A stretch of 64,000 nucleotides of DNA, taken from the NCBI GenBank assembly GCA_963796685.1, contig CAWCMR010000005.1, positions 361,513-425,512 of the forward strand, written 5' to 3'. The stretch's first letter is position 1. The number at the start of each line of letters is the position of its first letter. Under the pieces are notes generated by a model. That model ran no database searches, was not told the origin of the DNA, and saw only the letters and a program-made list of their open reading frames with translations. Shown one piece after another: positions 1 through 64,000 of the stretch. This stretch comes from an uncultured delta proteobacterium (GTDB lineage: Bacteria; Myxococcota_A; Polyangia; Fen-1088). The position numbers were made by a program, and so were the translations under genes.

Positions 1-119
1 TTTGGCCACCGGCGGTGGCCAAATTCGCGAGACCCGCATGAAGGAATTTTCTCCGAGAAACCCGAAATGCCCGCGTTCATGCCAAGAGCAAGACGTCAAC
101 GCCGCGCAGTCAGGCTCCC

Positions 120-152
120 GGTCACGAGCCGCCCGCGAGCAAGCTCGTGACC
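120..152. terminator. Hairpin downstream of the MNT gene, possible terminator or repeat remnant
   Basis: GGTCACGAGC...GCTCGTGACC 10-bp inverted repeat just past the stop of 166-450(-); no clear U-tract. Confidence 0.3.
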
Positions 153-165
153 GCAGTTTGGAGCT

Positions 166-450
166 TCACAGGGCCACGGCCTCGGCCAAGATGCGACTGC
201 GAAGATGCGGGCTGAGCCCATCGTCCGTCACCACGTCCACGGCGCGTCCCAGTATCCCCACGAGATCCTGCTCGATCCCGATGAGATCCAGGAGCGTGCG
301 TCCCGGTTCCATATCTACGAGCAAGTCGACATCGCTCGCGTTCTTCGCTTGGCCACGCGCCATCGACCCGAAAAGGCGCGGATTTCTCCCCCCATGCCGG
401 GCAACGACAGCCAAGACCTCGGCGCGCTTGCTAAGGAGAACCTCGTCCAT
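166..450 (-). CDS. Minimal nucleotidyltransferase (MNT/MntA-type antitoxin); no HEPN partner visible
   Basis: 94 aa, LFGSMARG...SDVDLLVD motif, C-terminal VDVVT...ILAEAVAL typical of MNT. Confidence 0.85.
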   Translation of the reverse strand: MDEVLLSKRAEVLAVVARHGGRNPRLFGSMARGQAKNASDVDLLVDMEPGRTLLDLIGIEQDLVGILGRAVDVVTDDGLSPHLRSRILAEAVAL

Positions 451-688
451 GACGCCAATTCTAGCACCTGAAGAAGGCCGAGGATCGAAGCCGAGCTGCG
501 TGGCGAATCTTGGACCAGTAGTGACAAAGAGGTGGCGTAGGGTGGTGACGACGTTGAACGGAGGACTCAGGTGAGCTTCGAAGGACTATTCAGAAAATCG
601 ACAGGATTCGATCTAGTTGGGCACCGGGGGCGCCTAGCCGATCCGGCCCGCGGCCCGGCTGTTGTCCCTGTGGTGACTGGAGGATGCG

Positions 689-3424
689 ATGGCCGATAGT
701 TCTCCTGCCAAGAGCTTCACGGAATTCTTTAGCGTGGCCACTCGCGGCTTCTCACCATACGATTGGCAGCGCCTGGTGGCGCTCGATGGTCTGCCGGAGG
801 TTCTGCCAGTGCCGACCGGGCTCGGGAAGACCGAGATTGCCCTCGCATGGGCTTGGCGACGGCTTGTGGCCGCTCGGCCGGAACCGCTTCACCTCGTCTA
901 CTGCCTACCGATGCGCAGCCTTGTGACGCAGACGACGCAGCGCCTTCGGGGGTACTTCGACCTTATCCGAACCCATGACGCCAGGTTAGATGTGGGCGTT
1001 CATCAGCTCATGGGCGGTGCGATCGATGAGGAGTGGGCGCGATGGCCAGAGAAGCCTTGGATCCTTGTTGGCACGCAAGACCAGCTCCTGTCCCGGGCGC
1101 TCAACCGTGGGTACGCGATGAGCCGTTTCGAGTGGCCAGTACACTTCGGGCTACTCAACAACGATTGCCGTTGGGTCATCGACGAAGTCCAGCTCATGGG
1201 ACCGGGGCTCTGGACGTCCTCCCAGCTCGACTGGATGCGAAGAAAGCGGTTTCCAGCGTTGAAGCCCTGCCTCACAACCTGGATGAGCGCTACCGTCGGC
1301 ACCTCCTTTCTGAGCACCACCGACCGCGCGCGCGAGGGAATTGGCGAGGCGTCACCTGCGCAGGTCGAGTTCGAGGGAAAGCTGAAGGAGTCACTCGATG
1401 CCGATCAAGGTCTCTCGTGGTGGCGTGAGGCGAGGCGGCCAGTCGAATGGACGAAGGCCAACACGGCAGATCGTCTTTCGGACGAAGTGCTCAAAGCACA
1501 TGAGGCGGGGACGCTTTCGCTCATCATCTGCAACACCGTGAACATGGCTCGCGACGTATTCCGCATTTTGTCGGTGGAGCACAAGGTTCTGCTCACGTCC
1601 CGCTTCCGCCGAGGAGACCGCGTTGTGCACGAGCAGCGGCTCCTCGACTTCGATGCGACCCGAAAGGCCGGCAAGCTGCCGAAAGACCACCCAGGCCTCA
1701 TCTGCGTGAGCACCCAGGTGATCGAGGCGGGCGTGGACATCTCGGCGCATCGGCTCTGGTCCGAGCTTGCGCCGTGGCCCTCGGTGCTTCAGCGCCTCGG
1801 TCGCCTCAATCGAAAAGGAGACGATCAAGGCGCTTGTGCATGGCTCTGGGAGACGCCGAAGGAGAAGGGGCACGGCACGACCGACCGGATCGGTCCATAC
1901 GAAAGCTCGGACATCGCGCGCGCGAAGAAACTCGTCGAAGGGATGTCGCCGCTCTCGCGGGAGAAGCCATTCCCCGAGGCGGTCGCTGAGCTGGAAACGC
2001 AGGCTGCGAAGGATGTGCGCGAAGCGCTGCAACCAAAGCTGAGCCCTCTTCCACGCGCGATCGACGTCCATGGGCTGTTCTCCACCGAGCGTGACGTTCA
2101 CGGTGGTTTCACCGATGTGAGCGCCTTCGTGCGTGGGACTGACCCCGATCTCGACGTGACAGTCTTCTGGCGCGACTGGTCAGGTGACAGCCCGCCGCGC
2201 GGTGATGACCTCGACGGACTTCTGATCGATCCAGCGAGCGAGGGTTGCCCCGTGTCCTTCCCGCGTGTTCGGACGATGCTGGAGAACGGCAAGAGCAAGG
2301 CTTGGCTGTGGAACGACGAGGCCGACCGCTGGGAGCGCGCGAACCACTGGGAGATACACCCCGGCATGCTCGTCATGCTGAAACGCGACGTGGGCGGCTA
2401 CGACGCGACCGAGGGGTGGACGGGAGACATGTCGAACGTTCTCCCCGACGTGCCGCGCGCGGGGCGTGGCACGACCTTGCGAGACGATGCCTGGACGGAG
2501 ATCGGCTACTGGTCGCGACTCCAGGACCATCTCAATGACGCCCGTCGCGAGGCAGAGGCATTGTGCAAGACGCTTGGGCTGAACGGTGACTTGCGTACAG
2601 CGGTCATCCAAGCTTCGGGGCTTCACGACCTCGGCAAGGCGCATCCCCAGTGGCAGGCCGCGTTACCCGATCGCTCTGGTATTCCCGCCGCACTACTCGC
2701 CAAGAGTCCGCGCGTGCTAGCGGTCGATGTGGTGGGCGAAGCCGCCGCAGTTCGAAGCCAAGTCCTTCGGCTTCGGCCGGTGGCGCTGTCGCTGCCCGAC
2801 GAAGCGCGGAAACGCGACCGCAAAGAGGTCGTCCGACTCCGGTGGGCCATCGACGACAAGCTGGCCGAGAAGGACCTGAGCTCGCTGCGAGAGATCTCCG
2901 TCGTTCTCTGGGCAGGGCATGTGCAATTCCGCCCCGGCCTGCGCCACGAGGCGGCCTCCGCGCTCGCGATGTGGCGGAAGTACCGCGACGGCGGCGACAC
3001 GTATCCTGCCCTTGCTGTCTACCTGGCAGCGACCCACCACGGAAAGGTGCGTACGGTGCTGCGATCGACCACTGGCGAGCCCAATGATGTGTTTGGCGTC
3101 CGTACCGAGCCCAGCTCCCTGGTGCTTGGCTCGGAGCAGTGGCCGCTCGACTTCTCGATCACCAAGGACGGGGCCGAGGGCCGCTGGGAGGGCAACGAGT
3201 TCGTGCTGACGGGGCACGGCTGGACTGGCCTAGTCGCTGATCTGCTCGGCCCCTGGCGACCGGAAGAGGCGGGCGATGCCGGCGTCGTGCCGGAGACCGA
3301 GCCGCGCCATCTTGGGCCGTTCGCTTTGGCATATCTGGAGGCACTCGTCCGTATCGCCGACTGGCGAGCGAGTGCCAACCCGAGCGCGAGTATCAAACCA
3401 AGCGAGGTGCGTCGTGGCGGCTGA
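689..3424 (+). CDS. cas3: Type I-G CRISPR helicase-nuclease Cas3 (SF2 helicase with C-terminal HD domain)
   Basis: PTGLGKT, IDEVQL, MSAT, STQVIEAGVD, QRLGRLNR; C-terminal HDLGK, RHE, HHG, IADWRAS; GGAGG RBS upstream. Confidence 0.95.
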   Translation: MADSSPAKSFTEFFSVATRGFSPYDWQRLVALDGLPEVLPVPTGLGKTEIALAWAWRRLVAARPEPLHLVYCLPMRSLVTQTTQRLRGYFDLIRTHDARLDVGVHQLMGGAIDEEWARWPEKPWILVGTQDQLLSRALNRGYAMSRFEWPVHFGLLNNDCRWVIDEVQLMGPGLWTSSQLDWMRRKRFPALKPCLTTWMSATVGTSFLSTTDRAREGIGEASPAQVEFEGKLKESLDADQGLSWWREARRPVEWTKANTADRLSDEVLKAHEAGTLSLIICNTVNMARDVFRILSVEHKVLLTSRFRRGDRVVHEQRLLDFDATRKAGKLPKDHPGLICVSTQVIEAGVDISAHRLWSELAPWPSVLQRLGRLNRKGDDQGACAWLWETPKEKGHGTTDRIGPYESSDIARAKKLVEGMSPLSREKPFPEAVAELETQAAKDVREALQPKLSPLPRAIDVHGLFSTERDVHGGFTDVSAFVRGTDPDLDVTVFWRDWSGDSPPRGDDLDGLLIDPASEGCPVSFPRVRTMLENGKSKAWLWNDEADRWERANHWEIHPGMLVMLKRDVGGYDATEGWTGDMSNVLPDVPRAGRGTTLRDDAWTEIGYWSRLQDHLNDARREAEALCKTLGLNGDLRTAVIQASGLHDLGKAHPQWQAALPDRSGIPAALLAKSPRVLAVDVVGEAAAVRSQVLRLRPVALSLPDEARKRDRKEVVRLRWAIDDKLAEKDLSSLREISVVLWAGHVQFRPGLRHEAASALAMWRKYRDGGDTYPALAVYLAATHHGKVRTVLRSTTGEPNDVFGVRTEPSSLVLGSEQWPLDFSITKDGAEGRWEGNEFVLTGHGWTGLVADLLGPWRPEEAGDAGVVPETEPRHLGPFALAYLEALVRIADWRASANPSASIKPSEVRRGG

Positions 3425-5558
3425 GCTTCGTCTTCCGGTTCTGGCACTACCCGGCCTGTCTCCCGACAGCCTCGGTAACTACCTCGCGTCCCTCGGCCTC
3501 CTACGCGTTCTCAGCCGGAAGTGGCCAAGCACGCGCATCGCATGGCGCGACGAGGTGCTGCAGGTTGTGGGCGGGCCTGCGTCGCTGGATGAGTTGCTCG
3601 ACGAGCTCGTGCGAGTCGCAGGCGAACGTACGTGGACCGAGTACGACAAAGCGTGGTCTGATGCGCAGAAGAAGGGCACGAAGGCCAAGTCAGGAGAGCC
3701 GCTGGCGCTCTGGCAGGCGCAGGCGGACGAGAACCATCTTGGGTTGTTCGCGGCGCACGTAGTGCCGCACACCCGCGCCTTCAACCCGCTTCTCGGAACT
3801 GGTGGAAATGCCGGACGGCGGGACTTCGCGGCGGGATGGAGGCAAGCGGTCGATGCTCTCGCTACGGCCCGCACGAGCAAACCGAAGAAGTCCAAAGGAC
3901 GCGGGAAGAGGGCTTCGGTCTCCGATGGCGATGCAGACAACGATCCCGACGACAGGCGGAAGGAGCTGGGAGCGTTCCTCCTCGGGCAACCGGTCACCTG
4001 GCTGCTCGAGAAGCTCGGAGCTGGTTCCTGGTTCAGCGAGGCGACGAAGCTCTATAACAGCGGCCAGTCGCCGGCTCGCGAAGGGCAGATCTCGCCTTGG
4101 GCGATGGCAATCGCATGCGAGGGCTTGGCGCTCCTCGCCGGTGGTCCCTCCCGCCGGCTCGGTTCTCGCTCACGTATCGCCGGAGCATTCCCCTTCGTAA
4201 CTCAGCCCGCCGCATCCGAGAAGGCGGGCGAGGTGGATCGTGTGCGTGCAGAGATCTGGGCGCCGTTGTGGCAGCGACCCATGACTATCGCCGAGACGGC
4301 GACGCTACTCCTGCGTGGTCGAGCGGAGCTGCACGGAAGAGGCGCGCTGACATCAGCCGCCTTCGCGACAGCTATTCGAAAGAGGGGCGTAGACGCTGGC
4401 GTCAGCGAGTTTCGCCGCTTCACGCTCGGCAGGACGACGAGCGCCAACACATTTGAGCCGCGGTTCGAGGCCCGCTTCCCCCTCGATGCCAATATTGATG
4501 CGGCGGGCGCGGCGACTTCAATCGCACTCGAACGCATCACCGCGCTGATCGAACAGCGCGGGTTCCCAAGAGACGGTAAGCGATTTGCTGGCCTTCGTGG
4601 CCCTATCGAGGCCGCGCTACTCGACGTCGCAGCCGAGCTTCAGCGTTCAGAGGCGGCGATCGCGTTGCTCGACGCGATCACCGGGGCACTGGACCGCATC
4701 GACCGCAATCGCAGCTTCCGCGCGGGCAAGGTCCGCTGGGAGCCGCTGCCCCTTGAGTGGCTACCTTCGCTGTTCGCCGACGAGCGGCCCGCGGTCGAAG
4801 CGCGGCTAGCTCTGTCGGTCGTGTCGGCCTTCCCGGCCGCACAGCCCTTCGCGACGTATCGCTTCGGTGTCGAGTGGGGCTTTGGCCGCTATGAGCACAC
4901 GGAGCGACCGCCCGCCCGCTGGATTTGGGGCCCCGGCCCACTTGCCCGTGTCCTTGGGACGCTTCTGTCACGAAGGCTCCTTGACGAGGCGACCGCAGAG
5001 GGGGACAGCGTCTGGGCCCAGGGCCGCGCGCCTTTGCCTGCCACGACGGCACACGTCCATCTGTGGCTCACCAACGAGATCGACGAGTCGCTATTGGCAT
5101 CGTGGCTCTCACGGCTCGCGCTCTTCGACTGGCGGAAGGTACCTCAACAGATGCGCTCGCTCCTCAGTGGTCAGGCCACGGCTCCGCGAGCCGATGGCCA
5201 GCTGGCATTGCTGGGGCTCATGCAGCCCCTCGTTGATCGGCGGGCCTTGGTCGTTCGAAGTCTGTCGCCGAGCGACCTCCTCTCCGATGCCACAGGCGCA
5301 CGCACGACAGCGGCCGCGCGATCCCTCGTCACGCTGATCCGCTCGGGAGACATCGACACCGCCGTGAGGCTCGCGAGCAGCCGCTACGCGATGGCCGGCG
5401 CGCGCCTCGCATCGTTCGGCGTCCCTTGGCGTGCTCGTGACACGGACCATCTCGGCGCGGCCTTTCTCTTCACCATTCCTGACCGCGATCGGGCGGTCCT
5501 TTTCGAACGCTGGCTTCGTCCTCGACGCCGGCAGCAAGGAGACCAAGCACATGTCTGA
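3414..5558 (+). CDS. cas8g: Type I-G large subunit Cas8g (Csx17/Cas8u)
   Basis: N-terminal LGNYLASLGLLRVL, FNPLLGTGGNAGRRDF, AFPF, EIWAPLW, RGVDAGVSEFRRF; GTG start overlapping the end of cas3. Confidence 0.88.
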   Translation: MAAELRLPVLALPGLSPDSLGNYLASLGLLRVLSRKWPSTRIAWRDEVLQVVGGPASLDELLDELVRVAGERTWTEYDKAWSDAQKKGTKAKSGEPLALWQAQADENHLGLFAAHVVPHTRAFNPLLGTGGNAGRRDFAAGWRQAVDALATARTSKPKKSKGRGKRASVSDGDADNDPDDRRKELGAFLLGQPVTWLLEKLGAGSWFSEATKLYNSGQSPAREGQISPWAMAIACEGLALLAGGPSRRLGSRSRIAGAFPFVTQPAASEKAGEVDRVRAEIWAPLWQRPMTIAETATLLLRGRAELHGRGALTSAAFATAIRKRGVDAGVSEFRRFTLGRTTSANTFEPRFEARFPLDANIDAAGAATSIALERITALIEQRGFPRDGKRFAGLRGPIEAALLDVAAELQRSEAAIALLDAITGALDRIDRNRSFRAGKVRWEPLPLEWLPSLFADERPAVEARLALSVVSAFPAAQPFATYRFGVEWGFGRYEHTERPPARWIWGPGPLARVLGTLLSRRLLDEATAEGDSVWAQGRAPLPATTAHVHLWLTNEIDESLLASWLSRLALFDWRKVPQQMRSLLSGQATAPRADGQLALLGLMQPLVDRRALVVRSLSPSDLLSDATGARTTAAARSLVTLIRSGDIDTAVRLASSRYAMAGARLASFGVPWRARDTDHLGAAFLFTIPDRDRAVLFERWLRPRRRQQGDQAHV

Positions 5559-6729
5559 AACAGAGAATACTAAGCTGACCCCAAGCGAGGTTCTGAAGAG
5601 CGAGTCGCCACTCATCCTAACGGCAACTCTCGAGCCGATTGTTGGCGACCGGTTCCAACCTGCCGGATTCCCCGAGATCGGCCATGTCATCTACAAGGCA
5701 CCTCGTAAGGAAGGCACTACCGAGAACGTCTGCATCGTCGATAGCGCCGCCAGCATGGCCAACCATCTCGAGTCGGTCTGCCAGCGCGGCCCGCACGACC
5801 TCGATCTCGTCGAGGACCTCGACGGCATGCCCCACATCCGATGCGTCACGGGCGACCCGAAGGATAAGAAGCTGCCGACCGAAAGCCGCGAGGTTGTCGT
5901 CACAAGTCTCACGGAGGGCCACCGCATCGCATCCTCCTATTTCGTCGATGGGATTGTTCTGAACCAAGACGGAAAGAGGGAGGTGAGGAAGAGCAAAGAA
6001 GGCAAGGATGAGCCTCTGACACTAGAGCGTGACCTCATCGACAAACTCGGCATCGTCCTGCCCGGAAGCTCAAGAGCGCACCCCACGGCTGACAAGTGGT
6101 GGGCTGTCTTCAAGACCATCTTCGAACTCGACCCGAACTCACTCGTCCACGGCGTGCTCTTTCCGCAGTGGCAGATCAAGATCCCCCGCGCACTCACAGC
6201 GCATCTCGAGGCTTTCGGCGCCGGCCGTGTCGATCGCTCCGGCGTCAAGTTCGACAGGTTGGGAAAGACGACCTCCGGCCAGCCGATCTTCGCGATCGAC
6301 GATGCCATCGCAGAGTCGATTCGTGCAACCTTCGTCCTGGACGTCAGCCTGATCCGCTCATTTGGGCGAACGAAGAAGGAAGGCGACACGGAAACGCAGC
6401 TCGGCCTATCGAAGCCGCAGCAGGAGTTCCTCGTCGCGCTCGCCCTGTGGAAGATCCAGAAGCTCGTCGAGTCCCCGTTCCGTTTCAGGTCCGGCTGCCA
6501 CTTGCGTTGCACGAGCCTCACGAGCGGCAAGCGAGAGGTCTCGATCCACCCCGACATCAAACACGCGATCAAAGCTGCTGCTTTTCGAAGCCAGGAACCC
6601 GGTGACGGTGCTCCAAAGCTCCCGATCATCACCGACGTGTTCTGGCCTCGTGACGAGCTGTATCGGGAAGGCCAGGCCGAGAGCGCCAATACCCCAAAGA
6701 GTGACGACGATACGCCGGAAGAGGCGTGA
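5551..6729 (+). CDS. cas7: Type I-G backbone subunit Cas7 (Csb1)
   Basis: RFQPAGFPEIG, IVDSAASMANHLE, HRIAS, DPNSLVHGV, RFRSGCHL; ATG at 5551 overlapping the cas8g end. Confidence 0.88.
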   Translation: MSETENTKLTPSEVLKSESPLILTATLEPIVGDRFQPAGFPEIGHVIYKAPRKEGTTENVCIVDSAASMANHLESVCQRGPHDLDLVEDLDGMPHIRCVTGDPKDKKLPTESREVVVTSLTEGHRIASSYFVDGIVLNQDGKREVRKSKEGKDEPLTLERDLIDKLGIVLPGSSRAHPTADKWWAVFKTIFELDPNSLVHGVLFPQWQIKIPRALTAHLEAFGAGRVDRSGVKFDRLGKTTSGQPIFAIDDAIAESIRATFVLDVSLIRSFGRTKKEGDTETQLGLSKPQQEFLVALALWKIQKLVESPFRFRSGCHLRCTSLTSGKREVSIHPDIKHAIKAAAFRSQEPGDGAPKLPIITDVFWPRDELYREGQAESANTPKSDDDTPEEA

Positions 6730-8552
6730 TGCTGGTCGTTCTTCGCCAGGAATTTCCACTGGGGCGCTTTCACGCCACCCCGTGGCGTGTGAACCCATTC
6801 GACGACCCTCACGGCGAATGGCCTCCGAGCCCTTGGCGGTTGGTCCGTGCCGTCACCGCGCGCTGGTACCAGTGGACGCGCGAGGAGCAATCCGCCCCGG
6901 ACATCGCCGAGCTTGAGCGCTTGCAGGCCGCGCTGTGCGCGAGCACGTATGCTTTTCAGCTTCCCACAGACGCGCGGAAAGGCAGCCCACTCAGGCAGTA
7001 CCATCCGACCGAGTTCAAGATGGATCCGCCGAACTGGAGGCACGTCGCCCGCTTTCAACGCGCCGTAGGGAGCACGGCGGGCAGCAACGAAGCCGCGACC
7101 TCGAAGGACAAGAAGGCCAGGTCAAAGGCCGCTCGGAGCAAGCAAGCGACGCCGGAGGAGAAAGCCAACGAAGAGGCCAGGAAGAAGATCAAGGACCTCA
7201 AGGGCGTGAAGCTCGTCGAGGAGAAGCACGATGGTCGTCTGGAATGGGAGGTAACGGTCAAAGACAAGGACGCAGACGAGAGCAAGAAGAGAGTCCAGGA
7301 GATCCTCGGTGTTCCGATGGGTTCTTGGCAGAGAGTGGCAGATGCCGGATCTCGCGGTTATGGGACGAGTCTTGTCCAGGACAACTACTGGTGCGTCCCT
7401 CCAGAAGAGCCGGTATGGTGGTTCATCGAAGGTGACTCGTGGACGCCCCAACTCGTCACGGCGCTTGAGCAGTGCCTCTCACGCATGACCTACTTCGGAA
7501 GGGCCGAGACGCTCACGCGCATTCGCTGCGCGGGTCCACAGGATCCAATCCCTGTACGCAACTGTCGGCTCATCGAAAGACGCGCATCTGCCGCCGTCCC
7601 GGTCCTGACGCCGCTCCAAGGCGCCACGCGGGCCGACATCGAGCGCATCACGGACGATCCGGAATCCGAGAAGCGTGCGGTGCCGCCGGGTGCGATTTTC
7701 CTCTACGCGGTTCGGCCGCCTCGCCCTGCTGCTCGTGAGCGCCGACGAACACCTACTCCTCGGCTCGACTGCCATCTGATGCAGTTTGCATTGGGCTGGA
7801 ACGTCGCCCCCGATCCTCGCGCGATAGTACGGCTGACCTCGCGGTTTCGGGGGGCAATCCTTCGCGAGCTTCTGCACCTCAAGACGGGAGATTCATCGGC
7901 GACGTGGACGCGCGTCGGTCGCGAGGTGCGTGCGTCGATCACGGACATGGCCGGCAAGGACGCGGACAACGCCCCACTCAAGGGACACCGCCACACGGAG
8001 TTCTTCGCTTGGTGCGAGGACGGGCACCCAACGCGTATCGTTGTTTGGAGGGGGGCACGCGTCTTCGATGCTGACGAGCAAGACGCCATCCTGACAGCAG
8101 CGTCCCGCGACGTGTCCTGGGCAGCTGCAGGCTCAGACGCGTACGAGTGGAAGGTGCGCCTCATCCCTCTGGATCGAGATGTTCCTGCGCCGCCTGGATT
8201 CGATGCTCAGCCTTCGATCAGTTGGGAGTCGGTCACGCCCTACGTGCCCCTCCGGCACCATCTTCGTGGCGGCAAGGAGAGGACGGGCGAGTCGATCGCC
8301 GCTCAAATTCGCCGGGAGCTCATACAACGCGGCTTCGCGGACGGCGATCGAGTGGGGGTCCAATGCGAGGAATCCCCGATTTGGGTGTCGGTCCATGTTC
8401 CACGTCGAGAAGCAGACAAACGAGCATTCATCGGCGGTCGCCGTGGCCAGTCATCAGTCCGACTACATTTCCCGGCGCCCGTCGTTGGCCCCATCAGACT
8501 GGGCCACTCTAGTGCCTACGGGCTAGGCCTGTTTCGCCCAACGAAGCTGTGA
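6726..8552 (+). CDS. csb2: Type I-G Cas5-Cas6 fusion Csb2
   Basis: GRFHATPW, EWPPSPWRLVRA, YFGRAET, WESVTPY, C-terminal GPIRLGHSSAYGLGLF Gly loop. Confidence 0.9.
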   Translation: MMLVVLRQEFPLGRFHATPWRVNPFDDPHGEWPPSPWRLVRAVTARWYQWTREEQSAPDIAELERLQAALCASTYAFQLPTDARKGSPLRQYHPTEFKMDPPNWRHVARFQRAVGSTAGSNEAATSKDKKARSKAARSKQATPEEKANEEARKKIKDLKGVKLVEEKHDGRLEWEVTVKDKDADESKKRVQEILGVPMGSWQRVADAGSRGYGTSLVQDNYWCVPPEEPVWWFIEGDSWTPQLVTALEQCLSRMTYFGRAETLTRIRCAGPQDPIPVRNCRLIERRASAAVPVLTPLQGATRADIERITDDPESEKRAVPPGAIFLYAVRPPRPAARERRRTPTPRLDCHLMQFALGWNVAPDPRAIVRLTSRFRGAILRELLHLKTGDSSATWTRVGREVRASITDMAGKDADNAPLKGHRHTEFFAWCEDGHPTRIVVWRGARVFDADEQDAILTAASRDVSWAAAGSDAYEWKVRLIPLDRDVPAPPGFDAQPSISWESVTPYVPLRHHLRGGKERTGESIAAQIRRELIQRGFADGDRVGVQCEESPIWVSVHVPRREADKRAFIGGRRGQSSVRLHFPAPVVGPIRLGHSSAYGLGLFRPTKL

Positions 8553-8642
8553 GTAGTCGGCACTGGCGACAAGATATTTCTGAGGTCCAGCCGCCGCAGC
8601 ACGGCCACGACGCAATCGTCGGCGTACAAGCGAAGGGCCAAC
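8553..8642 (-). pseudogene. N-terminal stub of a DUF5615-type PIN-like toxin
   Basis: Minus strand reads LALRLYADDCV directly after the DUF433 stop, then similarity ends. Confidence 0.45.
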
Positions 8643-8651
8643 GCGCGCTCC

Positions 8652-8880
8652 TTACTTCCTTTGCTCCACCAGCTGGCTTGGATATCGCTTCTGCAATTCC
8701 GCGACTAGACTTTCGGCATTCGCCCAGTCGCTACAGATTAGGTCGTGATGGTCGTAGTAGTACGCCAGCGCCGCATGCACCTCGGCCAACCCGAGGCGCG
8801 GATTGGCCTCCCCAATCTCGTCCGGGGTCACACCCCGGTGCTCGTAGTCGGAGGCGATCAGGCTGACCTTGATATCGGTC
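8652..8880 (-). pseudogene. DUF433-family antitoxin remnant (5'-truncated, frameshifted)
   Basis: Minus strand TDIKVSLIASDYEHRGVTPDEI, frame change, then EANPRLGLAEVHAALAYYYDH...EQRK*. Confidence 0.75.
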
Positions 8881-8883
8881 CGA

Positions 8884-9030
8884 TCAGAGGTGCGTCTTCG
8901 CTTTGAGGGACGCGAGCAGTGCGGGCATGGCGGCCCGATCCTTCTCTCGAGCCGAAGCTTTCTTGCTCGCGATCACTCGCCCGAGGGGAGGGAGCTTCAC
9001 CGTGAAGTCGTCGATTGGGTAGTCGATCAC
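8884..9030 (-). pseudogene. C-terminal fragment of a nucleotidyltransferase-family TA protein
   Basis: LPPLGRVIASKKASAREKDRAAMPAL resembles the C-terminal K..A.R.KD motif; catalytic N-terminus missing. Confidence 0.55.
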
Positions 9031-9272
9031 CGACAGCGAGCGAGGCACCTCGACAGCCTTTCCATGGGAGTGAGGGTGAGGTTGTAGAGGGCGTGCTCGA
9101 TGTCTCCAACGTCGAGCTGGCACCCCGACGAGAGCCGCTTCGCCACCCTGCGCCGATAGAGCCGGTCGGATTTCAACTTTTCGAGCCTGTATTCGGTTCC
9201 CCACCTCGCCCTCGCCCCTTGGCGAGCGATCTCGCTCCGCTTTTCGGAGGTCAGCGAGGCAGCGCGAGCCAA
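9027..9272 (-). CDS. Small basic putative antitoxin ((KGG)LARA...RSEIAR type)
   Basis: LARAASLTSEKRSEIARQGARARW and NLTLTPMERL; stop overlaps the start of the NTase fragment. Confidence 0.55.
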   Translation of the reverse strand: MARAASLTSEKRSEIARQGARARWGTEYRLEKLKSDRLYRRRVAKRLSSGCQLDVGDIEHALYNLTLTPMERLSRCLARCR

Positions 9273-9333
9273 GGTCCTGGTTTTGGCTCAGCATCACCCG
9301 CCCTTCGAGCGGCGGCGAGCATATCGCCCACTT

Positions 9334-9586
9334 TCACCCAATCATCACGCGGCGACAGAACCGCGCGATGTCAGCGTGCGGGATCTGGACGACCGTGGAA
9401 TTGAGCCTTCGGGCATCGCCCTTCAGGGGCACCCCTTTTGCGGTGAGCCGGTCGACCATGCGGAAAACTGTAGCATTGCCACCCGCTGTCCCGCCATCAA
9501 AGCGCCAGCTCCCCCGCTCCGCCCCGACGAGCACGCGGAACGGGGCGAGGAATGCGTCCTGGTCCGTGCGCATCCGCCGAGGCTGG
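9334..9586 (-). pseudogene. Degenerate partial copy of the vapC at 11511-11909
   Basis: 9528-9586 matches 11702-11760 at 54/59 nt; [14 protein letters not shown] and LTAKG shared. Confidence 0.7.
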
Positions 9587-9668
9587 CCAGGGCGACTTCA
9601 CGACACGGATTCTCAACCTCCCGTCTCGGATGCTGAACGCACCCCGTTGCGGTATAGTCCTACCGTCG

Positions 9669-10130
9669 ATGAGCAAGCGTCCAACATTTCGCCGCGCGCC
9701 GGATGAGCTCAAACCCGGGGTCGTCGGAGCATGGCCGACGGACAGGCCGGATCCTGCCTCCGTGGCGACGCAGGTGCACTACCGAGCCAGCGGCGAGCAC
9801 AAGGACTACCCGTCATCGACAGGAAGTTGGACGCTCGGCCCGGTCAGGGCCGACAAGGCCAAGTGCCAGCGGTTCGCCGAAGCGGACTGGCCACTCGTGC
9901 AGGACGCGCTTCGCCAGGCCATTTGCTGTCGTTGCGTAAGTCGCGACTTCCGCGGCAACTTCCCCTCTCGGGTCTGGGCCTTTGTCAACGGTGTGTTGCA
10001 CGAGGCGAGGTTGACCAACGAAGCAGCCGGCGAGTACCACGGCTTTCCCCTCCAGTATGAGGACCAGCAGCCCAAGGATCCGAATAGGATCCTAAGGAAC
10101 GCACCCCATGTCACGATCCCTGTCGATTAA
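9669..10130 (+). CDS. Hypothetical protein, putative nuclease toxin (EHK...FPSRVWA...HEARL...YHGFPL)
   Basis: 153-aa ORF overlapping the next gene; His-rich conserved-looking motifs. Confidence 0.65.
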   Translation: MSKRPTFRRAPDELKPGVVGAWPTDRPDPASVATQVHYRASGEHKDYPSSTGSWTLGPVRADKAKCQRFAEADWPLVQDALRQAICCRCVSRDFRGNFPSRVWAFVNGVLHEARLTNEAAGEYHGFPLQYEDQQPKDPNRILRNAPHVTIPVD

Positions 10131-11448
10131 GTGGGACCCGCTCGATCAGCCGTCGGCAACCGATCCGGTCGAGCGAAAGACGTGGGCCGCCTTGAGTATC
10201 CAAGTGGACGGTCGGTTTGCCAGCAGGCTGTGGGACCGTCAAGCCGCCGCCGAACGCCAGAACCTTTATGTCCCGGCTTTTCCGATTGCCCAGTGGCTCA
10301 TCGCCAACTGGTGGCAACTGCTCTTCGAGCCGGGCATCGCCGAGGATGTTCCACCCGCCGGCACCACTGCGCCCGCACACCGGGACTGGCTGGAACGGCA
10401 TTGCCTTCGCGCGGCCGACGCCGGCTTGCTGCTGCCCAGGTTGTGCCTATTTAGCAGCGGTCGTGGCGTCTGCGCACAATGGACCGCCGACGAGCCCGAT
10501 GCCTACCCACAAATGCCGGGCATCTTTGTAAGTAGCGATGGGATGAATCTCGATGCGGCCGAGGCCGAGCGCGGTTTGCGGGAATTCGTTACCGAAGTGC
10601 TCTCGCGGGTCGCGGATATGCCGGACCCGCGGGTTGTGCACGTTCGGGCGAACTGGGAAGCCATCTCGCGCGCGAACCCCGATGAACGATCCTTCTGTCA
10701 AGCGGCCGGCAGGATGGGTCTGGACCCTTATGCATCGGAGCACTGGCCGCCAGGCTTGGTCGATTTCCTCGAAACCGGTCTTGGGGACGATCAGGATACG
10801 CCGTTGGTGCAAGACTTTCTCGAGGCCGCCAGCGCCGAAACGGCCGTGGCCGAGTGGCAGTGGACGGCGCGTGTCGAGAAGAGCCTCTCACTCCGCGCGA
10901 CACCCACGGACGTGTCGAGAAGGTTGGGCCGCCCGGACCTGTACCGTCCAGCGAAGACCGGATGCGCGACAGCTCGCAGCGTACGCGAGAAAATCGACCT
11001 CGCCCCGGTCGAGGCTGTCGAAAATCTGACCGACGTGTCCCGTGCCTTGATGCTCGGAGCTCTTGAGTTTCAAGAGGTCAATCACCTGCCAAGCCGGCGC
11101 GTGCAGGCGGTCGTGGGTTGGAAATCCGATCATACTCCGGTGGTGGCCGGCCCCATCCCGAGTAGAGATGCAAATCGACGCTTTCTAGAGGCCCGCGCTT
11201 TGTACCACGCGATATTCGCCTGCGATCGCGGCCCACGGCTTGCTACGAACGCCCACACGTGGGATCAGCAGGCATCGCGCGCCTTCGCTGCCGAATTGCT
11301 GGCACCGCAGGCGGTCCTTGTCGATGAGACAACCCACTATTCGGGAGACCGAGACTCCCTTGTCAGGACGCTGGCGAGCCGCTATCGAGTAAGCACCCAG
11401 GTCATTGGCTACCAACTCGAAAACGCCGGTGTCGGCGGCATGGACTGA
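10108..11448 (+). CDS. Protein with C-terminal ImmA/IrrE (Peptidase_M78)-like domain lacking canonical HExxH
   Basis: RRFLEARALYH in place of RFT.AHELGH; ASRAFAAELLAP; terminal LASRYRVSTQVIGYQLEN. Confidence 0.75.
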   Translation: MSRSLSIKWDPLDQPSATDPVERKTWAALSIQVDGRFASRLWDRQAAAERQNLYVPAFPIAQWLIANWWQLLFEPGIAEDVPPAGTTAPAHRDWLERHCLRAADAGLLLPRLCLFSSGRGVCAQWTADEPDAYPQMPGIFVSSDGMNLDAAEAERGLREFVTEVLSRVADMPDPRVVHVRANWEAISRANPDERSFCQAAGRMGLDPYASEHWPPGLVDFLETGLGDDQDTPLVQDFLEAASAETAVAEWQWTARVEKSLSLRATPTDVSRRLGRPDLYRPAKTGCATARSVREKIDLAPVEAVENLTDVSRALMLGALEFQEVNHLPSRRVQAVVGWKSDHTPVVAGPIPSRDANRRFLEARALYHAIFACDRGPRLATNAHTWDQQASRAFAAELLAPQAVLVDETTHYSGDRDSLVRTLASRYRVSTQVIGYQLENAGVGGMD

Positions 11449-11510
11449 GCGCTCGGTGGCTGCCTCGCCGCCCCATCGCCAAGGCTCGGTGTGTCTAGAA
11501 GGCACGTGTC

Positions 11511-11909
11511 TCACCCCATCCAGTCCTCCACCTTCAACCCGGGCACGCGGGCGAATTCGCCGACGTTGCTGGTGACCACGATCCGGCGGCTCGCCTGCGC
11601 GATCGCCGCGATCATCAGGTCGCGATCCCCGATGGGACGGCCTTTCGCGGTCAGGTGGGCGCGGATGCTGGCGTAGCAGTCCGCGGCGGCCGCGTCGAAA
11701 TCGAGCACGCGGAACGGGGCAAGAAATGCGTCCTGGTCCGTGCGCGTCCGTCTAGGCTGGTGGCTCTTGGCGGCACCGAACCACATCTCGGCCAAGGTGA
11801 TGGCAGCAACCGCAATGGCCGAGGGGCCGACCTCGCGCGCGCGCGCCGTCAGAGGTTCGTGCAACTTCATCAGATGGATGCAGGCGTTCGTGTCGAACAG
11901 GTAGCTCAC
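11511..11909 (-). CDS. vapC: VapC PIN-domain toxin
   Basis: [50 protein letters not shown]. Confidence 0.93.
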
Positions 11910-12154
11910 GGCGAATCCAGATCGACATCCTGCAGCTGGACATTCATCGGCTCGATCTTCGCGGCATGGCGCATCTCGCGCAGGCGCTCCCAGTATCCGC
12001 GCGGCCACGCCTTGCCGTGCAGCGGCTCCAGGACAACCGCATCACCCTCGCGACGGATGCGAACCTCGTCGCCGGAAAATCGGTATTCCTTCGGCAGGCG
12101 GACCGCCTGCGACCTTCCGTTGCGGAATAGTTTTGCCGTAGCTGTCGATGCCAT
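11906..12154 (-). CDS. vapB: VapB antitoxin (AbrB/SpoVT type)
   Basis: [20 protein letters not shown]; GTGA overlap with vapC. Confidence 0.93.
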
Positions 12155-12169
12155 GGTTCTTCCTCTAGC

Positions 12170-12189
12170 GGTAGATACCAGTATATACC
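12170..12189. promoter_or_regulatory. Probable vapBC autoregulatory operator
   Basis: Imperfect inverted repeat GGTAGATACCAGTATATACC just upstream of vapB. Confidence 0.55.
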
Positions 12190-12271
12190 ATGTTCCCTCG
12201 ACCTAGCGCAACCTCACCCAAGCCCCACGACCTGCGTTACAATGCCGTTCACCTAGTCGAAAGGATCCTCC

Positions 12272-13429
12272 ATGCTGACCCTGCCCGCGCTCAAGATTCA
12301 GCAGTTTGCCAAGGAATTCTACCTTCTCAACCTTTCTGCCGGCGATGTGGAACGCCTGGTGCGCTTCGAGGTGCTGGGCGAGGCGGGGGCCGCGGGCGTC
12401 GAGGGCAAGAAGGCGCGCAAGCCGAAGGCCAGCGGCGTGAACTGGGGCGAGCTCGAGAAGAAGGTCGGCACCAGCGACAAGGCGTTCCAGCGGCCCATCA
12501 TCCGCAAAAAGATCGACGAGCTGGCGCAGTACTATACGAGCTGCCGCGAGAGCGATGCCCTGCCCGCCATCCCCGGCTCGGTCATCCTGACCACCGACGA
12601 GAAGGTGTCGTTCACGGCCGCGGGCGCGAATCCTTTCCTGGGGTTGCTCCAGATCTCCGAGGAGGAGGGCACCTTGCGCGCGCTCGACGGCCAGCACCGC
12701 CTGCTGGCCCTGGCCGCGCTGCTGCACGATCCGGCCACCAGCGATGAGGATCGTGCGGCGGCGCGCCGGCTGCAGGTGCCGGCCATTCTGTTCAGCGGCC
12801 TCAGCGACGACCAAACCGTCGAGATGTTCGTCACCATCAACGCCAAGCACACGCGCCTCAACGCCTCCCTGCTGGTCAGCCTCAGCGGGCGCCAGCTTTA
12901 CGGCGACGCGCGCATGGGCAAGGTCCACGACGCCATCCGTGCGCTCAACAACCAGGCGTCGAGCCCGCTGGCGGGCCAGATCAAGTTGCTCGGCGTTGGC
13001 CCGGGGCGCGTGCAACAGGCGGGGCTGGCGCAAGAGATGAAACAGATGTTCGACGATTGGGAGCGCAAGGATCCGGCGCTGGTCGCTCGGTTCGAGGTCG
13101 AGGCCAAGGAGTTCTTCCTGGCCTACTTCAAGGAGATCGCGCGTGTGTTCGCCCAGGCCTGGGACGGCAAGAAGTATTCGATCAAGAGCACGATGGCCCT
13201 GCGGGCCTTCATCCAGGTGACGCCGGAGGTTCTCGGCCGCGCCCTCACGGCAGGGGGAGCCTCGCGCGCCGATGCCTTGCGGACCGTGCTCGCCCCCTGG
13301 GCCGAGCGCGTGGGCAGCCCGCGCTTCGAGACCGCCGGCGCCTGGCGAGCCAAGGTCGCGGGCGGCGGCAAGGAAACCACGCGCCTGCTCGCGCGTGAGC
13401 TGGTGGCCGCGCTGGGAGGTGCCGCGTGA
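12272..13429 (+). CDS. DGQHR-domain protein (DndB/ParB-Srx-like)
   Basis: FQRP...KIDELAQY, IPGSVIL, LDGQHRL, MFVTIN motifs. Confidence 0.9.
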   Translation: MLTLPALKIQQFAKEFYLLNLSAGDVERLVRFEVLGEAGAAGVEGKKARKPKASGVNWGELEKKVGTSDKAFQRPIIRKKIDELAQYYTSCRESDALPAIPGSVILTTDEKVSFTAAGANPFLGLLQISEEEGTLRALDGQHRLLALAALLHDPATSDEDRAAARRLQVPAILFSGLSDDQTVEMFVTINAKHTRLNASLLVSLSGRQLYGDARMGKVHDAIRALNNQASSPLAGQIKLLGVGPGRVQQAGLAQEMKQMFDDWERKDPALVARFEVEAKEFFLAYFKEIARVFAQAWDGKKYSIKSTMALRAFIQVTPEVLGRALTAGGASRADALRTVLAPWAERVGSPRFETAGAWRAKVAGGGKETTRLLARELVAALGGAA

Positions 13430-13902
13430 GCCCCCAAGCCAGCCTCGAGGTCGAGCTGCAGAGCATCGTGCGCGAGAATGAAGGCGACTTGCTGGCCTTC
13501 GCGCGCAAGATCTACGAGCACGGCTACCGCCAGGGTCTCGCGTCGCGCACGCAGGGCCAGCCCGAGAACGTCGTTTCCGTTCCCGAGCCAACTGCGCCTC
13601 AGCCTGTTGCCGAGCAGGGACCGCTGTTTCCGACGCGCTCGAGGGTCGCGGTTGCATCCGCCCCAGACGAAGAAGTCGGAGAGCCCGACGAAGGCGACGC
13701 CCCGATCGAAGAGGAGGCCTACACCTGCGACCACCGCGTGCGCGGCAGCATCACCGCGGCCGGCTTGCAAAGGAAGATCGAACGCCTCTTCGATCTCTCC
13801 CGTTTCGCCATCGACATCGTCATCTGCCGGCGTGGCGATGCCGAACGCCGACGTCTCAAGAGCACGGTGAAGCTGAAGAACTATCTGCTGGAAGGCGAGT
13901 AG
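13426..13902 (+). CDS. Hypothetical protein: helical N-terminus, Pro/Glu-rich linker, possible ubiquitin-like C-terminal domain
   Basis: GTGA-coupled to the DGQHR gene; 158 aa. Confidence 0.7.
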   Translation: MSPQASLEVELQSIVRENEGDLLAFARKIYEHGYRQGLASRTQGQPENVVSVPEPTAPQPVAEQGPLFPTRSRVAVASAPDEEVGEPDEGDAPIEEEAYTCDHRVRGSITAAGLQRKIERLFDLSRFAIDIVICRRGDAERRRLKSTVKLKNYLLEGE

Positions 13903-13926
13903 GCTTGGCCCGGGAGCGGCACGACC

Positions 13927-14322
13927 TCACCCGCCCGCGTCCATCATCTCGACGAGCTGACGCGGGGAAAGAATGCGGATCCCTCGGTACTCGCCCAAGA
14001 CGAGCAAGTCCGCGTCGCCGGTCAGGATGACGTCGGCTTGCCCCGCGATGGCGGCTGCCAGGACCTTGCCGTCGTCGCGATCGCGGCAAACCGGTAGAGC
14101 CTTGGGCCGCACCAGCGTCGCCCGCTCGCGATAGGCTTTCAGGAGTGGCACGTCGGCCGGGTCGGTGTCGAATTTGCGGCGCAGGGTTCGCGCCAACTCT
14201 TCCAGCAAAGCGGGCGACGTGATGAGAGCCACTCGCATCAGCCTGCGCTTGACCAGGTCGCGGCACAAGCCGTCGGCGACCATACCGGCGACCAGAACGT
14301 TGGTGTCGCAGACAACCTTCAC
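13927..14322 (-). CDS. PIN-domain toxin
   Basis: VVCDTNVLVAG, CRDRDDGKVLAAAIAGQADVILTGDADLL. Confidence 0.9.
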   Translation of the reverse strand: MKVVCDTNVLVAGMVADGLCRDLVKRRLMRVALITSPALLEELARTLRRKFDTDPADVPLLKAYRERATLVRPKALPVCRDRDDGKVLAAAIAGQADVILTGDADLLVLGEYRGIRILSPRQLVEMMDAGG

Positions 14323-14537
14323 GACACGGCTTTGAACGCGTCTTCGTCGGTATAGATACCCTTGGCGCGCGCCTTGGGAATAAGCAGGCGGCGGGACTTG
14401 TCGAAGGCATCGGCCCAGATTTGCTGTTGCACGGCCCGGCGGACGAATTCGCTCTCCGTCATACCCTGTCCTTTGGCGGCTCGACTCAACTCGCGCCGCA
14501 GCAGGGGAGGAAGGCTGATGGTCACCGTCGCTCTCAT
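14319..14537 (-). CDS. Ribbon-helix-helix (CopG-like) antitoxin
   Basis: MRATVTISLP...SEFVRRAV...KGIYTDEDAFKAVS; coupled to the PIN gene. Confidence 0.85.
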   Translation of the reverse strand: MRATVTISLPPLLRRELSRAAKGQGMTESEFVRRAVQQQIWADAFDKSRRLLIPKARAKGIYTDEDAFKAVS

Positions 14538-14602
14538 GTAAGACAATTTATGACAGGCAAGGCTCCCTTTCAAGAAGTTGCTACGCACGTGCATTCTCCG
14601 AT

Positions 14603-14725
14603 CCCCTCGCCCCGCGCAGCGGGGAGAGGGTTAGGGTGAGGGGCCAGCGCACTCTCTCGCATGGCCGAACCCCTCACCCGACGCGCTTCGCGCGTCGACC
14701 TCTCCCCGCTGCGCGGGGCGAGGTG
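14603..14725. repeat. Pair of inverted REP-like palindromic elements (CCCTCACCC...CTCTCCCC...GGGG family)
   Basis: Perfect 25-bp inverted repeat CCTCGCCCCGCGCAGCGGGGAGAGG; related units at 53664-53816. Confidence 0.7.
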
Positions 14726-14799
14726 AATCTTCCAAGCACTCGCAAGCTCTCGATTCTGCACGGCATTCAACCCGTTCGGTGCTCTAGCGCGGCGCCCCC

Positions 14800-16122
14800 C
14801 TACCCCGCCGCCCCCGCTGCCGCCAACAGCGCGCTGACGGCGTAGTCGTAGTCGAGCTGGGTGCCGTCCCACAACGGTTCGTTCGAGTCCGGGCCGAGGT
14901 CGAGCCCGCGGTCGACGGCCCATTCCGCCAGCCAAGCGTGGGCGTCGTCGACGTGCTCGCGTGGTGGCTCTGCCGGCAAAGGCTTGCCGGTTGGCGAGGT
15001 GAACAGCAATTCGCCCGCGGCAGAACGCGTGACGGACCAGCCGCCCTCGTGGATCAGATGGTGGTGGGCGGTACACAGGGTCACCAGGTTGTCCACGCTG
15101 GTTTCGCCACCGTGCAACCAGTGCCGAATGTGATGGCCGTGCAGGAAGCGGGTGTGGGTGCAACCAGGAAAGCGGCAGCCGCGGTCGCGGAGCGCGAGCA
15201 CACGACGAATGGCGGGCGGAATGGTGCGGGTGCGGCGACCGATGTTCAATGGCGGGGTGTCCGATTGTGCGCCGCTGGCGCCGACGGCGAGCAGGCCACA
15301 GTCGCAAGCCACCCTGCGCAGGGTTTCCGGCGAGATTCGCGTGCCGTCGTCGAGCGTGCCGGCCATGGAGCCGTCCGGCCCGAGAGCGTCCTGATCCAGG
15401 TGCACCACGACCTGGAAGCGTTCGCCTCCGGTTCCCGTCCCTCGATTGCCGGCAAGGAAGGACTCGGCGAGAGCGACCATGCCGTCTGCGCGCGATGGCC
15501 AAGACGCTCCCGCGGAAGCGTCTGCGTGTCTGCCATCACACTTTCGCGCTTCCGCGGAAGCGGCGTCTGGGGCAGAAGCCTCATTTCCACCATGAACCTC
15601 TCGCGCCCGCTCGACTGCGCGCATAACCAGATCCGTCTCGTCGGGTGACAGGACGATCTCGAGCTTCACCATTCCGCCCGGCAGCTCCCGCTGGCGGACG
15701 GAACGCTCCTCGGGCGATGGGGAATCGTCGGAAGCTTGGGCGGTTCGGTACCCGCGACACAAGCGTTCGAGCTGCGCGCCGGTTGCGAACAAGGCCACCT
15801 CCAGTAGGCGCGCTTCATTGTCGGGCGTGGCGGCGCGGGTCAGGGCCCGCACCTTGGCATAGGACACCTTGCCCGACCGCAACGCCTCATCGATGGCGGG
15901 CAACTTGCCGAGCGCGCGCGCCACGCGCACTTTCTCGCGCGCGGTGGTCGAATCCAAGCCCACCCGCCAAGCGAGCCAGTGCGCACAGGACACGGCGCCC
16001 TGTTCGTACCACCCACCGGCTTCGTCGAACTGCCGGATGCACTCGAGCAACCTGTGCGTGGCCGCATCGACGTGCGCCGACAAGCTCGCTATCTCCTGAC
16101 CCAATTCCTCGACGGAAGACAT
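14800..16122 (-). CDS. DUF222 + HNH endonuclease (13E12-repeat-like)
   Basis: SCAHWLAWR, RRVACD, RDRGCRFPGC, HHIRHWLHGGETSVDNLVTLCTAHHHLIH. Confidence 0.92.
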   Translation of the reverse strand: MSSVEELGQEIASLSAHVDAATHRLLECIRQFDEAGGWYEQGAVSCAHWLAWRVGLDSTTAREKVRVARALGKLPAIDEALRSGKVSYAKVRALTRAATPDNEARLLEVALFATGAQLERLCRGYRTAQASDDSPSPEERSVRQRELPGGMVKLEIVLSPDETDLVMRAVERAREVHGGNEASAPDAASAEARKCDGRHADASAGASWPSRADGMVALAESFLAGNRGTGTGGERFQVVVHLDQDALGPDGSMAGTLDDGTRISPETLRRVACDCGLLAVGASGAQSDTPPLNIGRRTRTIPPAIRRVLALRDRGCRFPGCTHTRFLHGHHIRHWLHGGETSVDNLVTLCTAHHHLIHEGGWSVTRSAAGELLFTSPTGKPLPAEPPREHVDDAHAWLAEWAVDRGLDLGPDSNEPLWDGTQLDYDYAVSALLAAAGAAG

Positions 16123-16129
16123 GGGCGAA

Positions 16130-16145
16130 CTATACAAATGTTCAG
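16130..16145. promoter_or_regulatory. Putative myxobacterial-type LexA (SOS) box
   Basis: CTATAC-AAAT-GTTCAG resembles the Myxococcus LexA consensus as recalled (CTRHAM-N4-GTTCAG). Confidence 0.5.
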
Positions 16146-16253
16146 TTACACGATCAAGTCACAATTCAACTGAATTCAATTGAGACCGATTGCCGATTCA
16201 TTGTCCTTGCCTGACAAACGGCCCCCGTATCCTGGTGGCAAGGAGGTATCTCC

Positions 16254-17957
<1,704 letters not shown>

Positions 17958-17961
17958 TATC

Positions 17962-18252
17962 ATGCGGAATGTGTACCTGGTGTGTTACGACGTGTGCAAC
18001 GACAAGAGGCTGAAGCGGGTCTACAAGGCCATGCGCGGGTACGGCGACCATCTGCAGCTCTCGGTGTTCCGCTGCGAGCTTTCCGCGCGCGAGCGCGCCG
18101 AAATGATCGCCGAGCTTTCGCCCCTCATCGCCCACGACGAGGACCAGGTGCTCATTATCGACATCGGCCCGGCAGACGGGCGCGCAAGCCTGGTCTTCGA
18201 TGCCGTTGGCAAGCCGTACGTGGCACCAGAGCGCCACGCCATCATCGTGTGA
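17962..18252 (+). CDS. cas2: Cas2
   Basis: YLVCYDV...KRLKRVYK...GDHLQLSVFRC...DQVLIIDIG. Confidence 0.95.
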   Translation: MRNVYLVCYDVCNDKRLKRVYKAMRGYGDHLQLSVFRCELSARERAEMIAELSPLIAHDEDQVLIIDIGPADGRASLVFDAVGKPYVAPERHAIIV

Positions 18253-18493
18253 GCCGTGCTCTCTGACAACCGCATAGCTCATTTGGTTTTCCACGATGCG
18301 AGCGGCGACGTGCTTCGTCGGCCTCCGTCGACGCTCGCAGTTCCGAAAGGGCCGAAACACCTAACACCTGCAACAGAAAGGAGACCGGCGCAAATCCGGC
18401 ATGGGCTTTTCCGTCAGAATCCGTCGTGCTTTCACCACCCGCTCGCAACAGGCGCCCCAACCTCCTGTATCTCCATGCCAATCGGCAGGAGCC
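18253..18493 (+). promoter_or_regulatory. CRISPR leader
   Basis: Non-coding between cas2 and repeat 1; TGCGAGCGG (18297) and CCGCTCGCA (18439) inverted motif. Confidence 0.8.
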
Positions 18494-21400
18494 CTATCCG
18501 TCGTCCCCGGACGACGGCCCCATTGAAGCCCAATGTTTGACTGAGAGGTTATCATTATGACCTTTAGCTATCCGTCGTCCCCGGACGACGGCCCCATTGA
18601 AGCGAAGGGAGAAGGCCACGGCCGTCTCCGAGGCCACCTATCCGTCGTCCCCGGACGACGGCCCCATTGAAGCCGCGGGATGGACATCTGCGTAGCCGCC
18701 ACGCCAGGAACCTATCCGTCGTCCCCGGACGACGGCCCCATTGAAGCAGTTGGTGGGGTCAATCGATGTCTTCGGAATCGTTAACCTATCCGTCGTCCCC
18801 GGACGACGGCCCCATTGAAGCGAGCCGTTGGCGGCCGAGCACATGCAGACCCCGAACTATCCGTCGTCCCCGGACGACGGCCCCATTGAAGCGAGCGCGG
18901 CGGAAATTCAGTGACCGGCTGGATGGTGCCTATCCGTCGTCCCCGGACGACGGCCCCATTGAAGCCGCAAGGCTTCGCGGAACGTCGCTGGACTCATTCG
19001 CCTATCCGTCGTCCCCGGACGACGGCCCCATTGAAGCAAGCGTGGCACGCCAAGGAGAACGCGGGGAAGTAACTATCCGTCGTCCCCGGACGACGGCCCC
19101 ATTGAAGCCATTGTTCCCACTGCAAAGCATCGATGCCCAGCGCCTATCCGTCGTCCCCGGACGACGGCCCCATTGAAGCCACTCCAAGAAGGCCGCGGTC
19201 GAAGCTACCCTCACGCCTATCCGTCGTCCCCGGACGACGGCCCCATTGAAGCCGACTCCATCTCCTCGGAGGTGTACAACCCAAACGCTATCCGTCGTCC
19301 CCGGACGACGGCCCCATTGAAGCACCATCATGCGCTCGCCGATCTCGCCAGGGTTCCACTCTATCCGTCGTCCCCGGACGACGGCCCCATTGAAGCGCGT
19401 GGAGTTGACCGAGGACGAGATTGAGACCGTGGCTATCCGTCGTCCCCGGACGACGGCCCCATTGAAGCGCGGCCCCGGGCACGACGACCTGGCGCCCATC
19501 ATCCGCTATCCGTCGTCCCCGGACGACGGCCCCATTGAAGCTACCGCGGAATGAGCGGCCTTCGTCTGACCACGGACTATCCGTCGTCCCCGGACGACGG
19601 CCCCATTGAAGCCGACGATGGGAAAATCCAGATCTATCACGGGGATTGTCTATCCGTCGTCCCCGGACGACGGCCCCATTGAAGCTGCGTGGGCGTGTAG
19701 CTCGAGGATGCGGAGAAATCCAGCTATCCGTCGTCCCCGGACGACGGCCCCATTGAAGCGGATAAGCTCCCCGGGCTCACGCAGCCATCGACCGGCTATC
19801 CGTCGTCCCCGGACGACGGCCCCATTGAAGCCTTCTTGGGATCATCCGCCGAGGAGGTTTCGGACCCGCTATCCGTCGTCCCCGGACGACGGCCCCATTG
19901 AAGCCTATCCTTGCCGGCCTAACCCTTTCCGCTTCCGTGGCTATCCGTCGTCCCCGGACGACGGCCCCATTGAAGCGAGCTCCTCGAAGGCGTGTGGGTG
20001 ACCGGAATGGCCACCTATCCGTCGTCCCCGGACGACGGCCCCATTGAAGCATGGCTACTTCGCTCCCTTCCGGGCGTCGCGGGCCAGCTATCCGTCGTCC
20101 CCGGACGACGGCCCCATTGAAGCCTCCTTCACCCCTAGTAGACCCGCTAGCGCTAGGAACTATCCGTCGTCCCCGGACGACGGCCCCATTGAAGCTTTAG
20201 CATCGCGTCAATCGGCGTCGGTGCAGCACCTGCTATCCGTCGTCCCCGGACGACGGCCCCATTGAAGCGGATCGATCCAGCGACCCCACCGTCGGCCGGA
20301 AGCGTCTATCCGTCGTCCCCGGACGACGGCCCCATTGAAGCATTCCCCTCCCAGTGGAGGGCCATCACCGATGAGAGCAACCTATCCGTCGTCCCCGGAC
20401 GACGGCCCCATTGAAGCTGCGTGCTGATGGCACGTGTTGGATCAACATCGGGGCTATCCGTCGTCCCCGGACGACGGCCCCATTGAAGCTCGTCGGTGGC
20501 CTGCTGGACGGTCTGCGGTCCCTTCTATCCGTCGTCCCCGGACGACGGCCCCATTGAAGCCAGTCGGGAGGCTGCGGGCGGACAGCGGCAGATTCCCTAT
20601 CCGTCGTCCCCGGACGACGGCCCCATTGAAGCGCGTCTGTGCGGGGGATTATGCCCAGCTCGTGGACGCTATCCGTCGTCCCCGGACGACGGCCCCATTG
20701 AAGCGCGCGCTTCCGCCTTCCGCTGCGTGGGGGTCTTGGCCTATCCGTCGTCCCCGGACGACGGCCCCATTGAAGCGCGATCGCCTTAGTAGACGCCGCG
20801 TTCTCTTCCAGCTATCCGTCGTCCCCGGACGACGGCCCCATTGAAGCGCAGATGTCTGCTGAAGCTCAAGAAGACGAATCCGAAACTATCCGTCGTCCCC
20901 GGACGACGGCCCCATTGAAGCGACCTGAAGGGTGGAAAGGCGGGAACTGGAACCCAACCTATCCGTCGTCCCCGGACGACGGCCCCATTGAAGCGCCGAT
21001 TCCAGCATCGGCGATCGCTGCCGACATCTCTATCCGTCGTCCCCGGACGACGGCCCCATTGAAGCCACTTGAGCGACCACACGTGGTGCTGGCCATCGTA
21101 GGTCCTATCCGTCGTCCCCGGACGACGGCCCCATTGAAGCGGAACTTATGCGGTCACTCCCGGAGGCCTCCACACGCTATCCGTCGTCCCCGGACGACGG
21201 CCCCATTGAAGCGTAGATCGTCTCCGCGAATGGCGTGCTACCAAATCCACCTATCCGTCGTCCCCGGACGACGGCCCCATTGAAGCCAAGACTTTCTCCT
21301 GTCTTGCGATGCCAATCGTATCTATCCGTCGTCCCCGGACGACGGCCCCATTGAAGCCAGCGGTCGGGCCGGCGCCACCACGGTCTTGACCGGGACTATC

Positions 21401-24400
21401 CGTCGTCCCCGGACGACGGCCCCATTGAAGCCTGGGCCGGCTCGACCGACCAGGGCGTCGGTGTGCCCGCTATCCGTCGTCCCCGGACGACGGCCCCATT
21501 GAAGCGAGCGTCACCGAGTCGTAGGCGGCGGCGAGAGTGATCTATCCGTCGTCCCCGGACGACGGCCCCATTGAAGCGCCAGGTGGCGCGCTCCCAGGTG
21601 GGCGTTCGTCGCAGCTATCCGTCGTCCCCGGACGACGGCCCCATTGAAGCAGCGTGGGCGTGTAGCTCGAGGATGCGGAGAAATCCACTATCCGTCGTCC
21701 CCGGACGACGGCCCCATTGAAGCGCGGTCATCTATGCCCACAAGTACGGGATGATGTTCCTCTATCCGTCGTCCCCGGACGACGGCCCCATTGAAGCAAC
21801 AATGACGAACACATTCGCCCCCGCACGTGTTCCTATCCGTCGTCCCCGGACGACGGCCCCATTGAAGCCTTTCTGTGGTGAGAGTTAGCGTCGGGGTAAC
21901 TTCCCTATCCGTCGTCCCCGGACGACGGCCCCATTGAAGCCATGGAGTACCTGACAACATGACCAAGATCGAAGACTATCCGTCGTCCCCGGACGACGGC
22001 CCCATTGAAGCAGGACTCTGTGAACGTCAACGCGGCCACGTCGACTACTATCCGTCGTCCCCGGACGACGGCCCCATTGAAGCATCAAGGCGTTGCAAGT
22101 CAAGCCGGTGTCACAATAATGACTATCCGTCGTCCCCGGACGACGGCCCCATTGAAGCCTATGGTGCCTGTTACGACAAAGGCGGAGCCTATTGGCTATC
22201 CGTCGTCCCCGGACGACGGCCCCATTGAAGCCTCGATCGTGGCGCTCACCGGCGCTAGCCCGCCACCTATCCGTCGTCCCCGGACGACGGCCCCATTGAA
22301 GCTCGGGTGAAGCAAGGGTTTCCGGCACGCGCCACGGAACTATCCGTCGTCCCCGGACGACGGCCCCATTGAAGCCAGCCTTTGCAATACGGCTATACGC
22401 TCAACGATCACCTATCCGTCGTCCCCGGACGACGGCCCCATTGAAGCATCGATTGCCTACCTCAGAAGGGATGGCCCGGGGACGCTATCCGTCGTCCCCG
22501 GACGACGGCCCCATTGAAGCGGGGGATCTTTCAAAGGCTTCACCGGGGGCTGTATCTGGCTATCCGTCGTCCCCGGACGACGGCCCCATTGAAGCATCGG
22601 CATTGGAACATCCCAACGGCGCGGATCCGGGTCTATCCGTCGTCCCCGGACGACGGCCCCATTGAAGCGCAAAGCCCGCGACGATGATGAGGCGCGGTTC
22701 AACCCTATCCGTCGTCCCCGGACGACGGCCCCATTGAAGCGTAGAGGGGCGGGAAGGCTTTGGTCATGTTCTCACCTATCCGTCGTCCCCGGACGACGGC
22801 CCCATTGAAGCGGTACATGCGGGGAAGTGCGTCCCTCACCACATATTGACTATCCGTCGTCCCCGGACGACGGCCCCATTGAAGCCCGAGCGAGCTGCTG
22901 CAGGCCGTTGCTGTTGTTCACTATCCGTCGTCCCCGGACGACGGCCCCATTGAAGCGCTTGGGGTGGTGCCGTTTGGTCGGCAAGCACGCCTGCTATCCG
23001 TCGTCCCCGGACGACGGCCCCATTGAAGCCATTTCACGAACAGGTCGTACGACACGCCGTCAAGCCTATCCGTCGTCCCCGGACGACGGCCCCATTGAAG
23101 CTTCTGACGGCGGTGGCGGCGGTGGCGGCGTAGGCGGCGGCTATCCGTCGTCCCCGGACGACGGCCCCATTGAAGCACAATGACGCTCGGTATCACGACA
23201 TGCGCCGAAGCCACCTATCCGTCGTCCCCGGACGACGGCCCCATTGAAGCTTGATGGCATCCGCGCGCATCTTCGCATCCGTCGCACTGCTATCCGTCGT
23301 CCCCGGACGACGGCCCCATTGAAGCTTGCGCTACGTTGCGCCCGTTTGACCACACCGTGCTTGGCTATCCGTCGTCCCCGGACGACGGCCCCATTGAAGC
23401 ATCCTACCAAAAGCGAGCGCTACCTGAAATCAGCGACAGCTATCCGTCGTCCCCGGACGACGGCCCCATTGAAGCCAATGGCCGTTTGGAGGCCTCTGTG
23501 CAATCGGCTTGGCTCTATCCGTCGTCCCCGGACGACGGCCCCATTGAAGCGTCTGTAGCTCTATGCTACATGTCTTGAGGGTCGTACCTATCCGTCGTCC
23601 CCGGACGACGGCCCCATTGAAGCTATTCGTGGTTACCGACCACGCGCGGATTCATTGTCAACTATCCGTCGTCCCCGGACGACGGCCCCATTGAAGCCTT
23701 ACGACATGCGCCTTTCCTGGCCGCGTAGCCACCTATCCGTCGTCCCCGGACGACGGCCCCATTGAAGCCATCAACCCGCTGCTGAGCTAGCAGGAGGAGT
23801 CCCATGCTATCCGTCGTCCCCGGACGACGGCCCCATTGAAGCCGCGCCTGCGAATGCGGCTCGCCGGATTTCTTCCCCTATCCGTCGTCCCCGGACGACG
23901 GCCCCATTGAAGCACAGAACTCGAACGAGAAGTCGGAACCGAAGAAGCCAGCTATCCGTCGTCCCCGGACGACGGCCCCATTGAAGCTCCGACCTGGCGG
24001 AACGACAAGCGGGGCAGGGGTAAACTATCCGTCGTCCCCGGACGACGGCCCCATTGAAGCCCTCGGCTATCGCAGAGCTGCTACATCCATCGACCCCCTA
24101 TCCGTCGTCCCCGGACGACGGCCCCATTGAAGCACCGTGGCCTGGACCCGCCTCGCCGCCACTGCGGACCTATCCGTCGTCCCCGGACGACGGCCCCATT
24201 GAAGCCGCGAGGCGGGTGCGCGGCTCGAAGCCTACGCGCGACTATCCGTCGTCCCCGGACGACGGCCCCATTGAAGCCGAAGTTTCCACGTCAGGATACC
24301 GGCGGGTTTCATCCTATCCGTCGTCCCCGGACGACGGCCCCATTGAAGCGTTGAGATCGCGCTTCGATAGCGGATGGCCACGATGAGCTATCCGTCGTCC

Positions 24401-25582
24401 CCGGACGACGGCCCCATTGAAGCTCTCTACATCATGGGCGGAGCGGCGCTCTTGGTTGTGCTATCCGTCGTCCCCGGACGACGGCCCCATTGAAGCACGC
24501 TCACGCTGACGGCGTCCAGACTGCGAGGGAGTGAACTATCCGTCGTCCCCGGACGACGGCCCCATTGAAGCTCGCCGACAACGACAACTCCGGAGGTGCA
24601 GCATGAGCTATCCGTCGTCCCCGGACGACGGCCCCATTGAAGCTGAGGGGCAGGAGGGCGTGGGGAGGCCGAAAGGCGCCTATCCGTCGTCCCCGGACGA
24701 CGGCCCCATTGAAGCGTGGGGTGCCGGGAGCCTTCGACCGTGCAGTCAGGGGCTATCCGTCGTCCCCGGACGACGGCCCCATTGAAGCGCCTTGAGGAGC
24801 TTCTTCAGCCGGTCGAGCCCGCCGCCTATCCGTCGTCCCCGGACGACGGCCCCATTGAAGCATGGTGATGTGGTCGAATTTGCGAGCCCGAGAAACAGCC
24901 TATCCGTCGTCCCCGGACGACGGCCCCATTGAAGCGATGGAATGGCGAGCTCGATTTCAGAGCGCTGGAGCACTATCCGTCGTCCCCGGACGACGGCCCC
25001 ATTGAAGCTTCGAAGCCCCACGGGGGCGTCACAGCGTGAAGCCAGCTATCCGTCGTCCCCGGACGACGGCCCCATTGAAGCAGCTCTGCTTCAGCGAAAG
25101 CTTGGTCGGCCAAACCACCTATCCGTCGTCCCCGGACGACGGCCCCATTGAAGCGAGTACGAGTCCCGCGGCCTCGGCCAGGGTCGCCAGCCTATCCGTC
25201 GTCCCCGGACGACGGCCCCATTGAAGCGGTTGCGGGCGCGGCCTGGTATCTGACCAACGCAGCTATCCGTCGTCCCCGGACGACGGCCCCATTGAAGCAC
25301 CCCAGGTCAGGCCCTATAGTACCCGTATAGTACCTATCCGTCGTCCCCGGACGACGGCCCCATTGAAGCGTGTTCACCCAGGCAAGGCGAGCCGTGCGCC
25401 CAATCTATCCGTCGTCCCCGGACGACGGCCCCATTGAAACCGAGGAAGCGTTCAGGCTCGCACTGACTCCGGAGCTATCCGTCGTCCCCGGACGACGGCC
25501 CCATTGAAGCGACATGACTGCGCGCTTTCTCCTCGGGCCGGCCAGGCTATCCGTCGTCCCCGGACGACGGCCCCATTGAAGC
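18494..25582 (+). CRISPR. CRISPR array, 36-bp repeat CTATCCGTCGTCCCCGGACGACGGCCCCATTGAAGC, 98 repeats and 97 spacers of about 34-40 bp (manual count)
   Basis: Regularly spaced identical repeats with an internal hairpin and 3' ATTGAAGC; repeat 96 (25405) ends GAAAC. Confidence 0.99.
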
Positions 25583-25688
25583 CCAACGCCGCGGAGGTAT
25601 CGAAACTTCACATAACTTTACGCGCCAGCAACACGTGCGCAGCAATCCCCCATCATCTTGAAAGCTTCACCCCGCCGAGGAGAGCTTC

Positions 25689-26033
25689 ATGCAAACTGTC
25701 GAAGGCACGTCGCGCACATGGCTTGGCCCGCTTGCGAGTCTCGTTTTTGCGGTCATCGGAGTAACGGGCGTTCTGATGTTCTTCCACGTGCGGTTCCCGG
25801 GCATGGCCATCCTTCATGAGCTGGGAGGGATGTTGTTCGTGGTCGTGGCGGTGTGGCACCTGAAGCTCAACTGGAAGACGCTCTGCCGTTACTGCTGTCA
25901 TCGCAAGGGCCTTGCCGGGCTGCTCGTGGGTGCGCTGCTGATGACGCTGTTTGCGGGCCTTGGGCTGGGGCACGACAACAGGCACCGCGAGCGCCACGGC
26001 GGACCGACTTGCCAAGAGGCTCGGACGCGCTGA
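25689..26033 (+). CDS. Small membrane protein, DUF4405-like
   Basis: Three hydrophobic segments; GVTGVLMFF, LHELGG, WHLKLNWK. Confidence 0.7.
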   Translation: MQTVEGTSRTWLGPLASLVFAVIGVTGVLMFFHVRFPGMAILHELGGMLFVVVAVWHLKLNWKTLCRYCCHRKGLAGLLVGALLMTLFAGLGLGHDNRHRERHGGPTCQEARTR

Positions 26034-26144
26034 GCGCGCGCCTTCATCGGGACTGCGTGCGACTGGTACGTGGCGCAGAGGTCGTCGATCGGATACTGCA
26101 AGAGATGTAGACATCGCTATTACAAGTGGAGGAGACTGTTCGCC

Positions 26145-27035
26145 ATGTCCGAGCCCACCTCAGTCAGTCCCATCACCGGCGTCGCCGCGGGAGTTCCCTT
26201 TCTCGCTTTACCGCCTTCAGTCGGTGCCGGCATGCCCGAAGGCAGCCAGCATGCCGTGCCCATCATCGTGGCCTGGCACCTCATGGATCCACCTCGCAGC
26301 GAATCCGCCTTCGCCGCGGCCTTGCCGTTGAACGGTTTGAATGCGTGGCGACTGTACCTGGGGCTGCCCATGTGCGGCGCTCGCCTTCCCCCGGGCGGAC
26401 CCGAGGCGCTGATGCGGCTCTTCTATCAGGACGCCGTGCTCAAAGGATACCAGCCCATCGCGAATCAGGGCGCCGCGGAGCTCCCCGCCGTGCTCAGGGA
26501 GGCTCGAGAGCGGTTGGGACTGGAGGACGGCCCTGTCGCGCTTGTTGGCGGCTCGATGGGCTCGATCATCGCGGAGCTCGTGCTGACCGAGTCTGCTCCG
26601 GCCGCCGGCATCGAGGTGGCGGCGGCGGTGCTGATCAGCCCGGTTGCACAGCTCCGCCCGATGGTTGAGGCCATTGGTCGCCGTTACAACGTCACCTACC
26701 CGTGGTCCCCTGAAGCCATGCGCGTCGCCGAGCGGTTGGACTTCGTGGCACGCGTGGACGACATCGTGCGTGCCGGACAACCGGCCATTCGGCTAATCGT
26801 CGGGGCCGAAGACGACCGCGAGGGATTCATCGAGCCCGCACTGCGGTTGCAGTCCGCGCTGACCAGGCGCTACAGCGATCGATCGCGAGTCGATCTGGTC
26901 ATCATTCCGGGAATGGGGCACGCCTTGGCGGAAGAGCCGGGCATTGCGCCGGCACCGCAAACCGCGCATGCCGCCGTCGCGGACCAGCACACCATGGCGT
27001 GGTTTCTCGCGCACCTGCCAGGCTGCAAGCCATGA
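26145..27035 (+). CDS. Alpha/beta hydrolase
   Basis: GGSMG nucleophile elbow, GAEDD, GMGHAL; GGAGGAG RBS. Confidence 0.8.
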   Translation: MSEPTSVSPITGVAAGVPFLALPPSVGAGMPEGSQHAVPIIVAWHLMDPPRSESAFAAALPLNGLNAWRLYLGLPMCGARLPPGGPEALMRLFYQDAVLKGYQPIANQGAAELPAVLREARERLGLEDGPVALVGGSMGSIIAELVLTESAPAAGIEVAAAVLISPVAQLRPMVEAIGRRYNVTYPWSPEAMRVAERLDFVARVDDIVRAGQPAIRLIVGAEDDREGFIEPALRLQSALTRRYSDRSRVDLVIIPGMGHALAEEPGIAPAPQTAHAAVADQHTMAWFLAHLPGCKP

Positions 27036-27059
27036 GGCGTGGAGCGAGGAACGCTCCCG

Positions 27060-28130
27060 TTACACAGGAGCGGGCCTTTTCGACGTGACCGCCAGAAGGC
27101 AATGGGCGTTGTGGTGAAAGGTGCCGGTGGTGGCCCAGCATAGGCTTTGACAGCCGCCCCGACAGATTGGGCCGAAGGCGCAGTCGCGACAGCCGGGACC
27201 GAGGGCGGCGGGCGAGAAGGCGCGATTGTAGGCGAACGCGTGCGGATCGTCCCACAGCTCGGCGAGGCAGCGGGTTCTGAGGTTGCCCTCGTCGGCGGCG
27301 CCGGCGGGCAGCGAGAGACAGCCGCGCACGGTCCCGTCGCTGGTGATGCCGACGACCTGGATGCCGGCTGCGCAGCCGGTCCAGCAACGCTCTATCAGGG
27401 CCCGGCCGGTGCGCAGGCGAGGCTCGTGGCGGCTCATATACCCGATGTTGTCTGCTGCTTGCACGAAGAAGGGCGCCCGGGCTTGCAGGGCCAGCAGTTG
27501 GCTTTCGAGCTCCGGCAAAGCGCTCGGCGGCAGGCAGAAGGAGCCGCCGTGGCTGCCGGAGTCGCCGCGGCGGGCACGCCCGTGGGGCATGGTGAGCTGG
27601 AGTTGCCAGCCGGAGAAGCCATGGGCGATCAGGAGGTCGAGCGTATCGTCCAACCGGTGCAAGTTGGCGCTGTTGACTTGCGTGACGGCGCCGATACGCA
27701 TCCCGCGTTCGCGCAGGGCCTGGGCGCCCTTCAGGGTCCGCGCCAAGCCGTCCGATACGCCACGCAGACCGTCGTGCACGGCGGGCGGCCCGTCGATGGA
27801 GAAGGTCACGGCCGAGAACCCGCAAGCAATGAGCGTGTCGGCCTGGGCCGCCACGGACAGACCGTTGGTGATGAGCTCGAGCTGCATGCCGGCCTCGCGA
27901 ACGGCCCGCGCCAGGGTGGGCCAGTCGGGTCGCAACAGGGGCTCGCCGCCGGAGAAGGTCACGGATTGACAGCCGAGGCCCGCCAGCTCGCCGATCAGGG
28001 CCAGCCCCTCGGCCGTGTCGAGCTCGCGGGCCCGGGCTTTGCCGGCATCCGATCCGCAGTGCACGCAACGGGCGTCGCAGGCAAGGGTCAGCTCCCACAC
28101 GCAGATCCTGAGTGGCCAGTGGTCCATCAC
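27060..28130 (-). CDS. Radical SAM/SPASM enzyme 2
   Basis: WELTLACDARCVHC, SGGEP, ADNIGY, GCAAG...DGTVRGCLSL, CRDC...CRGGC...C. Confidence 0.92.
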   Translation of the reverse strand: MMDHWPLRICVWELTLACDARCVHCGSDAGKARARELDTAEGLALIGELAGLGCQSVTFSGGEPLLRPDWPTLARAVREAGMQLELITNGLSVAAQADTLIACGFSAVTFSIDGPPAVHDGLRGVSDGLARTLKGAQALRERGMRIGAVTQVNSANLHRLDDTLDLLIAHGFSGWQLQLTMPHGRARRGDSGSHGGSFCLPPSALPELESQLLALQARAPFFVQAADNIGYMSRHEPRLRTGRALIERCWTGCAAGIQVVGITSDGTVRGCLSLPAGAADEGNLRTRCLAELWDDPHAFAYNRAFSPAALGPGCRDCAFGPICRGGCQSLCWATTGTFHHNAHCLLAVTSKRPAPV

Positions 28131-29254
28131 GTACCGGTGGGTGGCGAGGTCGGGGCCCGGGCCGACGCGGAATTCCCGGCGCGCTGAATGCAGTAGGGAT
28201 TGTCGTAGATGGTTCCCGTCACCGCATAGGCCATGGTGGTGCAACCGGCACGACAAAGGCGCCTGTAGGGACAAGTCTTGCAGAAGCCTTCGAGCAGCCG
28301 TTCGTCCCAGCGGGTGTTGTAGGCGAAGCGCTCGGCCTCGCGCCAGATGGTGCCAAGCGGGGTCTGGCGAATGTTGCCCACGACGAACTCGCGCGGGTGC
28401 GACGGGCAACCCTTCACGTCGCCGTTCGAGCAAAAGGCGATCACCTGGCAGCCCGCCATACACCCCGCCCAGAACGACTCGACGCCCATCACCGACCCGC
28501 GCAGCGCCGGCTCGTGTCGACCGTAGTAGCCGATGTTGTCTGCCACCGCGATGCGCATGCGTCCGTCGCGGACCAGGCTTGCGAGCAGATCTTGCAAGCC
28601 CGAGATGCGCTCGGGCTCGACCAGGTATTGGTCGCGGTAGCTCAGCAAGCGCCCGAGCGGCATGCACAGTTGCACCTGCCACAGGTCCACGCCAAGCCCC
28701 ACCAGTTGCTCGTACATGCGACCGAGGTCGTCGATATTGCCCCGATGCACCTGCGTGATGACGGCCGTCTTCAGGGGCGATGCGGCCACCCGCCGGATCG
28801 CCGCCAGGACAGCGTCGTAGCTCGATGCCGACCCGTGCGCCGGCACCCGGATGCGATCGTGGACGCTGCGCTCGCCGTCCAGCGACAGCGAGACGCCCTT
28901 CATCCCGAGCCGCACCATCCGATCGATCACACTCGAGCTCAGGCGAAGGCCATTCGTGATGAGACCAACGTTCATCCCCAGCCCGATGAGCCGTTCGGCA
29001 AGGGTGGCCCAGTCCGAGCGGACCAGGGGCTCTCCCCCGGTCAGGAGCACTTCGAGGCAGCCGATCTCGGCCAGCTGCACCGCCAGGTCGAGCGCCTCCG
29101 AGGTGGTGAGCTCGTCGGCCGCGGCATGCCCCGAGGCCGACTCACAATGAATGCAGCGCAGATTGCAGGCCTCGGTGATCTCCCAGAAGCAGCTACGTGG
29201 AACACGCGGGAGCAGGGTTGGCGTGGCCTCGCCAGGCTCGCGGTGTGGATCCAT
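28127..29254 (-). CDS. Radical SAM/SPASM enzyme 1
   Basis: WEITEACNLRCIHC, TGGEP, ADNIGYYG, GCMAG...NGDVKGCPS, CKTC...CRAGC...NPYC. Confidence 0.93.
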   Translation of the reverse strand: MDPHREPGEATPTLLPRVPRSCFWEITEACNLRCIHCESASGHAAADELTTSEALDLAVQLAEIGCLEVLLTGGEPLVRSDWATLAERLIGLGMNVGLITNGLRLSSSVIDRMVRLGMKGVSLSLDGERSVHDRIRVPAHGSASSYDAVLAAIRRVAASPLKTAVITQVHRGNIDDLGRMYEQLVGLGVDLWQVQLCMPLGRLLSYRDQYLVEPERISGLQDLLASLVRDGRMRIAVADNIGYYGRHEPALRGSVMGVESFWAGCMAGCQVIAFCSNGDVKGCPSHPREFVVGNIRQTPLGTIWREAERFAYNTRWDERLLEGFCKTCPYRRLCRAGCTTMAYAVTGTIYDNPYCIQRAGNSASARAPTSPPTGT

Positions 29255-29268
29255 GGTTGGCGCGCCTG

Positions 29269-30351
29269 CTAGTCGGGAAACGAGACGCCCTTGTACACCG
29301 GGACGGCGCAGAGCATGTAGCCTGGGCCGTTCTTTACATACTGGAGATCGGTGGAGGTCGGGGCTGCGTTGAGCCCGTTGCGCGTCGTGATGCCGTTCGG
29401 CTGACAACACGAGGTCAGGTTCAGGAGCATCTGCGAGATCTCTTCCGGCGTCCCCGTGGCAAAGAGCTGCGTGAGGCTGGTCGTCCAATCCGTGGTCAGC
29501 GCGGCGAAGCACTGACACAGCCGGCTCTTCTGATCCGTCGAGAGGCTCGACTCGCCGATGGCTTGGTCGAGCTCGGTGGTCACGCTCTGGGTGCAGGCCG
29601 GCGCTGCGTCGGTGGAGGGCGAGCCGTCTGTGACGAGATCGACGCTCCCCATCGCGTCCACGGCCGTGTCGCGCGATTCGGGGGCATCCATGCCGCCATC
29701 CGCGCCGCCCATCCCTCCGGTGCCGCCCACGCCGCCCATCCCTCCGGCCCCCGCCACGCCGCCCATCCCTCCGGCCCCCGCCACGCCGCCCATCCCTCCG
29801 GTGCCGCCCGCGCCGCCCTTGCCTGTCGTACTACCACCGGCACCCGCGGCGCCGCCCGAGCCGCCCACCGTCGCATCGACAGCGACCGTTCCACCCGCGC
29901 CGCTCCCGCCGGTTCCCGTCGTGCCGCTGTGGTTCGAGTTGTCGCCGCACCCCGCGGCTGCCAGTCCGAGCAGCAAGAAGCCCCCCAGCACGGCCCCGGA
30001 CAGTTTGCGCGTGAAATCCCGTCGAGCCGGCCCGGCGCTGCTCCCCCCGACAAGCAGAGCATCCCGCAGCTCGTCCACCAGCTCGTCGGCCTTCCACGAG
30101 CTGAGCAGCTCGGCCTGGGCCGTCACCGGTCGGAGTGGTCGCTGCGAATCGACGGCGCTTGCGACGACATCGCGGAGCAGTCCCTTGAGGGGCTGCCAAA
30201 ATTCAGGATCGTTCCGTCGCCGTCGCAGCAGAGCGTAGAATTCGTCGTACGTCTCTTCCAACCCCGACCAAGGACGGAGGGCTGCGCCCTGGCCAGCCAG
30301 GAAGGTACGAACCCGCTGGGTGATGGTGGGGACTATGACAGGCGTATTCAT
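29269..30351 (-). CDS. Putative rSAM substrate: N-terminal domain, internal RR/lipobox signal, Gly-rich repeats, Cys-containing C-terminal domain
   Basis: RRDFTRKLSGAVLGGFLLLGLAAAGC; GAGGMGGV repeats; ends CAVPVYKGVSFPD 14 bp before rSAM 1; start may be 30369. Confidence 0.8.
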   Translation of the reverse strand: MNTPVIVPTITQRVRTFLAGQGAALRPWSGLEETYDEFYALLRRRRNDPEFWQPLKGLLRDVVASAVDSQRPLRPVTAQAELLSSWKADELVDELRDALLVGGSSAGPARRDFTRKLSGAVLGGFLLLGLAAAGCGDNSNHSGTTGTGGSGAGGTVAVDATVGGSGGAAGAGGSTTGKGGAGGTGGMGGVAGAGGMGGVAGAGGMGGVGGTGGMGGADGGMDAPESRDTAVDAMGSVDLVTDGSPSTDAAPACTQSVTTELDQAIGESSLSTDQKSRLCQCFAALTTDWTTSLTQLFATGTPEEISQMLLNLTSCCQPNGITTRNGLNAAPTSTDLQYVKNGPGYMLCAVPVYKGVSFPD

Positions 30352-30574
30352 GTCCACCAGCGTACGCATGGCGCGCTGCCGAGTCTACCAGCCTGTGCAA
30401 GGCACTGCCTGGCCGCTGTGATCCCAGCCACGACCCTGGTTGGCCAACGACAGCCGAGAGTCGCAACAATTCGCCGACCCCGACGTCGACCTCGATATCG
30501 CCCACCGCGATTGTCTTGGACTTACCCAGGAAAGGGGGCAGCCTTCTCCTATCAAATTGCAGGAGGCAATCACC

Positions 30575-30706
30575 ATGGGCGACAAATCACCGAAAGCGAA
30601 GAACAAGGCCAGGAAGCAAGACACTGCGGACAAGAATCAAAAGGCGTCGGCTGCTGCGGCGAAGATGTCGCCGTCACCGGTGTTTCCCGGAAAGAAGGCC
30701 CGGTAG
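30575..30706 (+). CDS. Small Lys/Ala-rich protein (43 aa)
   Basis: AGGAGG RBS; MGDKSPKAKNKARKQ... Confidence 0.6.
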   Translation: MGDKSPKAKNKARKQDTADKNQKASAAAAKMSPSPVFPGKKAR

Positions 30707-30787
30707 ACTCGGGTTTGGTGCTGCGCCCAAGCGACGGTGGTGTTAGGCTCTGCCGGCCGGAGAAACCACCTGGTCCAGAGTCGCACG

Positions 30788-31450
30788 GTGCATGACATCA
30801 TCTCCTTTGCCCTCGTCGCGTTCCCGTCGCTGGTCGTAATCGTCAACCCGGTGACGGTCACGTCGGTTTTCATCACCCTCACGGCCAACGCCACGCCGGA
30901 GGCGAAGCGAGCGATCATTCGGAAGACCACGCTTACCGCGTTCGTCGTCCTCATGGTCTTTGCCGTCTCCGGAACCCTCATCTTCAAGTTCTTCTCGATT
31001 ACCATCGGCGCCTTCCAAGTTGCCGGAGGCATCATCCTCTTCTCCGTCGCCATGGGAATGCTTCACGCGAGGACCTCGCGGACGAAGCAGACACCGGAGG
31101 AGATGGACGAAGCGATGACCCGTGATGACATCGCCGTCGTTCCGCTGGCGATCCCGATCGTCTCCGGTCCGGGTGCCATCACCACGGTCATTGTCCTTTC
31201 CGGCGAGACCCGCGCCATTCCCAACATGGCGATCCTCTTTCTCGCCATCGTCGTTGTCATGGCCATTGTCTTCGTGATGTTGCGGAACGCGGCCAGAATC
31301 CAGAGGTTCATGGGCCCTTCCGGCCTCAACATCACGACACGGCTGATGGGCCTGGTTCTCGCCGCCGTCGCCGTTCAGTTCGTCGTCCACGGCATCGAAA
31401 GCGTCCTGCCGGAGATCGTGTCGGCGATCCACACCGGACCGAAACCGTAG
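30788..31450 (+). CDS. marC: MarC family membrane protein
   Basis: IVNP, FQVAGGIILF, IAVVPLAIPIVSGPGAITTV, TRLMGLVLAAVAVQF. Confidence 0.92.
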   Translation: MHDIISFALVAFPSLVVIVNPVTVTSVFITLTANATPEAKRAIIRKTTLTAFVVLMVFAVSGTLIFKFFSITIGAFQVAGGIILFSVAMGMLHARTSRTKQTPEEMDEAMTRDDIAVVPLAIPIVSGPGAITTVIVLSGETRAIPNMAILFLAIVVVMAIVFVMLRNAARIQRFMGPSGLNITTRLMGLVLAAVAVQFVVHGIESVLPEIVSAIHTGPKP

Positions 31451-31521
31451 CGGTCGCGCCTGGATTGCACCCCATGCGGGGTTCAAGTAGTGTGCGGTGA
31501 GCTGCGAAAGGAGAGGGATTT

Positions 31522-32688
31522 TTGCACATCGGAATCAACGCCCTGTATCTGCTGCCTGGCAAGGTGGGCGGGGCGGAAACCTACACACGCAACCTGGTCA
31601 AGGGGCTGGTCGCCGCTCGACCGGAGGACACCTATTCCATCTTCATCAACCAGGAGAGCGCCGGCATCTTCGAGTCCCTGGCGCCCGGAATCAACGTGGT
31701 TCCCTGCCCCATCAAAGCCAGCCGCCGTCCCGTCAGGATCCTGTGGGAGCAAGGCGTGCTCCCTTTCCAGGTGCGCGCGCGCAAGATCGACGTCCTGCTG
31801 TCCACCGGGCTGACAGCGCCCTTCTATTGCCCGACGAAATCCATCCTGGTGCTCTACGACCTTCAGCACGTCAACCAGCCGCAGAACTTCCCCAAGTCGT
31901 ATCTCTTGTTTCTCAAGAGCATCATCTACGCCAGCGCGAAGAGCGCGGATGCCATCCTGACCATCTCGAATCACGTCAAGAACGACATCGTGAATTTCTA
32001 TCACATCCCACCCGAGCGCATCGAGGTGACCCACCTTGGCGTCGATCGCGAGCTGTTCGACGTGAACCGACGCCCCTTGACCCCGGCCATTCGGCAGAAA
32101 TACGGGCTGCCCGAACGCTACCTTCTCTACGGGGCAGCCTCGCTTCCGCACAAGAACCACCCCAGGCTGTTCGCGGCCTTGCAGTACGCCAAAAAGCAGA
32201 TCCCGGAACTGAAGCTCGTCTTGACCGGCGCGCGCGACAAGGGCGAGGACGCGCTGGCCAGCGAGATTCGCCGCCTGGGTTTGCAAGACGACGTGGTCCT
32301 GCTCGGCTGGATCCCCTTCGAGGATGTTCCCCCCATCTACGCCGGCTGCGAAGCCTTCGTGTTCCCCACCCTGCACGAGGGTTTCGGTCTGCCCGTCATC
32401 GAGGCCATGGCGTGCGGCGTGCCGGTCCTCTGTTCTCGCATCGAGCCGCTCATCGAGGTGGCGGGCGATGCCGCGATCTTCTTCAATCCGCTCGACCCCG
32501 AAAGCATCGGCCAAGCCATCGTGTCCCTCCTGACCCACCCGGCGGCGCGCGCGGAATGGGTGCAAAAGGGCCTTCGGCGCGCGCAAGCCTTCACCTGGGA
32601 AGAGACCGCCAGAAAGACCCTCGCCTTCATCGATTCCGTGGTGGGGGGTGCGACCCACGCCGCCCCCGATACCGCGGCGCCGAGATAG
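31522..32688 (+). CDS. Family 4 glycosyltransferase
   Basis: GGAETY, PHKN, FPTLHEGFGLPVIEAMACG, FTWEETA. Confidence 0.92.
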   Translation: MHIGINALYLLPGKVGGAETYTRNLVKGLVAARPEDTYSIFINQESAGIFESLAPGINVVPCPIKASRRPVRILWEQGVLPFQVRARKIDVLLSTGLTAPFYCPTKSILVLYDLQHVNQPQNFPKSYLLFLKSIIYASAKSADAILTISNHVKNDIVNFYHIPPERIEVTHLGVDRELFDVNRRPLTPAIRQKYGLPERYLLYGAASLPHKNHPRLFAALQYAKKQIPELKLVLTGARDKGEDALASEIRRLGLQDDVVLLGWIPFEDVPPIYAGCEAFVFPTLHEGFGLPVIEAMACGVPVLCSRIEPLIEVAGDAAIFFNPLDPESIGQAIVSLLTHPAARAEWVQKGLRRAQAFTWEETARKTLAFIDSVVGGATHAAPDTAAPR

Positions 32689-32698
32689 ACGCGGGCGC

Positions 32699-33301
32699 TC
32701 AGGCCCGCTTGCGCGCCAGCAGCACGAACTCGTTGTGCCGGAACAAGTGGCCGACGAACCGCGGGAAGGGGAAGGAGTAGTGCTTCTCCACCTCCAACCC
32801 GAGGCTGGTGGCCAGGCGGGTGAGCGCCGTGAAGTCGAACAGCTCCACGTGGGTCGGATCCGAGCGAAATCCCACTTCCTGCGGGGTGATCAAGACCACG
32901 CGTGCGCCCACCCGGATGAAGGGCAGGTAGGTGGCGACCAGCGCGCGGGCTTCGTCGAAGTGCATGTGCTCGGCGACGTGCGAAAGCAGCAGGGCATCGA
33001 AGCGCCCGGGATGGCCGTACTCGGAGGCGAAGAACTCCTCGGGTAGGAAGGCGGTGTAGCCGCGCTCGCGAACCGTGGCCACCGACTCGGGGTTGTGGTC
33101 GACGCCCACGCCCTTGCCGGCCAGGTTGTGAAGGTTCCTTCCCAAACCGCAACCGACGTCCAAGACAAGACCGAGGTCCAGCGAGCGCAGATGGCGCCGG
33201 TAGGGCCGCTGCACGTCGAGCAGCCGCTTCCACCACAGAGACTCCTGGCGCCTCAACCACTTGGTGTAGTCGGCGTCACTGGTGCGGGTCCGGGCCTTCA
33301 T
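32699..33301 (-). CDS. Class I SAM-dependent methyltransferase
   Basis: VLDVGCGLG, FDALLLSHVAEH, DPTHV. Confidence 0.88.
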   Translation of the reverse strand: MKARTRTSDADYTKWLRRQESLWWKRLLDVQRPYRRHLRSLDLGLVLDVGCGLGRNLHNLAGKGVGVDHNPESVATVRERGYTAFLPEEFFASEYGHPGRFDALLLSHVAEHMHFDEARALVATYLPFIRVGARVVLITPQEVGFRSDPTHVELFDFTALTRLATSLGLEVEKHYSFPFPRFVGHLFRHNEFVLLARKRA

Positions 33302-33358
33302 GACGCCAACCTAGCAGCGCCGGGCTGGCCGGTCCACTGGCGCGGACAAGCGCATCGA

Positions 33359-34508
33359 TCACCCGGCCAGCACCCGCCGGTACAGGGCCTCGTAGCGATC
33401 GATAGCCGGACCCGGTCGAAACCGCATTTCGGCCACGTGGCGGGCCGCGCGCGACATGCGCCGCCGCAAGTCCTCGTCGGTAAGCAGGCGCCGCACGTGC
33501 TTGGCCATGCCCGCGATGTCGCCGGGCGCGGCCAGGAAACCGGTCTCGCCATCCACCACGACCTCGGGGAGGCCGCCCACGTCGGAAGCCACCACGGGAA
33601 CGCCGCAGGCCATGGCTTCGAGCGCGGCCAGGCCGAAGCTTTCGGTCAGGCTGGGCAGCAAGAAGAGGTCGCTGTGCTGCAGCAGCGAGACCAGAATCGC
33701 TCTTCTCGCCCAGGAAGCGAACGTGCGATGCAAGGCCCAGGGACGCAACCAGGGCCTCGACGCGCGACCGCTCGGGCCCCTCGCCCACCAGATCGAGCCG
33801 CGACGGGACCTCGGCCCGCACGGCTGCGAAGATGTGCACCACGTCGTCCACGCGCTTGAGCGCCCGAAAGTTCGAGATGTGGGTCAGGACGCGTGGGCGC
33901 GGGGCCGGGCCGGCGCCGGGACCAGCGCGCCCATCGGATGGCCGGAAGGCATCGGTGTCCACGAAGTTGGGAATCACCTCGATGGCCACCTCGCGGGGAA
34001 GGCCGAGCTCTCGGTACGCGGCCTCGGCCAGCCAGCGCGAGGGCGCGGTGATGGCATCGCTTTGGCTCACGGCAAAGCGGGCAAGGGGCTGAAATCGAGG
34101 ATCCGACCCGACCAAGGAAACGTCGGTTCCGTGCAGGGTGGTCACCATCTTGGGCGCACAGAGCCCCAGCACCTGGCGGGCCAGAAAACCGCTGACCGCG
34201 TGCGGGATGGCGTAATGCAGATGAAAAAGGTCCAATTTTTCCGCCCGCGCCACCTCGATCATCTTGGCGCTCAACGCCAAGGCGTAGGAGCGCTCGGCCA
34301 GCAAGGGATAGTCGAGCGACTCGACCTGGTGGCAGGTGACATTCGGGGAATCGGGATCCAGCCGCACGGGCGGCCGGTCGCTGAGGATGCACACGCGGTG
34401 GCCGCGGCGGCCGAGCGCCATGCCGATCTCCGTGGCCACCACGCCGCTTCCGCCGAAGGTGGAGAAACAGGCGATTCCGATGCGCAGGCTGGGCCGCGAG
34501 ACCATCAT
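33359..34508 (-). CDS. bshA: N-acetylglucosaminyl-L-malate synthase BshA; frameshift near 33700
   Basis: STFGGSGVVATE, HYAIPHA, TTLHGTD, HISNFRALKR; C-terminal ESFGLAALEAMACG in another frame. Confidence 0.85.
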
Positions 34509-36136
34509 GGCTCCAAGTCTTGAATGTCGGTGGCGAAAGGGCTGACCGCGCCGAGCCTGTCCATCACCAGGCGCTTGAGGGCCATGACCCCCACGCGGCC
34601 GGCCAGGGACGGCCAGCCGTAATAGCGCTCTTGCGGCGTCCGGTGCGGAAACAGGGCCAGCTCCAAGCGGCGGATGCGGCGCAAGGTGGTTTCGTCGCGC
34701 TCCACCAAGGTGCGGGCATAGCGATCGATCAGGCGCCCCAGTCCGTGCGCCACGCTGGCACGTACGCGCCGGGCCGGCCGTTGCAGGCGAGGGCCGGCCG
34801 CCTCGACGGCGGCGGCGATCTTCTCCAGCGCAGGCGCGATGGCATGGTCGACCAAGGCGCGCAGCTCCTCGGGACTGGCCGCGCCCGAGGGGATGGCGGC
34901 GGGCAGGCGCGCGTGCAACACCTCGGGTGGTGCCGACAGATCCGCGGCGCCGAGCCCGAGCTGCGCCAGCCACCTGCGCGTGCGGGCATCCACGCAACGA
35001 AAACGTGCGCGCGGCACCAGCAGCGGCGGCGTCAGGCCAAAGTGCGCGTACAGGGGCGAAAGCTGGGCGAAGTAGTTGATCTCACCCGGTCCCCCGACGT
35101 AGGCCACCGTCGGCAACAGGGTGTCTTGGACGATGGGGCGAAGCAGCGCCGAGGTGGAAAAGCGCAGGGGCGCGCTCGCCAGCGTGCGCAGGATCTCCTG
35201 GTGGCCGAAGACTTCCGGACTGCCGGCCAACCCCCAGGACGCGTCGCCGGTGCTTGCGACTTTGCGTTGGATGCGAAAGCGGGGACCGGTTTCGCCGTCG
35301 CGATGGAAGAAGACGAGCGCGCCGCGCTCGCGAACCGCCACTTGTTCGTCGAAACCGGCCGCAGCCAAGGCGGCGTGCCGCTCTTGCAGCCTCGCCTCGA
35401 TGGCTTCGCTCTCGTCCAGGCAGACGTGGTAGATGGGCGCGGCCTGCTCCGCCACCCGCGCGTCGCGAGGATTGAAGACCAGCAGCCCCTCCTCGGCGAA
35501 CACAGCGGCGATCACCCGTGCGAAGGCCCGGGCCATGGATTGCCCCGGCCGATAGTGCTCGCGCAGAAGGGCCAGTGTCTCTTCGGCAGCCGGGCCCGGT
35601 TCGAGGGTCTCGGCCAGGGTGTCGAGTAGCCCGGTCACCTGGGCGGGCAGCGTGCGGTGGGCAACCGAGGCGCGCGCCTGGCCTTCATCGGGCAAAACCA
35701 GACGAATCGGCTCCCCATCTCGCCCCGCGACCACGCACGAACAGATCTCCTCGAAGTCGTGATCCTCGGTTTGCAGCCAGAAGAGCGGCACGCAGCGCAC
35801 GCCGGACTCGGCTTCCATGGCGCGCGCCACGGCGATGGCCGAGGCTGCCTTGTAGAAAGCATAGAGCGGACCCAGGAAGAGCCCGACCTGCTGGCCGGTG
35901 GCGACGACGGCGGTTTGTCCCGCGGCCAGCTTGTCCAGGTTGGCCTGGCGAGCCGGGCTGGGCGGTAAATCCGACTGCTGCTCGCGCAAGACCTCCAGCA
36001 CCGCAGGCGCCACGTCACGCCCTGCGGCAAGAAGGGCGCGCTCGATGCGCGCCGCCGGCTCGCGGAAGCGAGACGCGAAGAACGCATGTGCAGCAGGCTC
36101 ACCTGCGAGGTAGGAATTGGAAAATGCGCGGCCCAC
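34505..36136 (-). CDS. bshC: Bacillithiol biosynthesis cysteine ligase BshC
   Basis: TGQQVGLFLGPLY...KAAS, FWLQTEDHDFEE, LLRPIVQD...YVGGPGEINYFAQL, PQER; start codon uncertain. Confidence 0.92.
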   Translation of the reverse strand: MGRAFSNSYLAGEPAAHAFFASRFREPAARIERALLAAGRDVAPAVLEVLREQQSDLPPSPARQANLDKLAAGQTAVVATGQQVGLFLGPLYAFYKAASAIAVARAMEAESGVRCVPLFWLQTEDHDFEEICSCVVAGRDGEPIRLVLPDEGQARASVAHRTLPAQVTGLLDTLAETLEPGPAAEETLALLREHYRPGQSMARAFARVIAAVFAEEGLLVFNPRDARVAEQAAPIYHVCLDESEAIEARLQERHAALAAAGFDEQVAVRERGALVFFHRDGETGPRFRIQRKVASTGDASWGLAGSPEVFGHQEILRTLASAPLRFSTSALLRPIVQDTLLPTVAYVGGPGEINYFAQLSPLYAHFGLTPPLLVPRARFRCVDARTRRWLAQLGLGAADLSAPPEVLHARLPAAIPSGAASPEELRALVDHAIAPALEKIAAAVEAAGPRLQRPARRVRASVAHGLGRLIDRYARTLVERDETTLRRIRRLELALFPHRTPQERYYGWPSLAGRVGVMALKRLVMDRLGAVSPFATDIQDLEP

Positions 36137-38762
36137 TGTTGGCGGTCAGTATACTCGGCAGAGCTTGCTTGTCCCGGAGGAGCCTCGGCTTCTTCGTAGC
36201 GATTGCGATCCCGATCATGTCCCTCATCTCCCTCATGTCCCTCATCCCCCTCGAGGCCAACGCCAGCCCACCCCCGCCCCAGCCCGACGCGGCCGAGATC
36301 CAGCTTGGCCTGCGCAAGCTGGGAGTGGTGGGTAGCGTCCTTTACGTGGCCGCCCATCCCGACGACGAGAACACCAACCTCCTCGCCTATCTGTCGAAGG
36401 AAAAGCTGGTGCGCACGGCCTATCTCTCGCTCACGCGCGGGGACGGCGGGCAGAACCTGATCGGCTCCGAGCAAGGTCCTGACCTGGGCGTCATCCGCAC
36501 ACAGGAGTTGCTGGCGGCGCGCCGGCTCGACGGGGCCGAGCAGTTTTTCACCCGGGCGCGCGACTTCGGCTACTCGAAGAATCCCGAGGAAACCCTTCGC
36601 ATCTGGGGCAAGGACGCCGTGCTGGCCGATGTGGTCCAGGTCATTCGCCGCTTTCGTCCCGACGTCATCGTCACGCGCTTCTCGCCCGAGGTGAGCGAGA
36701 CGCACGGGCACCACACCGCCTCGGCGCAGCTTGCCCTCGAGGCCTTTCACGCGGCGGCGGATGCGAATTTCCACCCCGAGCAGCTTAACGCCGACGTGCG
36801 GCCGTGGCAGGCGCGCCGGATCCTCTGGAACCGCTCGTCGTGGAGCATCACCCCCGGCGACGACCTGTCGGGCTTCCTGAAGATGGACGTGAACGCCTAC
36901 ATTCCGTTGCTCGGCATTTCGTGCGGCGAGCTGGCCGCGGACAGCCGCAGCATGCACAAAAGCCAGGGGTTCGGGGTGGCGCCCACGCGTGCGCCCATCA
37001 TCGAGTACTTCAAGCTGCTCGCCGAGTCCGAGCCTTCGGCGCCGCTCCACGGCTCCGTGCTCGACGGGCTCGACTTCTCATGGGCGCGCTTCAAGGGCAC
37101 CTCCGCGCTCAGACGCCTGGTCGAGCGCACCTTGCGCGCGTTCGAGCCGGCGGCCCCGTACAAGAGCATCCCAGCCCTGGTCCAAATCGACCAGGCCTTG
37201 GACAGCGTGGCCGATGCGGGTTGGCGGACCAAGAAGAAGGCCGAGGTTCGCGACCTCATCCTGGCCTGCGCCGGGCTATTCAGCGAAGCGACCTCGGCCG
37301 ACTACCGGGTCGTGCCCGGCGCCTCCATCGAGGTCACCGCGACTGCCGTCAACCGCTCGCCGGCGAAGATCGCCCTGCGCGAGGTTCGCTTCCTGGGCGG
37401 CGCGATCGCGGACGGGCACGGCGCTGCCGATGGGCACCAGGCGCGCGTAGACAAGCCGCTCGGTACGGCGGAGGTGAAGCGGGTCCTGCGCGTGCCGTCC
37501 AGCTCCCCTTGACCACACCGTATTGGTTGGCGTTGCCGCCCGAGCCGGGACTGTTTCGCGTCCAGGATCCCTCGCTGATCGGTCTTGCCGAGGCCGAGTC
37601 GCCCCTCGCCGTCGAATTCGTGCTCGACATCGACGGCCACGCCCTGACGGTCCGCCGCCCCATCGACTTCAAGTGGACCGATCCGGTGGCGGGCGAGCGC
37701 CACCGTCCTCTCGAGGTCACGCCCGCAGTTTCGGTGCGCCCCGCCACCAAGGTCCTCATGTTCCCGCGCGGCGAGGCGCGCACGCTGTCCGTTCGCCTGA
37801 CGGCCGGCGCCCCCTCCGTCGCTGGCACGCTTCGCCTGGAGATGCCGGCAGGGTGGTCTGCGACCCCTGCCACGCAACCCTTCGCGCTTTCGGGCAAAGG
37901 CGCGGAAGCCGAGCTCGCCTTTCACGTTCAGCCGCCGCCGCCAAGCAACGGCCAGCAAGATTCCTCGACCCTGCGCGCGGTGGCCGACGTCGGTGCGCTC
38001 CACCTTTCCCAGGGAGCAATCCATATCGAGCACGCCCATATCCCCATCCAGACCGTGCTCGACCGCTCGGACGTGCGTTTGGTCTCGTTCGCCATCGAGC
38101 GGCAAGGAAGCAAGATTGGCTACATCCCCGGGCCGGGCGACGAAGTCCCGGCCGCGCTTCGCCAGGTCGGCTACGAGGTCACGTCCATCGGCGACGACGT
38201 GCTCGCCGGCCTCGTCCCCGGCAGTCCCGCGTTGGCCCGCTTCGATGCCATCGTCATAGGCGTGCGCGCCTTCAACACCGACGAGACGCTGCGCCGGGCG
38301 CACGCGGCCCTCATGGCCTACGTCGAGGCCGGCGGCACCCTGGTCGCGCAGTACAACACCAACAATCGTCTGGCCCCGCTGGCGACGCCCATCGGGCCCT
38401 TCCCCTTCGAGATTGGCCACGAGCGCGTGACCGACGAATCCGCCGCCGTTCACTTCCTTCATCCCGATCAACGCATCCTCGACGCCCCCAATCGCATCAC
38501 TGCGCGTGACTTCGACGGCTGGATCCAAGAGCGCGGGCTGTACTTCGCGTCGACCTGGGATCCGCGCTACCAGACCGTGCTCGGCATGAACGATCCTGGT
38601 GAGCCGAGCCTGGACGGTGGCCTGTTGTGGGTACGCCACGGCAAGGGGGTCTTCATCTACACCGGCCTGGCCATCTTCCGTCAGTTGCCGGCCGGCGTTC
38701 CCGGCGCGTTCCGACTGTTCGCCAATCTCTTGGCCGCGGGACATGAGCAAGATGCCCGATGA
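36124..38762 (+). CDS. Large exported PIG-L/LmbE-family deacetylase-like protein; frameshift near 37505
   Basis: AAHPDDE, TRGDGGQN, RTQEL, DFGYSK, HGHH, RSMHKSQGFG; C-terminal half (GWIQERG, RQLPAGVPGA) in another frame; start uncertain. Confidence 0.85.
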
Positions 38763-38874
38763 GACGCCGCCCTCGGCCCCGCCGCTGAGCTGGACAGCGC
38801 TTTACCTCATCGTCGCCGGGACGCTGGTCTTGGAAATCGCCGCCTTCGCGGCCTTCACCTGGATCTACCGGTGA
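38743..38874 (+). CDS. Small single-TM protein preceding the SSS transporter
   Basis: WTALYLIVAGTLVLEIAAFAAFTWIYR; GTGA overlap with the symporter. Confidence 0.6.
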   Translation: MSKMPDETPPSAPPLSWTALYLIVAGTLVLEIAAFAAFTWIYR

Positions 38875-40592
38875 GCGCGCTCGACTGGGTGGTGCTGCTC
38901 GGCACCCTCGCCGCCATCGTTGGCTATGGCACCTGGAAGGCGCGCGGCCGGCAAGACATGGCCCACTACCTGCGCGGCGGGGAAGACAAGTGGCACACCA
39001 TTGGCCTGTCCGTCATGGCCACGCAGGCCAGTGCCATCACCTTTCTCTCCATGCCGGGTCAGGCGTACCAAGACGGCATGCGCTTCATCCAGTTCTACTT
39101 CGGCCTGCCGCTGGCTATGATCGTGCTGTCGGTCGTCTTTCTGCCCCGCTATTTTCAGTTGCGCGTGTTCACGGCCTACGAGCTCCTCGAGACGCGCTTC
39201 GACCGCAAGACCCGGCAGTTGACGGCGTTCCTGTTCCTGCTCCAGCGCGGCCTTTCCGCCGGCATCACCATCTACGCGCCCGCCATCATCCTGTCGTCCG
39301 TGCTGGGCTGGCCCTTCCGGCTGACGTGCCTGGGCATCGGCGGCGTGGTCATCGTGTACACCGTCATCGGCGGCACCCGGGCGGTCAGCCAGACGCAAAA
39401 GCAGCAGATGCTGGTCATGCTGGGCGGGCTGGTCGTCGCGTTCGTCCTCATCGTCGCGCGCCTGCCGTCCGAGGTCTCCTTCCGCAACGCCCTGCACATC
39501 GCGGGCACGCTGGGCAAGCTGAACGCGGTCGATCTCTCCGTCGATCCGCGCGCGCGCTACACGCTTTGGTCGGGGCTGCTCGGCGGTTTCTTTCTGGCCA
39601 TGGCCTACTTCGGCACCGATCAATCGCAGGTGCAACGCTACCTCGGCGCCCACAGCACCACCGAGAGCCGGCTTGGCCTGCTGTTCAACGGGCTGGTCAA
39701 GATCCCGATGCAGTCGCTGATTTTGTTCGTGGGCGTGATGCTCTTCGTCTTCTACCAATTCAACGCGCCCCCGGTCTTCTTCAACCAGGTCGCGCTCGCG
39801 CGCGCCAAGCACACCGCCTTCGCCGGCAAGCTCTCGTCCCTCGAACGGGCGCACGCGGACGCCTTCGCGCACAAGCGCAACGAGATCCAGGGGCTGGACC
39901 AGGCGCTGCGCCGGGGCGACGCCACGGCGATTGCAGCCAGCGAAGCGCGGGTGCGCGCGGCCGAGGCTACCTCGGCGACCATTCGCCTGGAGGCCAAGCA
40001 AACCATCGCCCAGGCCCTGCCCGGCGCCAACACCAAGGATGCCGACTACATCTTCCTGTCGTTCGTCATGCGCAACTTGCCGCGCGGGCTGGTGGGTCTG
40101 TTGCTGGTGGTCATCTTCTGCGCGGCCATGTCGGCCGTGGCCGGCGAGCTGTCGGCGCTGGCGTCGACCACGGTGGTGGACTTCTACCGTCGTAGCGTGC
40201 GCAAGGACGCCTCCGACGCGCACTATGTCCGGGCGGCGAAATGGTTCACGGCAGGCTGGGGCGTGCTGGCCGTCCTGTTCGCGACCTTCGCTTCGCTGAT
40301 CGACAATTTGATCCAGGCCGTGAACATCCTCGGCTCGCTCTTCTACGGCACCATCCTGGGCATCTTCCTGGTGGCGTTTTCCCGCCACGTGGTGCGCGGG
40401 ACCGCCGTGTTTCTCGCGGCCATCGTCGCCGAGGCCATCGTCGTCGGCGTCTTCCTGGGCACGGACATCAGCTTCCTCTGGTACAACGTCATCGGCTGCG
40501 TGAGCGTGGTGCTGCTGGCGGCCGTTCTGCAAATGGTCTTGCCCGGCCCGCATCTCCAAGGCGCACCGGCGCGTCCTCGGTCAGAAGCTTGA
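38871..40592 (+). CDS. Sodium:solute symporter (SSS)
   Basis: LSVMATQASAITFLS, TAYELLETRF, YFGTDQSQVQRYL, AAMS. Confidence 0.93.
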   Translation: MSALDWVVLLGTLAAIVGYGTWKARGRQDMAHYLRGGEDKWHTIGLSVMATQASAITFLSMPGQAYQDGMRFIQFYFGLPLAMIVLSVVFLPRYFQLRVFTAYELLETRFDRKTRQLTAFLFLLQRGLSAGITIYAPAIILSSVLGWPFRLTCLGIGGVVIVYTVIGGTRAVSQTQKQQMLVMLGGLVVAFVLIVARLPSEVSFRNALHIAGTLGKLNAVDLSVDPRARYTLWSGLLGGFFLAMAYFGTDQSQVQRYLGAHSTTESRLGLLFNGLVKIPMQSLILFVGVMLFVFYQFNAPPVFFNQVALARAKHTAFAGKLSSLERAHADAFAHKRNEIQGLDQALRRGDATAIAASEARVRAAEATSATIRLEAKQTIAQALPGANTKDADYIFLSFVMRNLPRGLVGLLLVVIFCAAMSAVAGELSALASTTVVDFYRRSVRKDASDAHYVRAAKWFTAGWGVLAVLFATFASLIDNLIQAVNILGSLFYGTILGIFLVAFSRHVVRGTAVFLAAIVAEAIVVGVFLGTDISFLWYNVIGCVSVVLLAAVLQMVLPGPHLQGAPARPRSEA

Positions 40593-41944
40593 GCATCTCC
40601 TCGGCCGGGGCACGTATCTCCGGGCTGAGATGAGAAAGACCTTTCTCTGGCGTGACGGCCACGCACAACGCTTCGTAGAGCGGCGAGAGACGCTCGTCCA
40701 TTCCAGTCTCCTTAAGGAGCTCAATGGCTTTCTTGCCCACCCCGTGCTTAAGACACGTCTGACAAAACATCGTCAATTCCACCACGACCACCCCGGCCGG
40801 CGTGTTATCGGATGAGTCGAGACTGCCAAGGACTTGCGCTACTCGGCGTCTGGCCAAGAGCCAATCACCTTTGTCAAGCCATGACATCGCTGAGAAGATG
40901 AGCGCTTGCCGTGCCGCGATGCTACTGACCTCCAACGCCCGCAGGACCACGGCGTCGGGAAAGCCTGTCTTGGAGAGGCCATCGCCCACCACAAAAGGAG
41001 TATCGAGCACATCCTCCGACCGGGCGCTAAGAGAGAGAAAATGATCGACTTCTTCCGGTCTCGAAAACTCAGGCAGAGCGGGAAGATCGCCGCGTCCGAT
41101 GGCTTCAAGGACCCTTGGATCAATGGGTAGACCCGAACCTGGCAACTTCGTCCCTAGCAAATCACGCTTCTTGCTGTAGTTGCCTGTCAGGACCTTTGCA
41201 AACGTGATCTTGTATCGCATCGACAACACGGGATTGCATGCCAGAGCCTCCGCAAATCGCTTGGCCGTCATTCCCTTCGGCCACCTCACCTTGGCCTTGA
41301 GGATATTCGCGCGCACGTCCCGCAGCGCCCGCGCGCGATCCACGACGGGGGCCAGATGGGCGTCCTCGCCCGCGAGGTCGAGAAGCTCACGAAGCTCGCT
41401 CATCCGGCCACACTCTTCGAGCAGAACATGGATGGCGCGCAGCTTGAGTTGCCTGCGCAAGGCGGGCTCGTCGATCGCCGAGGCGAAGGCGAACAGCTTG
41501 GCCGTCCCGCCGGCGATCGCTCTTTGGCCTGCAGTCGTGGCCAGGAGATCCTCGGCCCGGCGCCGCAACTCCCGATCGCCATAGAAGACCCGCAAGAACT
41601 CGACCAGCCATCTCAAGCGCCGCCGCAAACGGCGGCTCGCGCGCATCAGGTACCAGATGTTGAAGAAACGCTCGGCCATCTGAAACCCGAGCTTGCCGGT
41701 CTCGGACAGGGACACCTTCGAGAGAACTCCCTGGCGACACAACCGGTCGAGCTGGGCGGACACGACGTTGATCCCGATCCGCGTGCGGCTTGCGCAGTCG
41801 GCAGCGGTCATCGGATGCCAGTGAAGCGCCACCGTGTTGACGATGAGCTGGCTTTGGGTCGGTAGATCCTCGAAGCGCGCCTTGTAGTAGGGCGAGGAGG
41901 TGGGGGTTGTAGATTGTGGAGGCAAAGCGCTTCACGGAGGTCAT
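40560..41944 (-). pseudogene. ATPase-wHTH-helical protein with most of the ATPase domain deleted
   Basis: Start MTSVKRFASTIYNPHLL joined out of frame to PYYKARFEDLP...ERFFNIWYLMR; no Walker A. Confidence 0.6.
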
Positions 41945-42402
41945 CGCACGTGCCTCTCCCAGTAGCGGCGCAGGAGTCCTGAGCGAAACCGCCAGCGACC
42001 TTGGTGCTCCACCAAGTAGCCGTCGTTAAGCAACACGTCGAGAAGCCAGATCAGGGTCGTGGTTCGTTCGGCAAGATCAGGAATCTGAACGCCTAGACAC
42101 TGGGACAAGGACGACATCGTGGCGCCCTTCGATTCACGCGCGCATGTCGCGAGAACGAGCCGTGCGAATTTGTCCTCCGGCGTGCCCAGCGCCTCGCGGA
42201 GCCGCCCCACCCACGAATTGAAATAGGTCTTGCGCGCCAGAAGCAGCGCTGGCGAGTCTCCTCGAGAAAACGGTCCGCGGTCGTTCCATCGTAGGGACCA
42301 AGACGCCAGTCCCGAAGATCGTTGATGGTATCGGTAAGGAGGTACCGACGGGTCACGCTGTCCAGGCCCACCGAGCCGGCAAGGACGAATCGGAGTTTTG
42401 CC
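41941..42402 (-). pseudogene. C-terminal remnant of the partner ATP-binding protein
   Basis: LRFVLAGSVGLD...TINDL, then in another frame YFNSW..RL...LLNDGYL...FRSGLLRRYW. Confidence 0.6.
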
Positions 42403-42724
42403 AGCGCGCAGCAGAGCATCCCAATCTGCGTGTGCTTCGGCTGGGAAGATTGGCGGGCGAAGCCCCGGAATCGCCAAGGCAGCATCCGCCAGCACGGCGG
42501 AGTGCCAGCTTGCGCCGGCCCGCTCTGGCAGACCCGCCACGCGTTCCAGTCGCACCAGAATCGCCTCGAACGCTTGGTATGCGTGATCGAGCGAGAGTGC
42601 CACAAGCGCGGCCTGGGCATCGCCGTGAAAGGGATCAGCGCCGCGGGCGCGGCCTAGATGAGTCTTCCCAATCGCGGTGACACTCGGCAGCCGCAAGGGC
42701 CGCGCGTGCTTCGGCCGGGCTCAC
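42403..42724 (-). pseudogene. Truncated HEPN (HepT-like) toxin
   Basis: LDHAYQAFEAILVRL...GASWHSAVL...IPGLRPPIF...DALLR, ending before the Rx4H motif. Confidence 0.65.
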
Positions 42725-43098
42725 AAGGGCACTCCGTCCTTGCGAACGCGCTCCTTCAGCGAAACGGGCGCCTCCGACATTTCGATGACATGGACATCCA
42801 GCCCACATGCGCGACCGACGAGCGAGGCCACCAGGAACGGATCGGAGCAGCCGTCTACCAACACGTCGATGTCGCTTCGCTCGCCCGGCTCTCCCCAGGC
42901 ATACGAACCGAAGAGCCAGGCGTCGGCGCAGAGTCCCTCGGCTCGGGCACGCTCGATGGCGCCGCGAACGCCGGGCAACACGCCTCGGCGTCGAGCCTCG
43001 GACTGCTCCCCCTCCTTCGTCACTTCTTCCTCGAAATGCGCCCGTACGGCGCGACCGAAGGCGCGTACGAGGTCGGGATTCGGCAACCGCGGGAGCAT
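42721..43098 (-). CDS. MNT nucleotidyltransferase antitoxin
   Basis: WLFGSYAWG...SDIDVLV...VRKDGVPL. Confidence 0.82.
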   Translation of the reverse strand: MLPRLPNPDLVRAFGRAVRAHFEEEVTKEGEQSEARRRGVLPGVRGAIERARAEGLCADAWLFGSYAWGEPGERSDIDVLVDGCSDPFLVASLVGRACGLDVHVIEMSEAPVSLKERVRKDGVPL

Positions 43099-43211
43099 GG
43101 ACACAGAATGACAGCAGGTATCACGCCGGGCAAGACCTACGAGCCCCGCAATACCGAGCACGGGGTCGCCCAGGCTGGGCACCAGCGGGAGCCCGGGGCG
43201 GGCACAAAAAC

Positions 43212-43871
43212 TCAGCGCTCCTTGCAGAACCAGGGCGCGTTCGTACCGGAGCCGGCACAACATATCTGCATGGTCTTGCGATAGGTCTTTTCGTCGGGGC
43301 CGCACAGGCGCCTACGCACGCATTCCGCGAAGCCCCAGTCGAAGGGACGCCTGGCCTCGGCGGTTTCGTCGCCGAGCTCACGCGGTTCGGGCCGTGGCGG
43401 AAGCCCTGCTTCTTGGCGACAGAGCGCGTACTCGCGCGGCGTTTTTGGCGGGGGAGGCAGGATCTGCATGGGTGGCTCGCCGCCACCACGATCGAACAGG
43501 TCGCGCTTGCGATCGAGAGCCTTGCTGATGGCGCGCAGGCTCCACCAGGAGCCCATCGGCGAGCCCACCCGATCGAGCGCATCGAGCGCCCGTCTGCGAA
43601 GATCCACGGGCATGTCGGGATCCTCGGCAACGGCCAGCAGTGGCTGTTCGGCGGCCAGGCCGTCGTTGCCGAGAGCGGCGAACCAATCGATCCACGTGCC
43701 CACGCTGCCGGCAAGCAATCCGCACGCTCGCATCTCGCGAAAGGCCGTCACCATGTCGGGAACCAGCGGCGCGGCCTCCGGGCCTCCGATGGTCGAGGTC
43801 GCGTGCGCGACGGCGGAAGCCATCGCATCGGTCTCGGCATAGCGAGGTGCGCTTGCGCAAAGCCCGGGCAA
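43212..43871 (-). CDS. Hypothetical protein, possibly a fragment
   Basis: 219-aa ORF; no recognised motif. Confidence 0.35.
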   Translation of the reverse strand: MPGLCASAPRYAETDAMASAVAHATSTIGGPEAAPLVPDMVTAFREMRACGLLAGSVGTWIDWFAALGNDGLAAEQPLLAVAEDPDMPVDLRRRALDALDRVGSPMGSWWSLRAISKALDRKRDLFDRGGGEPPMQILPPPPKTPREYALCRQEAGLPPRPEPRELGDETAEARRPFDWGFAECVRRRLCGPDEKTYRKTMQICCAGSGTNAPWFCKER

Positions 43872-43954
43872 CGCCTGTTTGAGAGCGGGCGCGAATTGTG
43901 CACATACTCATGATATTGCTTGATATCCATCATAAGCGGGATACGATAATTCAC

Positions 43955-44221
43955 ATGACACCTGAGGTTCGTGCGTACCTGGCCGAGATCGGACGACGCG
44001 GGGGGCGGCGCAGTCGGCGCGTTCTGCCGCCGGAGACCGCTCGGCGAATGGTGCGGCTGCGCGAAGCGAGGCGTGCCTTCAAACGCTTCCACGCGAGGTG
44101 CTTCTGGTCTTCGCCGAAGGACTACGTGGTGACAGTGGAGGACATTGCGTGGGTCGCACGCCAGCTGATGACCCACGGTGGACGTGATGGCTGGCGGACG
44201 GGAGCGAGTCTATGCCGCTAA
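43955..44221 (+). CDS. Putative antitoxin (YLAEIGRRGG...CFW type)
   Basis: Small basic ORF overlapping the NTase start; AT-rich region upstream. Confidence 0.7.
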   Translation: MTPEVRAYLAEIGRRGGRRSRRVLPPETARRMVRLREARRAFKRFHARCFWSSPKDYVVTVEDIAWVARQLMTHGGRDGWRTGASLCR

Positions 44222-44988
44222 CCTCGTTCCAGGCCGCCATTGCCGAGCTCCTGGCAGTCAATCGCTCTTTCGACAGCTATCTGGCCGGCGGCGCGGCGCT
44301 GCACCTCGAGCCCAACTCCAAACGGTACAGCAACGACCTCGACTACTTCCACGACTCGGAGGAGCGGGTTGCGGTGGCGGTCCGCGACGATACGCGATTG
44401 CTCGAACAGTCGGGCTACGAGGTCGAGGTATTGATGCAGCAGCCGGGTTTCACGCGCGCGATCGTGCGCAAAGGCGAGGAAGCGACCAAGCTCGAATGGG
44501 CGCACGATTCTGCATGGCGCTTCTTGCCCACGGTTCGCAGCGAACGTTCGGGCTTTCAGCTCTCGGGCGTGGATCTCGCCATCAACAAGCTGCTGGCGCT
44601 GGTCGGCCGCGACGAACCGCGCGACTACCTCGACATCCACGAAGCGATGGACCTACTGCCTCTTGGGGCCTTGTGTTGGGCCGCAGCCGGGAAGGATCCC
44701 GGTTTCACGCCCGCCATGTTGCTCGATCTGCTGCGCCGTCGCGGCCGGTATCGCCCCGAGGACTTCGGCCGGCTTCACCTCGCAGAGCCGGTCGACCTAC
44801 CGAAGTTGAAACAGCGGTGGTTGGCCGCTCTGGACGAGGCCGAGCACTTCTTCACCACGCGCGACCCGAGCGAGATCGGTTGTCTCTACTATTCTCGTTC
44901 GTTGGGGAAATTCGTCGAGCCACGGCCAGGCGACGACGTGGTTCCGCACTACGGTCGCCCGGGCGGCGTACTTCCCACCGTGGGGTAG
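44212..44988 (+). CDS. AbiEii-like nucleotidyltransferase (type IV TA toxin-like)
   Basis: YLAGGAAL...RYSNDLDYF, NKLLALVGRDEPRDYLD. Confidence 0.8.
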   Translation: MPLTSFQAAIAELLAVNRSFDSYLAGGAALHLEPNSKRYSNDLDYFHDSEERVAVAVRDDTRLLEQSGYEVEVLMQQPGFTRAIVRKGEEATKLEWAHDSAWRFLPTVRSERSGFQLSGVDLAINKLLALVGRDEPRDYLDIHEAMDLLPLGALCWAAAGKDPGFTPAMLLDLLRRRGRYRPEDFGRLHLAEPVDLPKLKQRWLAALDEAEHFFTTRDPSEIGCLYYSRSLGKFVEPRPGDDVVPHYGRPGGVLPTVG

Positions 44989-45005
44989 CTGGTGCAATTC
45001 TCACC

Positions 45006-46172
45006 CTATTCCCGATCCTTGATCGGTGTCTCGCGCAGGTCCGCCGTGGTCACCGAGGTCGTGCCGAACTTCTTTTGGATGCGGTCGAGGGCGGCGTTGA
45101 GACGGCCGCTGCGGCGATCGGAATCGAAGAGCGAGAGCTGTCCCTCCCCCGCGAGAATCGACTGGGCCGAGACGCCCGTGAGCCGAACCTTCTGCTGCAG
45201 GCGCTGGGCGGAAAGCAGCGCGCTGGCCGCGCGGTAGAGCGCCTGACCGTCGTCGGTCGGCTCGGGCAAGGTCGTTCGGCGCGTGAGCAGCGTGAAGTCG
45301 GCCAGCTTGAGCTTGAGCTGCACCACGGTCGTCTTCCTGCCCGCCTGGCGCAGGCGGCGTCCCACGCGCAGGGCCTGGGCATGCACGTACGGCAGCAGCG
45401 CCTCCTTGCCGGCCAGGTCCTCGTCGAAAGTGTCCTCGGCCCCGATGCTCTTCGCCTCGCGGTCGGGCACCACCTTGCGCGGATCGATCGCGCACGCCAG
45501 ATCCCACAGATCGCGACCACCCGACACGCGCTTGCCCAGCCAATCGGGATCGGCGTCCGCGATCTGGCCGATGGTGCGCAGGCCAAGCTCGGCCAGCACG
45601 GCCTCGGTCTTGGGGCCCACGCCCCACAGACGCGCGACGGGCAGCGGGGCAAGAAACGTCCGCTCCGCGCCGGGCGCGACTTCCTTCTGTCCGTTCGGCT
45701 TGGCCAGATCCGAGGCGATCTTGGCCACGAACTTCACCGAGGCGATGCCGGCCGACGCGGGCAGGTCCACCTCGGCCGCGATGCGCGCACGCAGGTCGGC
45801 GGCGATCTTGCCCGGAGGGCCGAAGAGCTCGCGCGACGCGGTCACGTCCAGGAACGCCTCGTCGAGCGAGAGCGGTTCGATGAGCGGGGTGACCGAAGCC
45901 ATGATGGCGAACACCGCGTCGCTTGCCTCCGCGTACGCCCCCATGCGTGGCGGGACGACGATGGCCGTGGGCGCCTTGCGCACGGCGATCGCCATGGGCA
46001 TGGCCGAGCGCACCCCGAAGGGGCGCACCTCGTAGGAGGCGGCCAGCACGACCCCGCGCTTCGGGTGGCCGCCCACGATCACGGGTTTGCCGCGCAGGTC
46101 GGGAAAATCGCGCTGCTCGACCGACGCATAGAAAGCGTCCATGTCGAGGTGAATGATGGCGGCGGCGCTCAC
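45006..46172 (-). CDS. dinB: DNA polymerase IV
   Basis: IIHLDMDAFYASVEQ, ASYE, SLDEAFLD, AKIASDLAKPNG, LWGVGPKT. Confidence 0.96.
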   Translation of the reverse strand: MSAAAIIHLDMDAFYASVEQRDFPDLRGKPVIVGGHPKRGVVLAASYEVRPFGVRSAMPMAIAVRKAPTAIVVPPRMGAYAEASDAVFAIMASVTPLIEPLSLDEAFLDVTASRELFGPPGKIAADLRARIAAEVDLPASAGIASVKFVAKIASDLAKPNGQKEVAPGAERTFLAPLPVARLWGVGPKTEAVLAELGLRTIGQIADADPDWLGKRVSGGRDLWDLACAIDPRKVVPDREAKSIGAEDTFDEDLAGKEALLPYVHAQALRVGRRLRQAGRKTTVVQLKLKLADFTLLTRRTTLPEPTDDGQALYRAASALLSAQRLQQKVRLTGVSAQSILAGEGQLSLFDSDRRSGRLNAALDRIQKKFGTTSVTTADLRETPIKDRE

Positions 46173-46277
46173 GTACAGAAACGGTAGGGCTTGCCGGACG
46201 GGATTTCAATTCAGTATGTAAGCGACGAGCGACGCAGCCAGCCGGGATAGATCGGCCGTGCACATGCTAAACTCCGC

Positions 46278-46715
46278 TCACCCTCGTTGCTCTGAACGCG
46301 GGCGCAGTCCCATCGATGAAGCTGCTCTCATTTGGTGGATGTCAAACGTGACGAATTCCGTGAAGTTGTTGTGAAGGGCGGTCACGATGTGGATGCAGTC
46401 GGAAGAGCGAAGAAATACCGTGGGCGGCAGCGTGGCAAAGGCCTCGGCCGCCGCTCTCATGATCAAGCTATCGATCGGAAGCCACGTCCAGAAGCCTGCC
46501 AAATCATCGTGCTGAAACTGCCGAACTGCGGCCGTGAAGTCTCTCCGATTCCAGTCTCCTTCGCGCAGACGCCGATGAAAGACCGCCATGAGCTCGGGCC
46601 GAACCAGCTCCGAGACACATACTCCGTCTTCCGTCTCGAGGAGCTGACGTAACGCCCGGGATTCCTTTTCCGGGACGTAGAACTTCGCCACCGCAGATGT
46701 GTCGCAAGCAATCAT
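46278..46715 (-). CDS. vapC: VapC-like PIN toxin
   Basis: DTSAVAKFYVPE, LRSSDCIHIVTA, FVTFD. Confidence 0.85.
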   Translation of the reverse strand: MIACDTSAVAKFYVPEKESRALRQLLETEDGVCVSELVRPELMAVFHRRLREGDWNRRDFTAAVRQFQHDDLAGFWTWLPIDSLIMRAAAEAFATLPPTVFLRSSDCIHIVTALHNNFTEFVTFDIHQMRAASSMGLRPRSEQRG

Positions 46716-46961
46716 CGATCGCCGCGAATCGCATCCAGATCCTCGAGCACGCTGCCCGAGGTCTTGCGAGATAGCAGAAGCTCGGTACTCGGGCAACAAG
46801 GTTCGCCCTGGTCGCCGCGAGCGCAGCAGGGCCGGTTTGGCCAGCACTGCGACGGGTCTGCCCCGGTCCGTAATGGCTATCGGCGCGTTCGACCGGGCTG
46901 CCCGTCTGACGTGCTCACCCGTCGTCTGATGGAGCTGCTTGATACTGATGCTGGATCGCAT
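46712..46961 (-). CDS. Phd/YefM-like antitoxin, frameshifted into the toxin frame
   Basis: ISIKQLHQTTGEHVRRA...ITDRGRPVAVL; natural-looking end VLEDLDAIRGDR* lies in another frame. Confidence 0.75.
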
Positions 46962-46969
46962 GGTGTAAC

Positions 46970-46986
46970 GGTGACACTTCGTCACC
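46970..46986. promoter_or_regulatory. Probable TA operator
   Basis: GGTGAC-N5-GTCACC upstream of the antitoxin. Confidence 0.45.
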
Positions 46987-47030
46987 ATGCGGTCAAGCTC
47001 AAGCGCTACTTGCCCGCGTCGAAGGCCGAG

Positions 47031-48515
47031 CTATTCCGTGACGGGGACGCCGCTCTGGTCGCACGAGTAGAACGAATCGTAGTCTCCGACCACCGACAGA
47101 TTCTGGCCCTTGACGTTGTCCTGCCAGGCGCAGGTGGGCATGCAGCAGTCCTGCATGGTGGTGATGGTGTAGCCCGACTTGAACGAGGAATCCGCGGCGG
47201 CCTGCTCGGGCGTGGCGACCGCGGGATTCACGGCCGGCAGGCCCTGCGGCGCCAGCTTGCACCCCGTGACCTGGGTGAGGTGCGTTGGGCATTCGACCCG
47301 CTTGGCGTAGATCTTCCAGTTGATGTGGTAGTAGGTGTTGGCGTTGTTCGATTGCGTGCACGAGTTGATGGATTCGTTGGTCACCGTGGTCGAGCTGGAC
47401 TTGAACTTTCCGCATGAGGTGGCCACGTTGGCCTGGCAGGTCGCCGAGGACAACGTGGCGGTGGTGACCAGGTTGTTGCTGTTCTTGCAGCCCGCGACCT
47501 GGGTGGCCGCGTTCACGCCACCCGAGCCGGGCTCGCCCTCGGTCGGGAACTGGGTGTAGAGGTACTTGCCCGAGGGACTCTTCATCGACGCGTTCGGATC
47601 GCACGCGTTGAAGGCGCCGAAGCCGCCCGCGCCCATGAACACGTCGAAGTTCTGGCCGCCGCCGGCCGAGGTGTTGAAGGCCTGCACCACCAGGGGCGGC
47701 GGAATGGGAATGGCCGAGGCGCCATTGCCGCTGACCTGCGCCTCGTTCTCGGGCAAGCTGAAGACCAGCTGGTAGCACTGGCAGCAGCTGATGGTCACGT
47801 TGCCGTCGATGCCGCCGGTTTCCACGTCGTGGCCCACCACCGCGTAGTTCAGGCCCGTGTAGCCGTCATCCAGGGCAGCCTGGGCCATCTCGTCGGAGAA
47901 GAGCATGAAGCGAGGGCACAGGAAATTGACCTGCGCGCCTTGCTTGGTGCCTTCGCACGCATTCTGCCCCTGCGTGCAGACGCCACCGCCGGGCGACGTG
48001 GCGGAGCCGGCTTGGCACCCCTTGATGTAGAACTGATTGATCATCTGGTTGGGCGGAGGCAGCGCATAGACGAGGGGTGGAGGTCCGGTATCGATGGGGG
48101 CATCCACGGCGGCGTCGGCCTGGGTCGTGCCGCCCGCGCCCGAGGAGGAAGAACCGCCCGACGAAGACGTGCCGCCCGCGCCACCGCTGGGAACGCCGCC
48201 GGCGCCACCGTGCGCGGCTCCGCCACCACCCGCGATGCCACCCTCGCCGGCCGATCCGCCCGCGCCCGTGCTGCCGCCACTGTTCGCCGAGCCGCCGAGG
48301 CCCGAGGCGCCACCGCCGGCCGTCGTGCCGCCCGCGTTCGAGGCTCCGCCCGAGCCCGGTGCGGTGGAGGTGCTCGTCGAGGTGTCGGTTCCCGGCGCAC
48401 GCGCGCGTGCACAACCACCGAGGGTCAGCCCAAGCGCGCAGGCCGCCAACAGCAGCCGCGCGCTGGCAGGCAGGAAGGTGGAACGCAAGATGTCAAGACC
48501 TGGAACTACGGTCAT
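47031..48515 (-). CDS. Lipoprotein with Gly/Ser linker and GH45-like endoglucanase domain (apparently circularly permuted)
   Basis: LGGC lipobox; CCQCYQLVF, VQAFNT, NFDVFMGAGGFGAFNAC, RVECPTHLTQVTGC; TTMQDCCMPTCAW near the C-terminus. Confidence 0.8.
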   Translation of the reverse strand: MTVVPGLDILRSTFLPASARLLLAACALGLTLGGCARARAPGTDTSTSTSTAPGSGGASNAGGTTAGGGASGLGGSANSGGSTGAGGSAGEGGIAGGGGAAHGGAGGVPSGGAGGTSSSGGSSSSGAGGTTQADAAVDAPIDTGPPPLVYALPPPNQMINQFYIKGCQAGSATSPGGGVCTQGQNACEGTKQGAQVNFLCPRFMLFSDEMAQAALDDGYTGLNYAVVGHDVETGGIDGNVTISCCQCYQLVFSLPENEAQVSGNGASAIPIPPPLVVQAFNTSAGGGQNFDVFMGAGGFGAFNACDPNASMKSPSGKYLYTQFPTEGEPGSGGVNAATQVAGCKNSNNLVTTATLSSATCQANVATSCGKFKSSSTTVTNESINSCTQSNNANTYYHINWKIYAKRVECPTHLTQVTGCKLAPQGLPAVNPAVATPEQAAADSSFKSGYTITTMQDCCMPTCAWQDNVKGQNLSVVGDYDSFYSCDQSGVPVTE

Positions 48516-48547
48516 CCGGTAAGGGTAGCAAGACCGGGCGAAAACAG

Positions 48548-48625
48548 GTAGGGGCGGGTTTGAAACCCGCCCCTACAGATGCGAGAATAGACGTACGAAT
48601 CCGTAGGGGCGGGTTTGAAAACCCG
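48548..48625. repeat. Two GTAG-type REP elements
   Basis: GTAGGGGCGGGTTTGAAACCCGCCCCTAC palindrome and a partial second copy. Confidence 0.75.
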
Positions 48626-48631
48626 GTGTTC

Positions 48632-50233
48632 TCAATGCCACTCCCAGTTGATGTAGCCTGGCTTGGCGTCGGCCATGGCGTTGACCATCAGCTCGACCAA
48701 TCCGCCGTAGTGCAGGCCGGCCTTCTCGTGGGCCTTGTAGAACGAGATGATCTCGCGCATCTGCCCCTTGCAGTTGCTGCACGGGGCGCAGACGTATTTG
48801 TGGTTCTCGGCGCCCATGGGCTCGCCCTGGAAGGCCTCCAGGATCTGCCTGAATTTTCGCCGCCCCGTGAGATGGTGACGCCAACTGGCGAAATTGCGTC
48901 CGCTCATGATGGCGAATCCCGAGCCGCCGCCGCAGCAGTAGTTGTTCACCCCGTGCGGGGTCATCTCGCGGAAGCGCTCTTTGGGCACGACCTGGCCCAG
49001 GATTTCCCGCTGCGGCGACACGATCCCCATCAGGCGCACGTAGTTGCACGGGTCGTGCAAGGTGACGGGGAAGTCGTTGCGGCTCTTGTCGAAGCGGATG
49101 GCGCCGGAGCGCGCGATATCGCGCAGAATGGGCATGGAGCTTTCGCGCGGAATGTTGAGCCCGCCGGTCAGCACCTTGTCGGCGATGACGGTGAGCGCCT
49201 TGTGGGCGTGCCCGCACTCGCCGAGGACGATCTTCTTCACGCCGAGCTTCTCGGCGATCTGCATGTGGCGCAGGGCCGTGCGCGCGAACTGCACGTCGTC
49301 GTAGAAGACGCCATAGTTGATGCCGTCGTAGGCGGGCGCCTCGCTGGACATGGTCCAATTGAGGCCGGCCTGGTTGAAGAGCAGGCTGAAGCCGCCGATG
49401 TTCTCGGGCCAGGCCATGATCTCGCCAGCGTTGTGGATGAGGAGGATGTCGGCGCCCTTCTTGTCGAACGGCGTGACGACCTTGATGCCGGTCTTTTCGC
49501 TGGTGTCGTCGTCGATGAACTCCATGTTGCTCTTGAGCACGTCCGGGTTCATGCCCGTGGACGAGCCGACCTTGAGCTGCAACATCGAGCCGTCCTCGTG
49601 CAACTCTTTGGGGTGGATGCCCATCTCCTGGCTGGCGATCTTGCGGATCTCGCGCGCCATGAGCCCGTTGTCGACGCCCATGGGACAGGTCTGCGCGCAG
49701 CGCCGACAGAGGTTGCAGCGGTAGGAAAGCTCCAGCAGCCGGACCACCGTCCGCCAATTCAAATCGATGTCGCCATGGACGAAGGTCGAGGCGCCCTTGA
49801 CGTACTTGAAATAGATGCGGCGAAGGATCTCCGAGCGGAACGACGGTCGGTACAGCTCGTTCTTTCCGCTTTCCTCGAAGATGTGGCAGGCCTCCGAGCA
49901 GGTCTGGCAACGCGCGCAGTGCTCGACGGAGAACAGCAACGGCTGCAGGAAGGTCCAGTTGTCGGCCGCGGAGAAGAGCTTGCGCAAGCCCGACAAGAAG
50001 GCATTGACCAACCGCTCTTCTTCCGCCGGGGTCGTGGGCTTCGGGATATTGAGCGCGATGGTGTCGTCCAAGCAGACGAGCTTTTGGCGAACCTCGTCGG
50101 CGAGCGGGGCGATCCGGGGCTCGTCTTCCAATTTGTCGAAGGGTGGTGGCAGCGGGACCTGGTCTTCAAGCCCCACCTTGGCAACCGGGCCGTCGCCCTG
50201 GGAGAAGGAGCGAAAGGTCACGCCGCCGCTCAT
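48632..50233 (-). CDS. DsrK/HdrD-like Fe-S protein with CCG domain
   Basis: CARCQTCSEAC, CNLCRRCAQTCP, GECGHA, HDPCN, CCGGGSG, CAPCSNC. Confidence 0.85.
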   Translation of the reverse strand: MSGGVTFRSFSQGDGPVAKVGLEDQVPLPPPFDKLEDEPRIAPLADEVRQKLVCLDDTIALNIPKPTTPAEEERLVNAFLSGLRKLFSAADNWTFLQPLLFSVEHCARCQTCSEACHIFEESGKNELYRPSFRSEILRRIYFKYVKGASTFVHGDIDLNWRTVVRLLELSYRCNLCRRCAQTCPMGVDNGLMAREIRKIASQEMGIHPKELHEDGSMLQLKVGSSTGMNPDVLKSNMEFIDDDTSEKTGIKVVTPFDKKGADILLIHNAGEIMAWPENIGGFSLLFNQAGLNWTMSSEAPAYDGINYGVFYDDVQFARTALRHMQIAEKLGVKKIVLGECGHAHKALTVIADKVLTGGLNIPRESSMPILRDIARSGAIRFDKSRNDFPVTLHDPCNYVRLMGIVSPQREILGQVVPKERFREMTPHGVNNYCCGGGSGFAIMSGRNFASWRHHLTGRRKFRQILEAFQGEPMGAENHKYVCAPCSNCKGQMREIISFYKAHEKAGLHYGGLVELMVNAMADAKPGYINWEWH

Positions 50234-51195
50234 TTCCTGATCTCCGTCGGGTTTTCCATGGCCAGGTCGGCCCAGGTCTTCTTGCCCGCGCCGCGGATGT
50301 GCTCGGCATCCCATGAAACCTTGTACGCGAGCAGCTTGGCGATTTTGGCTTCCTGCGGGCCGCCGGCCAGGTTGGGTCTGTCGTTCCAGCGGATGGCGTG
50401 GTACGCGAAATACTTGCCCACGAAATGGGACATGTGCGTAAGCGGGATGTAGGCGACGAGCGAGCTCGACAGCACCACCGTCGCCGTCGGCAGAAGCCAA
50501 TCGATGCCCGTGCCCGGCAGAGACGTCAAATTGAAGGCCGTCAGGTTGGTCGCGAACGCCATCGCCAGGTCCGCGTGCCTATCCACCAATCCGAAGGTGA
50601 GCAAACCGGAGGCGAAAGTGACGATGAAGAAGACGAGATTGAAGATGTCCGCGGGCACGGTGTGCGCCCGCAGCGCGGGCAGGGTCAGTCGTCGGTGCAA
50701 GAGCGAAAGAGCCCCCAGGCAACCAAGTGCAAGGCCGGCAACGCCGAGCACCAGCACGATCTCATGGGCAACTTTCCCCGGACCTCCGGCGAGAAGCTGC
50801 GGCGCAAGCGCGCGCCCAAGGCCCGCCAACAGCGCCAGCCCCGCCGCGCCTCCCGCCAGGTACAAACCCAAATGAAAGGGAAACGTACGCGCCCAAAGCT
50901 GGCGGTTGTGCTCCCTGACCGAGGACAGCAGCAGCACTTCGGGAAGGGTGGCCTTGACCGCGCCGAGCGGGGACGTCTTACGCGGCTGCTTCCACCAGTC
51001 GGCTTCCTCCATGAACGAGCCGCCGTAGCGGGACTTTCCCGCGGGCGCATGGGGAACAGGATAAAGCTCCCAGCGCATGTGCATGGGCAGCCTCGCCCAC
51101 ATGACGAAGCGGGCGATCACCGTGACCGTGAACGAAACCAGCGCCAGGTAGCATAGGAGGTAGGGTAACTGGGACACCTGGCTGGCTAATTGCAT
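50230..51195 (-). CDS. DsrM/NarI-like cytochrome b membrane subunit
   Basis: RWELYPVPH, FPFHLGLY, YIPLTHMSH, WDAEHI...TWADLA. Confidence 0.82.
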   Translation of the reverse strand: MQLASQVSQLPYLLCYLALVSFTVTVIARFVMWARLPMHMRWELYPVPHAPAGKSRYGGSFMEEADWWKQPRKTSPLGAVKATLPEVLLLSSVREHNRQLWARTFPFHLGLYLAGGAAGLALLAGLGRALAPQLLAGGPGKVAHEIVLVLGVAGLALGCLGALSLLHRRLTLPALRAHTVPADIFNLVFFIVTFASGLLTFGLVDRHADLAMAFATNLTAFNLTSLPGTGIDWLLPTATVVLSSSLVAYIPLTHMSHFVGKYFAYHAIRWNDRPNLAGGPQEAKIAKLLAYKVSWDAEHIRGAGKKTWADLAMENPTEIRK

Positions 51196-51513
51196 TTTCC
51201 GGGCCGCGGTCGAGCGGTAGGGCATCGCGCGGGCAATCCCGGGATTCGGCCGAAATACCGAGTGCCCGGAAATTCGCGTCCCGCGCGCACGCCGCTAGGC
51301 CATCAAATATGCTGGCATAGGCCGTGGCCGGCGCTGGCTCCGCTCGTTGCCGGGGCCGGCCCGGCACGTCGGATGGCTCCGTTCCCGAGTGCCGCGCACA
51401 CCACCCGGGATCGCACACGCGTTCCGGGTGCCGTCAGGGGAGAATAGCGAGAATGAGCGGGAGCTGTCGGGAGAGGATCGGATGGGTTTCGGTGGTAACA
51501 TCTTCACGACGAC

Positions 51514-51991
51514 ATGATCGACTTCGAGGAAGCGAAACGGATCCTCGCGGCCTTCGAGCGCGAAGGCGTGGAGTACGTCATGGTCGGATCGATGGCCATG
51601 GCCGCTCAGGGCTTGGTGCGGGCCACGCGAGATGTCGATTTCTTCGTCGCCGCGACTGCGGCCAACGTAGAGCATCTACGGCGAGCCCTTAGGGGCTTGT
51701 ACCAGGACGACGCAAATGTGGACCAGTATCCGGGTGGAGGACCTTGCTGGCGACTATCCGGCCATCGAGTATGTTCCACCCGATGCTCCCTACTCCCTCG
51801 ATCTTCTCTCAAGACTGGGCGAGGCCTTTCGCTACGAGACCATCGAGAGCGAAGAGCTGGTTCTCGACGGAATCCGGATTCGCGTCGCCACGCCCGAGAT
51901 GCTCTACCGCATGAAGAAGGACACGGTGAGACCGCAAGACCGCCTGGACGCCGAGCAACTGCGCCGTCTCTTCGAGCTCGAGGAGGAGTGA
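51514..51991 (+). CDS. Nucleotidyltransferase-family protein; frameshift near 51730
   Basis: YVMVGSMA...RATRDVDF; second frame LYRMKKDTVRPQDRLD. Confidence 0.7.
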
Positions 51992-52230
51992 TGGGTGTAC
52001 GCAAGTTTCACTCCGTCGAAGAGATGCGCGGACCTTTGCCTCTGCCGCGACTTGATCCCGAGAACCTGCGGATCGCTTTCGGGCTCTCCTCGCTCGCGGG
52101 TGGAATGAGGCCAATTGGCCGAACGCCGGGCGTGCGCAAGTTCCGTTCTTGGAACGAGGCCCTCGCTGCAAAGGCGGCCGATGAGGTCGCGTCTTTGCGA
52201 CGTTCTTCGTCCGGGACCAATCGGAGATAG
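51991..52230 (+). CDS. Small partner protein of the NTase
   Basis: TGATG coupling; GVRKF.S..E motif occurs twice. Confidence 0.6.
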   Translation: MGVRKFHSVEEMRGPLPLPRLDPENLRIAFGLSSLAGGMRPIGRTPGVRKFRSWNEALAAKAADEVASLRRSSSGTNRR

Positions 52231-52286
52231 CGCGTTTGCCCCGATGGCGCTGGCCCCGCTGGGCACCGCGACGTCCTGTATAGTGC

Positions 52287-53624
52287 TTGCGCGATCTCCG
52301 CGGGTTGGGCTCGTTGAAGAAGAAACTCACTCTGGCACCGCTGGTGGCGGCGACCTACTTCATGGTCGCCGGGGGTCCGTACGGTCTCGAGGAGCTGCTG
52401 CACAAGAGCGGCTACCAGGCCGCCGTCGCCATCTTGTTGCTCGTGCCCCTGCTGTGGTGCGTGCCCACCACCCTGATGGTCGGCGAGCTGGCCAGCGCTT
52501 TGCCCGAGGAGGGCGGCTACTACGTATGGGTCCGGCGCGCACTGGGGCCGTTCTGGGGCTTTCAAGAAGCGTGGCTCTCCCTGTGCGCCAGCGTATTCGA
52601 CATGGCCATCTACCCCACCCTGTTCGTGCTGTATCTCGGCCGGATGTGGCCGGGCGTCGTCAGCGGACCGGCGGCTTTGACTATCGGCGTAGGCGTGGTG
52701 GTCACGTGCGCGGCCGTGAACCTGCGTGGCGCGCGCACCGTGGGTGGCGCCTCCGAGTGGATGGCCGTGCTGCTGCTCGGGCCCTTCGCGATCCTGTGCG
52801 CGCTGGCCTGGTTCGGACCGGCCCACCCGGCAGCCGTCCAGCCGGTCGTTGGTGCGCGCGGTGGCAACTTCCTGGGCGGTGTGCTCATCGCCATGTGGAA
52901 CTTCATGGGTTGGGACAACGCCTCGACCGTGGCCGGCGAGGTGGAGCGTCCGCGGCGCGACTATCCGCGGGCCATGCTGGCCGCCACCGCGCTCGTCGTG
53001 CTGACCTATGTCGTTCCGGTCCTGGCCGCGCCACGAACCGGCCTTTCGCCCGAGGCGTGGACGACGGGTTCGTGGGTGGACGCCGGACGCCTCCTCGGCG
53101 GAGCGCCGCTGGCGCTGGCCATCGCGGTGGGCGGCATGGCGTGCGGCCTGGGCATGATGGACGCGCTCGTCATGTCCTACTCGCGCCTGCCCATGGTGAT
53201 GGCCCAGGAGGGCTACCTGCCGCGCATCTTCGCGCGCCAGCTCCCCGGTACGGGAGCGCCGTGGGTGTCCATCGTCGGCTTGTCCATCGCCTGGTCCCTG
53301 GCCCTGACCTTGGGGTTCGAGCGGCTCATCGAGCTGGACGTGATTCTGTACGGCCTGGCGTTGGTGCTGGAATTCTTGGCCCTGGTGGTTCTGCGCGTGC
53401 GCGAGCCCGACCTACCCCGCCCTTTCCGCGTTCCAGGTGGAATACCCGCGACGGCGCTTCTCGGCGTGGGGCCCGCCGTGCTCCTCGCCCTCGCCTTCGC
53501 CGGCGAACACCACGATCACCCGGACCAGATCGGCGGCGTGGTTCTCGGCGTGGGCCTGGCCTTCGCCGGACCGATGGTCTACGCCGTGGCGGCCGGATTC
53601 CGCCGCCTCGCGCGGCCTGGGTAG
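52287..53624 (+). CDS. APC-family amino acid/polyamine permease
   Basis: GGPYGLE, ELASALPEEGGYYVW, WNFMGWDNASTVAGEV, RPFRVPGG. Confidence 0.92.
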   Translation: MRDLRGLGSLKKKLTLAPLVAATYFMVAGGPYGLEELLHKSGYQAAVAILLLVPLLWCVPTTLMVGELASALPEEGGYYVWVRRALGPFWGFQEAWLSLCASVFDMAIYPTLFVLYLGRMWPGVVSGPAALTIGVGVVVTCAAVNLRGARTVGGASEWMAVLLLGPFAILCALAWFGPAHPAAVQPVVGARGGNFLGGVLIAMWNFMGWDNASTVAGEVERPRRDYPRAMLAATALVVLTYVVPVLAAPRTGLSPEAWTTGSWVDAGRLLGGAPLALAIAVGGMACGLGMMDALVMSYSRLPMVMAQEGYLPRIFARQLPGTGAPWVSIVGLSIAWSLALTLGFERLIELDVILYGLALVLEFLALVVLRVREPDLPRPFRVPGGIPATALLGVGPAVLLALAFAGEHHDHPDQIGGVVLGVGLAFAGPMVYAVAAGFRRLARPG

Positions 53625-53901
53625 TAAGAGCCAGCCCTTTCAAGGTGTTCGCTGGGCCTAGATCCTCGCCTCTCCCCGACGGTCCCCGACGGGGAGAGGC
53701 CGACGACGTCTGCGTCGGCGGGTGAGGGGGCACTCGCGCAAGGGCGACTTCTTCTGCCCCTCACCGGCCGCGCTTCGCGCGGCGCCCTCTCCCCGCGTGA
53801 CCGCGGGGCGAGGGGATGTGGCCGCTGCGCGGCCTCCGGGAAGCAAATCCCGGTTTCAGGTGCGGGCCTCTCAACACCTTGAAAGGGCTGGCACCTACTA
53901 C
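53621..53901. repeat. Composite REPIN/MITE-like element
   Basis: 29-bp terminal inverted repeats GTAGTA(AGA/GGT)GCCAGCCCTTTCAAGGTGTT enclosing two CCCTCACC-family hairpins. Confidence 0.7.
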
Positions 53902-53914
53902 GGATGGCGGCCTT

Positions 53915-55015
53915 CTAGTGGTGATATAGGATCGGTGCGCGCTTGCCTTGCGCGGCGGCCACGAGGGTCTTTTCCAGACTGGCCAGGAGATCCTTGTTGC
54001 CGTCCTGGTGGTAGCCGGCCAGGCGGCGCTCGCAGTCGGGCAGGCGCTCGATGAATTGGCCGAGCCTCTCGTCATCGATCGCGTCGGCGGCCAAGCCGTA
54101 GCCCTCGCGCTCGAGGTAGCGCGCGTTCAGGACTTGCTCGAATTGACCCTGGATCGGCACCGCCAGTATGGGGCGGTGCAAGTACACCGCCTCGCCCAGC
54201 AAGGTGAAGCCCGCGCTCGCCACCACGCCAGCGGCAGTGCGGAGGTCGTCGATGAAGGTCGCCTCGGAAAAGGGCCGGAAGCGCAGGTTGCCGTCGACGA
54301 GGTCGCTCTGGATATCCCGGCGCAGGCCATAGACGCGGCACTCGCGTCCACTACGCTTCAGGATCTCGGGCAGCGCCGTGTTGGAGGTCGAGGTTTGGTA
54401 CACGAGCAGGTGCCGGCCGGGCTCGGGGCGCGCGGCCAGGATCTCCGGGCGCAGGATGGGCGGGTGCAACGAGGTATTGGGCTTGCGCGTGGGAGGATAG
54501 AAGAAGGTCGTGATGTGGTAGTGGAACGCGCCCGGAATCTTGGCCTTGACCACGGCATTGGTCAGGCGGTAATCGGCCTCGCAGCCGGCCAGGAGCTCGG
54601 GCGCGTGTGCACAGCGGTTGATGATCTGCATGTTGTCCACGGAGATCACCGGCAGCTCGTGGCGCAGGCCGAAGAGATAGCTCCAGGTTTCGAAATCGGA
54701 GATCACGACCTCGGGCTTGAACTCTTCGCTGATTTCCAGGTAGGCGCGGATGTTCTTGGGCAGCCCGGTCAGCGCCCCCTTCGCGTTCTGCACCACGGTG
54801 CGCCACTTCTGCACCTCGTTGTCCTCGTAGGCGAGGGTGTAGCCCCAGATCTTCTTCACCGACAGGACCTCGCTGGCCCGCTTGGCCAGGTAGTCGTGCG
54901 CGCGGCCCGACACCACGACCTGAACCTCGTGCTTGGCGGTCAGCGCGTCCAGCACCACGCGCGAGCGCATGGCGTGCCCCATGCCCTCGCCCACGACCCC
55001 GTAGAGAATTCGCAT
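53915..55015 (-). CDS. GT-B glycosyltransferase (MJ1255/VC2487-like)
   Basis: [46 protein letters not shown]. Confidence 0.88.
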
Positions 55016-55111
55016 GGTCTGATTATGGTAGCACCTTCCAGAGCCACGCGAGGTTTCGTGCCATGAGCTCGTGATAGACTCGCCGCGGGCGCGACGGGAA
55101 AGGAAGAGACC

Positions 55112-55753
55112 TTGAGCGAACCTGCACTTTGGGCGTCCATTCTGGCAACCCTGCCGGGGACGTTCTTGCTTTTCGGCTACGCGCTGCTGTTCGCCCTGGT
55201 CGAGATCGAAATCGAAGGGAAAGACGGCTGGGCCATGAGCCTGCCGACCTGGTATCGGCGCACGCCCTTCTACGCGCGGGTCTATGCCCTCTTGCTGTCG
55301 GGCAAACCCCTCACTGGCTACCACGCGGTGATGTTCTTCATCCCGTTCGTCAGCTTTCATATCGGCCTGGCTTTCGGCCAGCCCTGGTCGTGGGGCCTGG
55401 AGGCGCGCGTGGTCGCAAGCTACCTGGTGTGGAACGTGACCTGGGATTTCCTGTGGTTCGTGCTCAACCCCCATTTCGGCCGGGCACGCTTTCGCAAAGG
55501 CCAGATCTGGTGGCACGGCGGCGTGTGGCTCGGCCGCATGCCCATCGATTACGTCCATGCCCTCTGGCTCTCCTTCCTGGTCGCGTGCTTGCCGTGGCTC
55601 GTGCGCGGAAACGCCAGCACCGTGCAACGGCACGCAATGTTCGTCGCCGGCATGGCAGTGTTGACGGCGGTGGCGACCATCGCGGCGCCGCTTTACCAGC
55701 GATGGTACCGGCATATGCGGCGGCCAGGCAGCGACGAACGGCCGGGGAATTGA
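55112..55753 (+). CDS. Hypothetical membrane protein
   Basis: Several TM segments; EIEIEGKDGWA, WDFLWFVLNP. Confidence 0.7.
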   Translation: MSEPALWASILATLPGTFLLFGYALLFALVEIEIEGKDGWAMSLPTWYRRTPFYARVYALLLSGKPLTGYHAVMFFIPFVSFHIGLAFGQPWSWGLEARVVASYLVWNVTWDFLWFVLNPHFGRARFRKGQIWWHGGVWLGRMPIDYVHALWLSFLVACLPWLVRGNASTVQRHAMFVAGMAVLTAVATIAAPLYQRWYRHMRRPGSDERPGN

Positions 55754-56116
55754 CCCGATCTTCGAAGTTATACCAGCTTATTCCTTGCCGCTCACCTGGA
55801 GTAACATGGGGTCGCAGGAGGGCAAAGTGACTGACACGCCGACGAAGCCGTCCGAGCCAAACGCCGACTTGCTCGGCCGCGGCCCAGGTTCGCTCAGGTG
55901 GGGCGCCATCGCCCTCGGCGTCGCCGTGGATGTCGGCGCGACCCAGCTATGCGTGACCGCCATCTCGATGGTGGTCGGAATTCGCGCCACCATTCGGCAG
56001 CCCACGTCTTCGCTCGATCCATCGGCAGCGCAAACCGCCTGGCAATTCGCCCTGTCCGGGCAACAGCTCCACAGCCCCGCCCCCGCCCGCAAAGCCCACC
56101 AGTCGCCGCTGCGGTA

Positions 56117-56422
56117 ATGCTATTCTTCGTAGCGTCGAAATATCTGGAAACCCTGATGGGTGGCCCGCTGACCCTTGGAGCAGCTCTTTCAGGGTTGCGC
56201 GAGGCGGACGAACACAGTTTGGCCGAGTTCGCGAAGGCTCTCGGAGTTTCGAGGTCATACCTCTGTGACATCGAGCAGGGGCGCCGTGCAGTAAGTCCAG
56301 AACGGGCGGCTCGTTTCGCTCGGGCGCTCGGCCAGAACGAGGCTCAGTTTGTGAGACTGGCGCTCCAGGACCAAGTCCGAGGCGCCGGGTTGAAGCTGAC
56401 CGTAGAGGTAAAAGCCGCGTGA
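56117..56422 (+). CDS. XRE HTH regulator (HigA-like), toxin absent
   Basis: FAKALGVSRSYLCDIEQGRR...FVRLALQD. Confidence 0.78.
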   Translation: MLFFVASKYLETLMGGPLTLGAALSGLREADEHSLAEFAKALGVSRSYLCDIEQGRRAVSPERAARFARALGQNEAQFVRLALQDQVRGAGLKLTVEVKAA

Positions 56423-56480
56423 AGGCGCTCCGCGGACGGCCGCCCGCGCGTTAACGCTAAATCGTTCGACCGTCGTAGCT

Positions 56481-56840
56481 TCAAGCGAACTTGAGGAGAC
56501 GAGAACCTCGGATCCGGCGGTCGCGAGTTATGAGTGGGATTTGGTGGACGATACTGGTTGCTGCGATCAGTTCATCCGCAGGATCGCTTTTGAAATCGAG
56601 CCTGGTCGACTGAATGCTCACGGCAAGGTCGATTGGCCAGACGTGAATGCTGGAAAGAGTTCTTGTGAAATCTGCGTCGTCGAGGTCGACATCGATCCGA
56701 CCAAGCTGCGCGAGCTTGGCGAGTTCCCAGAGCACAATTGCCGAAACGCTCCAAGTGTTCGATGCTAGAATTCGTCGCTCCTTGTCGGTCACATCGCCCG
56801 TCAGGGCGAAGACGAGGATATGCGTATCGACGTTAACCAT
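56481..56840 (-). CDS. vapC: PIN toxin
   Basis: DTHILVF, SAIVLWE, DPADELIAATS, LITRD. Confidence 0.9.
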   Translation of the reverse strand: MVNVDTHILVFALTGDVTDKERRILASNTWSVSAIVLWELAKLAQLGRIDVDLDDADFTRTLSSIHVWPIDLAVSIQSTRLDFKSDPADELIAATSIVHQIPLITRDRRIRGSRLLKFA

Positions 56841-57051
56841 GGGCTTCCCAGGTGACCCCTGTGGACTGAATGTCACCCTTCACCCGGATGCGACCGCGAA
56901 AAGCGCCGATAAGATCAGCCGAGGCACGCCCGGCTGGGATGATTCGCGCGACAGGCTTGCCGTGCTTCGTGATCACAAGTCCATCCGGCTCAAGATGATC
57001 GAGGATCGAAAGGCACTGCTCCTTGAATTTTGCGGCTGCTAGCGTCTTCAT
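56833..57051 (-). CDS. Phd/YefM antitoxin
   Basis: AAKFKEQCLSILD...ITKHGKPVARIIP. Confidence 0.9.
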   Translation of the reverse strand: MKTLAAAKFKEQCLSILDHLEPDGLVITKHGKPVARIIPAGRASADLIGAFRGRIRVKGDIQSTGVTWEAHG

Positions 57052-57052
57052 A

Positions 57053-57084
57053 GACAGAATATACGACCAGTTATATATTCTGTC
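57053..57084. promoter_or_regulatory. TA operator palindrome
   Basis: GACAGAATATA-N10-TATATTCTGTC perfect 11-bp inverted repeat next to the antitoxin start. Confidence 0.7.
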
Positions 57085-57117
57085 CATACCTGTGTGCGGA
57101 CGCTGTCGAACAAGCCG

Positions 57118-57677
57118 TTAGGCTGACAGTCCCGATCGGTTTGTCACGATCACACCACGCGGAAGTAGAGCCGCTAGCCGCTCGAAATCGGGTTGGAGAG
57201 CACGCACTACCGCTTCACTCTCAACCTCGACAAGGTAGTCGAACACATTCTTGGCCGTATGGCCGACCGGGCCCCGATCGCCTCCGTCAGTCCCGCCGGA
57301 GCCGCACACGCCTGCGCGGCAATGGCGGGAAAGTCCATCACGATCCGATCGCTCCAGCGCTGGGCTGTGAGCAGGCCGCTCCGCGTTTGGAAATGTGCCG
57401 CCTCTGTCTCGCGTAGCCGTCCTGACTCCCAAAGAAGGTGTGCGCTCGCCAGCGTAGCGTGCCCGCAGAGCTCGACCTCGACGGTCGGTGTGAACCATCG
57501 CAAGCGAAACACGTCACCTTCGGGGAACAAAAAGGCCGTTTCCGAGAGGTTCATCTCTCTCGCGACAAGCCTCATCCAGCGGTCGTCCGCCGGCTGGTCC
57601 AGGACGCACACCGCCGCCGGATTGCCGGTGAAAGGTTGACTAGTAAATGCATCCACGATGACGATCGATTGGCCCAT
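57118..57677 (-). pseudogene. PhzF-family isomerase, frameshifted and 3'-truncated
   Basis: VDAFT..PFTGNPAAV, NLSETAF, EVELCGHATLA; frame change near 57260; EDPVTG motif absent. Confidence 0.8.
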
Positions 57678-57854
57678 GTGCGGTGTCGGGAGCATAGCCC
57701 ATTGGCGGCGGTGCGACCTAACAGAGGACCGGGTTCTCCACTCGGGGGCGGTAAGAAAGCGTTGCCTCGGCACGCCGCCTTTGAGATCCGATCTTCCGCG
57801 GTTGTGGTTTCCACCCTGCCCCGCCGGCACTACACTCGGCGGCTGGAGGTCTTC

Positions 57855-60800
57855 ATGCGTCGTTTGCTTGCCATGCTTGTCCGAGCCCTGACAGCCGCCT
57901 TGGGCCGTTGGGATCCGCCGCCGTGGGTGCGCTGGAATGGCCGACAGGCGAGGCGCGGCGGTGTCTGGGCCTGGGGCCACAAGGTCAAGGCGACATGCCT
58001 CGTCGTCGCGCTGGTCGGTGCCTCGCTGGGCGGTGTCTACGGTTGGCGCTGGTGGCAGGGGCGACCCAAGCCCGCGACGGTGGCCGTGCACGTGTTCGAA
58101 CCGGGGCTGACCCCGATTGGCGAGAAGGCCACGCCGCGCCCGCTGCGCGTGGAGTTCTCGGCCTCGGCCGCGCCGCTCAAGGCGGTGGGCACGGTGGTCA
58201 AGAAGGGCATCGTCGTCGACCCGAAGATCGACGGCATCTGGAAGTGGGTCTCGGATCGCGAGCTCGAGCTGCGCCCGCGCGAGGACTGGCCGGTGGGGCA
58301 GAAGTTCAGCGTGCGCTTCGAGCGCAAGGGCCTGGTCGCAAGCCACATCAAGCTGGCCAAGTACGACTTCGACTTCTCGACCGCACCTTTCGTTGCGCGC
58401 CTTCGGCAGGCCGAGTTCTACCAGGACCCGGTGGATCCCAATCTCAAGAAGATCGTCTCGGAATTCGCCTTCAGCCATCCCGTGGACGGGCCGTCGTTCG
58501 AGAAGAACATCAGGATGCGCTTCGAGCCCACCAACAAGGAAGAACGCAGCTTCGATCTGGAGGCGCACGTCACCTACGACAAGTGGAAGGCGCGCGCCTT
58601 CGTGCACTCGAATCCCTTCGCGCTGCCGCAGAAGGACGCGCTGGTCACACTGCGCCTCCTGCCCGGCAGCCAGGCCGCGCGCGGCGGGCCCGCCATGGAC
58701 AAGCCCATCGAGCAGAAGGTCCGGGTGCCGGGCCTGTACAACTTCTTCCGCGTCAGCTCGACGCAGATCCAGATCGTCGACAACCCGCGCATGGAGCCCG
58801 AGCAGATCCTGGTCATGCAATTGTCGACGGCGGCGACGGAAAAGGAGATCGGTAAGAGCTTCGAGGCCTGGCTCTTGCCGACCAAGAACCCGCACGACGA
58901 GAGCAAGCACAAGGGCGCCTACCGCTGGGACAACCCCGAGTCGGTGGACGGCGAGGTGCTGGGCAAGGGCAAACGGTTGGCGTTGACCCAGCTGCCGGCC
59001 GAGAAGGAGCTCTCGTCCGACCACAGCTTCCGCTTTCACGCCGATCCGGGACGCTTCATCTACTTGCGCCTGAAAAAGGGCGTGCAGGCCTTCGGCGGCT
59101 ACATCCTGGGCGAGGACCACCAGGCGATCCTCGAGGTTCCGCCCTTCCCGCGCCAGGTGAAGCTGCTGCACAGCGGCTCCCTACTGGCGCTGAGCGGGCA
59201 GCGCAAGCTGTCGGTGTTCGTGCGTGACGTGCCCGGCCTGCGCTTCGAGGTCGCGCGCGTCCTGTCCGAGCAGATCCACCACGTGTTCAGCTTCAACAAC
59301 GGCTCGTTCTCGAAACCCAGCCTGCAATACCCCGTCACCCAGGAACACCTGGCCGAGATCGAAGTCGAGACGCGGGAGGTGACGGCGCCGCCCGGCAAGC
59401 CGGCCTACGAGACCTTGGATCTCGGCAAGTACCTCGACGGCAGCTCCGGGGCGCGGCGCGGCCTGTTCTTCATCAAGGTGGAAAGCTGGAGCCCGCAGAC
59501 GAAACAGACCATGGGCGAGGCCGACACGCGCCTGGTGTTGGTGTCCGATCTCGGCATCCTGTCCAAGGAAGCCGGCGACGGCAGCCACGACGTGTTCGTG
59601 CAGTCGATCCAGACCGGCAAGCCCGTGGCCGGCGCGCACGTGCAGGTCATCGGCCGCAACGGCCAACCCGTGCTCGGCCAGACCACCGACGGCGAAGGCC
59701 ACGCGCGTCTGCCGTCGCTGCGCGATCTGCGCCAGGAGAAGGCGCCCACCATGTTCCTGGTGACGCTGGGTCGCGACACCTCGTTCTTGCCCTATGGCCG
59801 CCAGGATCGGCTGCTCGACATGAGCCGCTTCGACGTGGGCGGGGTGACCGACTCCGAGAGCAACCAGGGACTGTCGGCCTACGTGTTCTCCGAGCGCGGC
59901 CTGTACCGCCCGGGCGATGAGATCCATATCGGCGCCCTGGTACGCAGCCGCGACCTTGGCCAGGATCTGTCGGGGCTGCCGCTGGAAATGGTAGTCAGCG
60001 ACGCGCGCGGCATGGAGGTAAAACGCCAGCGCTTCAAGCTCGGCGCCACGGGCCTGGAAGAATTCTCGCACCGCACGCGCGAGGAATCCCCCACCGGCAA
60101 CTACACGGTGTCGCTGTACACGGTCAAGGACGGCCGCGCCGACAGCCAGATCGGCAGCACCTCGGTCACCGTGCGCGAGTTCCTGCCCGACCGCATGACC
60201 ATCCACAGCAGCTTCTCGCTGGAGAACCCGGCGGGCTGGGTGACGCCCAAGGGCCTCGAAGGTCGGGTCAGCCTGGCCAATCTCTTCGGCACGCCCGCGA
60301 CCGACCGCCGCATCCGGGCCAAGCTCATCCTGACGCCCGGCATGCCGTCGTTCCCGTCGCTGCGCGATTTCCATTTCTACAATCCGCAAAAGAACATCGA
60401 GCCCACGGAGCAGCAATTGCCCGATGGGAAGACCGACGCCGAAGGAAAGGCCACGGTCGCGCTCGGGCTCGACCGCTTCGCCGATGCGACCTATCGCCTG
60501 ACCCTGGTGACCGAAGGCTTCGAGGCCGAGGGCGGGCGCTCGGTGACGTCCGAGGCCTCCACCGTCGTGTCGCCGCGGCCGTGGCTCATCGGGTACAAGA
60601 GCGACGGCGACTTGCAGTATGTGAACAAGGACGCGGCCCGGGAGGTCGAGCTGGTCGCGGTGGGTCCCAAGGGCGCCAAGGTCGCGGCCGACAAGCTGCA
60701 GATGGTGGTGCTCGAACGCCGCTACGTCTCGTCGCTGGTGCGCCTGGAAAACGGGACCTTCCGCTACCAATCGGTGCGCAAGGACGTGGAGGTGTCGCGC

Positions 60801-63731
60801 AAACCCTTCGCGCTGCCGGTCGCTGGCGCGCGCGCCAAATTGCCGACCGACAAGGCCGGCGACTTCGCGCTGTCGCTGCAAAACGCGACGGGCGAGGTCG
60901 TCCAGGAGATCCCCTTCGCCGTGGCCGGCTTCGGCAATCTGGCGCGGTCGCTGGAGAAGAACGCCGAATTGCAGCTCGCCCTCAAGACCGGCGACGTGGC
61001 CCCCGGCGGCGAGCTCGAAATGCAGATCAAGGCGCCCTACACGGGCAATGGCCTCATCACCGTCGAGCGCGAGAAGGTCTTCGCCTGGAAGTGGTTCCAC
61101 ACCAGCGAGACGGCGAGCGTGCAGAAGATCAAGGTACCGGCCGAGCTGGAGGGCGGGGGCTACGTCTCGGTGTCGTTCGTGCGCGACGCGGCCTCGGAGG
61201 AGGTGTTCATGAGCCCGCTCAGCTACGCCACGGTGCCCTTCGCCATCAGTCGCGGCAAGCGCGCCTTGAACGTGAAGGTCGACACCGAGGACCTGGTGAA
61301 ACCGGGAGACAAGCTGACCATGAAGCTCAGCGCGAATCGCAAGGGCCGCGCCCTGGTCTATGCCGTCGACGAGGGCATTTTGCGCGTGGCCCACTACCAC
61401 ACCCCGGATCCGCTGAGCCATTTCCTGCAGAAGCGCGCGCTCTCGGTGCGCACCACGCAGATCCTCGATCTGATCCTGCCCGAGCTGGCCAAGCTGCAAG
61501 ACACGGCCGCCCCGGGCGGCGACGGGGAGGAGGCCGCGCTCGGCGCCAACTTGAATCCCTTCCGGCGCAAGCACGACAAGCCGGTCGTCTTCTGGTCCGG
61601 GATCGTCGAGGTCGGACCGCAGGCCACGGAGCTGAGCTACGACGTGCCCGACAACTTCAACGGCACCCTGCGCGTGATGGCCGTGGCGGCCTCGGACCTC
61701 GGCATGGGTGCGTTCGACAAGAAGATCCTGGTGCGCGGCGACTTCGTGATCAGCCCCAACGCCCCGACCTTCGCCGCGCCCGGCGACGAGCTGGACGTCT
61801 CGGTGGGGCTGGCCAACAACGTGGTCGGCTCGGGCAAGAACGCCAAGCCCAAGCTGTCGCTGACCACCTCGAGCCACCTCGAGATCATCGGCCCGCGCGA
61901 GATCGAGCTGCCCATCGGCGAGATGCGCGAGGGCAGCGCCGTGTTCCGCGTGCGCGCCCGCAAGGAGCTGGGCTCGGCCAGCCTGCGCTTCGAGGCCCGC
62001 CTCGGCGACAAGCATGCTCGCCTGACCACCGATCTCAGCGTGCGCCCGGCGTCGCCTTTCGTGACCACCTTGCAGGCCGGGTACCTCAAGAACGGCAACA
62101 CCACCGCGACCATCGAGCGCAAGCTGTTCGCCGAGCACCGCACCCTCGATGCGGGCATCGCGGCGGTTCCCTTGTCGCTGGCCCACGGCCTGGCCGACTA
62201 CCTGGCCAGCTTCCCGCACGCCTGCACCGAGCAACTGGTCAGCCAGGCCGCGCCAGCGGTGGTGCTGGGCAAGCGGCCCGAATTCGGTTTCGACAAGGCC
62301 AAGTCCGCGATGGCGGTCGCCAATTTGATCGATGTGCTGCGCTCGCGGCAGAACGAGGAGGGCGGCTTCGGGCTGTGGACCGCCAATCCCAAGAGCGCGA
62401 CCGTGCCCACGGTGTGGGCGCTGCACCTTCTGACCGAGGCGCACGAGCGAGGGTATGCCGTGCCCGAAGAGCTGATGAGAAACGGCCTGCGCTACCTCGA
62501 AACCCTGGCCAGCGAGACGCCCGACGATCTCGCCGACTCGCGCATCCGGGCCCACGCGCTCTACGTGCTGGCCCGCAATGACGTCAAGGTGGGTCGTCAC
62601 GCGGCGGCCTTGCAACACTGGCTGGAAGCCAACGCCGGGAAGGCGTGGCGCGAAGAGCTGGCCAGCGCGTATCTCGGCGCCACCTACAGCATCCTGAAAC
62701 AGGACAGCCTGGCGGGCGAGATCGCCGACGCGATCAAGCTCGGCGCCAAGCACCAGGCCGACTACGAGCACTACTACGACGACCTCGGGCACGATGCCCA
62801 GGCCCTGCTGCTCATCGCCCGGCACTTCCCCAAGCGCGCGGCGAAGGTCGGCAAGGAAGATCTGGACGGCATCGTGGCCGCGATAGCGAACGGCAGCTAC
62901 AACACCTTCTCCTCGGCGCTCAGCATCCTGGCCTTGGAGGCCTTCGCGGCCGTGGCCGCCGAGCCCGGCGCCACCACGCGGACCCTGCACGAGGTCGTGC
63001 AAGGCAACAAGCAGCCGCTGACCTTGCCGGGCGGTCTTTTGCCTCATGTGGCCTTCTCGGACAAGGCGACGGCCCTGGTCTTCGGTAGTCACGGCGACTT
63101 CGGCAGCTATTGGTCGCTGTCGCAAAGCGGGTTCGACCTCGAGCCGGCCAAGAAGGCCATGAGCAACAAGCTGGAGATCGTGCGCGAGCTCCTGGGCGAC
63201 GACGACAAACCCATCAAGAAGGTCAATCTCGGCGACGAGATCAGCGCGCGCATCCGGGTGCGCTCCTTGGGCGACCCGGTTTGGAACGTAGCCATCGTCG
63301 ACCTCCTCCCCGCCGGATTCGAGGTGGTCATGCAGACCGCGGAACAAGGCGGCGGTTCGTCCGAAGGCGAGGACCATGCCCAGCCGAACGACGAGCCCTC
63401 CGGCGAGGGGGAAGGCAATGAAGAACAAGGCGAGGGAGAAGGCGAAGGCCAGGAAGAAGGCGGCGAGGCAACGCCGAGCGGTGCGGCCGGCCCCGGCCTT
63501 CTGACCATCGCCTTGCCAGGCAGCGATCTCGCCCTCGACTACGTGGACGTGCGCGAGGATCGCGTCGTGCTCTACGGCTCCGTGGGCAAGCAGATGAGCA
63601 CCTTCCGCTACAAGATCAAGGCCACCAACGCCGGCAAGGTCGTGACCCCGGCGATCCACGCCGAATCCATGTACGACCGCTCGGTCCGCGCCAGGGGAGA
63701 GCCCGGGAGTCTCGTCGTCGTACGGCCATGA
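57855..63731 (+). CDS. Bacterial alpha-2-macroglobulin
   Basis: ERGLYRPGD, AVDEGIL, PDNFNGTLRVMAVA, thioester CTEQ, DLLPAGFE, REDRV, AESMYD; GGAGG RBS. Confidence 0.95.
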   Translation: MRRLLAMLVRALTAALGRWDPPPWVRWNGRQARRGGVWAWGHKVKATCLVVALVGASLGGVYGWRWWQGRPKPATVAVHVFEPGLTPIGEKATPRPLRVEFSASAAPLKAVGTVVKKGIVVDPKIDGIWKWVSDRELELRPREDWPVGQKFSVRFERKGLVASHIKLAKYDFDFSTAPFVARLRQAEFYQDPVDPNLKKIVSEFAFSHPVDGPSFEKNIRMRFEPTNKEERSFDLEAHVTYDKWKARAFVHSNPFALPQKDALVTLRLLPGSQAARGGPAMDKPIEQKVRVPGLYNFFRVSSTQIQIVDNPRMEPEQILVMQLSTAATEKEIGKSFEAWLLPTKNPHDESKHKGAYRWDNPESVDGEVLGKGKRLALTQLPAEKELSSDHSFRFHADPGRFIYLRLKKGVQAFGGYILGEDHQAILEVPPFPRQVKLLHSGSLLALSGQRKLSVFVRDVPGLRFEVARVLSEQIHHVFSFNNGSFSKPSLQYPVTQEHLAEIEVETREVTAPPGKPAYETLDLGKYLDGSSGARRGLFFIKVESWSPQTKQTMGEADTRLVLVSDLGILSKEAGDGSHDVFVQSIQTGKPVAGAHVQVIGRNGQPVLGQTTDGEGHARLPSLRDLRQEKAPTMFLVTLGRDTSFLPYGRQDRLLDMSRFDVGGVTDSESNQGLSAYVFSERGLYRPGDEIHIGALVRSRDLGQDLSGLPLEMVVSDARGMEVKRQRFKLGATGLEEFSHRTREESPTGNYTVSLYTVKDGRADSQIGSTSVTVREFLPDRMTIHSSFSLENPAGWVTPKGLEGRVSLANLFGTPATDRRIRAKLILTPGMPSFPSLRDFHFYNPQKNIEPTEQQLPDGKTDAEGKATVALGLDRFADATYRLTLVTEGFEAEGGRSVTSEASTVVSPRPWLIGYKSDGDLQYVNKDAAREVELVAVGPKGAKVAADKLQMVVLERRYVSSLVRLENGTFRYQSVRKDVEVSRKPFALPVAGARAKLPTDKAGDFALSLQNATGEVVQEIPFAVAGFGNLARSLEKNAELQLALKTGDVAPGGELEMQIKAPYTGNGLITVEREKVFAWKWFHTSETASVQKIKVPAELEGGGYVSVSFVRDAASEEVFMSPLSYATVPFAISRGKRALNVKVDTEDLVKPGDKLTMKLSANRKGRALVYAVDEGILRVAHYHTPDPLSHFLQKRALSVRTTQILDLILPELAKLQDTAAPGGDGEEAALGANLNPFRRKHDKPVVFWSGIVEVGPQATELSYDVPDNFNGTLRVMAVAASDLGMGAFDKKILVRGDFVISPNAPTFAAPGDELDVSVGLANNVVGSGKNAKPKLSLTTSSHLEIIGPREIELPIGEMREGSAVFRVRARKELGSASLRFEARLGDKHARLTTDLSVRPASPFVTTLQAGYLKNGNTTATIERKLFAEHRTLDAGIAAVPLSLAHGLADYLASFPHACTEQLVSQAAPAVVLGKRPEFGFDKAKSAMAVANLIDVLRSRQNEEGGFGLWTANPKSATVPTVWALHLLTEAHERGYAVPEELMRNGLRYLETLASETPDDLADSRIRAHALYVLARNDVKVGRHAAALQHWLEANAGKAWREELASAYLGATYSILKQDSLAGEIADAIKLGAKHQADYEHYYDDLGHDAQALLLIARHFPKRAAKVGKEDLDGIVAAIANGSYNTFSSALSILALEAFAAVAAEPGATTRTLHEVVQGNKQPLTLPGGLLPHVAFSDKATALVFGSHGDFGSYWSLSQSGFDLEPAKKAMSNKLEIVRELLGDDDKPIKKVNLGDEISARIRVRSLGDPVWNVAIVDLLPAGFEVVMQTAEQGGGSSEGEDHAQPNDEPSGEGEGNEEQGEGEGEGQEEGGEATPSGAAGPGLLTIALPGSDLALDYVDVREDRVVLYGSVGKQMSTFRYKIKATNAGKVVTPAIHAESMYDRSVRARGEPGSLVVVRP

Positions 63732-64000
63732 AGCTCCGGGTTGTCCGCTCCACCCCTGCTCGTGCCCTAGCGCTGGTGCTGCTGGCGTTCAGCCTATTGC
63801 TTGTGGTGGCGCGCCTGACCCCGCATGTGCCTCTTTCGACCCGCGTGCCTCTGTCGCGCGCGGTGTATGCCCGCGGTGGCGAGCTTTTGCGCGTGACTCT
63901 CGCGGATGACGACCAGATCCGACTGTGGACACCCTTGTCGGCCATTTCGCCGCTGGCTGTGCGGGCGACGTTGCTCTACGAAGATCGCTGGTTCCGTTTT
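63728..64000 (+). CDS. pbpC: Penicillin-binding protein 1C, 5' end (runs off the window)
   Basis: ATGA overlap with A2M; TM helix, then GELLRVTLADDDQIRLWTPL...LLYEDRWF. Confidence 0.85.
   Translation, partial: MKLRVVRSTPARALALVLLAFSLLLVVARLTPHVPLSTRVPLSRAVYARGGELLRVTLADDDQIRLWTPLSAISPLAVRATLLYEDRWFRF

Follow-up and report, generated by a model that had tools for sequence, protein, structure and literature searches.

A three-gene module likely to direct modification of an exported protein

A minus-strand module of three genes, located at positions 27060 to 30369 of the window (the whole 64000-nucleotide stretch of DNA that was analysed), encodes a protein designated A followed by two radical SAM/SPASM enzymes, rSAM1 and rSAM2. 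It is likely to be a self-contained maturation module, in which the two enzymes would modify a short motif in the C-terminal tail of A. The features identified are as follows.

29269-30369, minus strand: A, a putative substrate protein of 366 aa, not assigned to any Pfam or NCBIfam family
30004-30369, minus strand: N-domain of A (aa 1-122), helical in the AlphaFold2 model and predicted to be cytoplasmic
29947-30003, minus strand: membrane helix and lipobox of A (…GGFLLLGLAAAGC, Cys141), helix at 125-139 in the AlphaFold2 model
29614-29946, minus strand: Gly-rich linker of A (aa 142-252), length-variable and disordered, with pLDDT below 50 over 143-252
29296-29613, minus strand: small helical C-terminal domain of A (aa 253-358) with conserved cysteines (AlphaFold2 model)
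29272-29295, minus strand: tail of A, Y359-K-G-V-S-F364-P-D366, the proposed modification site, predicted to be disordered (AlphaFold2)
28127-29254, minus strand: rSAM1, 375 aa, radical SAM/SPASM enzyme with CX3CX2C at aa 30-37
27060-28130, minus strand: rSAM2, 356 aa from GTG, radical SAM/SPASM paralogue with CX3CX2C at aa 18-25

The tightly coupled operon reported in a preliminary description of this DNA was confirmed, as A and rSAM1 are separated by only 14 nt (29255-29268) and the rSAM1 stop codon overlaps the rSAM2 start codon by 4 nt in the sequence GTGA (28127-28130). An alternative ATG start for rSAM2, one codon after the GTG, would give TGATG and a 1-nt overlap. The true start of A may be at 30351, giving a protein of 360 aa, as its homologues begin at a Met that matches residue 7. 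Promoter and terminator scans over 26800-30800 found neither. None of the seven flanking ORFs in the window recurred in four related loci, hence no conserved RRE, protease or transporter gene lies beside the module, as had been described, and the cluster lacks the dedicated leader peptidase or exporter of a typical RiPP locus.

Architecture of protein A

No family was found for A in Pfam or NCBIfam searches, nor when its N- and C-domains were searched separately against Pfam at E<=10, and a Nif11/NHLP-type leader was not detected in the NCBIfam and Pfam profile searches. Relatives were recovered using the C-terminal part (27) or the N-domain (22) as the query. In the AlphaFold2 model, built from a 27-row alignment, the helices of the N-domain span residues 16-122 (block pLDDT mostly 80-94), and W58, P60, L65 and L89 are invariant in this domain. 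Arg/Lys residues lie ahead of the membrane helix, and the stretch LLLGLAAAG-C141 that follows includes L132, A137 and C141, each identical in all 27 rows. The Gly-rich linker is missing from the A orthologues of ~250 aa in genomes G122, G137, G212, G040 and G385. The C-domain is modelled with confidence (10-residue blocks spanning 261-350 at pLDDT about 86-95), and its cysteines C259, C287, C321, C322 and C354 are nearly invariant, though not all are retained in the most distant members. A Foldseek search of the model against the PDB gave no matches at E<=0.001, and the N-domain searched against the ESM Atlas gave a best score of 0.87, to tiny Tat-signal clusters and below the level of a lead. 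Both domains resemble generic helical bundles.

The preliminary description of A as lipoprotein-like was accurate with respect to the hydrophobic stretch ending in a lipobox, the Cys of which is present in 27/27 rows. However, it had overlooked the N-domain, and the lipobox Cys is absent from one homologue, P0306. As ~120 confidently folded helical residues, rather than a short charged region, precede the hydrophobic stretch, the region departs from the ordinary form of a lipoprotein signal peptide. From these features, A is predicted to be a membrane-anchored exported protein that is probably lipidated. Export via the Tat pathway was considered because R-R-D-F precedes the helix, but was dropped as most homologues have R-T/S/V/A-D-F.

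A near-invariant motif in the tail of A

The C-terminus of A reads ...QYVKNGPGYMLCAVPVYKGVSFPD, and the predicted disordered tail adjoins the confident helical domain. Y359, K360, G361 and F364 are invariant in the 27 rows, and in an alignment of 28 sequences selected by the tail, YKGVSF was invariant in all 28 while the mean column identity was 46%. The form Y[K/R]GV[S/A]F was present in all nine of the new proteins selected by the N-domain, and Y-[K/R]-G-[V/I]-[S/A]-F was found no more than nine residues from the C-terminus in nearly all relatives, whether selected by tail, N-domain or rSAM1. The motif was retained even where the identity to A was only 30-35%, and the variants YRGV[SA]F, YKGISF, YKGAAF and YLGVRF occur in other loci. 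Conservation of the tail among the neighbours of homologous enzymes, on which the proposal of A as substrate had been staked, was seen in every complete case. The tail had also been described as Tyr-rich and offering YKG; the YKG is present and A contains no YG dipeptide, but only Tyr359 of the three tyrosines is invariant.

In a six-frame translation of the 7.3-Mb genome (14.6 million residues), YKG[VIL][SAT]F occurred four times, and only the copy in A adjoins a stop codon. Together with its invariance in the 28 sequences, this argues that the tail does not arise by chance. The residues beyond Phe vary freely in relatives, with up to 29 trailing the motif in some and locus L064 stopping one residue past Phe. 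Two copies of the motif are present in a single protein in locus L057, A genes are in tandem in L018 and L043, and genome G385 has three. The duplicated motifs and tandem genes suggest precursor-like behaviour. A also resembles RiPP precursors in that its gene is next to that of a putative maturase, its core motif is conserved, and the precursor or core can occur in more than one copy.

The enzymes belong to two separate lineages

Both enzymes matched the Pfam Radical_SAM and SPASM families and share 38% identity. The motifs previously quoted for them were all recovered, namely the radical SAM motif (WEITEACNLRCIHC in rSAM1 and WELTLACDARCVHC in rSAM2), ADNIGY in both, WAGCMAG in rSAM1 and WTGCAAG in rSAM2, and NGDVKGCPS in rSAM1 and DGTVRGCLS in rSAM2. 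The full SPASM set was likewise verified, with CX3CX2C and seven SPASM cysteines retained in 13 of 13 rows for rSAM1 (11 distinct genes) and 10 of 10 rows for rSAM2. A natural fusion of two radical SAM enzymes, P0154, is 33-35% identical to either enzyme; on the suggestion that the two might act as a heterodimer it offers a hint at most, and is not evidence.

The best-scoring model was that of the PlpX-type spliceases, TIGR04103 (244.6 bits for rSAM1 and 211 bits for rSAM2; cut-off 725), followed by the GDL-type model TIGR03913 (239 and 198.8 bits; cut-off 591.75). Lower scores were obtained with the cofactor-type models AhbD (155 and 133 bits), NirJ (121 and 115) and PqqE (107 and 78), and the grouping with such enzymes that would have contradicted the preliminary description was therefore not seen. 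The best matches in a search of the PDB with the rSAM1 sequence were SkfB (69 bits) and PqqE (56 bits), and no splicease structure was present.

A total of 463 relatives of rSAM1 were found at E<=1e-20, and a 91-row tree was constructed that included 64 of 150 representatives, hand-picked, and no experimentally proven splicease sequence. In this tree, the rSAM1 orthologues formed a clade of 19 rows (SH-aLRT 100) and the rSAM2 orthologues a clade of their own of 10 rows (SH-aLRT 98), and a TIGR04103/TIGR03913-like clade of nine rows (SH-aLRT 100) excluded both. The enzymes thus appear to represent two separate, old lineages outside that clade. Their description as splicease-like holds for the resemblance and the top model, TIGR04103, but not for membership, as the scores are far below the family cut-offs and both fall outside the clade.

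A and the enzymes occur together

Genome contigs selected using A carried A, rSAM1 and rSAM2 in that order in 4/4 loci. Among 16 metagenome loci with A, 12 were informative (at least 300 nt after A), and an rSAM1 orthologue was directly after A in 11 of these; rSAM2 was also present in five of the six long enough to show it. When selection was by rSAM1 at E<=1e-90, 7 of the 401 genomes of the phylum were recovered, including the genome studied here, and in five of the other six the gene is immediately preceded by an A homologue and followed by a second radical SAM gene. Within the 401 genomes, the top six matches to A (E 1e-43 or better) came from exactly the six genomes with an rSAM1 at least 50% identical. 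The predicted co-occurrence of the motif with paired radical SAM genes was thus observed in loci selected either way, counted over loci from related genomes that are not independent, with L018 and L043/L044 appearing to be the same sequence.

In locus L053, an aminotransferase class-V gene is downstream of A and no radical SAM gene is there, and in L049 rSAM1 is followed by a sulfatase-family gene with no adjoining rSAM2. Three motif-bearing A paralogues have no radical SAM gene within about 4 kb, and their genomes hold the module elsewhere. The gene associations suggest that rSAM1 is probably the obligatory partner of A, with rSAM2 the usual second enzyme.

As the motif is found in nearly every relative and rSAM1 and rSAM2 follow A across loci, the assignment of the upstream protein of ~360 aa as the substrate, first made in the preliminary description, is well supported, and it is highly likely that the relation between the enzymes and A is that of enzyme and substrate. 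A predicted complex between rSAM1 and residues 253-366 of A, modelled with SAM and three 4Fe-4S clusters, scored 0.10 (mark 0.32), a result weighed neither for nor against the pairing.

The enzymes could act on another target, such as a different protein, a peptide encoded elsewhere or a small molecule or cofactor, with A an anchored scaffold, regulator or carrier. This would suit the predicted final position of the tail outside the cytoplasm, the A locus L053, which has no radical SAM gene downstream, and the occurrence of the same N-domain/anchor scaffold with other tails beside protein kinase genes, where there are no radical SAM genes. However, this explanation is improbable. The tail motif provides the only invariant positions of A beyond the domain cores and anchor, its tandem and repeated copies behave as precursor cores, and peptide-maturase models clearly outscore those for cofactor enzymes. 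The 14-nt gap and 4-nt overlap also leave no space for a hidden small gene, and the flanking ORFs are not conserved (0/7). Short conserved aromatic C-terminal motifs can serve as envelope recognition signals, but it is very improbable that the tail is recognised by an envelope protease, chaperone or insertion machine and is unrelated to the enzymes, as sorting tags mark many proteins whereas this genome has a single near-terminal copy, the motif tracks the radical SAM genes over distant lineages, and its duplication and the up to 29 residues that trail it indicate that it need not be a free C-terminus.

Proposed reactions

In the proposed maturation of A by rSAM1 and rSAM2, the flexible near-C-terminal Y-[K/R]-G-[V/I]-[S/A]-F of the anchored, probably lipidated and exported protein would be the substrate of two cytoplasmic enzymes, each of which would cleave SAM at its CX3CX2C cluster to generate a 5'-deoxyadenosyl radical and would hold two auxiliary SPASM clusters. 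As the predicted topology places the tail outside the cytoplasm, the enzymes would have to act on the unfolded tail before Sec export of the C-terminal part of A. What results would be a cell-envelope protein that carries the modification, and no peptide would be released. The chemistry favoured, though with low confidence, is that one enzyme performs tyrosine-directed splicease-type backbone chemistry at Tyr359 and the other then takes a further radical step at Phe364 or at the residue that follows Tyr.

It is also possible, if somewhat doubtful, that the same enzymes install C-C or C-O cross-links in A instead of splicing it, for example between the ring of Phe364 and the beta-carbon of residue 360, which is K, R or L (i to i+4), or in a ring involving Tyr359, each enzyme making one link. 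Cross-linking is the commonest chemistry of peptide-modifying radical SAM/SPASM enzymes, and the Lys-Trp link of streptide (K-G-D-G-W) has the same spacing as K-G-x-x-aromatic. Such links are consistent with the presence of two enzymes and of two invariant aromatics that always stand five positions apart and flank an invariant Gly. They are also consistent with the variation of residue 360 between K, R and L whereas Y, G and F are constant, which is compatible with involvement of its backbone or beta-carbon and not its amine. Weak matches to the NCBIfam cross-linker models WgkB (88 bits) and DynA (70 bits) were also found. However, the best-scoring models are of the splicease/GDL type, and rings downstream of Phe are excluded because L064 ends one residue after it and later residues vary freely; a ring from Phe364 to a downstream residue was rejected on this basis. 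A thioether to a conserved Cys was rejected as a universal reaction, as distant motif-bearing members keep only two C-domain cysteines.

Comparison with known systems

Published reports describe characterised spliceases as excising tyramine at XYG, some with no need of a separate RRE protein (PMC11414181, PMC11626197), and as accepting splicease tags at protein termini (PMC11414181). The module resembles the spliceotide systems (PlpX/PlpA and RhaX/RhaA) in having radical SAM enzymes with a full SPASM set and TIGR04103 as the best-scoring model, a target with a tyrosine and nearby Gly, and no separate RRE protein, as in the binary systems (PMC11414181). It differs in having two enzymes, which score about one-third of the cut-off and are outside the TIGR04103/TIGR03913-like clade, in a motif that is Y-K-G-x-x-F (V-Y-K-G) and not X-Y-G, and in a substrate that is an anchored protein of 250-430 aa with no Nif11/NHLP-type leader detected. 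According to a review (PMC10849128), published mining counted YG motifs and therefore would have passed over the YKG type.

The maturase of GDL-motif peptides, TIGR03913, is the second-best model for both enzymes, but they are well below its cut-off and GDL is absent from A. Nothing in the genome exceeded this cut-off. The representatives scanned included a single true member, P0249 (771 bits), which falls in a different clade. TIGR04133 (rSAM_w_lipo), by its name a radical SAM/SPASM family tied to a lipoprotein, ranked fourth, with 151.4 bits for rSAM1 and 123.8 bits for rSAM2, below its cut-off of 425. The anaerobic sulfatase-maturating enzyme (anSME) and QhpD, which acts on quinohemoprotein amine dehydrogenase, are cytoplasmic radical SAM/SPASM enzymes whose target is a short motif within an entire protein that is later exported. 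However, they are unrelated in sequence at the family level, their target motif differs, and A has no known catalytic role. In a limited literature collection, nothing on such modules was found by title or abstract for radical SAM, SPASM, lipoprotein and precursor, and nothing relevant for YKGVSF, YKGVAF or PYMAPD. The motif in A differs from every target named in the papers examined.

Related enzymes and scaffolds

A paralogue of the enzyme pair in the same genome (41-43% identity) lies after a lipoprotein-like ORF containing LYG, VYG and VYG, a further likeness to spliceotide systems, and orthologues of this paralogue lie after ORFs with repeated P-x-Y-M-A-P-D, some ending AYKAPS. A focus on tyrosine therefore seems to run through the radical SAM superclade, and, as related enzymes in this genome and phylum adjoin lipoprotein-like proteins with XYG or PYMAPD repeats, the class of tyrosine-motif substrates of this kind is probably broader. 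The three paralogues in this genome other than rSAM1 and rSAM2 have TIGR03913 as their best model, and one paralogue scored 54 bits with the anSME model.

The N-domain/anchor scaffold of A was also found with unrelated acidic ...DDDDH tails, mostly away from radical SAM genes, and is therefore not specific to radical SAM maturation.

A further, rather unlikely, reading is that A represents a new class of envelope lipoproteins that are made ribosomally and modified by radical SAM enzymes. In these, the cytoplasmic N-domain, fused ahead of a lipoprotein signal, would be a 'leader' that docks or activates the enzymes, and signal peptidase II would double as the leader peptidase. Y-K-G-x-x-F would then be converted to an undescribed structure, candidates being a bicyclic Tyr/Phe cross-link and a ketoamide formed at a site other than XYG, and this would provide a reactive or rigid warhead on a flexible surface tether, for example a tethered protease inhibitor. 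The lipoprotein-like proteins with XYG or PYMAPD repeats beside paralogous enzymes would join it in a wide, unrecognised family of Myxococcota systems that mature lipoproteins at tyrosine motifs. The occurrence of the scaffold with ...DDDDH tails weakens the case for a dedicated leader.

Significance

Radical SAM/SPASM maturases are a main source of new peptide chemistry, and spliceases already serve to introduce beta-amino acids and ketoamide handles into proteins. The module described here offers a compact, invariant six-residue C-terminal tag and two dedicated enzymes with no accessory protein, and is, judged from its sequence, a good candidate for new protein chemistry. Should the tail prove to be modified, this would be either a new chemistry or a known one directed by a new, short recognition tag, and a rare case in which a whole exported, anchored protein is the natural product, not a released peptide. 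The module further suggests that Myxococcota contain a wider range of lipoprotein-like substrates with tyrosine motifs, most of which YG-based mining would miss.

Genetic organisation of the module

The module consists of the gene for a putative substrate protein, A, and two genes, rSAM1 and rSAM2, for radical SAM/SPASM enzymes:

29269–30369, minus strand, A, 366 aa (longest ORF)
28127–29254, minus strand, rSAM1, 375 aa
27060–28130, minus strand, rSAM2, 356 aa

The ORF coordinates in the window bear out the tight coupling reported in the preliminary description, with three minus-strand genes, an intergenic gap of 14 nt between A and rSAM1, and a GTGA overlap between the rSAM1 stop codon and the GTG start of rSAM2. 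An alternative ATG start for rSAM2 lies one codon downstream, giving a TGATG overlap. The longest A ORF has a further ATG six codons in, at 30351. As homologues begin at a Met aligned with residue 7, which is nearly invariant in the alignment, this ATG is probably the true start of A.

Flanking ORFs tested against Pfam returned a weak alpha/beta hydrolase, DUF4405, MarC, a GT4 glycosyltransferase and a methyltransferase. None of the seven flanking ORFs in the window recurs in the four loci found with A in the genome_contigs collection, in keeping with the earlier observation that no RRE, protease or transporter gene is adjacent, and the module is three genes and no more. A scan of positions 26800–30800 found no promoter-like or terminator-like sites. 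At 23512–25585, ~1.5 kb past rSAM2, there is a CRISPR array in which a 36-nt repeat (CTATCCGTCGTCCCCGGACGACGGCCCCATTGAAGC) occurs at least 29 times at a spacing of 70–75 nt.

Co-occurrence of A with the enzyme genes

The order A, rSAM1, rSAM2 was found in all four genome_contigs loci selected with A. Four of the 16 metagenome loci selected with A end too early to tell, and an rSAM1 orthologue directly follows A in 11 of the 12 informative loci, the exception (L053) having an aminotransferase class-V gene after A. The rSAM2 gene is present in 5 of the 6 metagenome loci that reach far enough; in L049, a sulfatase-family gene is found in its place. Matches to rSAM1 at E≤1e-90 were identified in 7 of 401 genomes of the phylum, including the source assembly. 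When the six other genomes were examined, A was directly upstream and a second rSAM gene downstream in five, and no A was seen in the sixth (44% identity, contig end). Across the 401 genomes, the six with a match to A at E 1e-43 or better are precisely those that carry rSAM1 at ≥50% identity. The association of the tail-bearing protein with an enzyme pair, proposed earlier as a check, is thus evident in these counts, which overstate independence because the genomes are kin and because L018 and L043/L044 look like one sequence from two collections.

There are two tandem copies of the A gene in L018/L043 and three in genome G385, which also has three rSAM genes. In the G385 locus (G385:C63:15500-25500, L069), the three tandem A genes, with tails LYKGAAFRP, AYKGVAFPEDWER and AYKGVAFPENWGR, precede two paralogues of rSAM1 and a single rSAM2. 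Three module-bearing genomes carry an extra A paralogue that has the motif and no rSAM gene within ~4 kb, which fits modification in trans. In another locus (L020:5354–5878), a 174-aa lipoprotein ORF with FYG, AYG and VYG repeats, for which no Pfam family was found, lies directly upstream of a divergent A gene and is a candidate for an additional substrate of the enzyme pair there.

Domains and topology of A

Profile searches assigned A to no NCBIfam or Pfam family, and its domains, searched separately, gave no Pfam match even at E≤10. Neither domain had a solved-structure match at E≤0.001. Residues 240–366 as query found 27 proteins among 118 candidates, and residues 1–125 found 22, of which 13 were shared with the first set and 9 were new. 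Where source names are given, these relatives are from Polyangia, Deltaproteobacteria or Myxococcales metagenome-assembled genomes.

An AlphaFold2 model built from a 27-row alignment (mean pLDDT 70) has a helical N-domain (residues 16–122; block pLDDT mostly 80–94), a helix at 125–139, a disordered stretch at 143–252, a C-terminal domain with helices from residue 265 (10-residue blocks over 261–350 at ~86–95) and a disordered tail at 359–366. A Gly-rich linker is missing from the ~250-aa A orthologues of five other genomes. With Arg/Lys residues before the hydrophobic helix and none after it, the N-terminus is predicted to be cytoplasmic and the C-terminus outside. This helix ends in L-A-A-A-G-C, and the lipobox Cys, kept in 27 of 27 rows, supports the earlier reading of A as lipoprotein-like, with the caveats of an unusually long folded region before the signal and a later homologue (P0306) without the Cys. 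Lipidation at Cys141 is plausible, as is removal of the N-domain by signal peptidase II.

A sister subfamily (L062, L063, L065–L068) shares the scaffold of N-domain, anchor and lipobox but has acidic tails ending in DDDDH or DWDDH. Genes for rSAM-like proteins are near the DDDDH-type scaffold in only two of the six fetched loci (L063 and L068), and Ser/Thr protein kinase genes are found beside both scaffold copies in L067. That the scaffold also occurs with these other tails, mostly away from rSAM genes, counts against a special role of the N-domain.

The tail motif

The motif Y359-K-G-V-S-F364 is invariant in a 28-row alignment, and Y359, K360, G361 and F364 remain so when distant members are added (27 rows, mean column identity 41%). 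All nine new proteins found with the N-domain query carry it 2–3 residues from the end, seven as YKGVSF and two as YRGVAF. The preliminary description had made conservation of the tail a point to check, and the motif is kept in these proteins and, as variants, in distant members:

Variants of the tail motif
YKGVAF: G122, G137, G212, G385
YKGISF: G040
YRGVSF: L051
YKGAAF: G385, first copy
YLGVRF: G059, where the module is more distant and two rSAM-like genes likewise lie downstream

These variants indicate a strict core of Y-x-G-x-x-F, in which the first x is nearly always K or R. The Phe of the copy nearest the C-terminus is followed by 2–8 residues, or by one in the YLGVRF variant; in L057 the motif occurs twice, at 29 and at 8 residues before the stop. 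In the source genome, only A has the motif adjoining a stop codon (one of four strict matches in 14.6 million six-frame residues). A limited literature search with the motif strings found no relevant publication.

Relationships of the enzymes

All motifs quoted in the preliminary description are present in both enzymes, each of which has the Pfam domains Radical_SAM and SPASM. NCBIfam scores place them nearer to the splicease (PlpX-type, excising tyramine at XYG) and GDL-type group than to cofactor enzymes such as AhbD and PqqE, grouping with which had been named as a refuting result, and yet in no curated family:

NCBIfam scores in bits (rSAM1; rSAM2; cut-off)
TIGR04103, nif11-class maturase 3, PlpX type: 244.6; 211; 725
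TIGR03913, GDL-motif maturase: 239; 198.8; 591.75
TIGR04545, AhbD: 155; 133; 500
TIGR04133, rSAM_w_lipo: 151; 124; 425
TIGR03962, mycofactocin: 131; 97; 265
TIGR02109, PqqE: 107; 78; 381.35

A search of 1.84 billion representatives with rSAM1 returned 476 proteins at E≤1e-30. When 105 of the best 150 were scanned against NCBIfam (short fragments and the 33 lowest-ranked being left out), only P0249 passed a cut-off (TIGR03913, 771 bits), and eight others scored 375–532 bits against TIGR03913/TIGR04103.

A quick IQ-TREE analysis (LG+G4, SH-aLRT) included 91 rows, namely the two window enzymes, 25 locus sequences and 64 hand-picked representatives. The rSAM1 orthologues form a single clade (19 rows, support 100), the rSAM2 orthologues a separate one (10 rows, support 98), three other paralogues from the source genome a third (support 99) and TIGR03913/TIGR04103-like sequences a fourth (9 rows, support 100, stem length 0.51), all within an unresolved group of 53 rows. 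In this tree, which contains no experimentally proven splicease sequence, rSAM1 and rSAM2 are therefore old, separate lineages beside the canonical clade and outside it. Hence the term splicease-like, used earlier for the pair, stands as a resemblance to the best-scoring models, but both enzymes are below the cut-offs and outside the canonical clade.

The two enzymes are 38% identical, and orthologues are 50–79% identical among themselves. As CX3CX2C and all seven SPASM cysteines are kept in 13 of 13 rSAM1 rows, which represent 11 distinct genes, and in 10 of 10 rSAM2 rows, both are probably active. Only 24 (rSAM1) and 12 (rSAM2) residues precede the first cluster motif, leaving space for an RRE domain in neither. 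In a 731-aa library protein, P0154, two complete rSAM/SPASM units of the superclade are naturally fused, each 33–35% identical to rSAM1 and rSAM2; the fusion hints that tandem pairs work together.

Tyrosine motifs beside paralogous enzymes

The three other paralogues in the source genome are 42–44% identical to rSAM1, with TIGR03913 as best model (~260 bits). One (43% identity), in the locus C25:842337–844148 (L003:802–2613), is preceded by a lipoprotein-like ORF of 200 aa. This ORF combines a short N-terminal helix and a lipobox with a Gly-rich stretch containing LYG, VYG and VYG, which looks like the canonical XYG splicease substrate pattern. Another is preceded by a lipoprotein-like ORF without YG. 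Orthologues of the L003 paralogue were found in 13 of 401 genomes, and in 5 of 12 loci from other genomes (L029–L033) the upstream lipoprotein-like ORF contains P-x-Y-M-A-P-D repeats; two such ORFs have AYKAPS or PYRTPS as their C-terminus. Y-[M/A/G]-[A/G/V]-P repeats are present in a sixth locus, L036 (4–8 repeats per ORF with this variant included), and the remaining loci have nothing comparable or are cut. The ORFs of these six loci look like an undescribed tyrosine-repeat precursor type. Across the superclade, tyrosine is what the neighbours have in common. A 206-aa ORF elsewhere in the source genome (C12:50786–51406, L006) matches the C-terminal (SPASM) half only (35% identical to rSAM1 residues 158–358) and is either truncated or a remnant.

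Proposed modification of the tail

The gene coupling, the invariant disordered tail and the co-occurrence support well the earlier proposal that A is the substrate, and it is very likely that the rSAM enzymes act on its tail. As rSAM1 is next to A whenever any enzyme is, it appears to be the core enzyme, with rSAM2 the usual second one. Radical SAM enzymes need reduced Fe-S clusters and SAM and hence act in the cytoplasm, so the tail would be modified there before the C-terminal part of A crosses the membrane. Modification before export is known for anaerobic sulfatase maturation and QhpD.

Tyrosine-directed splicease-type chemistry at the tail can be suggested only tentatively, from the models that score best, the Gly close to the invariant Tyr and the XYG motifs beside a paralogue. 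Just as tentative is the alternative of one or two cross-links inside Y-x-G-x-x-F, which would be consistent with two invariant aromatic residues at fixed spacing, the tolerance of K, R or L at residue 360 and the presence of two enzymes. Other radical reactions share the remaining probability. The distant members rule out, as universal reactions, both a thioether to a fixed Cys and rings that run downstream of the Phe.

At XYG, spliceases remove 135.06 Da, equivalent to tyramine. They can also act on tags placed at the ends of proteins, and type II systems have no Y protein, a leader helix being the activator (PMC11414181, PMC11626197, PMC9811515, PMC11002830). A 2022 survey mined by YG-motif frequency obtained 3418 candidates in 189 genera and 27 confirmed pairs (review PMC10849128). 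Mining of the kind that the review describes would have passed over a YKG tail, and myxobacterial XYG-type lipoprotein precursors may already be in the survey. The module is a worthwhile experimental target.

Follow-up and report, generated by a model that had tools for sequence, protein, structure and literature searches.

The minus strand of the 64,000-nucleotide stretch of DNA analyzed here (the window) carries one uninterrupted ORF, whose start in the ORF list is the ATG at 48515. The N-terminus MT.V.G.DI is common to the window protein and its homologues P0007, P0010 and P0011, which supports this start. The gene had been placed at 47031-48075 in the initial annotation, an interval that covers the catalytic domain but stops short, since the ORF continues to the ATG at 48515. 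The 494-amino acid product opens with a predicted lipoprotein signal, continues with a Gly/Ala/Ser/Thr linker of 105 residues and ends in a Cys-rich domain of 352 amino acids. Its features, numbered where relevant against GH45 (PF02015, CAZy family 45), and the basis for each are:

48548 to 48576, minus strand: terminator-like hairpin between the upstream CCG/Fe-S gene and the gene start (consensus match)
47031 to 48515, minus strand: whole coding sequence, 494 amino acids plus the stop codon at 47031-47033 (ORF list, translation)
48411 to 48515, minus strand: predicted signal peptide with lipobox L-G-G-C, ending in Cys35 (sequence reading)
48090 to 48410, minus strand: low-complexity Gly/Ala/Ser/Thr tether, residues 36-142 (composition)
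47853 to 48089, minus strand: start of the catalytic domain, residues 143-221 (Pfam matches on relatives, covariation, pLDDT)
47598 to 47852, minus strand: core segment, residues 222-306, approximately GH45 66-137 (profile against PDB)
47325 to 47597, minus strand: insertion, residues 307-397, replacing approximately GH45 138-173 (profile gap, helices, covariation)
47238 to 47324, minus strand: canonical C-terminal strand and end, residues 398-426, INWKIYAKRVECPTHLTQVTGC..., approximately GH45 174-206 (profile against PDB)
47169 to 47237, minus strand: connector from the old GH45 C-terminus to the old N-terminus, residues 427-449 (position between matched stretches)
47052 to 47168, minus strand: relocated 'N-terminal' segment, residues 450-488, TITTMQDCCMPTCAW...FYSCDQS, equivalent to GH45 4-34 (profile against PDB)
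47643 to 47645, minus strand: Asp291, proposed catalytic acid, equivalent to Asp121 of Humicola insolens EGV (alignment to 1oa7)
47148 to 47150, minus strand: Asp456, proposed catalytic base, equivalent to Asp10 (codon gac at 47150-47148; alignment to 1oa7 D10)

The neighboring genes in the window (DinB, a Phd-PIN ORF and redox genes) are unrelated. Of the 13 pairs in the stem of the upstream hairpin, 9 are G-C, and a T-rich tail comes after it; this consensus match suggests that the gene is transcribed separately from the redox genes upstream of it.

Pattern matching places the lipobox of the window protein at LLLAACALGLTLGG-C35, and the strict lipobox pattern occurs in 70 of the 146 collected proteins of at least 380 amino acids, the window protein included. 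A bacterial lipoprotein signal is predicted on this basis, with lipidation and cellular location as probable consequences. Residues 36-140 (105 residues) include 37 G, 21 A, 18 S and 11 T, and the tether differs in length and sequence between homologues. With its lipobox and the long G/A/S/T linker after it, the sequence shows the pattern expected of the lipoprotein tether proposed in the initial annotation. The motifs quoted there in canonical order (CCQCYQLVF, VQAFNT, NFDVFMGAGGFGAFNAC and RVECPTHLTQVTGC) can likewise be read in the translation of 47034-48515 on the minus strand, and the motif of N-terminal type that it placed at the extreme C-terminus, TTMQDCCMPTCAW...FYSC, lies 6 residues before the stop.

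The catalytic domain begins with a Cys-rich N-terminal extension (C167, C180, C187), followed by FLCPR (C200) and a helix. We read residues 143-221 as the counterpart of GH45 beginning at about residue 45; Pfam matches of relatives start near the protein N-termini at GH45 profile positions 21-57, and pLDDT in this region is 92-98 once past the first 10 residues. The core segment then presents, in order, the NYAVVG, CCQCY and VVQAFN strands, the NFD acid motif, the GAGGFG loop and NAC. The insertion after it is expanded and partly helical, with modeled helices at domain residues 210-213, 216-226 and 234-247 and conserved cysteines at 343, 360, 368 and 386; the same region is shorter in relatives such as P0220. 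The connector falls between the matched profile stretches 284-313 and 337-371 and is modeled with a short helix (domain residues 294-299), and strands of the relocated segment are modeled at domain residues 304-312 and 333-338.

Similarity to GH45 was found by means of a family profile, built from 48 family sequences and searched against the PDB sequences. All 10 matches were to GH45 chains (E 1.1e-20 to 2e-17), one of them non-fungal and the rest fungal, and there were no matches to non-GH45 chains at E values up to 10. Three stretches were matched in each of nine chains and two in 5h4u. The order of these stretches is swapped: in the four alignments printed, profile positions 116-196 correspond to GH45 66-137 (E for the stretch alone, 6.6e-12 to 1.5e-10), positions 284-313 to GH45 174-206 (5.8e-05 to 0.053) and positions 337-371 to GH45 4-34 (0.0027-0.017). 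No stretch was matched between profile positions 196 and 284. The E values of the third stretch in its own right argue that the C-terminal motif resembles the GH45 N-terminus by more than chance, and the other two stretches fell at the places to be expected. In single-sequence searches the window protein, whole or as the domain alone, had no match in Pfam or NCBIfam, and phmmer against the PDB returned no GH45; membership in GH45 is thus carried by the family profile.

PF02015 matches 25 of the 48 family members at E <= 0.01 and 38 of 150 relatives at E <= 0.001. The matches on relatives start at profile positions 21-113 and never include the first 20 positions, and 5 of the 17 listed matches extend to position 212-214 of 214. 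P0220 illustrates the arrangement, with residues 47-255 matching PF02015 40-213 and DCC at residue 283. Some homologues show two-stretch Pfam matches, which may or may not be the swapped pair; C-terminal pieces searched alone (two of the window protein and two of P0089 and P0121) matched 0 Pfam families.

The same order recurs throughout the family. Acid and base columns are both present, in permuted order, in 199 of 278 collected proteins, the window protein among them, and DCCxPxC lies upstream of the acid column in none of the 222 proteins that have that column. Homologues number 695 at E <= 0.001, and a scan of species-representative genomes with the permuted motif as query located relatives at 196 loci from many independent assemblies. 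Among the collected relatives no tandem-duplication intermediates were found. P0196 and P0249 each contain two DCC strings, but the extra strings fall within the CCxCY motif or within an unrelated Cys-rich tail. The canonical segment order of GH45 subfamily A, with the base strand first and VxCP...TGC last, is not the order observed. A circular permutation of GH45, and split profile matches in swapped order, had been predicted from the sequence of the window alone; both are borne out by the search against GH45 PDB chains and by the 0/222 count. The Pfam results on relatives point the same way, as the first 20-110 profile positions are missing and five matches end within two positions of the profile end. 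We consider it very probable that the catalytic domain is homologous to GH45 and circularly permuted. As judged from these comparisons, the permuted variant of this known family is real and widespread, and its activity is predicted. No permuted GH45 was found in the literature searched.

An AlphaFold check, also proposed in the initial annotation, gave a confident model (pLDDT 94.0, pTM 0.93). The C-terminal segment has pLDDT of 95-98, and these values together indicate one compact domain. GH45 structures take all of the first ten places in Foldseek (probability 0.98-1.00, TM by target 0.46-0.60) and are the only significant structural neighbors; the E value of the match that follows them is 1.1. 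TM by query is low (0.29-0.37) and rmsd high (4.9-11.9 A) for these matches, as would be expected, though this is no proof, when a sequential aligner is applied to a permutant with insertions. Model confidence and Foldseek matches together place the predicted structure in the GH45-type double-psi beta-barrel fold. The relocated segment is predicted to pack onto the core, a placement supported by its pLDDT and by cysteine covariation.

Each of the four cysteines of the relocated segment, C457, C458, C462 and C485, has a core cysteine as its reciprocal best covarying partner. The pair 462-244 is lost together 7 times, in four lineages at <=34% identity, and its members are lost alone once each. 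Joint losses number 3 for 457-305 (alone, 1 and 0), 3 for 485-200 (alone, 0 and 0) and 2 for 458-187 (alone, 2 and 1). Within the insertion, 343 covaries with 360 and 368 with 386, and the core is linked to the canonical C-terminal segment by C409 with C247 and C419 with C245. The profile search aligned ten GH45 cysteines with family cysteines. The EGV disulfides, which we take to be 11-135, 16-86, 31-56, 87-199 and 89-189, would correspond to pairs 457-305, 462-244, 485-200, 245-419 and 247-409, and it is by means of this presumed GH45 map that the covarying pairs are read as disulfides. The covariation points to a coupling of disulfide type between the relocated segment and the core.

The closest known proteins are those of GH45 subfamily A: H. 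insolens EGV (2ENG/3ENG/4ENG/1HD5), Melanocarpus albomyces (1OA7/1OA9/1L8F), Thielavia terrestris (5GLX/5GLY/5GM9) and Neurospora crassa (6MVI/6MVJ) were matched. The GH45 of the springtail Cryptopygus antarcticus (5H4U) was matched too. These enzymes share with the family the three-segment profile similarity, the FD acid motif, the D-C-C-x-P-x-C-x-W base motif, both catalytic Asp residues and the aligned cysteines of CCxCY, VxCP and TGC, and they are its best structural neighbors. The family differs from them in its permuted order, with new termini near GH45 residues 35-45, and in a connector of about 23 residues between the old termini. The window protein differs further in its insertion of about 90 residues, its N-terminal Cys-rich extension, Met at Tyr8, Gln at Trp9, Gly at Ala74 and the missing Asp114 position. 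In N. crassa Cel45A (6mvi) the core is followed by a Cys-rich C-terminal module, whereas the window protein is a predicted bacterial lipoprotein with a G/A/S/T tether.

Asp291 aligns with the HFD aspartate of 1oa7, and 217 of 221 relatives have Asp in its column; Asp456 aligns with 1oa7 D10, and 224 of 226 have Asp there. Where a protein carries both columns, both are Asp in 198 of 199. In the acid motif, the equivalent of the (H)FD motif at Asp121 of HiEGV, the window protein has NFD rather than HFD, and Asn occupies the His position in 158 of 222. The subfamily A base (Asp10, DCCKPSC motif) is also present, yet near the C-terminus instead of the N-terminus. For HiEGV, PMC5829257 gives Asp10 as base and Asp121 as acid, roughly 11 A apart. 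The secondary active-site residues Tyr8, Asp114 and Ala74 of subfamily A are not retained: the Tyr8 equivalent is Met in 220 of 227 relatives, the Ala74 equivalent is Gly in 205 of 220 (a mapping for which the 1oa7 and 2eng numberings are taken to differ by +1, judging from stretch ends of the profile alignment), and Asp114 has no counterpart, lying in an insert of the GH45 chains relative to the family profile. The Trp9 equivalent is Gln in 177 of 226 relatives. The initial annotation had noted that both Asp residues are kept and that the RYW positions are altered, and this is so across the family for the former and, as T-M-Q, in the window protein for the latter. It had also raised the possibility of changed specificity; Tyr8, Asp114 and Ala74 are listed as important for GH45 activity in PMC6509783, and with the equivalents of all three replaced, a difference in specificity is a plausible guess.

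We propose that the gene encodes a lipoprotein bearing a natural circular permutant of a GH45 subfamily A-type domain, a reading to which, mechanism included, we assign a probability of about 0.75. The chain would start at about GH45 residue 45, run through the core strands and the (H)FD acid motif to the canonical C-terminus, and continue through the connector of about 23 residues into the equivalent of GH45 4-34, which bears the base Asp and four cysteines. Lipidated at Cys35, the protein would hold its domain at the cell envelope through a flexible tether some 105 residues long. There it would cleave beta-1,4-glucan (cellulose-like) by the single-displacement inverting GH45 mechanism, in which Asp291 would donate the proton and Asp456, carried by the relocated segment, would serve as base. 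Cellulose-type endoglucanase activity is predicted with somewhat better than even confidence, and fusions to CBM_2 (P0126, P0235) and CBM_3 (P0134), found by Pfam, provide hints of it, such a cellulose-binding module being present in just 3 of 150 representatives. The GH or PL genes close to some of the related loci, described below, are a further hint of the substrate.

The strongest competing view accepts a permuted GH45 but not cellulose as its substrate. A changed -1/+1 region would instead set a new specificity, for example for xyloglucan, glucomannan, mixed-linkage glucan or chitin, or for some further polysaccharide of the envelope or of prey. The replacements at Tyr8, Trp9 and Ala74 and the loss of Asp114 are kept family-wide, and the insertion and Cys-rich extension could reshape the groove. 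In PMC6509783, Asp114 changes in beetle GH45 are linked to xyloglucanase activity and (gluco)mannanase members of GH45 are reported. Gene context is also compatible with this view: a GH or PL gene lies within two neighbors at 9 of 28 related loci, and the CAZymes seen (GH28, PL11, pectate lyase, GH115, GH127, GH30) are pectin and hemicellulose enzymes, with no classic cellulases among the neighbors at the 28 loci. The other 19 loci have no CAZyme neighbor, and a conserved operon was considered and rejected, as the neighbors vary between loci. Against a non-cellulose substrate, the CBM_2 and CBM_3 fusions indicate a crystalline polysaccharide, mainly cellulose, and both catalytic Asp residues are retained together with the GH45-A framework. 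We regard this view as possible but clearly the less probable.

A non-hydrolytic, expansin- or loosenin-like protein that loosens walls or binds them on a GH45 scaffold is improbable. Secondary residues Tyr8, Asp114 and Ala74 are lost, and feature-based Atlas matches include expansin-like clusters (scores 0.77-0.82). According to PMC5829257, the double-psi scaffold and the (H)FD acid Asp are common to GH45 subfamilies B and C and to expansins, loosenins and barwin-like DPBB proteins. The paper describes PcCel45A (subfamily C) and the expansin EXPB1 as lacking the Asp10-type base, however, and here that base is kept almost without exception. No match to an expansin profile was found, DPBB_1 and EXPB1_D1 being absent among the Pfam families listed for 150 relatives (E <= 0.001). 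The family profile matched no expansin, loosenin or barwin-like protein in the PDB, nor the subfamily B and C enzymes compared (Mytilus 1WC2, Ampullaria EG27II 5XBU/5XCA, Phanerochaete PcCel45A 3X2x). Foldseek E values exceed 1 for barwin-like, cerato-platanin and subfamily B and C structures, at 1.6-5.9 for GH45 B/C and the expansin, loosenin and barwin-like group.

Still less probable is the absence of a true permutation, in which case DCCxPxCxW would be a Cys-rich tail that arose by chance or convergence, or else be left over from a partial tandem duplication, and would not take the place of the N-terminal strand. The motif alone has no Pfam match and its own E values against the PDB are modest. 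Its match is nevertheless 31 residues long and takes in the second strand and the YSC cysteine. No upstream candidate for the first barrel strand or base Asp exists in the 222 proteins, Pfam matches never reach the beginning of the profile, all four segment cysteines covary with core cysteines, and the pLDDT and pTM values speak for a single compact domain. An assembly, frameshift or gene-calling artefact that misordered the pieces of a canonical GH45 gene, for which no supporting points were found, has a negligible probability, since the ORF is uninterrupted and its order is common to the 695 homologues and to loci in independent assemblies.

The permuted GH45 domain does not represent a new kind of system, as other CAZyme families already include natural permutants. 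GH70 is a natural permutation with respect to GH13; a permuted pair of calcium-dependent CBM families was reportedly described by Montanier in 2010, and a permuted domain topology in a GH3 subfamily by Ramirez-Escudero in 2016. These are events of the same kind, a rotation of segment order, in different folds and families, none of them GH45.

The GH45 cellulases, a small family with industrial uses, connect glycoside hydrolases structurally with expansins and lytic transglycosylases. In relatives, standard models detect just the middle of the domain, and in the window protein nothing, so that such proteins are under-called or named 'hypothetical'; some homologues carry that label, and the Atlas has already given other relatives the automatic label of GH45 domain protein. 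CAZyme censuses of Myxococcota may therefore miscount permuted GH45 proteins. We suggest, tentatively, that the window protein is the founding example of an undescribed permuted GH45 subfamily, widespread in Myxococcota and with AT-rich, membrane-anchored relatives that are possibly eukaryotic or viral. Its -1 subsite would be rebuilt (Tyr8 to Met, Ala74 to Gly, Asp114 loop lost, 90-residue insertion) and its substrate or reaction would be unlike those of classical GH45 cellulases. For the double-psi barrel, the family would amount to a natural experiment in which the base comes from the opposite end of the chain and the disulfide framework is retained. Its members appear to form a set of diverged enzymes, probably tethered to the envelope, in which the changed residues of the subsite may confer new specificities.

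The gene at 47031..48515 encodes a lipoprotein-like product with the following layout, read on the minus strand.

47031..48515, minus strand: single uninterrupted ORF of 494 aa (ORF list, translation)
N-terminus, minus strand: signal peptide closing in a lipobox, LLLAACALGLTLGG-C35 (sequence pattern)
Residues 36-140, minus strand: low-complexity tether with Gly 37, Ala 21, Ser 18 and Thr 11 of 105 residues (composition)
Residues 143-494, window 47034-48089, minus strand: cysteine-rich domain of 352 residues (translation)

The initial annotation placed an apparently circularly permuted GH45 endoglucanase at 47031-48075; that interval holds the catalytic part, and the ORF extends beyond it to 48515. 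The motifs it quoted are all present in the translation, in the order claimed, with TTMQDCCMPTCAW...FYSC near the C-terminus and 6 residues left before the stop. A strict lipobox pattern is found in 70 of 146 long relatives. Among the remainder, inspection by eye shows an A/G-C resembling a lipobox in many; some sequences are truncated, and in a small AT-rich group a membrane anchor at the N-terminus takes its place. This subgroup (P0185, P0187, P0195, P0196, P0217, P0218, P0249 and P0262) has Lys/Asn/Ile-rich sequences with additional Cys-rich inserts, and most members carry the anchor instead of a lipobox (P0185, P0187, P0195, P0217, P0218 and P0262; P0196 by eye). Their composition suggests that they are not from Myxococcota.

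Neither the whole window protein nor the domain alone matched any Pfam or NCBIfam family, and a phmmer search of the protein against PDB sequences returned noise only. The family itself is large: a word-indexed search identified 695 proteins (E <= 0.001), nearly all unnamed or "hypothetical", the few named ones coming from Polyangia MAGs. Clustering of relatives at 50% identity gave 169 representatives. Species-representative genomes contained 196 loci encoding a relative; the 80 kept are from MAGs throughout, labeled mostly Myxococcales, Polyangia or Polyangiaceae, with others labeled Proteobacteria/Deltaproteobacteria, one Sorangium and one Anaeromyxobacter. A profile of 48 family members (A1), searched against all PDB sequences, gave 10 matches at E up to 10, and all 10 are GH45 endoglucanases (E 1.1e-20 to 2e-17). 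The Pfam GH45 model, PF02015, matches 25 of the 48 profile members (E <= 0.01) and 38 of 150 representatives (E <= 0.001); the closest of the scanned relatives is P0196, at 81.7 bits. In a feature-based Atlas search the domain adjoins clusters automatically named "GH45 domain-containing protein", the first of which is bacterial with Myxococcota as its commonest phylum. The cluster at rank 2, of GH45 proteins with Myxococcota as the commonest phylum, has a 204-aa representative, a hint that this phylum may harbor GH45 of canonical length alongside the permuted form.

The A1 matches comprise three stretches in 9 of the 10 GH45 PDB chains and two in 5h4u. Their order was read segment by segment from four of the chain alignments. 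Profile positions 116-196 align to GH45 66-137 (CCxCY strand, VVQ strand, HFD motif, GGGVG loop and the C of FDGC) and positions 284-313 to GH45 174-206 (RVQCPxxLxxxTGC), while the final stretch, 337-371, corresponds to GH45 4-34 (STRYWDCCKPSCxW...YSCDxN), at an E of 0.0027-0.017 for this stretch alone. GH45 matches split in swapped order, as had been predicted from sequence inspection, are thus what the PDB search returned. The 17 listed PF02015 matches on relatives begin at Pfam positions 21-113, and 5 of them reach 212-214 of 214. For example, residues 47-255 of P0220 correspond to PF02015 40-213 with DCC at residue 283, and residues 154-268 of P0196 to 110-214 with DCC at 296. In an alignment of 278 family proteins to the family HMM, in which acid-then-base order is inherent, both columns were present in 199, with Asp at both in 198; DCCxPxC was found upstream of the acid in none of the 222 proteins having the acid column. 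The profile comparison with PDB, the Pfam matches on relatives and the absence of the canonical order agree in pointing to a permutation. On the same three grounds, the new termini are predicted at about GH45 residues 35-45. A connector of approximately 23 residues (427-449), containing a short helix in the predicted model, bridges the old termini. Compared with canonical GH45, the window protein also has an insertion of approximately 90 residues with four conserved cysteines, in place of about 138-173, and an additional N-terminal Cys-rich extension.

The predicted model of the domain has a mean pLDDT of 94.0 and a pTM of 0.93. Domain residues 301-350 (pLDDT 95-98) include strands at 304-312 and 333-338, in the place of the first two strands of GH45. 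A GH45-type fold is borne out by Foldseek, in which the ten best matches are without exception GH45 structures (probability 0.98-1.00) and the first match after them has an E of 1.1. For these ten, TM is 0.46-0.60 by target and 0.29-0.37 by query, with rmsd of 4.9-11.9 A; such moderate values would be expected of a sequential aligner given a permutant with insertions, and are no proof alone.

For each of the four cysteines in the relocated segment, the reciprocal best partner in co-loss across relatives is a core cysteine.

Co-loss of segment and core cysteines (jointly lost; first alone; second alone; Fisher p; lineages). The p-values take no account of relatedness, so that the number of lineages is the better guide.
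C462-C244: 7; 1; 1; 4e-11; four lineages, <=34% identity
C457-C305: 3; 1; 0; 3e-6; two lineages
C485-C200: 3; 0; 0; 1e-6; one lineage
C458-C187: 2; 2; 1; 1e-3; one lineage

Two core pairs follow the same pattern, C245-C419 (39 joint; 2 and 1 alone) and C247-C409 (2 joint; 0 and 1 alone). In the A1 alignments to GH45 chains, numbered as in the Humicola insolens endoglucanase (EGV), C462-C244 corresponds to 16-86, C457-C305 to 11-135, C485-C200 to 31-56, C245-C419 to 87-199 and C247-C409 to 89-189. These five pairs would agree with what we take to be the EGV disulfide map (16-86, 11-135, 31-56, 87-199 and 89-189). Even without that map, the co-loss patterns show the segment coupled to the active-site face, with partners in the CCxCY strand and in the loop that follows the acid. 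Model confidence, structural neighbors and cysteine co-loss together point, indirectly, to the relocated segment lying in the position of the GH45 N-terminus.

PMC5829257 describes EGV as an inverting enzyme with a double-psi beta-barrel and an HFD motif, in which the proton donor Asp121 and the base Asp10 are 11.3 A apart. The corresponding residues are Asp291 (NFD), which is Asp in 217 of 221 relatives, and Asp456 (DCC), Asp in 224 of 226. Tyr8, Asp114 and Ala74 are named as further important sites in PMC6509783. The Tyr8 position is Met in 220 of 227 relatives, Trp9 is Gln in 177 of 226 and Ala74 is Gly in 205 of 220; Asp114 has no counterpart in the profile alignment of the permuted family. 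These counts uphold the earlier observation that both Asp residues are retained and RYW altered, and the Tyr8, Trp9 and Ala74 changes extend across the family and are not peculiar to the window gene. Less likely than not, but a serious possibility, is that the altered subsite confers another specificity. Our best reading, drawn from sequence and indirect hints, is that the window protein would be an envelope-tethered inverting endo-beta-1,4-glucanase acting on plant-derived glucan.

Fusions to cellulose-binding modules were identified by Pfam in 3 of 150 representatives: P0126 (CBM_2 and Ig domains), P0134 (two CBM_3 and fn3) and P0235 (EGF and CBM_2). Neighboring genes were surveyed at 33 related loci, with up to two ORFs per side from a crude GC3-based ORF picker; 76 of 107 candidates, from 28 loci, were submitted, mainly short ones being left out. 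A glycoside hydrolase or polysaccharide lyase neighbor was found at 9 of the 28 loci (GH15 twice, GH3 with GH2, GH127, GH30, PL11 with CBM6, pectate lyase, GH115 and GH28) and was absent among the submitted ORFs of the other 19; no partner gene was constant across the 28. The permuted GH45 gene of the window has unrelated neighbors, namely DinB, a Phd-PIN ORF and a CCG/Fe-S protein accompanied by a NarI-like subunit, and a strong terminator-like hairpin lies between the permuted gene and the next gene upstream. An IMS-family dinB occurs near a permuted GH45 gene twice, at 45006..46172 (-) in the window and at 2835-4046 (+) in L068, a distant locus (45% identity) with a pectate lyase gene beside its dinB; this proximity may be chance.

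Adjoining dinB in the window is a small toxin-antitoxin-type cluster, made up of HepT-like and AbiEii-like nucleotidyltransferase-toxin domains at 41941..42696 (-) and 44212..44988 (+) and the 236-aa Phd-PIN ORF at 46278..46988 (-). The latter has a Phd/YefM antitoxin-like N-terminus (13-52, under the Pfam cut-off) and a PIN (VapC-like) domain at 94-221 with no stop between them; it represents a toxin-antitoxin fusion or else a pair of genes read through by the ORF finder. The CCG-domain/4Fe-4S dicluster protein (48632..50500, -) and the NarI-like (nitrate reductase gamma) membrane subunit (50230..51225, -) form a pair resembling a membrane-bound redox module; because their ORFs overlap by approximately 270 bases, one probably has its start called too far upstream. 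Further along, 57438..63731 (+) encodes 2097 aa with bacterial alpha-2-macroglobulin domains (bMG3, MG2, bait region, A2M, bMG5, bMG10). An opposite-strand ORF of 1492 aa, without any Pfam match, is probably spurious.

Nothing on a permuted GH45 was found in the full-text literature searched, which largely excludes subscription journals, and the mentions of permutation in two of the papers returned concern other families. A preprint reports GH45 enrichment in Zodletone Myxococcota (bioRxiv 10.1101/2021.07.06.451402), and several of the loci encoding relatives come from Zodletone MAGs; a supplementary table in PMC12093494 has GH45 entries for about ten cultured myxobacteria. Since myxobacterial CAZyme censuses count GH45, some permuted proteins have probably been filed as GH45 already, their topology unremarked. 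The permuted GH45 lineage is real and widespread, and apparently undescribed; while not a new type of system, it is of interest to specialists in CAZymes and fold evolution.
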